A stretch of DNA of 64,000 bases, taken from contig OZ024743.1 in the NCBI GenBank assembly GCA_964016885.1, positions 263,810,001 to 263,874,000 of the forward strand, written 5' to 3'. Shown here piece by piece: positions 1-64,000 of this stretch. Every line of letters starts with the position of its first letter. Position 1 is the first letter of the stretch. The DNA is from Eledone cirrhosa (taxonomy: Eukaryota). The notes under the pieces were generated by a model, which saw only the letters and a program-made list of their open reading frames with translations, did no database searches and had not been told where the DNA came from. The position numbers were made by a program, and so were the translations under genes.

Positions 1-1149
1 TACATTTTTTCCCAGCGTAAATGGAATTAATTATCGCGATATTTCCATCGGTAAGTTAATATCTAAGCTTTTGCTTACACGTTAATTACAATTGTAACAG
101 CTAGTGTAGTTTTTAAATAAGAATGTATATTATCGTTGTTGAATTTATTTTCTTAATCCTGTATGTTATTAAAAGGTTCCCGAGTAGTACAGTAAATTAA
201 AGCCTTTACGAACGGAACTATGCAATGAAAGTATATTTAATAAGTGTATCTCATCGTAAACGTATCTCTTAGAAATTCATAAGTGGCTGTGTAAACCCTT
301 ACACTTTAAAACCAAATTACAAACCATTTATGTGGTCATTGAAGTTGCTAGAAATAGCAGGCAAATCTTATACCCTCTACCACATTAAAAAAAGAAAGAA
401 CGAAAACGGGAGTAACTCGTTAATATTTAATGAAATATTCGAAGCGTTTCTGCTTCGGACGTGATAAAAATGAAATTATATAGAGATTTTTAAATATTTC
501 GAAAGCACAAACAATCGTCAAGGACTTTATATACTAATTCCTTTCTTTCTGTGTTCGTGGCAGCTGAGTATCAACCATCCATAAATAATTTTTACCCGCT
601 AAGAATCTCAATGGGGAAAATGTTCTTCAATTTCTGCTAGTATTACAAAACAAGGTTATCTTGTAGTTACCCGCATTAAATTGTTGTTTTTTTTAAGATA
701 GTCGGTAGTGTCGGCCCCATGAACTTCATTTGTTTTCTAATTTGATAACTATGACTATGAAATAAAACACGTGGTGATACGGAAACAAATCGAAAACAAA
801 TCGTAAACGTAAATAAACATAAATAAACGCGTGGTGATACGGAAATAAACGAAGGTTGACGATTGAGAAGGTTGACGAATGACGTCAGATTGACGTCACT
901 TTCTTCTACTTTCACTTCTGACAGCCAATTCCGTTGTAGTGCCATGTATATATACAGGTACATATTATTAATGAACTTGTATATCACGTTATACACAGAG
1001 ACACATCAGTAAATAATAATAACGATATTAAGATATGAAAATATCTCTATTTCGGGGGTTATTTTTTTGTTCCCTGTGTGTGTAGCAACATGCGTGTGCT
1101 GCTGCTGACTCTAGCAGAGCCCAAGAAAACACGTCTATCCTTGAACGCA

Positions 1150-1580
1150 TCAGTAATGCATTTATAGTTATCGTTAACCCGAAAGCTTTAGCTTCTGAAG
1201 CAAACTTATCAACAATGAACAGCATGTTTCATAGCGAGTATACATGTAATGCACATTTATTTGCAAAGAGCAAATCGCATAACGTTTGATATGCTATTGA
1301 AGCGTTGCTGAATGGTAATGCCTCCTGTTAGTATGTATTCTAATAAGATATTTTCAGTAACGTCTGAGAAAGCACATTGAAGCATTAGTGAGAATAATAA
1401 GGAAAATAAACCAATAAACCTCCTTGATTTGTACTATTTTTCACATCAAATGACTTTGATTTTTTCACCGTTAGAATATACAAAGAGTATCATGTCTTTA
1501 TGTAACAAACGCCTTCGACACCATATTACGTGATGAATTATGGAAGGTTCTGAGAAAGTTAGGTGTTCCTGAGCATGTAG
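1150..1580. mobile_element. Degenerate RTE-type LINE RT fragments in opposite orientations
   Basis: + strand ~1505-1580 reads NAFDTILRDELWKVLRKLGVPEH (RT domain). - strand ~1150-1290 reads LCDLLFANKCAL...DKFASEAKAFGLTI (LLFADD region, decayed). Confidence 0.6.
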
Positions 1581-1917
1581 GGAGAAAACTGTAGCATTGC
1601 AGGAGCCTACAGTAGCATTGCAGGGCCTACTGTAGTATTTTAGGGGTCATTGCTTTGCTTTAAAAACATACACGAAGTCTAAGAAAAAGAATAAAATTAA
1701 AAAGAAAATAAATAAAACAATTAAGCAAAGCTTTGGTCAACCAATTGCGAAGGGAATTAAGAGAAACCAAAATATATGATAGTGTAAATAGTTGGAATCT
1801 GTGGTTGTACATTCTACTAAATGTAAAGCTTCGTGTATTCATTCATGCATGCAAATATACATATATAGACACACACAAGCTTATATATATATATATACAT
1901 ATTTATATATATATATA

Positions 1918-2029
1918 TGAAACAAATTAGTCCTTCATCAGTGATTTTGCAACTATCATTGGTATTTCATCGCTTTGAAAATCATATACCTCCAGTTAGT
2001 GCGAGCAATAGCTAAATAAAGCTATTGGG

Positions 2030-2030
<1 letters not shown>
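1918..2030 (-). mobile_element. (TA)n-flanked fragment of the family at 37777-38372
   Basis: Reverse complement tcccaatagc...ctcgcactaactggaggtatatg...gaaataccaatgatagttgcaaaatcactgatga aligns with 38241-38337. TA runs flank both sides. Confidence 0.7.
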
Positions 2031-2061
<31 letters not shown>

Positions 2062-2521
2062 ATGTATATGTATGTGTGTATGTATTTATATTGTATTTAT
2101 ATATATAAATACAATATAAATACATACACACATACATATACACACACACACACACATATATATATATATGTGTGTGTGTATGTGTGTATGTATATGTATG
2201 TGTGTATGTATTTATATTGTATTTATATATATATATATATATAAATACATACACACATACATATACATACACACACACACATGTATATATATGTATATAT
2301 TGAGTGAGTGTGAAAGACGCAAGGTTATTATTGAAAGTCTCTGGATTTCGCAAAATACATATTTTTTTTATTGGAGAAGGTAAGATATATCTCCGGAAAA
2401 ATTTGATTGCACTGTTTTGTTTCCATTTATGAATTTTTTGAAAATGTTATTTATTCATAATAAAAATTAAATGATAGCATTCATCTCCTGGTAACCAATA
2501 TTTTTAGACACAGTCCGCCAC

Positions 2522-2556
<35 letters not shown>

Positions 2557-2698
2557 GCAAAAGTTATATTTAATTTGTTAGTATTCAACAAGCTTAAAAG
2601 TTTTATAACTGATATAAAGCACTCAACAAATAACTGGAGTAAATATTCAATATATTAATAAATGAAAACAATATAGTTTCCATTTATTAATATATTGT
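2557..2698 (-). mobile_element. Mini fold-back element (tail + 22-bp hairpin) in (TA)n
   Basis: Arms 2648-2669 and 2676-2697 are inverted with 1 mismatch. Unique tail has GCACTCAA at 2619. TA runs flank both sides. The tail resembles 29340-29365. Confidence 0.65.
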
Positions 2699-2708
2699 AT
2701 ATATATAT

Positions 2709-2843
2709 AACGAAGGAGGTGTGGTAAGGAACCAGATGGACCATAACGCCCCAGAGCACTCAATACTTAGATAGCAGAATGGATAATAGGAAAATGTTTA
2801 ACCCCGACGGTTTGAGCTCTGTCGTCGGGGTTAAACATTTTCC

Positions 2844-2846
<3 letters not shown>
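2709..2846 (-). mobile_element. Mini fold-back PLE terminus, related to 43780 and 62100
   Basis: Tail aacgaagg..tgtggtaaggaacca..ggaccataacgc is shared with the 43780/62100 copies. Perfect 24-bp arms at 2786-2809 and 2823-2846. (TA)n on both sides. Confidence 0.8.
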
Positions 2847-2938
<92 letters not shown>

Positions 2939-3996
2939 CAAAGGGCCAGGAGGGAAAGAAGATCAAATTGGAAGGAAAAAGAAGAAAAAAAAAGAGAAGA
3001 ACAAAGGGGGAAACGTAGCGAAGAGAGAGAGGAAAAAAGAGAAAAAACAGGTAAACAGACCAGATAGTGGGGGGACATAGGACAATGGAACTTGCAACTG
3101 AGTAACCGAGGAAAATTTAAGATAGAATAAGTTATAGCATACTGAGTAGACGTAAGGCTGGAAAGATGCGATAACTGGAGACCAGTGTTATCGTGTCAAC
3201 TCAATCGAGGCGGAGAGAGAGAGAGAGAGAGAGAGAGAGTGAGGGGGGGAGATACGGAGCAACCGGAAGTGAGAGGGAGAAGTGAAAGGGAGATAATCGA
3301 AAAGAGTTTTACGACAGTTGTAAAACGTATCGTAAACGTTCGAAACCAGAGTAGTTTTAGATGTGTAAACATGTCGTCAACGATCTAAAACGAACGGAGG
3401 GATAGAGAGAGAGACAGAGATAGGAGGGAAAGGGGAAGAGAGAGAAGGAGAGAGTAGATACGAAAGCGTGGTGGGACCACAGATCGAGCAAAGCAGGTAT
3501 AGGGGGGGGGGGTCACAGTGGTAAATACAAAATGATAAGAAAAGAAATGAGCCGTGTCGTTACTGTAAACAAAGTTTAAGATGGTAGTATGGACGAAACA
3601 AGAGAAGAAAAGAAAAGAAGAAAAAAATCCTTTATCAGTTGTAAAACCGAGATCAAGATGTTGCCAATCATTGTCAATCTAACTGACAATCCAAAACATA
3701 TATATATGAATAAGGTAAGCCCAAATCATAGTAGATTCAAATATCACAGAGAGAAAGAGAGAGGGAGGGGGAATGAAGAACAACAGAAATAAAACATGTA
3801 TTACAGGTTAAAATATAGTCTAGATAGATGAGAAACAAAACTAGAATGTAGTTTATGGAACACCCAAATGATTTATAAGTCGACCTTAAGTAGGAGCAAT
3901 AACATTAAGGAGGACATGAACGACACCACATCATTTTGTTTTGAATATTTTAAAAGTAGGTTTATAAGTATGAATTTTCACAAGAATTTCGTAGTC

Positions 3997-4070
3997 GTCT
4001 CTGTGGCCTAGCGGTAGGTACTAGAGACTGTGGAGATTTTCGCCTTGGGTCCAATCCTGGTTAAGAGGTA
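3997..4070 (+). pseudogene. tRNA-like sequence (pseudo-tRNA or SINE head; GTG at anticodon position)
   Basis: 74 nt, with A box TGGCCTAGCGG, degenerate B box GGGTCCAATCC and acceptor-like pairing GTCTCT/AGAGGT. Stems are imperfect. Confidence 0.5.
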
Positions 4071-4253
4071 CATGTACTCTTTTTCCGTTTTTATTTTACA
4101 TCCCATAGAAAATTCCCCCAACTAGGCCAAGGAGACAGTTATATACGTATAATGAAAATTAATAATTATAAATCTACTTTCAAGACCGAAGTTAAAAAGA
4201 TGTGGTGTCTTTCATGGCTTCCCTAGAGCTATTATTTATGGCAATATCTTTAA

Positions 4254-4386
4254 ATTTGCCTTTCATGCTTACGGGGTCGATAAAAGTACCAGTAATACAC
4301 TGGAATAATTGCTGGCCTTGTGCCAAAAGTAGAAACAATTATTTATGGCAGTATCGGCAGTGGGTCGGACGCCATGCTTTGACGTA
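4254..4386 (+). mobile_element. Octopus OK-like SINE fragments (3' half followed by a 5' piece)
   Basis: gcctttcatgcttacggggtcgataaaagtaccag core and ggccttgtgccaaaagtagaaacaattatt end match the reverse complement of 9866-10220. Confidence 0.75.
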
Positions 4387-4399
4387 TAGCTCGGTAGAT

Positions 4400-6260
4400 T
4401 GAACGCGTTCCATCAGTATATCAACCTATTGTATCGAGCGTAGAAGGACCGCTCTACAAAATTTCATGGCTCCTAGCCAGAATACTGAAACCCATACTAG
4501 ACACCTTGTCGGGACACGTAAACAGCTCCGAGAAGGTGTTGGAGCGCCTGTATCAATTGGATCCCGACACCAGAAAGGCCCTCAGCCTTGATGTGGTTGC
4601 TCTTTACCCCTCGGTTCCGGCGCTCCCAGCCGTTGATATACTGATGGAACGCGTTCAATCTACCGACCTACACTGCTTCAAACTCACCACCACTGACATC
4701 CACCAACTCCTATCCGTCGTCGTTGACAACACGTACTTCGGTTTTCTCGACCAAACATACCGGCAAAATCGGGACTGCCCATGGGCTCAAGCCTGTCGGG
4801 TGTGCTAGCGATCTCATACATGGACAGCCTTGAGCGCAAGGCACTCAACACCTGCCACCCCAACGCCGTCGCCTTTTTCTCAAGGTACGTTGACGACATC
4901 CTCATCCTCACATCTTCCCAGGAGATGGCGAACGGAATTTATGAGACGTTCAACAACACGGACGAGAACATTGATTTCAGTGTTGAACACCCCAGCGACG
5001 ACGGGTCCCTTGCCCTCCTTGACTTCCGAATCAACATCACGGAGCAAGGAGGTATCCACACCAACTTCTACCGCAAGGCAGCCTGCAGGGACTTGTTCCT
5101 CCTCCACTACAAGTCTGCCCTCCCTAACAGTGCTAAAAGTGGGTACATCACGAACGAGATCACGCGAATTAAAAACAGATGCAGCGATCCCGTGAGTGGT
5201 GTCAACCACACCAAGCGATTCCTCAAAGTGCTGGAGACGAACGGGTACCCAGCCTCGCTTACAAACAGAGTAAGAGACGCCAGACGCAAGAGGCGGAGAA
5301 ACAACAAAGACAAGTGTTTCCTTAAAATACCACACCTCGGCGAGAATAGCACCAACGCTATCCGCAGTGCTATACGGAGAGAGGGCCTCGACACCCACCT
5401 AGCCCACTCGGACCCCTCTCGGCGGAGTTGCCTCTCCAGGAAACCCGGGAAATCGAATGACGCGTGTTCCCTCAGAAACTGTCCGATGCGCCATACGAAC
5501 TCTTGCTTACGCACATACGTGGTATACAAGGTTGTGACAAGTGCAACCACTACTATATCGGTAGCACCATCCAGCCGCTACATATCCGGATCTAGGAGCA
5601 CATCAACACCAGGGCTTCGTCTTTCCGGAAACACATAACCAAATGCGGAAACAAAGACGGAAGGCCCAATGTCACAGTGCTAGCCGCAGAACGCAATGTC
5701 GGGACGTTACGAATCAAGGAAGCACTTTGGATCAAACGCATAGGGCCACAATTAAATAACCGATCCGGGAGAAGCGAGATGAGGTGGTTGGTGTAAACAA
5801 ACGAGACAACAACACACGCACACACACACACACACACACAAAGTGGCATTCGAACGGTTGATATTGTGTGTGTAGCACCGCCACCTTCCACCGACCAACA
5901 AGCGACCAGGTAGACTAAAACCATACGACTATACTACACTGCTAGTACCAAAAACCAGCACAGATAAATAGTACAATGGATTGACAGCTAACGCCATCCC
6001 ACTCCCACAATTAAAAGAACTGCCTCGACCTTTGCTTGACAGCACCTATTCCGCGCGCACGTGCGCTCTTCAGAATACCTCAGTTAGTCACAAACAGCGA
6101 ACAGCAGAAGACACGTACCAACAGATAAATTTCCGCCCCCGGAAAAGCCCCCAGCTGATGGATGCGAATCCGAAATATAGGGACAATTAAATCTCTCCCA
6201 AGGTAACTCTAGCTCGTGCTATTTTTTTTTTATTTTTTACGCGCTTTCCTACGTTCCTCT
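4400..6260 (+). mobile_element. 5'-truncated Penelope-like element (Nematis-like RT + GIY-YIG), frameshifted
   Basis: ORFs 4506-4808 and 4781-5638 contain SLDVVALYPSVP, PMGSSLSG, FSRYVDDIL, LALLDFRI and a Cys linker CSLRNCP..C..YVVYK. After a frameshift the read continues CDKCNHYYIGSTIQPLHIR. Confidence 0.9.
6148..6183 (+). ncRNA. Degenerate minimal hammerhead ribozyme in PLE 3' pLTR
   Basis: CCCC-CAGCTGA-T-GGAT gcga ATCC-GAAA-TATA-GGG has helices I and II intact and a palindromic ATAT helix III. The core has 2 mismatches to CUGAUGA. Confidence 0.55.
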
Positions 6261-6458
6261 ACACACTATAATCTCATTCTACATTCCCTCACATCTCTCT
6301 CTTCACCAGCGCATCCTGTTAGCCGGTGACTTACCCATCTGCATTGCTGAGGCTTCCAAAACGGCCAAAAGAAAATAAATCATATGTATGTATGTATGTA
6401 TGGATGTATGTATGTATGTATGTATGTATGTATGTATGTATGTATGTATGTATGTATG

Positions 6459-8110
6459 TTCTTCTGGTTTTATAATTTCACAAAGTTTTACCAATTGAGA
6501 GAGAGTCGGTTTCTAACATAGACACAAGACTCTCTCATTGGAATTTACACGTCAACTAGGTAGATATGTATGTATGTCTGCATGCATACATGTGTAGATA
6601 TGGATGTTATTGTATGTGTGGATGTGGATGTTATCAGTTGTATGTGTGCATGTGTATATGCTTTGTATCTGTACATGTGTATATGCAGTTATTAGATGCA
6701 ACATTTTTGGAATGTTTTACATATTTTTACTGTTCCATTAATGGATTGTACTTGTAATTTCCTAACTAGTTGTGTTCTTTCTGTTCCTGTGAAGCCTAGC
6801 TTCTCAAGATTTGTATTGAGGCAGTTACTAACATATCCCAGTGCCCCAATAATCACAGGCATAAATCTGAAGGTGTAATCAGGGTGGAGTATCTGCAGAT
6901 TTCTCATCAGTTCTGCATAAATATTCTCCTTTTCACTAATCTTTGATATTATATTGGCATCTGCTGGGCAGCTAATTTCCACTACTGTGCATGTTTTCTT
7001 CTCCCTGTCCCATATCATAATATCTGGTCTGTTATTCCTGCATTTTATTGGGGTTTTTACTGGAACATTCCACCAGTACTCTTTCATATTATGTACATGG
7101 ATGTCTTCCACATTGTTGTTGCTTTTAATGTGTTTATTATCGGGGCTATCTTTTTTACGAACTGCATTGTACAGTGTTTTGTCCACTACATCATGCCTCA
7201 TAGGTAGATAGTACCGCGATGACATCTTTGGGCAGCACACTGATGACATGGGTGATATCCTTGATGTTAGTTCTGCAGAGTCTGCACTTGTTATCACATC
7301 TAGCTGTTTTGCCTGCATCCCTATCTCTTTTGTGAATCAGGTATTTCGTGTTAATCTCCTCTTCCTGGATTGCAAAAGCGTATCCTTCAAAGTGGGAGCC
7401 AATATAGCGGTTGTTGGTCCAAGATAGACTACTTTCCTTATCACTCTGGAGCTTCCTGGCAACATATTCATGCATGATTTTTTGCTGATAGGCATGCAGT
7501 TTTTCATCCATGGATTCACTGCGATACTGCTGAGCGACATCTCTGGGTGTGAGTTTTTGATTATCACACAGGGAATATCTCTCAAGGAGTTCCTTCCCAA
7601 CTCTCATGATCTTATCTGTTTCATGCAGATAGAATTGCTCGAGAAGCGGGCTCCTACGCTTCGATGTTGGTAGATGTTGTCGGAGAGAGATGATGCGACA
7701 TGCAAATGTTGTCTGGACTGATGTTAGGCCTCTCCTCCCTGCTTACGTTTCAAGTAAAGGCGGTCTATGTCACTGTTGATGTGGAGGTTTCCGGTGTTGT
7801 TTAGTATTTTTCGAGTTCCAACATCAACTGCTCAGATTTGGTCTATCGTCCAATTGCGTATTTCAAACGTTGGTGTTATGACAGGCACAGCAAACACATT
7901 GTGAGCCTCTGTTTTGTTTTGCGCAGAGAGTTCCGATGACTAGATCTTTCTTAATCGGGTGTAGTATTCCCTGGTTACGCGTTCCTTATTACATATACCA
8001 TTATAGGATATGTTCTCATCTATCCCCAGGTATCTGTAGCAGTCCTCATCAGATATCGGTGAAACAGTTAGACCATTGATGACAATGCTGCTAGATTGGA
8101 TTGTTGTTTT
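6459..8110 (-). mobile_element. 5'-truncated R4/Dong-like non-LTR retrotransposon (RT C-terminus, Cys knuckle, REL endonuclease)
   Basis: YRYLGI, CRLC..DITHVIS, RHDVV, NNRPDIMIWD...VVEISCP and PVIIGALG motifs. (TATG)n on both flanks (6383-6458, 8111-8160). Confidence 0.9.
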
Positions 8111-8236
8111 ATGTATGTATGTATGTATGTATGTATGTATGTATGTATGTATGTATGTACACACGTTATTTGTTTGTTAACAATCAAATTAAAATACTTC
8201 AACAGTTAAACACACGTAGGAATAATAAGGTTGTTG

Positions 8237-8302
<66 letters not shown>

Positions 8303-8306
<4 letters not shown>

Positions 8307-9240
8307 AAAGAATAGAGGTGTAACACACAAGTTATTATATATTATTATATATTGGTAAACGGAATAGAAAATGCTGACAAATTGTTCACAGTTGAAAAAT
8401 GGTTTAATTAGGAATAAAAGAGTATTAGTAATTGTATGGGTTAGTATTCAGTTGTGGTTTTAAGTTTTTAAGTTTTTACCGGTTGCGCATTTCTAAACGC
8501 TTTTCAAAAATAATTTTGAGATAGAGTGTCCGTGTTGTTTGCTCTGATCTGATTAGTTTTGGGAATTCTACCTGTTTTTATGTTAAAAAAGTGGCTCCAG
8601 CGCTACTTTGGTGTTGCAAAAATTCTTGTGGTCAAAACAATTTTGATTGGTTGGTAGAGGTCATGTGAATGTAAAAAATTGATTTTGCGCCAAGACTGTT
8701 TTTATGTTAAAAAAGTGTATCCAGCGCTACTTGGTGTTTGCAAAAATTCTTGTGGTCAAAACAATTTTGATTGGTCGGTAGAGGTCATGTGAATAAAAAA
8801 TTGGTTTTGCGCCAAGATTGAGAAATGACTCTTTCACAACAAATATCGCCACGTGACCGGGTTGGGTCAAAGCGGCAAAAGCGTTGTCTCATACAATACT
8901 GTGTGCACCATCTGCGCAGCTGCGTGTGTGAGGACGGATGAGGGGATACTCATCAAGTACATGCCTCCGGTGTTGGGAGCACGCGGGTGCGTCATGTATG
9001 TGTTACCACAGACATGCATGAACACGGGTGTGCGCATGGCTGGGTCAATGAATTTGTCTGAGTATGTCTGCGTGGGGGTACGGATGACTATCTTTAGATT
9101 TTTCATTTTCATCTGTCTATATATGTGCGGCGTCTTGGCTGAGTCCTGTGTGTGAGTGTAGAATTGGGTGTATTTGTTGAAAACACCTTTAATATAGCCT
9201 TTCTGTTTGAAAGCTTTCATTTAAAAACGTTCTTGATACA
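8303..9240 (-). mobile_element. PLE 3' end/pLTR of the same family as the 54.1-57.2 kb palindrome
   Basis: 8303-8845 aligns with 54107-54530 and carries an internal ~120-bp duplication (8570-8820). It starts at a (TA)n run. The right boundary is uncertain. Confidence 0.75.
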
Positions 9241-9814
9241 GGTTTTTTCTTTTTGTTTTTGTTTTTCTTTTTGAAATATGTATGGTGGAGGGTATGGTAA
9301 GGCTTGTCCTACAAATGTTATGCTAAATATCCCTTTGATTTGTTTTTAAAAATAAATCCCGCCAAACATTATTTACAATGACTGCCGCATACAGCATAAT
9401 TGCGGGTGTGTACCTAGCCGCTGTGGACTAAGGCGTCTAGGGACAATGAAGATGTCGAGGTGATGCCAGCCGTTCAGGAATACAGCCCCTCTCCCACCAC
9501 AGTAGTAATTCTGATATATGAAGAAATTTTGAATGAGAGGTTGAGAACGAGAAGAACCAAGCAGTGAGCAACCATGGGTGGCTAGAAATACGGGTGACGT
9601 GTACAATTCTTGACCACTCATGGAATGACAACAACAGGATCTAAATCAACAAACGAAGGAATTCGATGTTAAAGGACAATAGGAAAATTTGCTTCGTAGA
9701 TTTCAGAGTCAGGTTTGATCACCATATCGATCGTGCCTCGAGCTGGTCGTCCGAGAAACAATTGTAATATGTCCAATAAATTCCTTTCGTCGCAACACTG
9801 ATTCTCTTTTTTCT

Positions 9815-9865
<51 letters not shown>

Positions 9866-9866
<1 letters not shown>

Positions 9867-10220
9867 TGTTTCTACTTTTGTCACAAGGCCAGCAATTACC
9901 TAGTACATTACTGTTACTTTATTTTATCGACCCCGTAAGGATGAAAGGCAAAGTTGACCTCGGCGGGATTTGAACTCAGAATGGAAAGGGCCGTAACTCT
10001 ATGCGTCAAAGCATGACTAATGATTGTTTCTACTTTTGGCACAAGGCCAGCAATTACCCAGTGCATTACTGGTACTTTATTTTATCGACCCCGTAAGGAT
10101 GAAAGGCAAAGTAAACCTCGGCGGGATTTGAACTCAGAATGGCAAGGACCATAAAGGGCCGTAACTCTATGCGTTCGAGCATGTCGTCCGACCCTCTCCC
10201 GATACTGCCAATCTACCGCC
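9866..10220 (-). mobile_element. tRNA-derived OK-like SINE, partially tandem-duplicated
   Basis: Minus strand has head ggcggtagattggcag, B box gagttcaaatcc, core gcctttcatccttacggggtcgataaaataaagtaccag and an (ATT)n tail. The 3' ~155 bp is present twice. Confidence 0.85.
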
Positions 10221-10543
10221 TGACTAATAATAACAATATTTATACACATATATATAATCTATATACAATTATATAAATTAGAAAGTTTAATAGTTTGTAT
10301 TACCCATTTAAGTAAGAATAATAATAAAATGGAGAAAATAATTTTTTAGTTTTTACATTCATATTTAGAGGGGAAAGTTCATATTTTCGTCCGAAGTTTT
10401 CTTTCGTTGTCGTGTAATGTATCCGTGGCAAGAAACCAAAAATCTTTACTGCCTTTTACCTTTAAATTGTCGGATATTCTTTTTTTTCTCTATTTTATTA
10501 TTATTCGTATAAATAAACAATTTAAACGTCACTATACACTTCC

Positions 10544-10580
10544 GTCGTTGAAAAGGCATATAAAGCTGAAACTCGTACAC
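10544..10580 (+). ncRNA. Degenerate hammerhead ribozyme with U3-A8 core
   Basis: gtcg-TTGAAAA-GGC atataaa GCT-GAAA-CTC-GTA-cac lies in a TA-flanked element (~10260-10686). Helices I and III are imperfect. Confidence 0.45.
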
Positions 10581-10682
10581 AATTAAATGCGGAAATCCCT
10601 ACTTTATAAATAAATGTTTTGATATTATACTGAAAAAATCCCTCTAGCATTTTCTACTGTATGTTTTTCCGTTTTACTATTT

Positions 10683-10721
<39 letters not shown>

Positions 10722-11176
10722 GAGAAAGCGAGAGAGAGAGGAGGGGGGTGAAGAAGAGAAGAGAGGGAGAGGGGGAAAGATAAAGAGTGGGCGAAAGAAA
10801 GAACGAGAGAGATCGAACATGTGTGTCACACTTCTACACATATGGTATTTCGAATATTTCCATTCTGTTCTGTTTACTCTAACTTACGACTTTACGAGGT
10901 CGATACATTAATATAAAACTAAGTAACAGAGGTGGATATAATACAATAAAAACACTTAAAGGCGGTTCCACAGCTTGAATCTGTCGAATAACTGAAACCA
11001 GAAAAAGAATCAAATAAATTGATATTTTATTATTGTGTGTGTATATATATATATATATATGTGCGTGTGTTTGGGTTATAATCATACATTTACAACTAGC
11101 AATTTAACAATATATTTTTAGTAATATATATTCAATAATGGAGTATGGCATGCACACACACACACACGCGCGCGCG

Positions 11177-11282
<106 letters not shown>

Positions 11283-13099
11283 TAATGTACTTTATATATA
11301 CATGTAGATTATATATATATATATATCATACATAGCATTTTGTCACCAATATACAATGAAAATAGATAATATAACTGAGAGAAGCAAATACATATAGAAT
11401 AACTTATACAAAATTACTGAGGGGTAGATGCCAATAAAATAATCTAAAATAAGAACTCTTCACAAGTAACTTTCCCAGGGGATAAAGTCATAGTTAATCA
11501 ACGTAAAGCAAGAAGGCTTCAGTAAGTTTTCTTACTGCAGTTTTCAAGATAAAGAACACTACTGACTATCTCAATAGATTGGGGCAGCCAATCCTGTCAG
11601 AAAATCTTTCCGTCGGAGGGTTTCTGTAAGGTATAAGAAAAAAATATTTTTCAAGACTCTTAAGCCATGTACAGTACGCGTTCAGCAATATGTAATTTGG
11701 TCCATGATCCATACTTACTGATAAATATTTGTGAGATAGTGTGGCTGATTTAATGAACTTGAGCCCCTCAAACACAATGTTATCTTCTTAATTAGTTAGA
11801 ATCAATATCCGACAATTTAAAGGTACTGGGCAGTAAAGATTTTGGTTTCTTGCCACGGATACATTACACCACAACTGAAATGTTATATTCAATATAATTT
11901 ACTGCAATAGGAGAAACATGTTTTCGTGTTGTTGTTTCACCCCAAATCTACACCGACTGCTCAATTACATAACACGCATTCGCCCCATGATATCCTCTCG
12001 GGCAATTTTTATCTAAAAACTAAAACATGCAATGTCTCCCACCTTCTTTTATGGCAGAAGGGTGTATCATGAGGGAAAGTTATCTTCGACCAATTCGGTG
12101 TCTCTTTAAACTACAAAATGCATGCTAAAATCATTTTCCTTCTAATTTCGAAATGTTTGAAACTCTACCAATCCTTTCGTCCTATTTCAATGCCTTATCT
12201 AATATATCTCTCTCATGTTTCGATGAAATGTGTTAATTTACAAACAGTAATCTATTTAATTGATTACGCCACTTGAAATATGCAAACGTTATCTTAAAGA
12301 TTTATCGAAAGAAATCAACTATTTCCTTAAATTAAGGGGGTTTGGAACGAAGTGTAATTTCACACCAAAGCAAGATAATAATAAAACTGACATATCGTTG
12401 CTTGATCTGCCAGAAAATGTCCTGCAAATCTTTTTCAAGTCATATCTTACTGTCCTAAGCTGGAAGGGCACTGCTGGATAATTAGTGGTAGACACAGTGT
12501 AAGATGGGATGGTCTCAGCTGGCAAGCCTTTGACCTAATATGTGAGGTTAAGCAACAACAGTTACTAAATTAAATATATAATTCTGAAAGTATATTTTTG
12601 AATATAAACTGTATGAAAATGATTATTATTTTGAGATCATTTTTGGAGAATAATTAGCCGTATTTTTCCTTTTCGCTTAAATAATGAAAAACTATCAAGT
12701 ATTGTTAAGATTGAAGAATGCTGGAAGGCACACATTTTTCTGATTTAAACACATGCGGAGCTATAACGATGTTAGATCGTCGAAAAACATTCGAAGATTG
12801 GGACATGTATAATTAAATTCTTTTGAATCATCAGCATGTAATTAATGAATTAGCATTGAAATAATTGCGGGATTTACAAATTCTCCAAGGTATCCTTTTT
12901 ACGTAATTATATCATACAATGAATTGATTATGTCGGAAATAAATAAATAAATTTGGTAAAATAAAATTATATACTGGTAGTCTAATTGCTTCAGTTATTT
13001 TCTCTCTATTATTCAAAATTCTTCAATTGCAATCAGTTACAATGATCCATTAATCCATCATCTTCTAGATATTGTTAATACTAGTCATGTCATATACCA

Positions 13100-13760
13100 A
13101 GAAATACCCTTGCGGCAACTGGATCTAGGTAAATTAAAGTTAAGACAGACATCTAATTATTCATAGTTTGGTGTTGTCAAATCAGAAAACGACGGTGTTT
13201 AGGTTTCGAGTGGGATTCTGCAATGATCATACTATGCTTAACTATACTAGTGCCGTACAAGAAGACTCTTGGTTGAATCCGAAGGAAAAATAGAACATGG
13301 TGTTTGAGATTATATTTATGGATAAATATGCTCTCAAAGCAAAATCAACACCTGCGAAACAGCAGAGATGGAACAGATTCTCCCCTTTCTGTGATTGCTT
13401 TGAATTCACCATCAACACAAAGAAAACGAAACTCATATAAAAGCCAGGTCCGTCAGATAGAATATGTTATGTCTACTATCATAGTTACTATCAAAGTCGG
13501 CTGAACATCGATATGCTGGCATAACTTGGATGCACTCTGTCGACAATTATCAATGTCAACATGGAGTTAAATCAGAATGTTCAAGGCCAGTATCATATTC
13601 AATAAACTTCGCAAGAACGACTGTGTGAGGAAGGTTCATAGATATCTAGTACCCTCATATGAAGATGTACAAAACAATTGTTTTCCAAACGTTGCTTTAT
13701 GCCATCGAGATATGAACTGTGCACGGTGAGTACATCAATTTCTCAATTGAATCGTGGAGG
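13100..13760 (+). mobile_element. Old RTE-type LINE relic
   Basis: Decayed RMFKASIIFNKL..RL and MKMYKTIVFQTLLYAIEI*T (LLY.ETW motif). Confidence 0.6.
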
Positions 13761-14630
13761 GTTATCCATATTCTACAATCTAAAATTGTGGCTTTATGCT
13801 TACGTTAAATATCATCAATCCTTTTAACATACTTCATGTTGCGGATCAATTGAGCATTCAACACAATTACTTTCATTATATTCTGAATTCAAATTCCCCC
13901 AACGTTGACTTTGAATTTCCGCTTCCGTGGTCAATGAAATAAGTATCCACCTCTTCCTGCAGTCAAATGGACTAAATTCTGTCTTTTTGCTTATGCCAGA
14001 AACCAAAACAATTACTAACGTTATCATAGTCATAGTAACAGATTTGGCAGTTACTTAAGTGTGTTTTCGTTTGGATTATATGAGGATATCACAACTGAGA
14101 GGTGTGAAGTATATCGATAAAATAGCAATATGATATAAAACAGCAGGATATAGGATATTGGGACACAGATCGATAGTATTTATTGCGATAGTCTGCCACA
14201 AGCGTCGAGTCTGACATGTATAGTACAACATATTATGATTGGGGTGGGATAAGGGAAGTCAACCGAGTCACTTATAGGAAATGATCTTATCGATCCGGTG
14301 TTAACATCGAAACCAATGTAATTTGAACTCACATATATAAGGCATCAACGTAATGATAGATATGGAGAAGTATTGAGACTGAATTTGTATATCCTGCAAC
14401 ATTTCAACAGATTCTACATATCTGTCATTTATTAGATATCTCACAATATTTCATATTGACTATACTAATATACATACAAACACACACACACACACACATA
14501 TCTATCTATCTATCTATATATATATATATATATAAATGAAGTAATTCCGTAGGAAATGTCCAGGAAAAAAGAGTGTTCTATGTAAATTACAGAGCTTATT
14601 AGTTATGTAATAAACAATATAAGATAATTA

Positions 14631-14690
14631 TTTCATTTACCAGTGGTTTCTTGAAGGCAACCAAGATTGCTTTCATTCATCAGAATGAAA
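14631..14690 (-). ncRNA. Type I hammerhead ribozyme (canonical core)
   Basis: TTTCATT-CTGATGA-A-TGAAAGCAA tcttgg TTGCCTTCA-A-GAAA-CCA c TGG-TA-AATGAAA has a 7-bp helix I, a helix II, a short palindromic helix III and a GUA site. Confidence 0.85.
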
Positions 14691-14804
14691 AAATTCTGGT
14701 GTCTTTATTGACAGTGGATATGAAAAACAAAAATATAACAGATATGAAAGTGAAGCTGGAGGAAAAAAAGGGGGGGGGGAAATAATAAATACGAATATAT
14801 AACA

Positions 14805-14836
<32 letters not shown>

Positions 14837-14912
14837 ATATACATACATATATACACGCATATATACACATATATATACACAGATACACATATACATACAC
14901 ATATACATATAT

Positions 14913-15533
14913 GAATGTATATATAATGTATTTTGCAATACACTGTATGCTTAACTAAAAAGCATTTCGAAGACCTTACGCTATTGTTTTAGAGTAGTGA
15001 CAGTCTCACTTACTTTAAATTTTCAGCAAAAAGGGGGAGATAAAGCTGATAGAGCTCTGTTTCGTACTTATTGGTACGTTTCAAAGCTAAGTACTCCACC
15101 TGTTTGCTGAAAATCATGTATGTTTAATTCTTATAGAATTCTAGTAATAATCAGGAACTGATTACACAGAGCGGTTGCCGGTCAAGCAGAAATTGAAAAT
15201 TAGAATTGGTGCACTGAAATAGCTATATATATATGAATGTATATATAGTGTATTTTGCAATACACTGTATGCTTAATTAAAAGCATTTCGAAGACCTTAC
15301 GCTATTGTTTTAGAGTAGTGACAGACTCACTTACTTTAAATTTTCGGCCAACAGGGGAAATAAAGCGGACAGGTGGAGTACTAAGCTTTGATAAGCACCA
15401 ATAAGTACGAAACAGAGCTCTGTAAGTTTTATCTTCCTTGTTTGCTGAAAATTTAAAGTAAGTGAGACTGTCACTATATATACATTCATATATATATCGC
15501 TATTTCAGAGCACCAATTCTAATATATATATAT
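14913..15533 (-). mobile_element. HHR-bearing mini-element: 322-bp unit, partial second unit and nested fold-back
   Basis: 14913 repeats at 15235. 15366-15477 is the reverse complement of ~14996-15105. An outer inverted pair lies at 15199-15247 and 15476-15533. Confidence 0.8.
15383..15429 (+). ncRNA. Type I hammerhead ribozyme with U3-A8 core
   Basis: AAGCT-TTGATAA-GCAC caataa GTAC-GAAA-CAGAG CTCTG-TA-AGTTT. The mirror copy at 15043-15088 (-) has a perfect GTAC/GTAC helix II and core TTGAAAC. Confidence 0.8.
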
Positions 15534-15561
15534 ATATATATATCCATACATAAACACACCA

Positions 15562-15690
<129 letters not shown>

Positions 15691-15750
15691 CATATATATA
15701 TACATATATGTATATATATATGTGTATATATATATAAATATATATATATA

Positions 15751-16330
15751 TTTAGAAACACACAGATACATGCGGACACACACATATATACATGAATGCA
15801 TCCGCACCCAACTGTGAGTTAAGGGTGCCAACTTCACCGATGTTGCTCAATGAATGACTGGGACAGACCAATTCAGTTTGAACCAGACTGAACCAGTATC
15901 AGAGTTAAAAATACATTATGAAGAGAGAAGAAACATTTAGATATAATTAGTAATAAAATGTATCATACATAAACTGTTCCTAAATTCCTCGACTACGTAG
16001 TTTCGTGGCATAAACAAAAACAATATATCAAAGATATAGAGTCCTTGCGAGGTCTGCCGACTTATCAAGAGGATACCTCATTTTACTAGTCTCAAGAACG
16101 CCTCTACACGACGTGAGAAAGAATCCCAAAAGGCGGAGGGGGAGATAGTCACGCGATATAACGGTCGAGAAACTGAGCTAAGCCTCTTATAACCACGAAG
16201 AAAATACCACGGAGGCGGAGGGGGTATTCATATCGAGGCCGCGAAACTACGTAGTCGAGGAATTTAGGAACAGTTTAGGTATGATACATTTTATTACTAA
16301 TTATATCTAAATGTTTCTTCTCTCTTCATA

Positions 16331-16334
<4 letters not shown>
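15751..16334 (-). mobile_element. Circularly permuted copy of the 591-bp HHR element with terminal inversion
   Basis: It starts mid-monomer, crosses the monomer junction near 15915 and runs to 16240. 16241-16334 is the reverse complement of ~15912-16006. HHR at 15986-16073 (-). (TA)n on both sides. Confidence 0.9.
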
Positions 16335-16381
<47 letters not shown>

Positions 16382-16907
16382 CACATACAGATATATACAT
16401 ACATACACACACACATACACACACACATATATACATACATGCATACGTACTCACATATAAAAGGATACATATGCACACACACAAATAAGGATAAATAATC
16501 ATAGTAGGCCGTCACACAAATAAGCAAATAAAAAATAAGGATTAAGAAAATAAAAAAATATAAAAAATATTATTAAGTTGTCAGCGATACAAGACAGCAA
16601 AAATAAAAATAAAAATAAAAATAAAAATAAAAATAAAAATAATAAAAATAATAATGATTTCATTTATTGGCCACAAGGGCCGACATATAGGGGACAACAC
16701 AATAGACAGGGACAGTGGGGGTTTACATAGAGATCGAGTAAGTATAAATAACAAAAAACAAAATAACAATAAAAATACAACAATGAAAGTTCCCCAATAA
16801 GAGGGATCACCACCCAGGGTTGACTCAAGCACCCCACCAGTCCTGAGCCACCCGACGCTCCTAGGGCACCCGGGAAGGGCACCCCTCTCCTTCTCGAATT
16901 CACCAGC

Positions 16908-19900
16908 CTACAGGCGCATGATCAGAGTAGGCCCACTCACGCGGGCCATTCTCGCCACATGCACCCACCTTTCAGTAAATGTACTGGGGGGCAGCACTTC
17001 TCTCTCCACCCTCACCTTCCTTTCCAAGTGAAACTTGAAGAAGTTGATGAGGGATTGGCCGAAGAGAAAAGTGTCTGTCTTCAGTCCTTTCAACCTGGTC
17101 CACCATGCAACCTCTTTCGCTACTGCCACCAGGCAGAGAAAAATTGCCTGCCCTTCCTGATCAAAAGAAGGCGGCGGGTCAATCTTCACTATGGACTCGG
17201 ACGATAGCCGGATCCGTTCTACACGCGACAATAGCTGTTCGACATAACCCCACAAGTCAGCAATGCACGGACACTGGACGAGTGCGTGCAGAACGGTTTC
17301 GTCGTTCTGCGCGCATCTCGGGCAGGTTCGTCTGACAGCACTTCCGTGCCTGTAGAGTTTATCCCGAACCGGCAGCGCCCCCCGGTAGCACTGCCAAGCG
17401 AGGGATTTCTGGAAGTTATCCATCGTCCCCGGCTCGAAAGTCCTCCGGAACATACTGGTCAGTTCTACTTCGTTGACGCCTAGAGCCTCTCCTAGTACGT
17501 CATCGTACTTGCCCTCCACTAATCCTCTATAGAAATCTTGAGTGGAAGTTCCACTGACCGCATTGCCCACCTTGCAGAGTGCAGTGAGCGCCTGGCAACA
17601 TTCCAGATGCCAGTCGCCCAGTCTCGGTCTCTTCTTGACCCAGGACTGCAGCTCAGTCAAAGAGATGAGCTGCGGAAAGGCCCGTCTAACAAACGGCGAC
17701 CACACCTGTTCACCGTTTAGGCAAAATATCTGGAGATGTCGCAGCCTCAGCGCATGTCTGCGCATCATTAGCCACGGCATGCCCAGCCCTCCACGAAGAG
17801 GGTGCTGGCAGCAGATGGACCGCCTCACCAACGGGACCCGTCCCCTCCACAAAAATTTGAAAAGGAGCCGTTCCAAATTGGCAAGGCGTGGACGGGGGCA
17901 AGGAACGACGGTCAGGCGGTAGTAGATGACGGACGCGATGTACGCCTTCGCCACCTCCGCCCGCCCTTTCAGTGATAGCTTTCTCTCAGCCCATTTCTGG
18001 GTGAGGTTGGCTATCCTGCTCGTCACCTCGTCCCAATTCTTATCCACCTGGAGGTCTGGTCCGAACCAAACCCCGAGCAACTTTACCGGTCCGTCTGTCC
18101 AGCGCCCAACGACGCTGTTGGACGGCATGGACTTGCCTCTCCAGGTGCCGAGCTGCAAGCCCACCGACTTTTCCGGGTTAAGTTTTGCTCCCGTCAACCT
18201 TTCATATTCCTCCAAATGGGTGCGGATCACCTCGATTTCCGAGGTGTCCGACACCATCACGGTGATGTCGTCCGCATAAGCGGACGCAGCCTTTCTACGT
18301 CCCGGTTCGAGCGGGATGCCCTGCAACAACTCCAGCTTCCGCAGTAGAGGCTCAAGAGTCAATACGTACAGAAGTGAGGAGAGAGGGCACCCTTGACGGA
18401 CCGATCGAGAGATCTGAAACGGTTCCGAGAGGTGGCCATTAACTTTGACCACCGAGCAGATGCCGCTGTACATTGCAGCGATCCAGCTTCTGAAGACGGG
18501 GCCGAAGCCAGCCGCCTCGAGGACAGCCTCCAAGTACCGATGGTCGACCCTATCGAATGCTTTCGATTGATCTAAATTGATCAGAGCCCCACCGAAGCCA
18601 GGTTTGCACCCAACCCTCTCTATGATGTATCGCATGAGGTGGAGGTTGTCGTGTATGGATCTGGTCGGGATTGCGCAAGTTTGCGCCTCCCCAACCAAAT
18701 CTTTGACGACAAGCGCCAACCTTTTCGCTAACACCTTGGCCAAAATCTTAAACTCTGTGTTGAGCAGGGTTATGGGCCTGAAATTATCTAGTGTGTCCCT
18801 CTTGTTCTCGTCTTTCCTTATCAGCGTCACTACGCCACGGCTCACAGAACTGGGAATGCTCCCGTTCTGCTGCCAGTTGCAGTAGAGCGCTTCGAGGAGA
18901 TCGGAGAACAAGTCTGGCATATTTACGTAAAGCTTGTAGGGCAGACCATCCAAACCGGGTGACTTCCGACTCGAGCAGCCGACAAGGGCGTCCTGAATTT
19001 CGACTGATGTTATCGGCTCTTCGCAGCGCTCAGCGTCGGCCGTCGAGAGGCGTGGCAAGCCGTCGAGGTAGGGACTGAAGTCCGCCGCCGTCTCCGACTC
19101 ACCCATCCTCCCGAACAATCGAGCAAAGTGCTGGCGAAAGGCCTCACACATCTGCTTGGAATCGCTCAGTTCGTGTCCATCTCGATCCGTCAAAGAGCGA
19201 ATTGTGGTTTTATTTCCACGCTGCGTCTCCGCAAAGCGAGCCCATCGGGCAGCTTTGGTTCCCTCGTTCCTCAGAGCACGCGCCTTAGCTCTGACAATGC
19301 AACCTTCGTGTTTCGCATTGAAGAAATTGTCTAGTGCCATTCTCGCCGCTAGCACGTCTGTTGCAATGCCACTACAAATAGCCTCGTCTAACTTAGCTAT
19401 CAGCCCCTCCTCCTTTCTATTTTTCTCTATTGCTACTTCTTTGCTAAATCCTATCGAGGTTGCTCTAATCTCTCTTTTGAGAGCCCCCCACCACCTGTTG
19501 TTGACAACCTCCCTGTCAACTTTTGCTTAACTAAGTTGTTGACCCGGTCCCTGTAAGCTTTACGTGCCGGAAACGACATGTTTAGCTTCCAGTAGCTAGG
19601 TCCTAACCTACGTGTCTTATCTAGGTCGACCATACAGATCACAAGCTTGTGATCTGAATAGGCAACCGTTTTAAAATGTGGACATCCTACACTATTTCTA
19701 TCTCTTTTCCTAATGAAAATCCTATCTATGTACGATCTAGATGACCCTATGCGATTGGTCCAGCTGCATACTGGCGCATTAGGGAAATCTAGTCGGTACC
19801 TGTCAGACAGTTGAAACTGGCTGATCAGGTACTTGAGGCTTTTGCACCCCCCGCTCCTATCAGATACTCCCACACAATCCCAGCGTGCTTCTAAGATGCC

Positions 19901-20326
19901 ATTCCAATCCCCTATTAACAGTAAAGGGCGAGACGTAAGCAGAAAGTTTTCCAGGCGCCTAAAGAAGTCCGGCCGACCGGCCCCAGTAGGGGCGTAGACG
20001 GCCACCAGTCTAAAGGCACCACCTTCGCTATTGCTCACGTCCAGGACCACCAACTTTCCGTCAGGATCCCGGAAGATTGACCTTACCTCGAGATCCAGAC
20101 ATTTCCTAAACAGCACAGCCACTCCACCTCCCATTCCCGGCCGACTAACAGATGCAAAGATCTGATAATCGTCGAAAATCGGCGCCAGTGCGCGTGTCTC
20201 GGAAATTCTGGTCTCGCTGATGGCAATTACATCCATTCCTAGTGACCTGAGGTCGTTGAGCAAGTGACCTTGCTTCCAGGGCGACCCCAGGCCACGAACA
20301 TTTAAACTTCCTACTCTTATGGCCAT
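16908..20326 (-). CDS. Tx1 A ORF2: APE endonuclease + reverse transcriptase + Cys-rich C-terminus, one frameshift near 19510
   Basis: SLNVRGL, ISET, VYAP, GDWN, IDRIF, SDH (APE); KSPGLDG, NFRPITLLN, LDQSKAFDRV, VRQGCPLS, YADD (RT); CPRC..ETVLHALVQC. Confidence 0.92.
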
Positions 20327-20355
20327 GCTGGCAGGATGAATGGGAGAGGAAAGGT

Positions 20356-22268
20356 TTACTTACCTTCCGGGGTCTTGTGAAGGTCGGGTGGTTCGACCTC
20401 CATGGTTTGTGGGGTTTCTTTTGGGAACCCCTTTAATAGTCTTGAAGTGGGTTTTACGTTCGGGGTTCCCACATCCCGAGGAAAGCTCTTTCGAATTTCT
20501 TTGTATGAAGCGAGCGACATTCGCATCAGAAGCAAATTATCTGGTACGCGAAATGTGCTCGCTTCAAATGTTTCCCCCTCTTTTTCGATGTTTGTGCTTC
20601 GTGCTACATGGGCCATCAATTCCTTGTTGGCCCTTCTGGCAAGCACGAAGTTTTTAATGTTTTGTTGCTCGGGTTTTATTTGTTCGTGTGATTGTGGTGG
20701 TGATAGCTTTGTTAGTGTTGTTTCTATTGTGTCTGCGTTTGTTGTGGGTGGGGTGTCTGTAGTTTCTGATGTTTGTGTGTCTATTTGTTCTTTTGTCTAT
20801 TTAGCTTGTTTGCGTTTGGGGGATTTTGGTGGTTGTGTTGGTGATGCTGTGGGGAAAATGTTTGTGTGGGTGGTGTGTGTATTTTTTTTTGTGGGGGTGT
20901 TTGTGCTTTGTGGATTTCTTTTTTTTTTTGTGTTTTGTTTTTTGTATTTTGGGGGACTTTGGTTTTCCCTCATCTTCACTGCTGGAGGATGAGGGGTCTG
21001 TGGCTGTGAGCGTGTTTGTGTCTGAGTGAGTGTTTATGTTCTTGTTCGTGTGTGTATTTTTTGGGGGGGGGAGGGGGAATGGGAGAGCTTTCCTCGTTTC
21101 CCCTCTGGGTGTGCAATTTTGGTGGTTCCATTGTTGACGGTGTTGCTGGTGGTCCTTGTCCCGGCGTCTCCAGCAGTGGAATCTTTCGACCCCTTGCGCT
21201 TTTCGGCAGTTGAGGGCAGAAGGCTCGTAAGTGTGTCGTTTCCCCACAAAGGAAACAATGCGGCCTTTTGCCCTCAGTCATTATATGCAACACCCTCCAG
21301 TTTTGGAGGCGGATGTGGTCCGGGATTGCTTTTACGTTTTCGGGTCTGATTTGGAGCAGTATCTCCAGATCAACCCCGGACCAGTCGTCCCTGGCAGTTC
21401 TCGTTGCCTCTACCGGGACTGTATCCGTTCCTTCCACGATTACGCAACCCAGGAGCCACCACATATCAAGTCCTGGTGGAATCCTGGGAATGCGCACACG
21501 TGCTATTCGTTTTCTCATGTGGGAGGGGTACATTATGACTTTGCTGGTTTTGCAAGGGGTCATTGAATGCTTCACAGCGAGGGCTTCAGACTTGAACAGC
21601 ACCGAAACGGTGCCGTATTGCCTGCCCCTCTCTATGAAGTCTGTGTCCTCTCTGATGTATTTCAGTGCGGCTTCTATATCAGCTTGGGCGATTATCGCTG
21701 CCCTCTTTGTCTCTACTGAGATGCATCTGAAATGCACCGTTCTTTTTTCCACTGCCTCAATGGCTTCTGCCGGGACAGTTAAGTTTGCCCAGGTCTGCTC
21801 TTGATTTATGATTTTCCAGGCCTGGGCCAACTTTTCCTCTCTGTTGGTTAAGTCGATGCTGTAGCATGGTCTCCTTTTAGCCGCTGCCACAGCAGCGAAG
21901 GTGTTCTTGTTGGTGTTGTAACTGTTGTTGTTCTTGTTGGTGTTGCTGCTGCTATTGCTGTTGTTGTTCTCCCCTGTGTCGTGGTTACCCTCTGTGCTGT
22001 TGGCCTTGTTGGTGCTGTTGCTGTCGCTACTATTACTCTCTGTGCTGTTCGTTTTGTTGGTGCTCTCGCTATTACCACCTTCTGCGCTGTTCGGCTTGTT
22101 GGTGTTGGTGTTGTCGCTGTTACCACTCCGCGCCGCTCGGCCCGTTGGTGCTGGCACTGTCGCTGCTCACACTTGTGCTGGTGGCGCTCCTCGCCCACCT
22201 CTCCTCTCAACGCTCAAGTCGCCGTTGCACGACAGCAGACCCGCCTCTAGGGGGCGTGGCTCCGCCAT
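20356..22268 (-). CDS. Tx1 A ORF1 (gag-like, CCHC knuckle), disrupted
   Basis: ATG at 22268 is in frame with ORF 20976-22157 apart from a TGA at 22169-22167. Asn/Ser/Thr-rich N-terminus and CFLCGETTHLRAFC knuckle. The frameshifted C-terminus ends PEGK*. Confidence 0.75.
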
Positions 22269-22479
22269 GTTTTTTTGAGAAAAAAAATTATTATTTTTCC
22301 AAAATAAAGTTCAAATATTTGGGCCGAAAGGCCCAAATATTATGAGTTATTCCTTCACAGGATACAAATGAATGTCTTATAATGCTTCAGCGGTACAAAA
22401 AAATAAACAATTCTCCACAATTAATCCTCAAAAAATTGCTTACTCACGGAGCTTCAAAAAACGTACATCCACTTTCGTC

Positions 22480-25400
22480 AATAATAATAATAATAATGAT
22501 TTCTTTATTGGCCACAAGGGCTAACATCAAAAAAACATAACAGACGGCACAGGACGGTACAGGACGGTACGATGTGGGTTTTGTGCGTGGAAATATTTTT
22601 ATTATTTATATAAGAAAAGAAAAAAAAAGGACATAGAAACATATATAAACAATAAAAATGAAAATTGAAACAATGAAAAGTTCCCCAATAGGGGGGAAAC
22701 CTCCTAGGGTTACTCGTGGCGAAAACAACACTAAAGACCACGGCCACCCTGACCACCAGGGCAAGCGCCCTCTCTCAATTTTTCCAGCTTTCAAACTACA
22801 GACGTATCTTCAGAGTGGTCCCGTTCACTCGGACCATTCTCGCTACATTCACCCACCTTTCAACAAACTTGCTAGAAGGCAGCACTTGCCTCTCCACCCC
22901 GATTTTCCTCTTCAAGTGCAACTTCAAAAAGTTAATTAGGGATTCGAGGAAAGTGTCTGTCTTTAACCCTTTTAACATTGTCCACCACACAATCTCGTTC
23001 GCCATGCCCACCAGGCAGGTGAAAACCGCCTGCCCTTCCTCCTCGAAGGAAGACGGTGAGACCATCTGCACAATGGACTCAGTCGACAACCGGATCAGTC
23101 CTACACGCGACAGCAACTGTTCGACATAGCTCCACAAGTCAGCAATGCTCGGGCACTGAACGTGTGCGTACACGACGGTTTCGTCGCTCTGCGCGCATCT
23201 CGGACAGGCTCGGCTGACGGCACTTCCGTGCCTGTAGAGCTTATCTCGAACCGGCAGCGCTCCCCGGTAGCACTGCCAGACCAGGGATTTTTGGAAGTTA
23301 TCCATAGGCCCTGGGCTGAAAGTTCTCCGGAAGAGAACAGCTGATCTTCTTCGACGCCCAGAATCTCTCTGAGAATGTCGTCGCTCTTCCCCTCCACTAG
23401 TCCTCTATAGAACGCCGAGGTGGATGTTCCACCGATACTGGTGCCCAACTGGCAGAGGGCAGTGAGTGCCTGGAGACATTCCAGTTTCCAAGCGCTATCC
23501 CTCGCTCTTTTTCTGACCCAGGACTGCAGCTCCGTCAACGAGACGAGCTGAGGGAAAATTGTGCCTGGCGAACGGCGACCACACCTGTTCACCATCAAGG
23601 AAGCACCAGAGATGTCGTAGCCTCAGCGCATGTTTGCACATCATCAGCCATGGCAGGCCCAGTCGGCCACGCAACGGGTGTTGACAGCAGATGGATCGTC
23701 TGACCATGGGAGCGCGTCTCTTTCACAAAAAGCGGAAGAGGAGGCGCTCCATTTTGGTGAGAGTTGGGCTGGAACAAGGGACGACGGTGAGGCGGTAGCA
23801 GATCACGGATGCGATGTACGCATTCGCCACCTCCGCCCGGCCTTTCAGGGACAGCTTCCTTTCGGCACATTTCTGGGTGAGGGAGGCCACCCTGCTCGTC
23901 ACCTCGTTCCAGTTTTTCACCATCTGGAGGTCCGGTCCGAACCAAACCCCGAGCAATTTAACCGGTCCGTTCGTCCAAACCCCCACGACGCTGTCGGACT
24001 TCATGGACTTGCCTCTCCAGGTGCCGAGCTGCAAGCCCACCGACTTTTCCTGGTTTATCTTTGCTCCTTCACCGCTTCGTATTCCTTGAGAGCGGTGCCG
24101 AGCATCTGGACGTGTCTGGTGCTTGACACCACCACGGTGACGTCGTCAGCGTAAGCCGACTCGGATTTCCCGTATCCTAGATCGCGTTGGACGCCCCTCA
24201 TCGCCCCCAGTTTGTGCAGTAACGGCTCGAGAGCCAATACGTACAAGAGGGGCGAGAGGAGACAACCCTGGCGGACTGAGCGCATGATGCTGAACGGCTG
24301 CGACAGGTGACCGTTCACCTTCACAACTGAGCAGATGTCGCTGTACATTATTGCGATCCAACCCCTGAAAACGGGCCCGAAATCGGCTGCCTCGAGGACC
24401 GCCGCCAGGTACCGATGGTCGACCCTATTGAATGCTTTGGATTGGTCCAAGTTGATCAGGGCCCCACCCGTGCCAGGTTCCTTAACCACCCTCTCTATGA
24501 TGTATCGCATGAGGTGGAGGTTGTCGTGTATGGATCTGTCCGGAATGGCGCATGTATGCCCCTCTCCCACCAGACACTTGACGACAAGCGCCAACCTCGT
24601 TGCTATCACCTTGGCCAAAATCTTGAACTCTCCGTTTAGCAGGGTTATGGGCCTGAAATTATCGATAACATCCCCCTTGTTAGGGTCTTTTCTCAGCAGC
24701 GCCACTGCTCCTCGGCTCACAAAACTTGGAATGCTCCCGTTCTGCTGCCAGTTGCAGTAGACGTCTGCCAAGAGGTCACCGAACAAGTCTGGCATAAATG
24801 CATAAAGCTCGTAGGGGAGACCAAACCTGGCGATTTACCCCTTGTGCAGTTAGCCATCGCTTCCCGTATTTCACCGGCTGTTATTGGCTTTTCGCAACAC
24901 TGTGCTGCGGTCGTCAAGAGCCGAGGCAGTCCGTCGAGGTATGCACTGAAGTCCATGCCCCGATCCGGGCCGCCGCCACTCCCGAACAGTTCAGCAAAGT
25001 GCTGCTGAAAAGCTTCACACATCCACTCGGGTTCGAGCATCATGCACCCGTTTTGGTCAGATAAAGACCGAATTGTGGCTTTGTTGCCACGTCGCGCCTC
25101 TGCCACACGGGCCCATTGGACGGCTTTTGTCACCTCGTGTTTCAGAGCACGCGCTCTAGCTCTGACAACGCAGCCTTCGTGTTTTGCGTTGAAGAATTGG
25201 TCGAGTGCCAATCTCGTCGCAAGCACGTCGGTTGCGATGCCTGTCCTAAACGCCTCTTCTAGCTTTCTGACTAGCTCTCCCTCTACTCTATTTTCCTCTA
25301 TCACTATTCCTTTGCTAAACCTAATCGACTCTACTTTAATTGCCCTTTTCAGGGCGAACCAACACCTGTTGTTGACGACCGCTCCCGTCAACGCCCGGTT

Positions 25401-28110
25401 AACTAATTCGCTAATCCTGTCTCTGTAGGCTTTGCGCGCAGGGAAAGACCCGTTCAGCTTCCAGTAACCAGGCCCTTGTCTATGAAGTCTGTCTATGTCG
25501 ATCTCACAGATCACAAATTTGTGGTCTGTGTAGTCGACTATTTTAAATTGTGGACAACTTATACTAGCCTTATCTAGTTCTCTGCAGAATACCCTATCGA
25601 GATACGATCTGGATGACCTGATGCGGTTTGTCCATGTCCACATTGGCACATTCGGGTGATCCAATCGATACCTGTCAGACAGTTCAAAACGTCTGAGCAG
25701 GTTGGTGAGGCTCTTGCACCCTCCTCCCCTATCCGCTAGCCCCACACAATCCCAGCGTGTATCCAAGATACCGTTCCAGTCGCCCACTAACACTAAAGAG
25801 CGGGACGTTCCATAAGGTCTCTAGACGTCTGAAGAAATCTGGCCGTCCTGCCCCTGTTGGGGCGTAGACGGCTACTAGCCTGAAAGCATTGCCTTCGCTG
25901 CTGGTCACGTCCAGCACCACCGACTTACCTTCTGGGTCTAGGAAGATGGCCCGTATCGCGAGATCCAAGCCTCTCCGAAAAAGGACGGCCACCCCTCCCC
26001 CCGATCCTGGACGGCTGGGAGATGCGTATACACGTAGCCGCCGAAGATCGGTGCGAAGGCTTGTGCTTCGGAGATTCTGGTTTCACTGATGGCCACCACA
26101 TCTATGTTTAGTGACCTGAGGTGGTTGAGCAGATGATCCTGCTTCCAAGATGACCCCAGGCCACGTGCATTTATACTGCCTATTCTGAGTACGGCCATGT
26201 TGGATGAGAAACGGGGCAAGTGAGAAAGGGTCACTTACCTTGTTCGTGTGGTGAAGGGACAGTAGAACCGTCCCTTTCGCTGGTCATGGGGGTTTCCAAG
26301 AGGATGTCAGTGTATATCCTCTTGGTAACCGACCCTCTGAAGTCTCCAACTGCGTTGGGGAATTTTTGTTTTAAAGGTTTGTACTGTTATATTGAGATTT
26401 CGATGATTCTTCTGTTTGTCGGGAGAGTTCTTGGTGTTGGTGGGGTGTAGTAGTTTTTTTCTGTGATGTCTGTGTGCTGCTTTATATATTGTATGAGTTC
26501 TTTTTTTGCCATGTTTATGGCTGTGTACTTTTTGGGGGAGGGGTGATTTTGTTGCTGTTTTTTTCTTGTTGCTGTTTGGTGTGTGTGTCTTGTTGTGTTT
26601 GCGTTGTTGGTGTTTTTGGTGATGCTGGCGGTGGTGTGGTTGTTGTTGTCAGTGGTGATTGTGGTGGTGATGGTGGTGGTGTTGCTGCAAGTTTCCTTGC
26701 TGCCTTTACCCCTCTTTGTATGCCTTCGCTTTTGGAGGGTGAATCTAAGGGGTTTTTCTTTTTTGTTTTTTTGTGGCAGACCGTTTACCACTTCACTCCC
26801 GCCTCAAACTCCATGTCGGATTCTGTCGCGTCTGGGAGAGGTATGTGCTCCACTGCTGTTGGTGGTGGTAGTGGAGCCCTCTTCGGCAATTTTGTTGCTG
26901 GTGTAGTTACTTCAAATGTAGCTATTGGTGTTGCCGCCAGTGATGCTGCTGCTTTAGTTGTCCGTGGCCTTCGAACGGGTGCTACAGACTTTGCGCTCCT
27001 ACTCACCGTGGAAGGGGCTTCTGCGTTTGTTTCCTGCCCTGTTCTTCGTAGCAGCGGACCTGGTATTGGAAGGAGAGGAGCCTTCTTCTTCGCTGTCTTC
27101 TGCGGACAAAAGGCCCTGAGGTGACACTTCGACCCACAGAGATAACATTTTGGCCGTCTTCCTTCTACACTTATAGGGAGTTGGAGTCCTTCCCCGATGT
27201 CTATGATATCTGGGATAGCGTCGATACATTCCTTGTCAGTTTGTATATACATTTGCATGCCTATACCTGACCAGTTCTCTCTCCCTATTTTTCTACTTGT
27301 AGCATGGTCGTCCTGTTCTCGATTCCAGGAAGGACAGACGCGGCCAGCCAAGGTATGGCCACGTCGGGTGGGACCTAGGTCACTTTGACCCTCACAATGT
27401 TCTGCCCGCAGTAGGAGGGCACCAAGACTATCTCCTCACTCTTTAGGGTTTCCAAAGAGTGAGGCTTTGATTCCTGGGGGGTGGCGAAAAGTACGTCTAC
27501 TGTGGCGTACTTTCTGCCTCGGGTGATGTGGGTTTTGCGTGCCCAGACGCACCCCAAGGCCTTTTGAATTTGAGCCTCCGTGGCTCTCTCCACCAATGTG
27601 AGATTTTGCATAGGTACGGTAAGTCACCATCCGTAGCTGCTGGTCCTTGAAAAAATCGGGTGGAGGTTTCAGGGAGACTCTATTGGCGCTTCTTGGCACC
27701 ATGGCCCTTGCGACTGCCATCTCCTCCTCTGTGACTATAACTGTCTCGATAATTCGGGCGACACCTGCAAAAGAAGTGGTCCCTTTTTCAGCAGCACCAC
27801 TATTGCTGCTGTTACTGATCTTACTGGTGGTGCTGAGATCGCTATTACAGGTATCGATGTCATTGTTGATGTTTTGGTTGGTACTGTTGTTGCTGTTGTT
27901 GATGTTGTTTTCGTTGATACTGTTGCTGTTGTTACTGTTATTGTGGCTGTTGTTATTGTTGTTTTTGTTGATACTGTTCCTACTATTATTGTTGTTGTGG
28001 CTGTTGTTATTGTCATTGTTATTGCCCTTCTCGACCTTACCGCTGTTATTTTTGTTATTGTCGTTCTCGACTTTACCGCTGTTATTTTAGTTGTTGCTGT
28101 TGTTATTGAT
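22480..28110 (-). mobile_element. Tx1-type LINE B (diverged relative of A), multiply frameshifted, probably truncated in ORF1
   Basis: ORF pieces carry SINARGL, GDWN, NFRPITLLN, LDQSKAF, YADD and CYLCGSKCHLRAFC. The 3' end is ccttgtggccAATAAA plus (ATT)n at 22480-22500. Confidence 0.9.
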
Positions 28111-28147
28111 GGTGTTGCACGTGGTAAGCAAATTCACAAAAAAAAAT

Positions 28148-29590
<1,443 letters not shown>

Positions 29591-29639
29591 TTTTGCCCAT
29601 ATGGGTCTGTGAGTATTGATTTATTATTTTCTAGATCGT

Positions 29640-30000
29640 ACAGGCAGAACTTATGTTGTTGAATTAAGATTTTTTCACTCTAGCGATCTTATTAGTCAAT
29701 TGCAACTAAAACATGTAAATGTTCATCAAATATTAATTTATACTGCTCAGAAGCGATTCCTAGAGCTGAAATGATTGTAAATGACCCCTTTGAGTCTAAA
29801 CTCTAAGCTATTTACATATATATATATAGTTTTAGGAGGAGGTGTAGGTATAGGTAACTATGTAATCTGTTCTGTAAAGCCGCTGTAATTGAGGGCTTTA
29901 TTATAATAAGGGGAAGCTTTATTAAAAATGTCTAAAGAAGAAGATAAAGTAGAAATCCTACAACTAATATTGGGAATAAGATTTTTAAAAACTATAGGGA
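29640..30000 (-). mobile_element. Hydra-like PLE coding relic (RT thumb region)
   Basis: Minus strand reads PIVFKNLIPNISCRISTLSSSLDIFNKASPYYNKALNYSGF, paralleling ILKNLAYNISLRITNLSSNQDLF at 34.5 kb. Confidence 0.7.
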
Positions 30001-30571
30001 TGTGACGGCCTACTATGATTATTTATCCTTATTTGTGTGTGTGCATATGTATCCTTTTATAAGTGTGTACGTATGCATGTGTGTATATATGTGTGTATGT
30101 ATGTGTGTGTGTATGTATGAATGTTTATGTGTATATATATGTATATATATATGTGTGTGCATGTATATATATATGTATGTGTATATATATATACATATAT
30201 GCGTTGGTGTGTTTATGTATGGATATATATATATATGTATATGTGTGTATATATGTGTCTCTGTGTATATATATGTGTATATATGCATGTATATATGTAT
30301 GTATATATTTATATATGTGTGTATATGTGAGTCTGTGTGCGTGTGTGTGTGTACGTGTGTGTTGTTATACATTCTTATTTATTATTCTCCCCGCCCCCCT
30401 TTTTTTCCCCTCCAGCCTCACTTTCATATCAGTTATATTGTTGTGTTCCATATCCACTGTCAATAAAGACACCAGGACTTTTTCATTCTGATGAATGCAA
30501 GCAATTTTTGTAGCTTTCAAGAAACCACTGGTAAATGAAATAATTATCTTATGTTGTTTATTACATAACTA
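30001..30571 (+). mobile_element. Inverted 5' pLTR of the nested Hydra-like PLE, with HHR copy at 30481-30540
   Basis: Inverted match to 14601-16516 without the nested inserts. HHR reads TTTCATT-CTGATGA...GAAA-CCACTGG-TA-AATGAAA. Confidence 0.8.
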
Positions 30572-30620
30572 TATATATATTTACATATAAAGGTTTACAT
30601 ATATATATATATATATATAT

Positions 30621-31766
30621 ATTATGAAGAGAGAAGAAACATTTAGATATAATTAGTAATAAAATGTATCATACCTAAACTGTTCCTAAATTCCTCGACT
30701 ACGTAGTTTCGTGGCATAAACAAAAACAATATATCAAAGATATAGAGTCCTTGCGAGGTCTGCCGACTTATCAAGAGGATACCTCATTTTACTAGTCTCA
30801 AGAACGCGTCTACACGACGTGAGAAAGAATCCCAAAAGGCGGAGGGGGAGATAGTCACGCGATATAACGGTCGAGAAACAGAGCTAAGCCTCTTATAACC
30901 ACGAAAAAAATACCACGGAGGCGGAGGGGGTATTCATATCGAGGCCGTAGAAGAGGTAGTGAAGAAGGCGAGAAGTATGAGTAATGGAAGCTTTCCAGTT
31001 GTCCCCACACTTCAAAGATTGCTCGACCAGAGGGAGTTATTAATACATTTAGAAACACACAGATACATGCGGACACACACATATATACATGAATGCATCC
31101 GCACCCAACTGTGAGTTAAGGGTGCCAACTTCACCGATGTTGCTCAATGAATGACTGGGACAGACCAATTCAGTTTGAACCAGACTGAACCAGTATCAGA
31201 GTTAAAAATACATTATGAAGAGAGAAGAAACATTTAGATATAATTAGTAATAAAATGTATCATACCTAAACTGTTCCTAAATTCCTCGACTACGTAGTTT
31301 CGTGGCATAAACAAAAACAATATATCAAAGATATAGAGTCCTTGCGAGGTCTGCCGACTTATCAAGAGGATACCTCATTTTACTAGTCTCAAGAACGCGT
31401 CTACACGACGTGAGAAAGAATCCCAAAAGGCGGAGGGGGAGATAGTCACGCGATATAACGGTCGAGAAACAGAGCTAAGCCTCTTATAACCACGAAAAAA
31501 ATACCACGGAGGCGGAGGGGGTATTCATATCGAGGCCGTAGAAGAGGTAGTGAAGAAGGCGAGAAGTATGAGTAATGGAAGCTTTCCAGTTGTCCCCACA
31601 CTTCAAAGATTGCTCGACCAGAGGGAGTTATTAATACATTTAGAAACACACAGATACATGCGGACACACACATATATACATGAATGCATCCGCACCCAAC
31701 TGTGAGTTAAGGGTGCCAACTTCACCGATGTTGCTCAATGAATGACTGGGACAGACCAATTCAGTT

Positions 31767-31769
<3 letters not shown>
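30621..31769 (-). mobile_element. 591-bp tandem repeat (~1.9 copies) with one hammerhead per unit; candidate retrozyme
   Basis: Period 591 (30621/31212, and identical ORF-track entries at 30855/31446). HHRs at 30692-30779 and 31283-31370 on -. (TA)n flanks. Confidence 0.9.
30692..30779 (-). ncRNA. Type I hammerhead ribozyme, U3-A8 core, branched helix II
   Basis: TCCTC-TTGATAA-GT(C)GGCA-[44-nt insert with two hairpins]-TGCCAC-GAAA-CTAC GTAG-TC-GAGGA. Confidence 0.8.
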
Positions 31770-31816
<47 letters not shown>

Positions 31817-31820
<4 letters not shown>

Positions 31821-33469
31821 GTTTGAATATGTATAATAAAGCCAAAACAATGCAGGTATGGACATAGAAAAATAGAAAAAAGAATGCAATTGCAAAAGAT
31901 ATTGTTGACAAATCGTCTTTTACCTTAGATTTATTTAAATGTCCTTAATTTTCGAGATAATATCTCTTCTTCAGAGGGAAATAAAGGTCTCAAACCAGCT
32001 TTCTAAATATCTAGCCAAGCCATGCTGACAGGAAATAGTATAGAGTATCTGTTCTATCTCTAATGTCAAAGAGTTAAAATTAGGTGGATAAAGAGTAGTC
32101 TCCCTTTAACGAACAGGTCCCTACTGGACTTCCAAATCAGGGTAACAGAGGAAGGCAACATCCACACCTGCTTCTATAAAAAAGCCGCCAGCAGGGTACT
32201 GTTCGTACATTTCAGATCGGCCCTCCCACTCGGTGCCAAGTTCGGATACAAAAGGAACGAACTGGCACGTATCCGGAACAAATGCACCGACGCTAGAGAC
32301 CGAGACACACACACCACACATTTCCTGGAAGTACTCAAATTGAACGGATACACGACATCCACCACAAACCGTGCCAGAAAGGACAGAGGACACCACACCC
32401 GAGGCACTAACACTTGCTTCCTGAAGCTCCCGCACTTCAGTGAAGAAACAACAACAGCCACCCGCAGAGCCATCAGACGAGAGGGACTAGATATCCAACT
32501 GGCCCGATCAAGTCCTTCTCTACGCGGACAGCTAACCAAAAGACACTCTACCAGACATGACAACTGCTGAAGACTAGCCAACTGCCCCATAAACGACACA
32601 GACCTATGCCACCAGGCTTACGTCGTATACAGACTAGAGTGTGACAAATGCAACAACTTCTACGTAGGTAGCACCACCAGACCACTCCACATAAGAATAA
32701 AAGAACACCTCAATACTAACGCTTCCTCATTTAAGAAACACCTAGTTAAATGCAAAAACACCGACAAAACCACAACAGTTAGGATAGAAACTAAGGAAAG
32801 AAACCTCGGCAATCTTAGAATTAAGGAAGCACTAATTATAAATAAAACACAACCACCAATCAATAATAGACTAGAACTCAACACCCAATTTATAACCTGA
32901 TAGGGCTTCTAGCCCCATATTTACACCCCCACCCACACACACGCTTACACCTCCACTTATTCTATCTCACACATACACACACAAAACCAGTTCTAACACC
33001 AGATAACACCTATCCCCCACATTTACGAATAGACTTATCTTCTCACACTCACACACACACACTCACATAGTTACACCTTCATGCATTCTCCCACACACTT
33101 AAACAGGCATGTATATAAAAAAGAAAACCCTAATCAAACCCATTTTAAAGGGAGACTACTCTTTATCCACCTAATTTTAACTCTTTGACAGATTAGAGAT
33201 AGAACAGATACTCTATACTATTTCCTGTCAGCATGGCTTGGCTAGATATTTAGAAGGCTGGTTTGAGACCTTTAGTTCCCTCTGAAGAAGAGATATCTCT
33301 AAAATTAAGGACATTTAAATAAATCTAAGGTAAAAGACGATTTGTCAACAATATCTTTTGCAATTGCATTCTTTTTTCTATGTCCATGCCTGCATTGTTT
33401 TGGCTTTATTATACATATTCAAACGTTTATACCTCATTACACAATACTTCACGTGAACTATAACCTCCT

Positions 33470-33472
<3 letters not shown>
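31817..33472 (+). mobile_element. 5'-truncated Nematis-like PLE with inverted 5' pLTR and 3' tail
   Basis: Coding relic 32121-32900 (LLDFQI, FYKK, CFLKLPH, VVYRLECDKCNNFYVGSTTRPLHIRIKEH). Inverted arms at 31817-32109 and 33145-33428. Tail at 33431-33472. (TA)n flanks. Confidence 0.9.
31943..31977 (-). ncRNA. Minimal hammerhead ribozyme of PLE pLTR
   Basis: CCT-CTGAAGA-A-GAGAT att ATCTC-GAAA-AT-TA-AGG has a palindromic AAUU helix III. A damaged mirror copy lies at 33279-33310. Confidence 0.75.
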
Positions 33473-33541
<69 letters not shown>

Positions 33542-33594
33542 GCAACGGGTCACTTTGTGGCTCAATGAAGAGTTAATAAATTAAATAATCAGAG

Positions 33595-33905
33595 CTATAT
33601 ATCATAAAACATGTCTATAGAATCACCAGATAAAATATATACCATTTCCTCTCCCAATTAGCATAATTAACCATATAAAAAATCGATTAGACCACGCTAT
33701 AAGAATAAAGGCTTCTATGAAGAAATCTCCGACAAATAACCGAAAGCAGCTCTTCGCATTGGTTGCGACGGAGTATTTATCGAGTAAGGGCTGCTTTCGG
33801 TTATTTGTCGGAGATTTCTTCATAGAAGCCTTTATTCTTATAGCTTGGCCTAATCGATTTTTTATATGGTTAATTATGCTAATTGGGAGACTAAATGGTA
33901 TATAT
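33595..33905. mobile_element. Fold-back element, ~115-bp arms
   Basis: ~33636-33753 is inverted at ~33787-33905. A short unique left tail and TA-rich borders are present. No clear ribozyme core. Confidence 0.75.
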
Positions 33906-33908
33906 ATA

Positions 33909-36800
33909 TCCCAAGTAATTAACTGGTTTACTAATATTAGAAATAAATCATCTGCTTCATTTCTACAATTCGATATAGATGCTTATTATTCCTCTATACC
34001 AACCATACTCCTGAACAAAGCCTTGATATTTGCCAAAAATAGATCAGACTTAACTATGGATGACATCAAAATTATCACGCACGCTAGACAAACACTAATG
34101 GAGTTTCAGAAGGAATACTGGACCAGAAATACATATAGTAATCTCTTCGACATAACTATGGGCTCTAGTGATTCAGCCCAAATTACCGATCTTGTGGGCC
34201 TCTTCTATTTAACATTAATTCATCTTTTCCCCACCTTAAAGGTGGTTTATATCGTGATGACTGTCTTCTTCTATCCACTAATCTTAGCCGATCAGAAATT
34301 GAAATAAATTAAAAAAACTTATTAGAACTTTCCACAAGGACTTTTATAATCTCACTATTACATTTGAAAACACCAGTAAAATAGTCAATTTCCTAGATAT
34401 AACTTTGGACCTATCTACGGGTATCTACCAACCTTACCATAAACCTAACCAAAACTTGCATTACATACACTCACAATCCAATCACACTAGATCTATCCTT
34501 AAAAACCTAGCATATAACATCTCACTCAGAATCACTAACCTTTCATCAAATCAGGATCTATTCGATAAAAAGCGCTCTTTTATAACGAAGCTTTAGCTAA
34601 AAGCCGCCACAAAAACAAATTAGTCTATATACCTTGCACCAATAATATTTCAAACATAAAACCTAATATTACCAACAAACACCAAATGAAAAACCCACAC
34701 CTAAATGCCACTCATACCACACCTAAAAACACCAACCTAAAACTTAATTTCTCTAACTCTTCTCACATAAAATATAATGACTTTCAAAAAACCATTCATC
34801 CTAATACTCCAACATATGTTAACAACATTACTAACAAAATTCCTAGTAATCAGACTAAAACACCTAAATCAGTTAACTAAACCTATATATAATAAAATCA
34901 CTAATAGTAACTCTCTTAGTAAACCTCCTGATACATCGTATAAATATAAGAAACAATATCGAAACCGTAATACACGGGTTACTTGGTATAATGCTTCATT
35001 TAATCTACAAATTAAAGACCATATCCCTAAAAAATACTTTGCTATCCTAGAGAAAATCTTCCCACCAAACCATAAATACCATCAAATTTTAAATAGATCT
35101 ACTGTCAAATTTTCCTACTCCAATACCAAAAATATACAACAGAATATAAGTGCGTACAACGCATATAAGTGTAAAAGAAAACATAAATTTACCACCAACA
35201 CATCAAACCAACCATAATAATACTAAAATAAACCGTAACAAACCACCATCTTCTTCACCTATAACAATCCTGTAAACTCCACACCAAATTTGACTAACCC
35301 CCCTGATATAATATTCACGAATGGTTGTAACTGTAGAATCAAGAGAAAATGCCCATTAAAGGGAAATGGTCTTATTAAAAACATAGTCTATAAATGTAAT
35401 GACTCCACTTATTCATATATAGGAGCTACGTCTAACCAATTTAAAGTAAGATTTAATACCCACAAACATAGTTTTTAAAATGCCGCATTAGCTAATACAA
35501 CATCCTTGGCTGAAACAATTAATAATTATAGAAAGAAGAATATCAATTACAACCTGACCTGGAGCGTGCTAAAAAAGGGCTACCCCTTATCAAAATAACA
35601 GATACGAGTGTAGGTTATGCTCCCAAGAACTTTTTGAAATCATGAAATCTAAGGATATCCTATTAAATAAGCGACAGGAATTAATTATATCTTGCAATCA
35701 TAGAATTAGAAGAATCTTCAAATATTATAAACCTAATTAATATACACCTTATTCTTATATTTTACAAATTATTATAATTGTTTTTTTTAAATTTAGTTAA
35801 CCTATAATTAATATTTTACTACAGAGAACTTCATAATTTTATTTTCCTCTTACAGATCTCTTTTCCTAAAATTATTTTTAACCACACCACTTCTTTTAAT
35901 CGCATCCCCTATTTATCACATTTAATACCTATGATTATTAAATATAATTAATATCTTTAATATCATCAATGTCTGTATAGATACAATATTCTTTATAAAC
36001 ATTTTTATCTACTTCAGTTTTTCCATATATTTATGTTTTATTGCTTTAATTCCTTACTGCTTTATTTATCACATTCATATGAATTAATATAATTTTATTC
36101 CTGTAGGTATACCTATAAATTAATTTAATTTCCTGTTATGTATTTAGATTCCTTGTAGTTTAAATAAGATTAGTATTTCTCACTAATACCCTTATCCCAA
36201 AATTTTATTTTCCTTCGTTTTTAACAACATGCTTTAATAACATCAAGTTTTTATTTATCACATTCATATGAATTAATATAATTTTATCCCTGTATAGATC
36301 TAGATTCCTTGTATTTAAATAAGATTAGTATTTCTCACTAATACCCTTACCCTAAAATTTTCTTTTCTTTCGTTTTTAACAAGATTCTTTCATAACATCA
36401 AATTTTCGTGTACAGTTCACTGGCTTGACTTGACCTCATTTTAATCCCCATAGTATTCTTTTCATTCAAAGCATAAGTCTGCACTCCTCTACCCCTAGAT
36501 TTAATTTCTACTACTGTTATTCTATCAACTTGACCTCTAACTCCTTTTCTATTGGTCAATTCACAACCTGTTCCCAAACAGACCTTTTATATTAATTCTT
36601 TGTTTTTTTCAATAAACAAATCTCATCATTTCAGACGACCTCATGTATGTATATTTCCTCTGATAATTTGTAATATTTTTACATAGATCTATGATATACA
36701 TACCAACACACATATACATCCCAGAAACAATAGTAAAATGATTAATTTTTTAATATAAGGAACTTGTTCTTTGTTTTTATTTCATTGTTTTTATTAAATA
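33909..36800 (+). mobile_element. 5'-truncated Hydra-like PLE (RT + GIY-YIG), degenerate, long AT-rich 3'UTR
   Basis: VINWF, FLQFDIDAYYSSI, FDITMGSSDSAQITDLVG, GLYRDD, NFLDITLDL, PYHKPN, TWYN, CNCRIKRKCPL (CxCx5C), IVYKC, YIGATSNQFKVRFNTH. It ends in (TA)n. Confidence 0.85.
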
Positions 36801-36824
36801 TATCATATATATATATATACATAC

Positions 36825-36960
<136 letters not shown>

Positions 36961-36979
36961 GTATGTATGTATGTATATT

Positions 36980-37017
<38 letters not shown>

Positions 37018-37018
<1 letters not shown>

Positions 37019-37760
37019 GTTATTCCGGGTTGAATCGGAAGTAACCACAGTAAGTAAGGTACTCAATACATAGCAGAGTATAAAAGTTTTAATATAGATG
37101 AGATTCTACAGGACTAGAACTGTTTAATCCTTTAGAAATCATCAGGAATCTGGCTTTCCCAAAATAAATGTTGTAGTATTTATATCTTTTCAGGTGGTAG
37201 GAGAGGGTGGGGAGTGGGATGGGTAGAGGTCATTGGCTGAAAGAAAAGGGAATTCATTAAAAGCTAATTCTTTAAGGCTTATAATTTATATTTAGAATTT
37301 TTGAACTGGTTTATAGAATTTTTGAACTGGTTTATAGAATTCTCTTGGCCTTTGTCACTCTAAGTGGAACTTTAAAGAATTGGCTTTTAAAGAATTTCCA
37401 TTTTCTTTAAATCCATCTACCATGACCGACCCCCAACGATCTTATAGACACCTGAAATATAGGCATTGTTAGCTTAAGAGAAACTTAAAAATAAGGAGTG
37501 GCACCCCATTCTGAACTTGTTTATAGAATCCTTTCTGCTTTTGTCACTCTAAATATAAATTATAAGCCTTAAAGAATTAGCTTTTAATGAATTGCCTTTT
37601 CTTTCAGCCAATGACCTCTACCCATCCCACTCTCCACCCTCTCCTACCACCCGAAAAGATATAAATACTACAACATTTATTTTTGGAAAGCCAGATTCCT
37701 GATGATTTCTAAAGAATGAAACAGGTCTAGTCCTGTACAATCTCATCTATATTAAAACTA
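37018..37760 (-). mobile_element. Fold-back HHR element (tail + ~210-bp arms) in (TA)n
   Basis: Arms at ~37085-37295 and ~37545-37759. The tail has GTACTCAA at 37059. HHR-like GATTC-CTGATGA-tttctaaagaat-GAAA-CAG-GTC-TAGTC at 37694-37732 (+), with a mirror at 37112-37150. Confidence 0.8.
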
Positions 37761-37776
37761 TATATATATATATATG

Positions 37777-38366
37777 ATAAATACCAACGACGGCTGGAAG
37801 ATCACTGATGACGGGCGCCTTATTTTCTCTTCGAATTCTATTCATATGTATCCCATTTGCCACAACGCAGCACGCCCTTTTTCATTTATATTTTTCCCTC
37901 CGCTGTGACACGTCTTTTTCTTTCTTACTGCTATCCCCTTTCTCTGTATCTCTCACCTTCCTTTCACCCCCTCTGCCAGTCACTCTCTCTCAGCTGGCCT
38001 CTTCCTCACACTTTCACTCATTCACTCTCTGCTACTCCCCCTCTCTCACTTCCTCCAGTCTGACCTGTGGGAATTCCTTTTCTCGCTTACATCTCACATG
38101 GCCTCTATGTCTTTCGTCCGTGATTTGTTCGAATTTAAGTTCACAGATATCACGGACTTGTTTCTCCTCTTCCTCTCTTTCTGTTGCATTACCATCTCTG
38201 TTTGTTTACATGTCTCGCTCGCTTCACCCTATTCTACGTGTCCCAATAACTTTTTTTTAGTTATTACTCGCACCAGCCAGAGGTATATGCTCTTTAATGC
38301 GAAGAAATACCAACGACGGCTGGAAGATCACTGATGACGGATGCCTTATCATCTGTTCGAATTTTA

Positions 38367-38372
<6 letters not shown>
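37777..38372 (+). mobile_element. 526-bp unit bounded by ~68-bp direct repeats containing CTGATGA, in (TA)n
   Basis: ataccaacgacggctggaagatcactgatgacgg occurs at 37781 and 38307. The interior is pyrimidine-rich. Confidence 0.75.
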
Positions 38373-38423
<51 letters not shown>

Positions 38424-38428
<5 letters not shown>

Positions 38429-41400
38429 CGTTAGACCTCTTCACACCCGTATATTAAAGAACATCTCAATACACGCGCATCCACTTTCCTGAAATGCTTA
38501 GGCAAATGAAAAAACAACAACAAAGATAACAGTTACTGTTGAAGTTAGAGAGAAGAAAATAGGCAGAATTAGAATCAGAGAAGGAATACATATAGCTAGG
38601 CTTAACCCACGAATCCACAACAGATTAGAACCCAGCACACAATAATTAACATAAAAGCGCACACACGTAACTTCTGACAAAATATTCTATTCACAATCGG
38701 TAAGGCAAGCACCAAAATAGCAAACTAATATTCACCAAGCACATAACAGCTATATCGATAATTCCAGTGATATCTCCAGTATGAGTTCCCATGCGTGCGA
38801 TTCTCCCAGACAACACATCTCCCTGAACTAGGTATTCTAACATACACAATGCAACATAAATTACAGATAATACGGACATAAGAACATAGAAAATTATTAT
38901 GGAATATTATATAAAAACAGAAAACACCAGAGGATAGAAGCACCAATTGAATAGCAAACTTCAAAACTCACTTGTTAGAGACAGTCGAATGAATTCACAA
39001 CACTGGGTTTTGAAACCAAATGTGAAAATCCAAAGATAATTAATCTCTCGAAAAGAAACATTTCAATACAACAGATTCTCTCAAAAGACTTAACATTCAC
39101 TACAACACTGCCACGCCGGTGAAATACAAAGCGATACCTAACACTTCCCTAGAAAGGACAAACACCCCAAAAGAATAATTTGATGAATCAAATGTACGAA
39201 ATAAAAGTAGTTACTGCGCAATAAAATATAGTAATGGCATATTAGAAATATATTTTGATTTTATATCATTCTTTCACTACTATGGACCATGGCCTAAACA
39301 CATGGACTATTCCACTTCTATAAATATACAAAGCCCCCAAGCAAGGAGAGCAGAGGACCAGGAGAGCAAATTGTGCAAGGAGAGGAAAGTGAGAAAGGTG
39401 AGCAAGACAATCAAAGAGAGCAAGAAGAGCAAGGAGTGCAGAGATGAAGGAGAGCAAGGAGAACAAGGAGAGCAAGGGAAACAAGAGGTGCAAGGAGAAG
39501 AAGGAGAGCGTAAGAAAAGGAGGAACGTGAGGAAATAGGGGTGAAGTGGATGAAAGAGGGGTAAGGAGGAACATGGAGATAAAGAGGAAAGAGAACAAGA
39601 AGATGAAGGATAGCAGATTGAGGAGAGAAAGCAAGGACAGCAAGAAGAGCAGATATCAAGCAGAGCAAATAAATCAAGGAGAACAAGGAGATCAAGGAGT
39701 TCAAAGAGAGCAGGGAGAGAAAGGAACGGAAATATAGCAAGGAGAGCAAGCAATGCAAGGAGAGATCGAAGTGGAGAAAACAGGGGTAAAGAGTGTAAAG
39801 GGCGAAAGACTGGAAAGGAACAACATTTGGGGATAAAGGGGGAAAAGTGGTGACGGAAAGTGTGTAGACTGAGGAAAGAGAGGAAAGCGGGGAGTGTGGA
39901 AGGAGAGGTGTGTGAGGAAATGAAGGAAAGGAGGAAAATGAGGAAACGGTGGAAATAGGAGAAAAGCAGGAAGTTGGGGAAAGGCAGGTAATGCAGGAAT
40001 GCGTGAAAGGTGAGAAAGACAAAGAAGGTGAGGAAGGAGGGAAGAAAAGGAGAAGGAGAAGAAGAAAGAGGAGAAAGGAAGAGAGCGGAAGTGAGACGGT
40101 GAAAGACGGGCATAGTGGGTGTAAGAGAGCAAAGAGTAAAGTGTGGACAAGGCGAGCAAGAACAAGGAGAGCAAGTAGGGCTACGAAAATAAGGAGGACA
40201 ATGATATTAAAGAAAGCAAAAAGAGCAAGGAAAGCACAGAAAGTAAGAAGCGCAAGGGGAGCAAGGAGTGCAAGGGTAGAAAAGACAGCAAAGAGAGCAA
40301 ATGGAGCAAGTTGAGCTTGGAGAGCAAACAACGAGAGCAAAGAAACAATACGAGGAGAACAATAAAAAACAGCAATTAGAGCAGAGAGAACAAGGAGAGC
40401 AAGGAGAGCAAGTCGAACTTGGAAAACAAACCACAGGAACAAAGAGAAAAACGGGATCAAAGTGGAAGGAGAGCAAGGAGAGTAAATGTGCAAGGAGAGC
40501 AATAAGAACAAGGGGGAAGGGAAGCAAGGATAGCAATCAGAACAAGGAGAGAAAAAAGGACAATAAGTATGAGGAGAGTAAAGAGAGCAAGGAGAGAAAA
40601 AGAGCAAGGACATGAAAGAGGAGGAGAGTAATGATCAAGGTGGGCAAGATGAGCAAAGACAACAAAGAGATCAAGTACAGCAAGGAAAGAAAGGAGACTA
40701 TAGAGAACAGAGATATTAAGGAGAGCACAGAAAGACATGAGAGCAAAAGGAGTGAACAAGGTAAGAAGGCATGGAGCGAAAGGGATGAAAAGGAAGCAAC
40801 GGACACAAGAAGGGGATGAAGGGGAATTGGGAGATGTAAAGTGGGGGAAATAAGGGGAAAGGTGGGGAAAGAAGAGAAAAGGAGGAGATGGAGATTAAGT
40901 AGAGTGAAGAAGGGAAACAGAGTGAATAGAGTGATGAACTGGAGGATAGGGCGAGTGTGGAAGGGGTGGAGAGGATTGAATGGGTGGAAGGTTAGAGGAG
41001 TTCAGAAGCAGAGGAAGGTGAAGAGAACGAGAAAGAAAATCGGGAAGTTGAGGATAGGCAAGAAATATAGGAATGGGAGAAAGGCTAGAAAGGTGAGGGC
41101 GGTGAAGAAGAAAGGGGGTGAAAAAGGGGAAAGATTGGTCCTTGCGCTCCATGCTTTCTCCTTCTGTTTCCATTTCTTCCCCCTCTTCCTATCTTCCCTC
41201 TTCCTCTCTCCCCCCTCTTCCTCTATTCCTCCTCTTCTACTCTTTCTTCCTTTACTGCCCTTCACTACCTCTTCGTCCACTCCTTCCTCTCCTTCCTTTC
41301 CTTCCACCTCTTACTCACTCCCTGTTTCCCCCTCTTTTCCCTCTTTCCCTATATTTCGCCCTCGTGCCCAACCATTTTCTCCTCTCTTCCTTACATTTGG

Positions 41401-43374
41401 AGAATGAGCAAAGGAGGGAAAAGCCAATGAGGAAGGGAAGCGGATGGGGGTGGGGAGGAGATGCAAGAACGAGGAAAAAGTCAGGAAATGGAGGGAGAGT
41501 TATGAGAAGAAGGAGAGGAAGGAGGGAAGCTAGGAAGACAGGAAAGTGAGGAAGGAGATGAATTAGAGCAAGTTTAGGGACACAACGAAGAGGAATGAAG
41601 GGTAAAAGAGGGAGTATCAGTATGAAGGGGAGTTAGAAAGTGGAAAAAATTCAGGAAGAAAGAAGCGGAAAGAGAGGGGAAGTAGGAAAGAGAGATGGAA
41701 AAAAAGGTGAAGCGATGTGGAAAGAGGGGGAAAGTGGGAAAGTGGAAAGAAAGGTGAAGAGAGGGGAAAGAATGGGAAATGAGAAGGAGGAACGAGGGGA
41801 GACGTAGAGTCAGGAGACTGAGAGTGGGGAAGGGGAGACCAGTTAGGAAGGGGTGTAAGTGGAGAAAGGGGAGGAAAGGAAAGAAGCGGAGGAAGGAGAT
41901 GTAGTAGTGGAAGGAGAGATATGAGAGGAAGGTTAGGTAGGAAATGAATGATAGTATGAGAGAATGTAGAGAAAGGAGAGGAGATATTAAGATCAGAGAC
42001 GCGAAGAAGGTGAAAGAGATGAGGGGGGATGTTGAGGCGGTAGAGGATAGGTAGAAGAGAATGAAGAGGAGAAAGAGTAGAAAGTGTAATAAGGAGCGGA
42101 AGGGAAGGAAGAGGTGAAGGTGGGGAAGACAAAGAAGTGAGGAAATCAAGGAAGAGAGGAGGGAAGGTAGGCAGGGGAAGAAAGTTACGAAAGGCAGTAA
42201 GGTGAGGAAATGGTGTAAAATGAAGAAAGTAAGGAAGAGTAAAAATTGGAGGAAATGTAAGAAGGGGAGGAAGGAGAGGAACTGAAGTAACAAGAGGAAC
42301 AAAAACAAAGCAAAAACATAGACACTATGTGGTGTAGTAAGGCTATATAAGGAGATCCCGCGTACAATATGGATGAGAAAACAATTCCAGACAAGATGGA
42401 AAACAATTTCATTACTGAATAAATAAAATGTATACAAGAAAATATTTGTTTTTATTTCGATGGCAGCATTTACAGTCAAATATTTGAGCCTGCAATGAGT
42501 ACAAAAGTTGCTCAAACAACAATTTAATCACATGAGTTTATGAAAACATATGAACAATCCAGGTTTGACCTTCCATAAATAATTACCAAACAACTGGAAA
42601 CTTGACTAACTTAATCATTTCAAACTCTAATTATAACAAACAACAATATCCATTTCACAATGGAATACAGCGAAAATCAACTACTATTCCTAAACATTTG
42701 AATATTAAAACAATACACAAGCATTGGAACCGATATCACTATAAGCCAACTGACTCTAAACAATACTTGCTATTTACTTCAAACCAGCCAAAGTATACAG
42801 GAACAAATATATCTTTCAATCTAGCAGGAAGAATGTGCACTATTGTTTCGAATTATGAAACTGGATAAATGACAAGAAGAAATAAAACGAATACTAACCG
42901 AAAGACAATATTCGCCAGAATAGAACATGCTAAACAATGGGAATTCAAGAACTACGAAGGACAAAAACAAAACTTCATATATACCAAACACTGCTCTATG
43001 TAACAATACACAGAACAAGATATCCACACGTATGCGACATAACAGACCAGAACATTACACTATAGTAGCAAGATTCGAGACTTGAAAAAAAACGCACGAA
43101 ATACAGAGGGAAAACTCGCAGACCTTGAGTTTGCTGACAATTTGGAGCATGAGCAAGATGCATAACAACACCAGCTAAAACTCTCAATCAGCGGTGAAAA
43201 GACCAAAGTGCTATTATTGGGGAGGCACAGGACCGGTTAGCCTTGCTGGCGTGCCAGACACTGGATACCGTTAACCGCGAACGCGATTTCACCTACATCA
43301 ATACACACTCTGCATCTCTCCATACATTGAGTACTCCCATGATTTGTGGTCCCTTCGGTCTCAGCATCGTAAAT

Positions 43375-43378
<4 letters not shown>
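38424..43378 (+). mobile_element. Old Neptune-like PLE relic interrupted by a 3-kb purine-rich block
   Basis: N-terminal motif IINLSKRNISIQQILSKDLTF at ~39030, thumb motif YKPTDSKQYLLFTSNQP..NISFNLAGRMCTI at ~42740, and TTGAGTAC 45 nt before the terminal microsatellite. Confidence 0.55.
39330..42310. repeat. Degenerate purine-rich minisatellite (GGAGAGCAA / GAGGAAAG-like units) with an inverted pyrimidine segment at ~41135-41398
   Basis: Extreme A+G strand bias and recurring gagcaagga 9-mers. Stops occur in all plus frames. Confidence 0.8.
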
Positions 43379-43455
<77 letters not shown>

Positions 43456-43457
<2 letters not shown>

Positions 43458-43708
43458 AGGAAGTGTACGTGAAGTTACTGTGGGTTCACCGAAGTGAGCA
43501 TTAGTTTCACGTCAGTAGTTCGATCTGTATCGATCTAGCCCGAATCATTCTGTCATTACAACTGTAGAGGTCCGACGAGATTTTGATTCGGGCCAGACCA
43601 GAAAGTCGGGCCAGATCGATACAGATCGAACTTTGAGCTGATCAATAGCGAAACGCGCGTCATCAATCAATAAACGTAATGAAGGCTTAACAAATCGTTT
43701 TTTAATTA
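43456..43708. mobile_element. (TA)n-flanked mini-element with an internal 27-bp inverted repeat
   Basis: agttcgatctgtatcgatctagcccga (~43517-43543) is inverted at ~43606-43632, followed by an HHR-like 3' half GCT..AGC-GAAA-CGCGCG-TC. Confidence 0.6.
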
Positions 43709-43710
43709 TG

Positions 43711-43779
<69 letters not shown>

Positions 43780-43781
<2 letters not shown>

Positions 43782-43965
43782 CGAAGGAAATGTGGTAAGG
43801 AACCAGGTGGACCATAACGCACCAAAGTACTCAATACTTGAGGTAGTAGAGTGGGTAATAGGAACCAGTAAGACCCCGACAGCTGAGCTCAAGCCGTTTC
43901 GACGGCTAATTCTCAGAATTAGCCGTCGAAACGGCTTGGGCTCAGCTGTCGGGGTCTTACTGGTT

Positions 43966-43970
<5 letters not shown>
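43780..43970 (-). mobile_element. Mini fold-back PLE terminus (56-bp arms, 1-nt loop)
   Basis: Arms 43858-43913 and 43915-43970 have one mismatch. ~78-nt tail. (TA)n flanks. Confidence 0.9.
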
Positions 43971-44053
<83 letters not shown>

Positions 44054-44865
44054 TTATTTATAACTGCCCCTGTATAATGGTAATTTGTATTCCTAGCTCG
44101 GTAATTTTAATATAAAAGGCGGTTTTCATTTATGATTGAAGTTTAATTTCAATTCATTAATAATGTTTTGTGGGGGAAAACAACTTAAAAAGAAAAAAAA
44201 TGCCTTCCACTATGATACTGAAATGTACTTCGTTCTTTTTTCTAAATACAACGAATTTGCTTCTAGCCATTGATGTTGCATTGAATGAACAGACATTTTA
44301 CAGGTGATATCAATCATCGCTGTGTGATCTAACAACAAATTGCTGTTAAATTCCTGCTTACAGCGATCGATGGTGAATTAAATTCCATACTTGGTTGGAG
44401 AAAATATGCAAAAATAATACACTGGTGTCCGAATTATTGACTACATTTCTATCTTTATATCTTTATATTTTCTGTTGATAAGTAATTCGTACACTCGCAA
44501 TGTTAAATATGGAATTAGTAAACAATTGAGCGCAAACGTAAATGAATTAAGTCACATGCAAATATGGAAATATGAGATTATATTTCATGAAGGAAAGCTT
44601 AAAAAGCAATTTGTTTTCTTTGTTAGCTTAAGAGAAGATGAATTTGTTAAAAGTCATCTCTAAAAAAAATGTAATAAAAAAGGAAAGACGCTATAATAGA
44701 AATGGAAAAATAAAGCATGTCGAATCAAATATCCTCTGTGCTTTGAGACACATCATATGGTAATTTATTTACGGTAACTTTCAGTCATACAAAATTCTAC
44801 ATTTTCTAGATATTTTAGATTGCTATCATAGTACATTGCGTTTAGCCGCTAATACATACATACAT

Positions 44866-45298
44866 GACTGATGAGAAATCTGCAGATACTCCACCCTGAT
44901 TATACCTTCATATTTATGCCTGTGATTATTAGGGTACTGGGGTATGTTAGTAACTGCCTCAATACAAATCTTGAGAAGCTAGGCTTCACAGGAACAGAAA
45001 GAACACAACTAGTTAGGAAGTTACAAGTACAATCAAGTACAGTAAAAATATGTAAGACATTCCAAAAATGTTACGTCTAATAACTGCATATACACATGTA
45101 CAGATTCAAAGCATATACACTTGCACACATTCAACTCAAAACATACACATCCATACATACAATAACATCCATATCTACACATGCATACATATCTACCTAG
45201 TTGATGTTGCGTAAATTCCAATGAGAGAGTCTTGTATCTATGGTAGAAACCGTCTCTCTCTATTGGTAAAAATTTGTCAAATTATAAAACCAGAAGAA
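44866..45298 (+). mobile_element. 3' fragment of the R4/Dong-like element
   Basis: MRNLQILHPDYTF..PVII matches the 6692-7318 ORF. It ends aaaaccagaagaa(CATA)n and has CATA repeats on both sides. Confidence 0.9.
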
Positions 45299-45329
45299 CA
45301 TACATACATACATTTATACATACATACAT

Positions 45330-47122
45330 GATGGCTGACCCCTCGTTATTGAGTATGGCCATTGCACGAAAAAAACAAAAGAACAACAACATAATAATAA
45401 CAATAACGACAATAATAATAAAAAAAATAAAAAGAATTATATATATATACATATAACACACACACACACACACAATTACAATTAACGGTGCTGCGATCGA
45501 ATGTGGCTTTTTAGCCCAGCCAATGATCTAAGATGTCTTGCACAGAGTTGGCAACCAAAACATTCATTGGGAATAGCCGGCTGTGGTTGGAGTTCATGTA
45601 CTTTTGCATGTCGTTTGAGCCCTCCTGCTGATCTCCACTCTCTTCCACATGCTTGGCAGGCATGATGAGTAGCATCTCCAACAGCAGCCTGGTAATCAAC
45701 TACTAGTCTCACTTTATGATTGCGAAGATGACTTTTGAGTCCAGCTTTGCTGAGGTAGAGTCTCGCACAGACGCTGCATGTCAGCGCCATAGGAGGATCT
45801 TCGCTGTCTGGAAATGCAACAGCAATGCCCTTCCTCACACCCCTTTTTACATTCTCGTATGCAATTCAAAATGCCTTAAAGGCAACTTTCCCCCCCATGT
45901 GCCGTCTTTCTCCATCTATTACGATCAGCAGCTACGCCTTCCCATGTATCAGCCGAGATGTTAGCGTCTTCCAAAGAGGCTTTCAACGAATCCTTATACC
46001 TCTTTTTTGGTTTATGTTGAGGTCGTTTTCCTTTAACTAACTCTCCATATAAGAGTTGTTTCGGTATTGTAGAATCCTTCATCCTGGCAAGGTGACCATT
46101 CCATCGGAGTCTTTGCTTAAGCACAAGAGCTTCTATACTGTCTCACAGAAAACTTTCCAAAATCTCGACATCACTGATGTGGTCCCTCCAGTGAACGCCA
46201 TGGATCCGTCTGAGACACATCTGATGGAAACGCTCCAATTGCTTAAGTTGGTGTCGATATGTGACCCAGGTCTCGCAGGCTTAAAAAAGAGAAGAGAGTA
46301 CACATACCTTGTACACCTTTACCTCTTTCTTCTTGCATATGTCTCGCCGATCCCAGAGGCACCTTTCTAGCTTTCCGAAAGCATCACTTGCTTTCCTAAT
46401 CCTGAGTGGAATTTCATTATCAAGATTGGTGTATCGATGGGCAGTGCTTTCCAGGGAGACAAACTGATCAACCACTCCAAGTCGTTTACCATACACATAG
46501 AAATTTGGCTCACTGTATTGCTTACCAGGGGCAGGTTGGTACATGACGACGGTTTTCTTGAGACTGACAGTCAATCCTAGGGCAGTGCAAGCATCAGAAA
46601 ATGCATTCAAAATGTGCTGCAAATCACTCTCTGTGTATGCTACAAGATCACTATCATATGCATACAAGAGGTCTCTTATGATTGATGTAAATATTTTTGT
46701 TTTTTGAAGCAAAGCGCCTGATGTTAAATATGCTGCCTGAGGTTCGATATCGGATGTAAACACCATCCTGGCAATTCCTGAATGCAATATAGAAAACCAT
46801 TGCAAAATATATGGCAAAAAGGGTCGGTGCTGGAATATCCCCTGTTTCACTCCATTTTTTTTACTGAGATAGGCTCCGACGTTACCTCTGACATTAACCC
46901 AAGCCTTCATGTCGTCATGGAAAGACCTAACCAAAACAAGGAACTTATCAGGGCAACCGAGTTTCGGGAGAACCTTCCACAATGCATTTCTGTTAACAGT
47001 ATCGAAAGCTTTTGTCAGATCGACAAAAACCTGATACAGATCCAAACCTCGTTCCATGCACTTCTTCTGGAACTTTCTAGCTGAGAAGATCATATCAGTA
47101 GTGAAGCGTCCAGCACAGAAAC
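45330..47122 (-). mobile_element. 5'-truncated RTE-type LINE with three C-terminal C2H2 fingers
   Basis: FVDLTKAFDTV, GVKQG, LLYAYD, RLRWNGH..RM, PKQLLYGEL. ORF 45482-45838 has 3 CxxC..H..H fingers. (TATG)n tail. Confidence 0.9.
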
Positions 47123-47137
47123 GATACATACATACAT

Positions 47138-50100
47138 AGCCAGTCAACGTGATCAGTCGCACATTTTGGCGTAGGAGACTATTCATTAAATTTAAGAGGA
47201 ATACTATCTCCGACACTAATGACACAACAGCCAGTCGTGTTGAATAACTGGGTATTCTTCTAATTATATCCACTAAAGACACCTTTTCTCAGAAATCATA
47301 GAGATATCCGACTAAATACATAATTCATTTTACAATAATTTGCTACAAACAGCATGGATGGACACAGCATCAACAATAAACATTTACTGAACACAAGGAA
47401 CGAAAGCAGTTTACTGAAGTAAACCAATGAGAAAGGTAAACAAAATTTATTCAGTTCTAGCTACAGAAAAAACCGAAATAATATATCGCATTTCTTTTGA
47501 AGTTGCGAACTTAATGATGATTTATTTAATTGTTATAAAATGGCGAAAAATAATCCCCTTCGTTGCCTATATGAACAGAATGAAGCTACACTGAGACGAA
47601 ATAATCCAGAGCTAAATCACTTCACATCCAAACAATTACGCCAACAAGCGACGTTTGCTGAACATAAAAATAAGATAAATATTATTAATTGTAAGTTCCC
47701 CGGAACAAACATGGAATTAACAACACGTGCTACAGGTCGCCATGCTATTAGGCTTCCTAGCAGCCAGGCCGAACAGTGCCTTGAAACAAATATGCCCGTC
47801 AGAAATGTGATACCACGTGTACCATCTGAGTCTACCTCGACTGTTTTGGAAAACACTATCGATAATAATAATCAAAAGTATAAACAATTGAAATTTTCTC
47901 TCAACGAAATATTCCAGAGAGAAATTAATTCATGTATATACATTTCTCTTGCTGAACGTATTAAAACAACAATACTAAATAAAATAAAACCAAATAATGA
48001 AATCTTATGTGCTATTGACGAAATAGAGGACGAATATTTACGACGAATTAAACCCCCCACATTTTGGCAAATTAACGCCTGTTTATATACCCTAGCAACG
48101 ACAGTGAAGCATTATCTTGGTGATAGCAGAGGAATAAACAAAAACAAAACATCACGAAAATGCCATCATATATAACTAAAATAGAAAAAGGATTGCTGAT
48201 CTACGTAAAACTATAGGATATGTGACAATGCTCCTTATATGCAAACAAAAACAGAAAATAAAACTTCACTCCTCACCAACAAAGAGTGAAAAATAAAATA
48301 GAAACTTTGTTTGGTGACAGTACAACCACAACTCTTCTATATAAGCTGATCACCCTCAAACAAGAATTGAGAGCTGTCAGTGAGAAACGCCAATACCCGA
48401 AGAGAGTAGATGAAATAAAAGTACTTAATAAAAGATTCAGACGAAACCAAACATCAGACTATAGAGATATGAAGGCCAAAGTAATAAATATCACTTAGGC
48501 CCCATCACAGAAAGAAAATAGATTCCTTCTGGAGAAAAATATGGGGTGAAAAGAAGAATTTCAACCAAGATGCAGTGTGGCTAAAAGAAATCCAAAAATA
48601 ACTATTGCTCCTACACTACAACAAAAACATACGAAATAAATGAGGATACCCTTGAGACTGTGATAGGAAAACTCCAAGATAAGAAAACACCAGAAAGAGA
48701 CATGGTTGCCGGCTACTGGTACAAAAAACTGATATTCTATCGGATGTATCTTATCGACCTCTACCAGCAAGTTCTCAAGGGAGATACACATATACCAGAA
48801 TGGTTGACATTAGCACAAACAATACTGGTCCCCAAGAACAAAGACACCCACTTGGCAAAAGACTACCGACCCATTGAACGCCAGAACCGGATGTATATGT
48901 TGTATACAGCCTACCTGAACCAATTTCTCCAAGATCACTGTGAAAATAACAACATCATCAAAGATGAAGAAGCAGCTGGAAAGAAAGATATTTCGGGGTG
49001 TGCTGAACAACTCCTAATTATCAAAACTGCGATGTCAGAGGAAAATGGCTACAGTCTGGCTGGACTACAGGAAAGCTTTTGATTCTGTTTCTCACTCATG
49101 GATGATAGAGGCCCTCCGACTTGCTAAAGTTCCAGACATTATTATCAGAGCCATAGAGAAGCTGTCTTCTTCTTGGGCTACTATACTAAAGTTAAAAACA
49201 GAGAAGGAGGACTATTTTCACTGATAAAATAGAATATCATAGCGGTATATTTCAAGGAGACATCTCTCTGTGCTACTATTTATCCTGCCATTATACACCC
49301 TGTCCTTTCTGCTCAAGAAATGTAAAGGATACATCATTAGGTCACATGAGGACAGAAACACGAACTTAATCCATAATTTTTTTGTGGATGACCTGAAACT
49401 CTATGCCAAGAACATAAATGGGATGAAGAAAAATCTTGACCTGCTTGCAACATTCTCAAAGGATATAGGAATGGAGTTTGGCCAAGATATTCATATAAAG
49501 CGGGGAAAAAATACAACTCAATCTAAGAACATTTTTAACAAGGACTGCTACAAATACCTCGGGATAGATGAGAATATATCATATAACGGTATTTTTAATA
49601 AAGAACGCGTAACCAGGGAATATTACACCCGATTAAGAAAAATATGTTCATCGGAACTCACTGCGCACAATAAAACAATGGCTAACAATGTGTTTGATGT
49701 GCCTGTACTAACAGCAACGTTGGGAATTTTCCATTGGATGATAGACGAAATTCGAGCAATTGATGTTAAAACTCGAAAGATTCTTAACAACACAGGAAAC
49801 TTCCACATCAACAATGATATAGACCGCCACTACTTGAAACGTAAGCAGGGAGGCAGAGGCCTAACATCAGTCCAGACAGCATTTGAGTGTCGTATCATAT
49901 CCCTCCGACAACATTTATGAAACTCGAAGGTTAGGAGCCCATCTATTGAGCAAGTCTATCTGCATGAGACAAATAAGATCATGAGATTTGGAAAGGAACT
50001 TCTTGAAAGATACTCCTTGTATGATAATCAAAACCTCACACCCAGGGAAATTGCCCAGCAGTATCGCAGTGAATCCATGGATGAAAAACTGCATGCTTAT

Positions 50101-50258
50101 CAACAAAATATCATGCATAGATATGTTGCCAGCTAGCTCCGGAGTGAGATTATTATAGATAAGCAAAGTAGTCTATATTGGACCAACAACCGCTATATTG
50201 GCTCTCACTTTGAAGGATATGCTTTTGCAATCCAAGAACAGGAAATCAACAGGAAAGC
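47138..50258 (+). mobile_element. R4/Dong-like element, 5' part through RT, degenerate and 3'-truncated
   Basis: YWYKKL, DYRPI, GCAEQLLI, WLDYRKAFDSVSH, GIFQGD, FFVDDLKLYA, YKYLGI. 49540-50250 matches the reverse complement of 7355-8045. It starts after (ATAC)n. Confidence 0.88.
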
Positions 50259-51566
50259 GTGATAAGCAGACATTCCAGGCACGAGCAAAATTTTGTTAAA
50301 GACAAAGGAGCTAACAAATCACAAAAAACTAACAAATCACAAACTCATTACCATCAAGAGAGCCAACTGAGTGAAAAAGGTTGTTGTTTACACCATTTTA
50401 AAGTCTACACCCCACAATGTGGGATAGTAGACGCATCAGCAATACTACCAGGATAAACAGTCGTTCTCTCGATACTCCTCTTTCCCTTAGACGGTTTTCA
50501 GTAGAGATTCCAAACAGCTGAATCTTTTTTTACACTACATGTTTTCTCAGGTTTTTGCACATAAAATATCATATCAAGGTAGTACATACAGAGGTTCTCT
50601 TGTTGGGATGAAATTTTCTGGAAGTAGGAAAAAAAAAAAATAATCATTTCGATTTAAATTCAGAAAATTATAATGTGAGAATATGTATGTAGAAGAATGT
50701 GTGTATATTTTGTTGTTTTACGGTAAGCAAACAAAGTACATCCTGTTCTCTGGCAGGTTCTTTTGTTGACTTCATAGCTAAGGAAACACATGTCATCATG
50801 AATCCTCGAACTGCCTCACCTATCATTTAAATTTGGATGGAGATGACACTCCTGAAGAACAAGCCTGGCGAGATGGACTGTCTGTTTCACTTTACCTACC
50901 CCCGGCAGAATCTGGGTAAAATTATTCACCATTTTGCAACACCAAGACAATAAAACATTAGCATGATACACATGCTATGATTTATTAAAGTTTTGTATAT
51001 ATGTAAGTTAAATGAAGCTCATTAACATACCTCTGCTTTGCCAGAATCTTCTTTTTCCTAATTATTCTCTAAATGCATTATTTGAAGATGCTTTTTTTAA
51101 ATGAAATGTTAACATTATTATTTTCTTCAGAATGCTAATACGGAAATATTCCACTGTAATAAACAATACATTTTAAACACGAATGCAAATCAATTTAGTT
51201 ACTGAATAACCTATTTAGAAAAACTTCGGTAAAAAAAGTAGAAAAAACAAAACAAAACAAAAAAACAAACAGAATATAAATAGATGGCAAAAGAATGCAA
51301 AAACGTATTAAAGTGAAAGATGGGAAAACGTATTTAGTTTTAAATCGGTATGATACTAAAATATTTCTAGGTTATTTTCACCGTCAGTATTTCTATCTGA
51401 TTAAGAACTGATTTATTTCGATTGTGACAACCACCGATTACAGTTGTCCAACGTTTGCAATTTTGAACGTTATCCATATTGAATTGCTTGAGAGCTGAGG
51501 CTTATATGACTTTGCATTAAATTTAATCATCTTTTCGGAGGACTTATTCCAACGATCGATTTTAAA

Positions 51567-51643
<77 letters not shown>

Positions 51644-51652
51644 TTAGTAGTA
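51567..51652. repeat. (CTA)n microsatellite
   Basis: Long uninterrupted tactactac run. Confidence 0.95.
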
Positions 51653-52709
51653 GTTTCTTTTCGTAATTTGTTTTGTTTTGTTTTTATTATTATTATTTTT
51701 AGCTTTCTCAACAATTCCAATGTCCGTCACTTTTTCTTCCTCTTCTGCTTATCTTCTCATTCATTCTCAATCCCCACCTCCACATATCTAGCAATAATAG
51801 AAACACATTGTTTGTCCATGTCTTTTGGCGGCAAGCTTTCATCGGTAAGTGTTCGTGTTGTGCAAATACAATCTTTTTGAAGGACACCCATCCTATAGCC
51901 CAATGTTTCTGCTGCAGTGTGTACTCTATCTATTTCATGCCACCTACGTATAAAAATGTATATTTTTGACAGATATAGACAGCTAGAAAGATACTATAGG
52001 CTGTATTTCACGCGAAGTGATTTATATCACCATTTGCCTTATCACTCTGACATTCGAGGCTTCTCATGTTTCCTTTGTTCCAAATGTAATGATAACGTCT
52101 TATTATATAAAGGGATTTGAATAAATGAATATAAAATCTATGTTACTTTACTGAAGAGTAACAACTTTAGAGACAGTTGAAGATGTTACCTTGAGATCAT
52201 GTTTAGATGAAGAATTACTATATATACTTCATAATGTTCATATTTTATCTATTTCAGTTGTTTAAAATTAATTATTAATAGTATTTAGATTTATGTTTGG
52301 TATTGAAAACGCTAAACGTGTTTGGAAGCCGATCGACGAGAAGGCCAAGAACGACGAACACATCTAGGTGTATATAATATAAAGAAAACACTTCTCCTGG
52401 AGAAAAGCAGTTCATTTTACAAGAAAAGTAATATATTTTCTAGAAAACTCGAGGTTTCGTGAACACTAGGAAGTTGTTAATAACATCAGGTTTTCAGAAC
52501 CTGAAATCAATCTTTTGTTTCACAAATAAACCAATGTATACAAACGTTGCAGGTGAAGCAAAATGATGCGATAAATGCCCCATGGAACGGTAATCGAGTC
52601 GTACACGTACAACATATATCTGACGATGGGGTCTAAAATACTTGAAATTGTGAGCATATAAAAATTAGTGTCTGACGTATGTATAATCATGAGTGAGATA
52701 ATAGATAAT

Positions 52710-52760
52710 AATTGTTTCTACTTTAGGCACAAGGTCAGCAAATACCCAGTGCATTATAGA
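52710..52760 (-). mobile_element. 3' tip of OK-like SINE
   Basis: aattgtttctactttaggcacaaggtcagcaaatacccagtgcatta matches 10022-10068. Confidence 0.7.
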
Positions 52761-53786
52761 TAATAATCACATTACATTATCTTAGAAATTACTCTTCCTA
52801 GTTCGAATCACGATAATTACTAATATTCCCATCCTTCAATAAAACCTACGATGCAAATATCATCGACATATTTGTAGGCATGAGTATCTCAAAATATCTA
52901 TCATAGTTAATGATTGTGTTAACATCCCGAATAAGTAAAATCTCTCAGAACACGATATTACATATAAGTTATAATCGATCAGAACTAATGATGGATCAAT
53001 CTAAATAGTTTCTCAATAAATTAACGTGTGGGTGATTGAGTATTCCGCAGATATGTATAGCCTTGATGTAATCCGCAATACGAATCAGTATGTTTCAAAG
53101 TTATGATAAAACACTACACAAGATGTTACCCACTTCGATTGGAACTGGGATTGCGAAGTGAACGACTTAATCATTCTGACATCATTGCATACATGTCTGT
53201 TCTAGGCGCTTGAGAGCTTAAAAATAGGTTTCATTTATCGTTTGGAAGCATGGTGTCCAGTGGTGGAAGCAGATTGTGTGGTGGGAAGCAGATTGTGTTG
53301 ATGAGGGCTGCTGTTATGATGCACTGTAAATTACTACTTGTATGTAAGAACAACCACTCATTCAAGATTACTCTTCGTTATAAGACCACTCCTCGTTTTT
53401 TCCCCTTTTGAAGTCGCTGGATGATGTTATTTTCCTGGTTGATCAATTGATGTTTTACTTCATATTTGGGCAATCATGAGTTTGTTGTCTATACCTATAG
53501 TCTCAAGGAAATTAATTAAAATACAACTCGATACATATGCAAGATTATATAATGGATATAGGGAGTATCATGGAAAGATTATTACTATTACAAAACGTAT
53601 TTCTTTTATACAACTGTAAACAGCACACAGGTAGAAATATATATTGAAACACGAATATTATATCAATTATTAGAGTAAAAGTTGATTTATGTATCTCCCT
53701 CTCTCTACATAAATACACAAGTTTAAACTGATCCAGTTTAGTCTTCTACCTCTTCGTAGTTGTTGTTGTGGCTATATACTGTGGCT

Positions 53787-53832
53787 ACACCATATATAAA
53801 TCGACTATACTTAGTCGATTTATATATGGTGT
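53787..53832. repeat. Perfect 21-bp hairpin with 4-nt loop
   Basis: acaccatatataaatcgacta-tact-tagtcgatttatatatggtgt. Confidence 0.9.
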
Positions 53833-53985
53833 TACACTTATATAACTTTATGTGTTAAGTCTGAGCGAGAAATGTATCAACTTAAGACTATCTCAAACAA
53901 TTCAATAGGTATTTACTCTCTTGCTGCTACAACTTCGATTTATATCTAATAGAAACATAAACATGTATATACTTACATTCACAAT

Positions 53986-57254
<3,269 letters not shown>

Positions 57255-57319
57255 TCTCATACATACACGCATACATATGCACGTATAATACATACACGCA
57301 TATATATGCACGAATACAT

Positions 57320-57530
57320 ATGCACATATAACTCATAACATATAGACACACACATGCAATAACACCCATACCTGCACACACACTAACGCACACCCACGCA
57401 CAAACACATACTAATATACACATGTATATACCTAGTTAATGTCTAAATTCCAATGAAAGAGTCTTGTTTCATGTTAGGAATCTCTCTAGTGATGAAAATT
57501 TATAAAATAATACGTATTACCAGAAGAACA
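57320..57530 (+). mobile_element. Old 3'UTR fragment of the R4/Dong-like family
   Basis: cctagtt..taaattccaatgaaagagtcttg...ccagaagaacatacgtac resembles 45195-45305. Confidence 0.65.
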
Positions 57531-57865
57531 TACGTACGTACACGGTGTTGAAGTTTGCATGAAGTCTTGTGTAAAATATAGAACATATCTGTCTGTTTGA
57601 AGGGTAGTACAATGTGAAGTGGACGGTACATGTTAAACAGCAACAAAGAGTATATTCTCAGCTCTGAATTATTTCTTCTATAATATTTTAACGTAGGTAT
57701 TTTAACTCGAAATATGAAGAACCATAAAGATCTGCAAATAAGATGACAACATCATCGATATCATCATATTTTTAGCATTTACTGTCAAATTCACATTATG
57801 GTAGTCTTCAAACAGAACACTATTTTATACATACACACATACATACATGTGTACATACATACATG

Positions 57866-57897
<32 letters not shown>

Positions 57898-59139
57898 CAT
57901 GCATATATACACACATATACACACATATACGTATTATACATAGATCTTAAGCGTGATATTTGACGGGAGAAGCCGTACATATAGCGTGAAGACTATTAAT
58001 TAAATTTAAGATGAATACTTTTAAACAATAATACCACAACTACTATCCATGTTTATATACTTCTGATGACATTCATTAAAACAGCTTTTATACAAAATCC
58101 TAGTGGAACCTGTCTAAAAATTGGATTCACCTTACGTCGTGGCTGAATACAACAACAACAGCAACACTGGTGAAGACTCGAAGGTAACAACAACGAGAAT
58201 GCTTAACATAATCTGTTTAGTCGTAGTCACAAAAGAAACCAAACTATAAATCTCATTTATGTTGAGGATATGACCTCAACAACGATCTATTTAATTGTAA
58301 CAACATGACAAAAGGATCCCTCTGTTGACTACATAAACGAAACACGATTACACAGGGAAGAAAGTCACACAGAGCTAAATTATTTCACAGAAAAACTCAT
58401 GCAAACAAGCAACGTTTGTTGAACATAAAAAATATAATTAACATTATTCAAAACAATAATGAGTGTAATTTCATGTCCAAAGGTATGAAACCCTTACAAA
58501 TAACAAAACTATACAGACCTTCTCCTAGATCAGACATGCAATTGACACTTGTCACAACTGACTGTCCTTCATACGTTGCTTTATATGCAGGTTGTCCATG
58601 AACACCAAACAACAAATATGATGATTCTCTTAAAATAGACATGCAGGCAACAAGTTTGACCTCACGCATCACAACACACTTTAACCCGACTGCTGTTATA
58701 CCAGTCATGTTTACTATCAAGTCATGTTCACTATCAAGATGAACATGCCGTAAGCGATAAAAAGTGTATCATTAGGTGGAAAAGTGAAGATTACATGCAA
58801 TTGAAACGTATTCTTAGTGAAATATTGAAAAAAAGAGACAAATTTATTTTTTTAAACGGCCTTTTAAATAAGGACATAGGTTGATATAAAAAAATGCATA
58901 AAGACATTTTGCACACACTCAGCGAAGTGAATATTTACAGCAATCTGATATCTGTACATTAACGTTCGCGTATATGCATGAGCATCGATTTTAAAGTATT
59001 ATCTTAAGATACTAGAGATGTAAACAAAGAGAAAACAACACAAAATAGTATATATCTAAAATGGAAAACATGATCGTTGATTTACGAAAAACTATCGGTC
59101 GTTTGGCAATGTTTATCATATGAATACAAAAAGAAAATT

Positions 59140-60931
59140 ATACTCCTCGCCAACAAAAGGTAAACAAATAAACCCCATAGAAAGTATGTTTTTAGACAGT
59201 GGGAAAAAAAAGCTCATGAATATAAATTGATCCCAGTCGCAGTGAGGATATACATGTACAAAGAAGGTTGACATTAGCAGAAAAAGATTGGTCCCCAAAA
59301 CAAAGGAACCTACTTGACAAAAAAAAAAGGAAAAAAAAAAGAGAAAACGGAATTTAATGTATAAAATGCATAGTGTTTCCAAATCTATTCCCCCGGTATC
59401 ACCGTGACAATAACAATATCACCATAGAGGAGCAAGCAGTTGGGAAGAAAGGACTTTCGGGTTGTGCTGAGCAACTCTTAATTAACAAAGCTACGATGTC
59501 AGAGATGGGGTGACATAGGAGAAACTTTGACACAAGCTACCTCGGTTACAAGACAGTATTGATTTTCTTCCCCACTCTTGGATGCCAGAGGCCCTTCGAT
59601 TTGCTCAAGTCCTAGATATCATTATCAGAGCCTTAGAGAACCTATCGTCTTCCTGGGCCACTATGCTGAAGTTAAATATATAGGACTATTTTGTCACAGT
59701 ATCACAGTATCGCAGAGATATATTTCAAGGAGACGATTTCTCTGTGATGCTATTTATACTGTTAGTAAACCCATTGTTATGTACACCGGGGAAATATAAC
59801 GGGTACGGAATTGGATCACAAAAGGCCAGAAACATTAACCTAACACAACTTCTGAACGTGTATGCCAAGTATATAAATACTATGAAGAAAATCCTTGATC
59901 TAGTTACAACATTCCCGGATTAATTTCACAGCAGTACCGCAAAAAATCAGCAGATGGAAGGTTGTATGTTTAGCAGCAAAATGTCAAGGCTATATTGCCA
60001 GAAAGCCGTATATTGGCTCTCAATTTGAAGGATATGCTTTTGCAATCCAAGAAGAAGAAAGAATAACGAAGAACCTGATGCCAAAAGAGATAGGAATACA
60101 GGCAAAACACTTGGATGTGACAACAGATGCAGATTCTGTGGAATAAACATCGAGAATATCACTTATATCATAAGCAGCTATCGAAATATATCATCACTGT
60201 ACTATCTATCTATGAACCATGATGTAATGACCAAAACGCTATACAATTCAATCCATACAAAATATAGTCCTGAGAATAAACATATAAAAAGTTACAGAGG
60301 TTTGAAGGATATATGCATTCGTAATATGAAATAGTATTGGTGGAATGTTCCAGTAAAAACCTCAACAAAATGCCAACATATTAGATCAGACATAGTAATA
60401 TATGACAGATAAAAGGAATTATACAGAATAATGGAAATCAGCTGCCCAGTAGATGTCAATATAATGCTAAAGATTAGTGAAAAGGATAGCATTTGTGCTG
60501 AATTAATGAGGAATCTGCAGATACTTCACATTCCCTATGCATTTAGATATGTACCTCTGGCTGTTGGAGCTCTGAGATATGCTACAGACTGCCTCAATTC
60601 AAATGTTGAGAAGCTGAGCTTCACAGAACGGGAAATTGCACGCACAGTCTATTAATGAAGTGGAAAAATATGTAAACTATTTCAGAAATCCAGCATGTAG
60701 TAACTGCATATTCACATACATAGATACAGAAACATATGCACGTGTACACATATAATTAAAAAAATACACACTCACACATTCAATAACAGCCATACCTGCA
60801 CACACAGAAACCACTCAGACACCTATACGTATTTACATATTTGATGTTTAAATTCCAATGGAAGAATCGTGATCTATGGTAGAAGCCGGCTATTTATAGG
60901 TGAAAATATACAAAATAATAAAACCAGAAGA
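59140..60931 (+). mobile_element. Highly degenerate R4/Dong-like copy
   Basis: GCAEQLLINK, FEGYAFAIQE, CRFC, WWNVPVKT, EISCPVD and ELMRNLQILH. It ends aaaaccagaagaa followed by decayed CATA repeats. Confidence 0.8.
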
Positions 60932-61504
60932 ACGTACATATATACAGACATATAAATCTGTAGCATACATCCATACATTCGTAAACACTCATAATTACAT
61001 TCTTCATCTATTTTCGGTAGACTTACATTCCCCCCCCCCCCCCCCATTAAAATATACTTTTGATGACGCTGCAGATGGTTCACCGACATACACTATAATC
61101 TCATCACTGTGTTATATAAATTTGGGTAGTCTCAGCAAGATTCCATATTTACGTCAGATACTGCATGATGTATTGCTGAATGCAGTTGCATATTGATGCA
61201 GATACCATCTACCTGTATATTGGTTTTATTATTAATGCAATTGTTAGAAATATAATTTATATTGTAGTTGAGATTACTGGTCTGACAATTGGCAAAAAGA
61301 ATTGGAAACTAATATTATACTAATTTTATACGTCACAGTTACACACAGACACGAATGAACACATCCACAAACACGCATACATCAATAAATTAATTTCAGA
61401 GAGAATATGAAGCAATCTATGAATCCAACCAACCCTCTTTCTGTCTCTCCCTCTCCCTCAGTCAGTTCCTCTATTTGTACACACATACCACACACATGGA
61501 TAAG

Positions 61505-61571
<67 letters not shown>

Positions 61572-61606
61572 ATGTATGTATCCATGTACGTATGTATGTA
61601 TGTATG

Positions 61607-61925
61607 CCATCTGAAATCAAACGAGCCAGGGAGAAATCGAGCCAAATATGAGAAGGTTCTAACGCAACACACTCCACGGCATATTTGCAGTGAGTGTGGC
61701 TTCATTTGCAAGTCATCTGATTGTCTGACCAGACATGGCAAAATGCATGAAAACACACCCAGCCAGTTTTACCAGGAGACAGACAGTTCAACTGTTACAT
61801 TAACTGTCACATCTGTGAAAGTATCTGCAAAACAAAGGCGGGTCTGAAAAGTCACCAGCGTCCACATGATCGTGCAATATTCAATGAATGGATACCACTA
61901 TTCTGACAAGAAGTAGCAATCAAAT
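61607..61925 (+). mobile_element. 3' fragment of a zinc-finger RTE LINE
   Basis: HICSECGFICKSSDCLTRHGKMH and a second finger CHICE..CKTKAGLKSHQRPH. (TATG)n on both sides. Confidence 0.7.
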
Positions 61926-62099
61926 TATGTATGTATGCATAAACAAATCGGGTGACTTGGGAAGCAGTCAGAAAATACACCGTTTAGCATAGTAATTGTC
62001 AATTCCTCTCTGTTCGTCTCCAGGGGTTTATTACTCATGTTTCTCAACTGTTATTTACAGTGAACATCTATTGCTATTAATATATATTTATATATATAT

Positions 62100-62289
62100 A
62101 ACGAAGGAAATGTGGTAAGGAACCAAGTGGACCATAACGCACCAAAGTACTCAATACTTAGGGTAGTAGAGTGGGTAATAGGAACGAGTAGGACCCCGAC
62201 GGCTGAGCTCAAGCCGTTTCGACGGCTAATTCTGCACTAGAATTAGCCGTCGAAACGGCTTGAGCTCAGCCGTCGGGGTCCTACTCGTT

Positions 62290-62292
<3 letters not shown>
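62100..62292 (-). mobile_element. Mini fold-back PLE terminus (perfect 52-bp arms, 5-nt loop)
   Basis: Arms 62182-62233 and 62239-62290. Same tail family as 43780. (TA)n flanks. Confidence 0.9.
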
Positions 62293-62348
<56 letters not shown>

Positions 62349-62352
<4 letters not shown>

Positions 62353-63695
62353 TAATGAAATAAAAACAAGAACAGGTTCCTTATATTAAAATAATTATCA
62401 TTTAAGTGTGAGGTATATATTAATTAAGATTATAGTATTTGAAGGTTTTTCTAATTCTATGATTGCATGATATAATTAATTCGCTTATTTAATAGGATAT
62501 CATAGATTTCATGATTTCAAATAGTTCTTGGGAGCATCACCTACACTCATATCTACTATTTAGATAAGGAGTGGCCCTTTTGAGCACGCTCCAGGTCAGG
62601 TAATAATTAATATCCTTCTTTCTATAATTATTAATTGCTTCAGCCAAGGAGGTTGTATAAGCCAATGCGGCATTTTTAAAACTATGTTTGTGGGTATTAA
62701 ATCGTAGAATTAGAAAATCATAGAATTAGAAAAACCTTCAAATACTATAAACTTAATTAATATATTCCTCACACTTATATTTTACAAATTATTATAATTT
62801 TTTTAATTTAGTTTACCTATAATTAAATATTTACTACAATGAATTTCATAATTTTATTTCCCTCTTGCAGCTCACTTTACCTTAAGTTATCTTTAACCTC
62901 ACTACTTCTTTTAACCGCATCCCCTATCTATCACATTATATACCTAGGATTAGTAAATATAATTAATATCTTTAATATTACGGTTGTTTAATAGATACAG
63001 TACTTTTTATAAAATGTTATCTATTTCAGTCTTCCTATATATATATATATTTTTTTTTAATTTCTTTTACTTCTTTATTTACGACATTCATAAGAATTAA
63101 TATAATTTAACTCTGTAATACCTATCAATTAATTTAATTTCCTTGTATGTATCTAGGTTCCTTACCATTTAAACAGGAGTAGTATTTCTCACTAACATTC
63201 TCATCCCACATCAAATTCTTTTCCCTATGCTTTTAACAACATTCTTTAATAGCATCATTTTTTTAGGGGGGGGGGGGTCCTTTCACTACCACATTAACTT
63301 GACCTCATTTTAATCCCTACCTTTCTCTTCCCCATTCTTTTCATTCAAAGCATAACTTTACATTCCTCCACTCCTAGCATAAGATGTCTACTACGGTTAT
63401 TCTATCAACTTGACCTCTAACTTTTCTATTGGTCAATTCAAAACCTGTTCCCAAACAGACTTTTTGTATTGATACTTTCTTTCAATAAACAGATTTCATC
63501 ATTTCTGAAGATGGCATATATAAGTGAAGGTGTGTATATCGCCTCTGATAATTTGTAATATTTTTTTTTACATAGATCTTTAATCTGATATACTTACCAA
63601 CATACGCATATAAATCCCAGAAAGGATCGTTAAATGAGGATTTTTTTAATATAAGGAACATGTTCTTTATTTTTATTTCATTGTTTTTATTAATT
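62349..63695 (+). mobile_element. 3' end of a Hydra-like PLE with inverted 5' part
   Basis: 62714-63695 aligns with 35697-36797. 62349-62702 is the reverse complement of the terminal sequence and the endonuclease C-terminal region (35450-35750). Confidence 0.8.
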
Positions 63696-63830
63696 TATCT
63701 TGATTCTGTTTTGCTATGATTTTTATCGTTAAATTTTATAATGTATTCTCTCTTTTCATGATATCTTCTATATTTGGATTACATTGAGTTCTTCATACGG
63801 ATTGGACGCTACCGTCTATTTTGGTAGATC

Positions 63831-63964
<134 letters not shown>

Positions 63965-64000
63965 TGTTTAAGTCGTTTGGAATCCCCGACAATGCAAATG

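Follow-up and report, generated by a model that had tools for sequence, protein, structure and literature searches.

How did a third copy of a 591-nucleotide (nt) hammerhead-bearing unit come to lie, partly inverted, in a (TA)n tract 15 kb from a tandem array of the same unit, and what template and enzyme does its form point to? The question arises in a 64,000-nt stretch of DNA from Eledone cirrhosa (the window), which is AT-rich (38% GC) and microsatellite-rich and contains LINE and PLE fragments. The initial annotation regarded the third copy as circularly permuted and inverted at its ribozyme, and attributed it to a circular or multimeric RNA integrated by Penelope-like (PLE) machinery. Two insertions of the 591-nt family are available in the window, the third copy and the array:

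30617-31769, minus strand: tandem array of the 591-nt unit, 1153 nt or 1.95 monomers, both ends in (TA)n
31369-31284 and 30778-30693, minus strand: complete hammerheads of the array, 591 nt apart

With monomer position 1 set at the first base 3' of the predicted cleavage site, the 5' end of the array is at monomer 110 and its 3' end, beyond two ribozymes, at monomer 80 (site A, described below). As 562 monomer positions are present twice and 29 once, it demands a tandem or circular template; an uncut multimer and a circle are indistinguishable from DNA in this role. The units are arranged head-to-tail with no LTR-internal-LTR layout and are identical save for one base at the TA junction. Each of the consecutive units has a complete type I hammerhead, the feature by which non-LTR retrozymes are recognized; the third copy has one and a half. 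The unit is classed as non-coding; the longest stop-to-stop frame in the monomer has 86 codons and runs across a degenerate microsatellite. No PLE-like N-terminus is evident by eye among its short ORFs, and the array, which closes on itself after 591 nt, has no coding stretch from one ribozyme to the next. The RT plus GIY-YIG ORF by which an autonomous EN+ PLE is recognized is absent from the unit and was seen only in unrelated neighbours. With copies 99% identical, this non-coding family with resolvable ends appears to be young. The degenerate TA/TG microsatellite (31043-31100, monomer 190-245) is folded as a hairpin and is possibly target sequence captured by an ancestor.

Comparison of the unit with the coding PLEs of the window (BLAST and nhmmer) returned only the known copies and microsatellite-like matches. 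Within the window, neither homology of the unit to any TA-anchored neighbour nor a homologous pLTR was found. Homology to the PLE 3' ends or flanking repeats of the window was rejected for 13 targets, the matches being AT-rich and out of ribozyme register; the best shuffle-test scores against these targets were z 3.0 (1/200 shuffles) and 2.8.

The ribozyme of the third copy was located as follows:

15986-16073, minus strand: predicted type I hammerhead, from descriptor scans, with a UC cleavage site after 15991

It has a 5-bp helix I, a U3-A8 core variant, a palindromic 8-nt helix III and a long helix II (57 nt from core to GAAA). A strict descriptor applied to both strands of the window gave three matches, all within the 591-nt unit and all on the minus strand; a relaxed descriptor gave six, three of them those in the unit. 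Shuffled windows (20) yielded 0.65 relaxed matches each, and 0 with a palindromic helix III and a C3-G8 or U3-A8 core. Since no Rfam hammerhead family matched the motif of the unit at E up to 1, nor at E up to 10, its assignment as a hammerhead rests on the descriptor scans. Rfam microRNA matches in the window were dismissed as microsatellite noise.

The monomer folds better than 100/100 shuffles (z -6.45). The predicted penalty of the active ribozyme fold against the alternative is 6.2 kcal/mol with the downstream 90 nt and 1.1 kcal/mol with only 10 nt, so cleavage may be weak or dimer-dependent. An intermolecular duplex of the helix III palindrome is possible (predicted -12.9 kcal/mol). In Xenopus, 8/9 predicted dimers did not cleave in vitro, according to a preprint (bioRxiv 10.64898/2026.07.22.740005).

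The third copy itself consists of two arms:

15746-16241, minus strand: long arm, RNA-sense monomer 341-591 then 1-245, equivalent to array 31043-31538 (491/496 nt)
16242-16336, plus strand: short inverted arm, RNA-sense monomer 577-591 then 1-80, exact reverse complement of array 31302-31208
16238-16241, no strand: head-to-head junction, GCC common to both arms, then a G:T mismatch resolved to the long arm

Its match to the array is far above chance (BLAST E 0.0), and the near-identity first noted is borne out at 491/496 nt, with coordinates right to within a few bases. The long arm differs from the array by four internal substitutions (15969, 16102, 16174 and 16200) and by 15749 at the TA junction; the short arm has 0 mismatches and its range is wholly within that of the long arm. 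The read-through of the junction sequence is confirmed, the long arm crossing array position 31208, as is the ending in (TA)n, which holds for both flanks. The strand jump at 16241 via GCC at the helix II/GAAA boundary also stands: GCC occupies 16238-16240, G16241 matches the long arm alone and the strand switches at the C11.1/GAAA boundary of the hammerhead. Exact microhomology of at least 3 nt is expected at 5% of random junctions in the 591-nt unit, so the GCC detail is of modest significance. Placing the breakpoint at the cleavage site itself was rejected, as it lies 15 nt upstream of the predicted site. The arms form an inverted repeat of 99 nt (98% complementary, spacer 228 nt), and the short arm, which ends at the array end site, has the 3' half of a hammerhead only. 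In the predicted fold, the 3' half of the sole complete ribozyme would be sequestered by the other arm as a long hairpin; the third copy was therefore probably inactive from the moment of insertion.

Because the hammerhead is on the minus strand, the supposed start of the third copy corresponds to an RNA 3' end. With its arms head to head, the copy joins (TA)n on either side through an RNA 3' end, that of the long arm bordering the left tract. The copy spans 496/591 nt, less than one monomer, and its short arm is nested in the long one; it therefore requires no circular or multimeric template, and one linear 496-nt RNA could template both arms. It is permuted relative to the left edge of the array only. 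Permutation thus fails as proof of a circular or multimeric template, since the linear RNA suffices, two of three ends coincide and the third lies in the same 8-mer; what survives of that claim is that the array, not the third copy, needs a tandem or circular template. Where an arm crosses the cleavage site, the template was uncut or re-ligated there.

The target of the insertion is revealed by its flanks and by a second copy of the surrounding repeat:

15576-15750, no strand: left (TA)n-rich target flank of the third copy
16334-16365, no strand: right (TA)n target flank of the third copy
30001-30575, minus strand: homologous empty site, second copy of an older microsatellite-bearing repeat
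14902-15523, no strand: non-coding element adjoining the third copy, unit ~321 nt, with a U3-A8 hammerhead, palindromic helix III and inverted TA-anchored layout

Positions 14597-14905, 15524-15600 and 16337-16516 align colinearly to 30575-30238, 30242-30142 and 30192-30001, respectively, and the repeat copy at 30001-30575 is without both the third copy and its neighbour at 14902-15523. Read as the equivalent of an empty site, it shows that the third copy inserted into a TA run. With (TA)n on both sides, a target-site duplication of the third copy is unresolvable. The older host repeat (14535-14800 and 30370-30575) itself bears a hammerhead-like motif, at 14683 (minus) and 30487 (plus), a case of ribozyme elements nested within one another. 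Elsewhere in the window are two LINEs, 75% alike, on the minus strand (16762-20366 and 22651-26241), with AP endonuclease, RT and zf-RVT domains, and C2H2 zinc-finger-like frames adjoining RT fragments (45485-45865 and 61389-61844).

The RNA 3' ends fall at two putative priming sites:

16330-16336, plus strand: putative priming site A, monomer 74-80, AATGTAT, the same as the array 3' end
15746-15752, minus strand: putative priming site B, monomer 239-245, the second of the two AATGTATT sites of the sense monomer

The sense monomer has just two copies of the 8-mer AATGTATT, at 74 and 239, and all three RNA 3' ends observed are within these two sites, two at site A and one at site B. For comparison, 0.28% of pairs among 38 TA-compatible sites have a common 7-nt suffix, although this test was chosen post hoc. 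Site A lies immediately 3' of a 75-nt hairpin, with the cleavage site 80 nt upstream, and the offset between the two 3' ends of the third copy is 165 nt. At 2/3 junctions, including site B of the third copy, A is present instead of the template G, as would be expected if the target (TA)n paired via a G:T wobble; with one such wobble, AUGUAU can form six base pairs with a (TA)n primer. An 18-nt TA/TG-compatible run at monomer 198-215 is unused as an end. The idea that RT is limited to unpaired TA-compatible sites was dropped, as site B (predicted unpaired probability 0.88) fits it and site A (0.18-0.29) does not. At internal ends, at least three TA-run bases are common to template and target in 10/13 cases (7/9 distinct sites; random breaks 7-15%), a count inflated by an alignment that allowed mismatches; the other 3/13 are without 3-nt microhomology.

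Neighbouring elements are arranged in the same way. Eight TA-bounded elements, the third copy included, were hand-picked from a masked self-comparison and form a selected set, not a census. All eight have inverted arms, and in most of them one arm outreaches the other by 35-110 nt; among the neighbours with this layout the arms are 90-96% alike. Pfam GIY-YIG matches were obtained in 2/8 (32571-32897, E 2e-07; 55291-55668, E 4e-05; 54 frames scanned). The elements that bear them, at 54108-57163 and at the following position, have inverted arms, outward 3' ends and a tail at one end, as in the third copy:

31818-33472, plus strand: 5'-truncated coding PLE (RT C-terminal part and GIY-YIG), with an inverted 3' arm, a ~45-nt tail and (TA)n on both sides

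This PLE has 48-49% identity to the RT frame at 4727-5635. A protein search with a neighbouring GIY-YIG frame gave 15 relatives, none bearing a clade name. Taken with the homologous empty site, the like-arranged GIY-YIG-bearing neighbours uphold both the independent, RNA-templated insertion with PLE-type inverted geometry and the link to PLEs that the initial annotation had proposed. Its inversion at the ribozyme is true of the third copy, 15 nt from the cleavage site, but need not be a rule, as breakpoints relative to ribozymes are mixed among the neighbours. At 31818, 54108, 62350 and 37018 the insertions invert at a distance from a ribozyme. In the element at 14902-15523, which is unrelated in sequence to the 591-nt unit, a junction zone (15364-15372) straddles the element's own candidate cleavage site and may mark a cDNA copied up to the end of an RNA that its ribozyme had cut. 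Three fold-back copies (2708, 43781 and 62101) invert ~10-38 nt from a candidate cleavage site, with the 5' half outside the window. A permissive ribozyme scan matched 7/15 regions (background 0.056 per kb of strand), most clearly at 15388 (+), 37699 (+), 63505 (+) and 14683 (-), and two neighbours gave weak Rfam HH9 matches (E 0.11 and E 3.8).

The window holds further elements of these kinds. The three fold-back copies (2708-2840, 43781-43967 and 62101-62291) are short copies of a hairpin element in (TA)n, with a tail of ~75 nt, perfect hairpins and palindromic centres; the fold-back centres differ, lying in or just upstream of an apparent hammerhead 3' half. Both arms of a non-coding inverted insertion at 37018-37759 carry a canonical-core type I hammerhead, which lies ~20 nt from the internal 3' end, and the tail measures ~68 nt. 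At 33540-36797 is a decayed PLE-like coding element that folds back internally at ~33770; RT- and GIY-YIG-like motifs can be made out by eye in its broken frames, and the frames tested gave no RT or GIY-YIG Pfam match. The related 3' fragment at 62350-63836, a further member of the selected eight, is 75-87% alike to it and has a hammerhead with a 108-nt helix II region (63505-63631). The GIY-YIG-bearing PLE fragment at 54108-57163 is arranged as a large inverted pair and contains (TA)n within its 3' region; another copy of its 3' end is present at 8312-8833. A longer PLE fragment (4400-6390) encodes RT (Pfam RVT_1, E 2e-08) and GIY-YIG-like sequence, with ~49-60% protein identity to the PLE at 31818-33472. 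The hexamer ATTGAG is found in the tails of several unrelated TA-anchored elements (37062, 43830, 62150, 63783 and 33561), in three families at 44-50 nt from the end. The 591-nt unit has it once (15846), and its background frequency is 0.34 per kb of strand. It is not in the tails at 33428-33472 and 54108-54146, and the pattern was spotted post hoc.

The third copy is one insertion event. The 591-nt unit is probably a non-coding, hammerhead-bearing element resembling non-LTR retrozymes that was moved in trans by the RT/GIY-YIG protein of a (TA)n-aimed PLE. From the arms, their polarity, the end sites, the empty site and the layout of the neighbours, we infer an RNA intermediate, the enzyme and priming on two strands; insertion by PLE machinery is very likely, and we lean, with less assurance, towards two-strand priming in particular. 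The PLE protein would bind RNA uncut at the ribozyme and nick both strands of the (TA)n tract. Each target 3' end would pair with an internal AUGUAU of the RNA (6 bp, one being a G:T wobble), priming a cDNA of 95 nt at site A and one of 496 nt at site B, and the two 5'-truncated cDNAs would be joined head to head via GCC and the G:T mismatch. This would leave RNA 3' ends facing outward, with the 165-nt offset equated with the PLE 'tail'. In its most specific form, the proposal is that a protein-less ribozyme RNA, possibly a circle, was integrated by a PLE dimer priming both (TA)n strands via sequence-defined internal sites, wobble included; in that form it is tentative. Evidence counter to a PLE origin of the insertion is that the unit has no sequence link to any coding PLE of the window. 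Also counting against the reading are the lack of an Rfam hammerhead match, the predicted cost of the active fold, the mostly paired state of site A, the unused 18-nt run, the 3/13 ends devoid of microhomology, the long 165-nt offset and the target-independent priming sites reported for PAc in vitro (PMC11167929).

Other explanations differ in the template, the priming or the enzyme. A circular RNA might have been reverse-transcribed from arbitrary points, giving permuted ends, with the structure of the ribozyme triggering the inversion. The array requires a tandem or circular template, every arm runs through the cleavage site, as expected of a re-ligated circle, and animal retrozymes form circRNAs that are proposed RT templates (PMC7229834); furthermore, the 15364-15372 junction straddles its own cleavage site and the three fold-back copies invert close to a candidate one. 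This explanation is nevertheless unlikely, since the ends are not arbitrary (2/3 at site A and 1/3 at the same motif), the third copy is accommodated by one linear 496-nt RNA, an uncut multimer accounts equally for crossing the cleavage site (PMC11167929) and the insertions at 31818, 54108, 62350 and 37018 invert far from the ribozyme. As the ribozyme makes up ~15% of the unit and is 80 nt from site A, short arms would stop near it anyway. Because the short arm lies inside the long arm, fold-back self-priming is a real rival to two-strand priming: a single cDNA from site B (496 nt) would have self-primed the short arm at a GCC 232 nt earlier and then been joined to the flank at site A. The GCC and G:T junction is as a fold-back would leave it, self-priming has been proposed for inverted PLE junctions (PMC3846280) and the family at 2708, 43781 and 62101 forms perfect hairpins with palindromic centres. 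We consider it improbable here, as the short arm ends exactly at the array 3' end, pointing to site A as a priming site, and the change at 15969 is private to the long arm, although later mutation would explain this too.

The unit could also be the pLTR or 3' part of an autonomous PLE outside the window, both loci being truncated tandem fragments. PLEs do insert as 5'-truncated partial tandems (PMC8969392; PMC8557442), the ribozyme type agrees with that of PLE pLTRs, and 24/57 Xenopus retrozyme families match known elements, mostly PLE termini (bioRxiv 10.64898/2026.07.22.740005). The closure of the array after 591 nt with no coding sequence between ribozymes, and the lack of a link to the coding PLEs of the window, make this origin doubtful. 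LINE machinery acting by L1-style twin priming is very improbable. In L1 twin priming, two primers on one RNA give adjacent, non-overlapping segments. AP-endonuclease/RT LINEs are present at 16.9-26 kb of the window and a dimer-length RNA could yield both arms, with a 328-nt gap; but there is no poly(A) or tandem 3' tail and no resolvable target-site duplication, the insertion is in (TA)n and its arms overlap in the way seen for PLEs. Repair copying at the DNA level from the array, or a fold-back artefact of assembly or library, is scarcely credible even though both loci are in or beside copies of one older repeat, in opposite orientation, and the arms are nearly identical. The third copy has four internal differences from the array, whose units are internally identical; the insertion place within the host repeat differs and the other repeat copy is empty there; and arms only 90-96% alike in like-arranged neighbours would not be expected of an artefact.

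Movement of the 591-nt unit by PLE machinery bears on two published questions. The case for PLE-moved animal retrozymes is built on shared ribozymes, co-occurrence and pLTR homology, and the origin of the inverted arms and tails of PLEs is still an open question. A young family with resolvable ends among like-arranged coding PLEs makes both testable in one genome. If the reading is true, the junctions are direct genomic evidence that an animal retrozyme uses PLE machinery, and the 'tail' of TA-targeting PLEs is simply how far apart two primer-pairing sites lie, in contrast to PAc, for which priming without homology is reported. No insertion-junction evidence for animal retrozymes appears in the titles and abstract openings listed by literature searches, a scope that excludes most subscription literature and preprint supplements. 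One inverted copy alone has the geometry expected of a PLE, and specialists would find it unsurprising. The third copy is real, well resolved and largely explained, and the kind of element is already known; the residual interest lies in the repeated use of one priming motif and in PLE-driven retrozyme mobility that can be tested genome-wide.

Tandem non-coding units with type I hammerheads are known as non-LTR retrozymes (PMC7229834). On the grounds of co-occurrence and pLTR homology they have been argued to derive from PLEs as non-autonomous elements (bioRxiv 10.64898/2026.07.22.740005), as was also proposed in PMC7229834. The 591-nt family shares with the animal non-LTR retrozymes a non-coding tandem unit, one type I hammerhead per monomer, low GC, a strongly self-paired fold and PLEs in the same genome. 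Its length falls in the 51-972 nt range of retrozyme units given in the preprint (bioRxiv 10.64898/2026.07.22.740005) but exceeds the 170-400 nt stated for invertebrates (PMC7229834). It differs in its U3-A8 core, very long helix II and inverted sub-monomer copy. Self-cleavage, as monomer or dimer, and expression as a monomeric circular RNA are further marks of non-LTR retrozymes. Target-site duplications of non-LTR retrozymes, when present, are longer than 4 bp.

The ribozyme is closest in kind to PLE-associated hammerheads, for which U3-A8 covariation and a palindromic helix III have been described (PMC4209133). In common with these it has U3-A8, a G10.1-C11.1 pair, a short helix I, a bulged long helix II and a palindromic helix III suiting dimeric cleavage; it differs from those described there in the 57 nt from core to GAAA and in that no Rfam model scores the motif.

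The insertion, in turn, resembles those of EN+ PLEs, in which inverted 5'-truncated arms, tails and a (TA)n bias are standard (PMC8557442; PMC8969392; PMC3846280). Shared features are an inverted 5'-truncated arm head to head with a sense arm, 3' ends facing outward with one longer, a (TA)n target and a hammerhead shortly upstream of the 3' end. In contrast to EN+ PLEs, the 591-nt unit is without an ORF and closes on itself, and its end offset is 165 nt against the usual PLE tail of 30-40 nt (PMC8557442). In the one in vitro system, Poseidon PAc of Anolis, a PLE protein is reported to cut both target strands and extend each of them, to initiate at two internal RNA sites, which delimit the tail, and to accept RNA that has not been cleaved (PMC11167929). 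The third copy, on the proposed reading, agrees with that system in two internal initiation sites, extension of both target strands, an AT-rich target and a template uncut at the ribozyme. PAc priming sites have no homology to the target (PMC11167929), whereas here there is complementarity to (TA)n of 3 nt exact, or 6 nt with wobble. In the sequence features assessed, the family fits the description of a non-LTR retrozyme and, though not itself an autonomous PLE, is inserted as a PLE is.

Follow-up and report, generated by a model that had tools for sequence, protein, structure and literature searches.

The window, here the whole 64-kb stretch of the Eledone cirrhosa genome that was analysed, contains on its minus strand an insertion (30617..31769) built of a non-coding unit repeated head to tail with a period of 591 bp. 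The insertion measures 481 + 591 + 77 nt, about 1.94 units, and is flanked on both sides by (TA)n tracts (30600..30620 on the left and 31769..31817 on the right), in which a target-site duplication cannot be read. Comparison of positions 30621–31178 with the copy lying 591 nt further on gave 0 mismatches, which bears out the description, in an earlier note on this DNA, of ~1.9 identical copies inside (TA)n. Units were numbered along the minus strand (window 31288–30698), position 1 being the C of a GUC triplet and the predicted cut lying between positions 1 and 2. With this numbering the insertion consists of a single arm, truncated at its 5' end at unit position 111 (31769), whose 3' end lies at start site 1 (see below) and runs into (TA)n. 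The predicted 591-nt monomer, or circle, would occupy 30697..31287 (minus strand), between the two GUC cut sites; its period is observed and the cut is deduced from the hammerhead consensus. A second insertion of the same family, at 15746..16336, is of a two-armed type, with the arms joined 5'-to-5', the left one ending at site 2 and the right one at site 1, both into (TA)n.

The unit has a GC content of 41.6%, i.e. under 50%, and its length ranges from 588 to 598 nt across copies. The longest stop-free frame covers 86 aa, the two longest frames gave no Pfam match, and reading round the predicted circle meets stops in every frame. Unlike an autonomous Penelope-like element, the unit has no ORF with a reverse transcriptase (RT) and a GIY-YIG endonuclease. 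A TATA-like word at unit 349–369 (window 30920–30940, minus strand), intact in the older subfamilies and altered in the youngest, is followed by a GC-box (CCCCTCCGCC), and a second GC-box lies downstream (unit 441–450, window 30839–30848, minus strand). This region is conserved in an older related family, and the TATA-like word and GC-boxes are a possible internal Pol II promoter.

The right (TA)n tract is common to the insertion and to the short end of an adjoining, truncated coding Penelope-like element (31818..33473), which is two-armed, with the short end on the left, an end carrying a 40-nt tail on the right and a GIY-YIG domain at 32571–32897. On the other side, at 30480–30570 (plus strand), is a type I hammerhead-like motif with a canonical core (CTGATGA ... 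GAAA CCACTGG TA); some 35 nt beyond it a 3' end lies in (TA)n, and similar motifs occur at loci L059 and L060. This motif is probably the end of another Penelope-like family, in which case the TA tract would be a nested landing site for three elements. Further right, at 33621–34460 (plus strand), a fragment of a different RT-like frame carries the motifs FDIDAYYSSIP and TMGSSDS, which we take to be Penelope-like; the 228-aa frame at this position gave no Pfam match.

A young and dispersed family

A 23-nt piece of the ribozyme described below has 7,458 exact matches in the 3.0-Gb genome and its reversed control has 0. At least 62 perfect full units, on many contigs, were counted among the 40 of 615 candidates scored in a DNA search, and so many perfect copies indicate that the family is very young. 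Its members are dispersed over thousands of sites, in arrays of up to about six units at the loci seen. Subfamilies range from 100% down to about 86% identity, and an older related family is ~72–75% identical to the unit. Dispersed, very young and non-coding, the family fits the young non-autonomous element that had been proposed.

The ribozyme core and stems are identical to those of the older family at 41/41 positions, vs 401/537 elsewhere in the unit (p 1.4e-5). Helices I–III are thus conserved by invariance, while their covariation, which the earlier note had proposed as a check, amounts to one compensatory change, in helix I at one locus; over the whole unit there are 6 compensatory pairs, no excess over shuffles (6.6 ± 2.8). 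The circular fold predicted for the ribozyme strand has an energy of −172.6 kcal/mol (z −6.2) vs −128.4 for the antisense, and the alignment fold gives −97.8 vs −59.8 for the antisense and −55 ± 5.7 for shuffles.

These data bear on a DNA-level origin of the repeat, as a minisatellite, as the pseudo-LTR of a coding Penelope-like element or as an assembly duplication. A local assembly duplication is contradicted by the perfect units on many contigs and by the 7,458 exact ribozyme pieces vs 0 in the control; a minisatellite is at odds with short, dispersed arrays that have fixed 3' ends and random 5' ends, and the strand asymmetry of the fold and of the mutations described below calls for an RNA stage. 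The pseudo-LTR finds its support in one of 149 sampled loci (L123), where an arm is joined directly to a Penelope-like ORF. Wherever the repeat at this locus departs from the window unit, other loci are variable too; the coding part carries two frame breaks and, over 651 nt, 6 private differences. An ordinary repeat beside an aged coding part indicates that the repeat was inserted later, and L123 was therefore ruled out as a template-switch chimera that would name the partner element. Taken together, a DNA-level origin in any of these three forms is very improbable.

A type I hammerhead in every unit

Each tandem unit carries a complete type I hammerhead, read on the minus strand as TCCTC-TTGATAA-GT(C)GGCA-[44 nt]-TGCCAC-GAAA-CTACGTAG-TC-GAGGA. 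The two copies (31283..31370 and 30692..30779) have cores starting at 31365 and 30774, with cleavage predicted 3' of the C at 31288 and 30697, respectively. Their position and strand agree with those first reported, and a third copy is found at 16068; a relaxed type I hammerhead scan of the 64-kb window returned just two further matches, both weak. The G10.1–C11.1 pair, the GAAA, the A15.1–U16.1 pair, the NUH site and helices I–III are all present as in canonical hammerheads. The core departs from the canonical CUGANGA and reads UUGAUAA, the known U3–A8 variant. The earlier note was right to regard this pair as compensatory and overstated its novelty, since U3–A8 is a described natural covariation in hammerheads (PMC3088659, PMC4209133). 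The expectation that CUGANGA-type searches would miss the motif holds for Rfam, which gave no hammerhead match in 28000–34000 or 30640–31400 at thresholds of E<=5 and E<=10 and so overlooks a ribozyme family with over 7,000 copies.

Helix III had been described as loopless. In the monomer it forms 3 pairs closing an ACGU loop, an unstable arrangement (+1.5 kcal/mol), and the 10-nt palindrome as a duplex has a predicted energy of −12.9 kcal/mol. This difference favours cleavage in a dimer, as had been suggested from the palindrome, and the active hammerhead fold is predicted at no more than 1.1 kcal/mol from the local minimum. The 44-nt insert of helix II (31308..31351, second copy 30717–30760, minus strand) is self-paired as claimed, although not as two hairpins: the CCT-cgca-AGG hairpin is absent from older subfamilies, and what is retained is one long hairpin, whose pairing is kept in 17 chosen variants by one-sided exchanges among A-U, G-U and C-G pairs. 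In this insert an A-run facing a U-run shifts stepwise between copies of different age (L070, L103, L051, L001, L121), the older ones having five A and the younger ones coming down to a single A with three G, a series consistent with successive fixation of A>G changes.

A bulged helix II and a palindromic helix III, as found here, are known from Drosophila Penelope. The Schistosoma Penelope-like elements have U3–A8 hammerheads with the same core pair, reported to be active in vitro (PMC3088659, PMC4209133), although these motifs are mostly single, heterogeneous and minimal, whereas in the present family the hammerhead is homogeneous, present in every unit and part of a recently active tandem element. 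With the U3–A8 core and a dimer-type helix III already in print, the ribozyme alone is not new.

Two fixed 3' ends and a Penelope-type insertion pattern

On the ribozyme strand the 5' ends of the insertions are scattered. Two fixed sites account for the 3' ends, one at unit position ~81 (80 nt beyond the cut) and the other at ~246 (245 nt beyond it), and (TA)n follows at both. These are the sole two AATGTAT words of the unit. Start site 1 (unit 75–81; window 30617..30623, minus strand) reads AATGTAT in internal copies, such as 31208–31214, and is fused here with the TA tract; start site 2 (unit 240–246; 31043..31049, second copy 31634–31640, minus strand) is not an end in the window insertion. 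Genome-wide, junctions with TA number 2,514 at site 1 and 1,856 at site 2 (1,181 + 675, with two patterns), and controls gave 0. The older, ~72%-identical family has the same two ends.

The two sites are used as a pair. For site 1 the sample was the first 90 ends on contig C1 less the duplicate L042 (n = 89), and an inverted second arm joined 5'-to-5' was seen in 54. Where the end of that arm was in view (52 cases), it lay at 241–254 in 49 and at 81 in none, the three exceptions being at 228, at 428 and, as a 19-nt match, at 171. Conversely, 38 of 60 site-2-anchored loci have a second arm, and its end, in view in 36, lay at 75–82 in 33 (two of which, L182/L183, are one duplicated event), elsewhere in three and at site 2 in none. 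The arms meet head to head with 0–5 nt of overlap in most cases; in the other insertions one arm is kept. In L042/L043 and in L182/L183 whole insertions are locally duplicated with identical breakpoints, and these are duplications at the DNA or assembly level that followed insertion. In L038 (858–1251), an older two-armed insertion, the second arm ends at another TGTAT word (unit position 428), which would be an occasional third start site.

Two 3' ends, an inverted 5'-truncated arm and a microsatellite target are the insertion signature of Penelope-like elements, for which a tail at one end and inverted truncated copies have been described (PMC8557442). The anole Penelope-like protein cuts and extends both strands in vitro, starts reverse transcription at two RNA sites bounding the tail and is predicted to act as a dimer (PMC11167929). 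The adjoining coding family offers a close comparison. Its copies are ~98% identical and target (TA)n with two ends 40 nt apart, an RT is present in another copy, and its end motif has 2,260 exact copies; in tandem copies the tail reads directly into the next ORF. Of 20 inverted pairs (19 genome loci and the window copy), 15 join a short end to one with the 40-nt tail, at TA; 2 continue on one side into the following unit, 3 are ambiguous and none (0/20) has two alike ends at TA. By its likeness to this coding element and to the anole protein in the pairing of two ends, the 591-nt repeat bears a Penelope signature with a tail of 165 nt. The pairings (49/52 and 33/36) therefore lend support to the proposed use of Penelope-like enzymes.

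The adjoining element, the one coding family compared, has no sequence likeness to the 591-nt unit, and no hammerhead was seen by eye in the 3' end of its family; its protein gave 14 matches, with a sole named relative from Octopus bimaculoides, an indirect sign of the cephalopod host suggested in the earlier note, probably an octopod. The element serves as a comparison case. A partner search with short-helix-II ribozyme patterns gave 11 matches with one pattern and 0 with the other, the 11 being mostly deletion variants of the 591-nt family or apparent chance matches, and found no partner. (TA)-rich flanks (L063:748–826, L001, L015, L028, L037, L062, L077) also hold at least five more families of type I hammerhead, which have CUGANGA cores and in some cases a long helix II arm; other retrozymes, or the partner element itself, may be among them.

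The template and its strand-biased changes

The cut site is passed by 85 of 89 arms, twice in 35 and three or more times in 6, and all 282 scored junctions across it are free of indels; these junctions were found by a two-flank pattern, which badly altered ones would escape. No pile-up of 5' ends is seen at the cut site, with 2 of 142 and 1 of 98 ends exactly there, nor is there one for TA-adjacent ends in a 30-nt window, where, among the first 100 of 420 matches, 3 of 43 distinct loci end at the cut site.

Private variants at positions with at least twofold coverage number 148, of which 29 occur in all copies of their insertion, 116 in one copy and 3 in part of the copies. Among the 29, 18 span both arms, and recurrent variants are discordant within an insertion in 25 of 264 cases. 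A new change present in every unit implies that a monomer was multiplied after the change arose, and a circle is the simplest account, with the 25 discordant variants counting against it. Described retrozyme monomers can be ligated in vitro by RtcB (PMC7229834).

Two linear templates may be considered in place of a circle. With the same Penelope-type insertion, the template could be an uncleaved multimer, the ribozyme being slow, regulatory or a mere protein-binding fold. Such a template also predicts seamless junctions without a strong pile-up at the cut site, and it accords with the unstable helix III of the monomer. It has precedents in the anole element, where insertion in vitro was not lowered by ribozyme mutations and drew mainly on uncleaved RNA (PMC11167929), and in frog retrozymes, of which 8 of 9 dimers did not cleave (bioRxiv 10.64898/2026.07.22.740005). 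Linear multimers, however, cannot place a new private change in every unit, and 29 such changes stand against 3 partial ones; the complete conservation of the ribozyme, and the scarcity of A>G among one-copy changes where unit-by-unit editing would have raised it (2/60, see below), also speak against them. We thus consider an uncleaved template unlikely. A cleaved linear monomer, from whose 5' end the RT jumps to the template's own 3' end to build arrays, would explain the all-unit variants without ligation, and the 5' ends mapped exactly at the cut site (3/240 vs ~0.4 expected) are a weak hint that cleaved templates are used occasionally. Yet such a jump is hard to reconcile with 282/282 junctions without added or lost bases, with the ~99% of arms that do not stop at the cut site, or with the few TA-adjacent ends located there, and this second linear template appears more improbable still. 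The circular template is therefore preferred in what follows.

Among the all-copy private variants an excess of A>G on the ribozyme strand was noticed. The first test counted 10 A>G and 3 T>C among all-copy variants, against 7 and 17 among one-copy variants (Fisher p 0.0075). Under a strict test the first set gave 7 vs 2 and the second 2 vs 1, the latter not significant alone, and in both sets pooled A>G accounted for 9/31 of the all-copy and 11/155 of the one-copy changes (p 0.0015). The effect is clearest in 55 insertions of the youngest subfamily, with A>G at 19/36 all-copy sites vs 2/60 one-copy changes (p 2e-8), in a test that admits recurrent sites and was defined after the first look; leaving out the two richest insertions, the values are 13/28 vs 1/48. 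One insertion (L093) has 7 A>G changes in all the units that cover them, 6 of them on both arms. In older subfamilies the signal is weak (6 vs 5 of 25; 14 vs 9 of 51). Across several subfamilies the changes recur at the same sites, and the neighbourhood of these sites is more paired (p 0.02).

This bias is best read as probable A-to-I editing of the template, and heavy RNA editing is reported in squid (PMC4384741). The same element could instead have acquired A>G through polymerase error or selection for G-U pairs, not through ADAR. Such an origin would agree with the finding that A>G sites show no ADAR neighbour preference, with the weakness of the signal in the older subfamilies and the second sample, and with the good tolerance of G-U pairs in the fold. 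C>T, the other change that makes G-U wobbles, is nevertheless not enriched (3/36 all-copy vs 12/60 one-copy), which counts against mere tolerance of such pairs, and RT errors should appear among one-copy changes too. The clustering of changes in single insertions, their recurrence across subfamilies and their paired neighbourhoods do not favour it either. A source other than ADAR is, all in all, doubtful, though it carries more weight than either linear template.

In the search for the circle itself, a 621-nt contig (591 + 30, a closed cycle) from run X1, a run not recorded as RNA, was set aside, as tandem DNA gives the same shape and run X1 also holds a piece of the adjoining Penelope-like element. 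An A>G-rich contig of depth 2 from run X2 was likewise set aside.

Proposed cycle and relation to known retrozymes

In the cycle that we propose, transcription of the array would yield the ribozyme strand; Pol II is the probable enzyme, as five runs of 4–7 T argue against Pol III. Neighbouring ribozymes would then associate by way of the 10-nt palindrome and cleave 3' of GUC, and the monomer would be closed by a host ligase, as in described retrozymes. A Penelope-type endonuclease/RT dimer may cut both strands of (TA)n and prime at site 1 from one DNA end and at site 2 from the other (80 and 245 nt beyond the ribozyme cut, respectively), each RT rolling round the same circle for a variable length. 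The products seen in the genome are two 5'-truncated copies joined head to head, or a single arm. A circle edited once and copied many times would leave A>G in every unit. In this scenario the 591-nt element is a young non-autonomous retrozyme whose self-cut monomers are likely circular, A-to-I edited and copied into (TA)n by a Penelope-like enzyme, a reading that we hold to be probable. A further-reaching version, in which the insertions are a fossil record of double rolling-circle reverse transcription, with an RT dimer priming both ends on one circle, and in which ADAR edits enter the germline and editing drives the evolution of the element, seems to us evenly balanced.

By the features analysed in its sequence, the element is a metazoan non-LTR retrozyme, a known class. 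The retrozymes of coral, mussel and axolotl (PMC7229834, bioRxiv 10.64898/2026.07.22.740005) are likewise non-coding and tandem, each unit carrying one type I hammerhead, with a GC content under 50%, a highly self-paired predicted circle and co-occurrence with Penelope-like elements, and their published length range of 51–972 bp includes 591 nt. Within the accessible parts of these sources, the U3–A8 core, the 57-nt helix II arm, the (TA)n targeting, the two fixed 3' ends paired in inverted arms and the all-unit A>G variants of the 591-nt unit are not reported. Circular RNA expression has been shown for metazoan retrozymes, whereas the 591-nt circle is predicted from the genome. Penelope-like elements share the inverted 5'-truncated second arm, the one-end tail and the AT-rich or (TA)n targets (PMC11167929, PMC8557442), and differ from the unit, which has no ORF and a tail of 165 nt vs 30–40. 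In the anole Poseidon element two RT start sites also lie past the ribozyme, the first at a calculated 85–92 nt past the cut (80 nt here); the anole sites are not homologous to the target, whereas those of the 591-nt unit end in TAT and can pair with it (PMC11167929). Non-autonomous elements of Chlamys such as MRC1 (PMC8557442) are, in a similar way, non-coding Penelope-dependent units with multicopy head-to-tail insertions. They have no canonical hammerhead, and their 3' ends are like those of their autonomous partners, whereas no such partner was found for the 591-nt unit.

In the accessible text of a 2020 review (PMC7761336), no motif in animal retrozymes points to the retrotransposon used, and copying of a circle is given as the likeliest route only. 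In the accessible part of a 2026 preprint, co-occurrence and sequence likeness, rather than a mechanism, tie retrozymes to Penelope-like elements (bioRxiv 10.64898/2026.07.22.740005). A search of the open literature, with Repbase, Dfam, subscription papers and supplements outside its scope, found no cephalopod retrozyme and no comparable analysis of insertions or editing; supplements of the retrozyme papers could hold such a family. What is new here, as measured against these sources, is the form of the ribozyme, the target and an insertion record that bears on the question stated as open in the review (PMC7761336). Thousands of young insertions bear the Penelope two-start-site scar and thereby address the link between retrozymes and their enzyme, and the family records both a monomer bottleneck and a strand-specific A>G change. 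The 591-nt unit is also a defined substrate with two mapped start sites, useful for testing circle-templated insertion, and the family is a candidate case of RNA edits reaching the germline.
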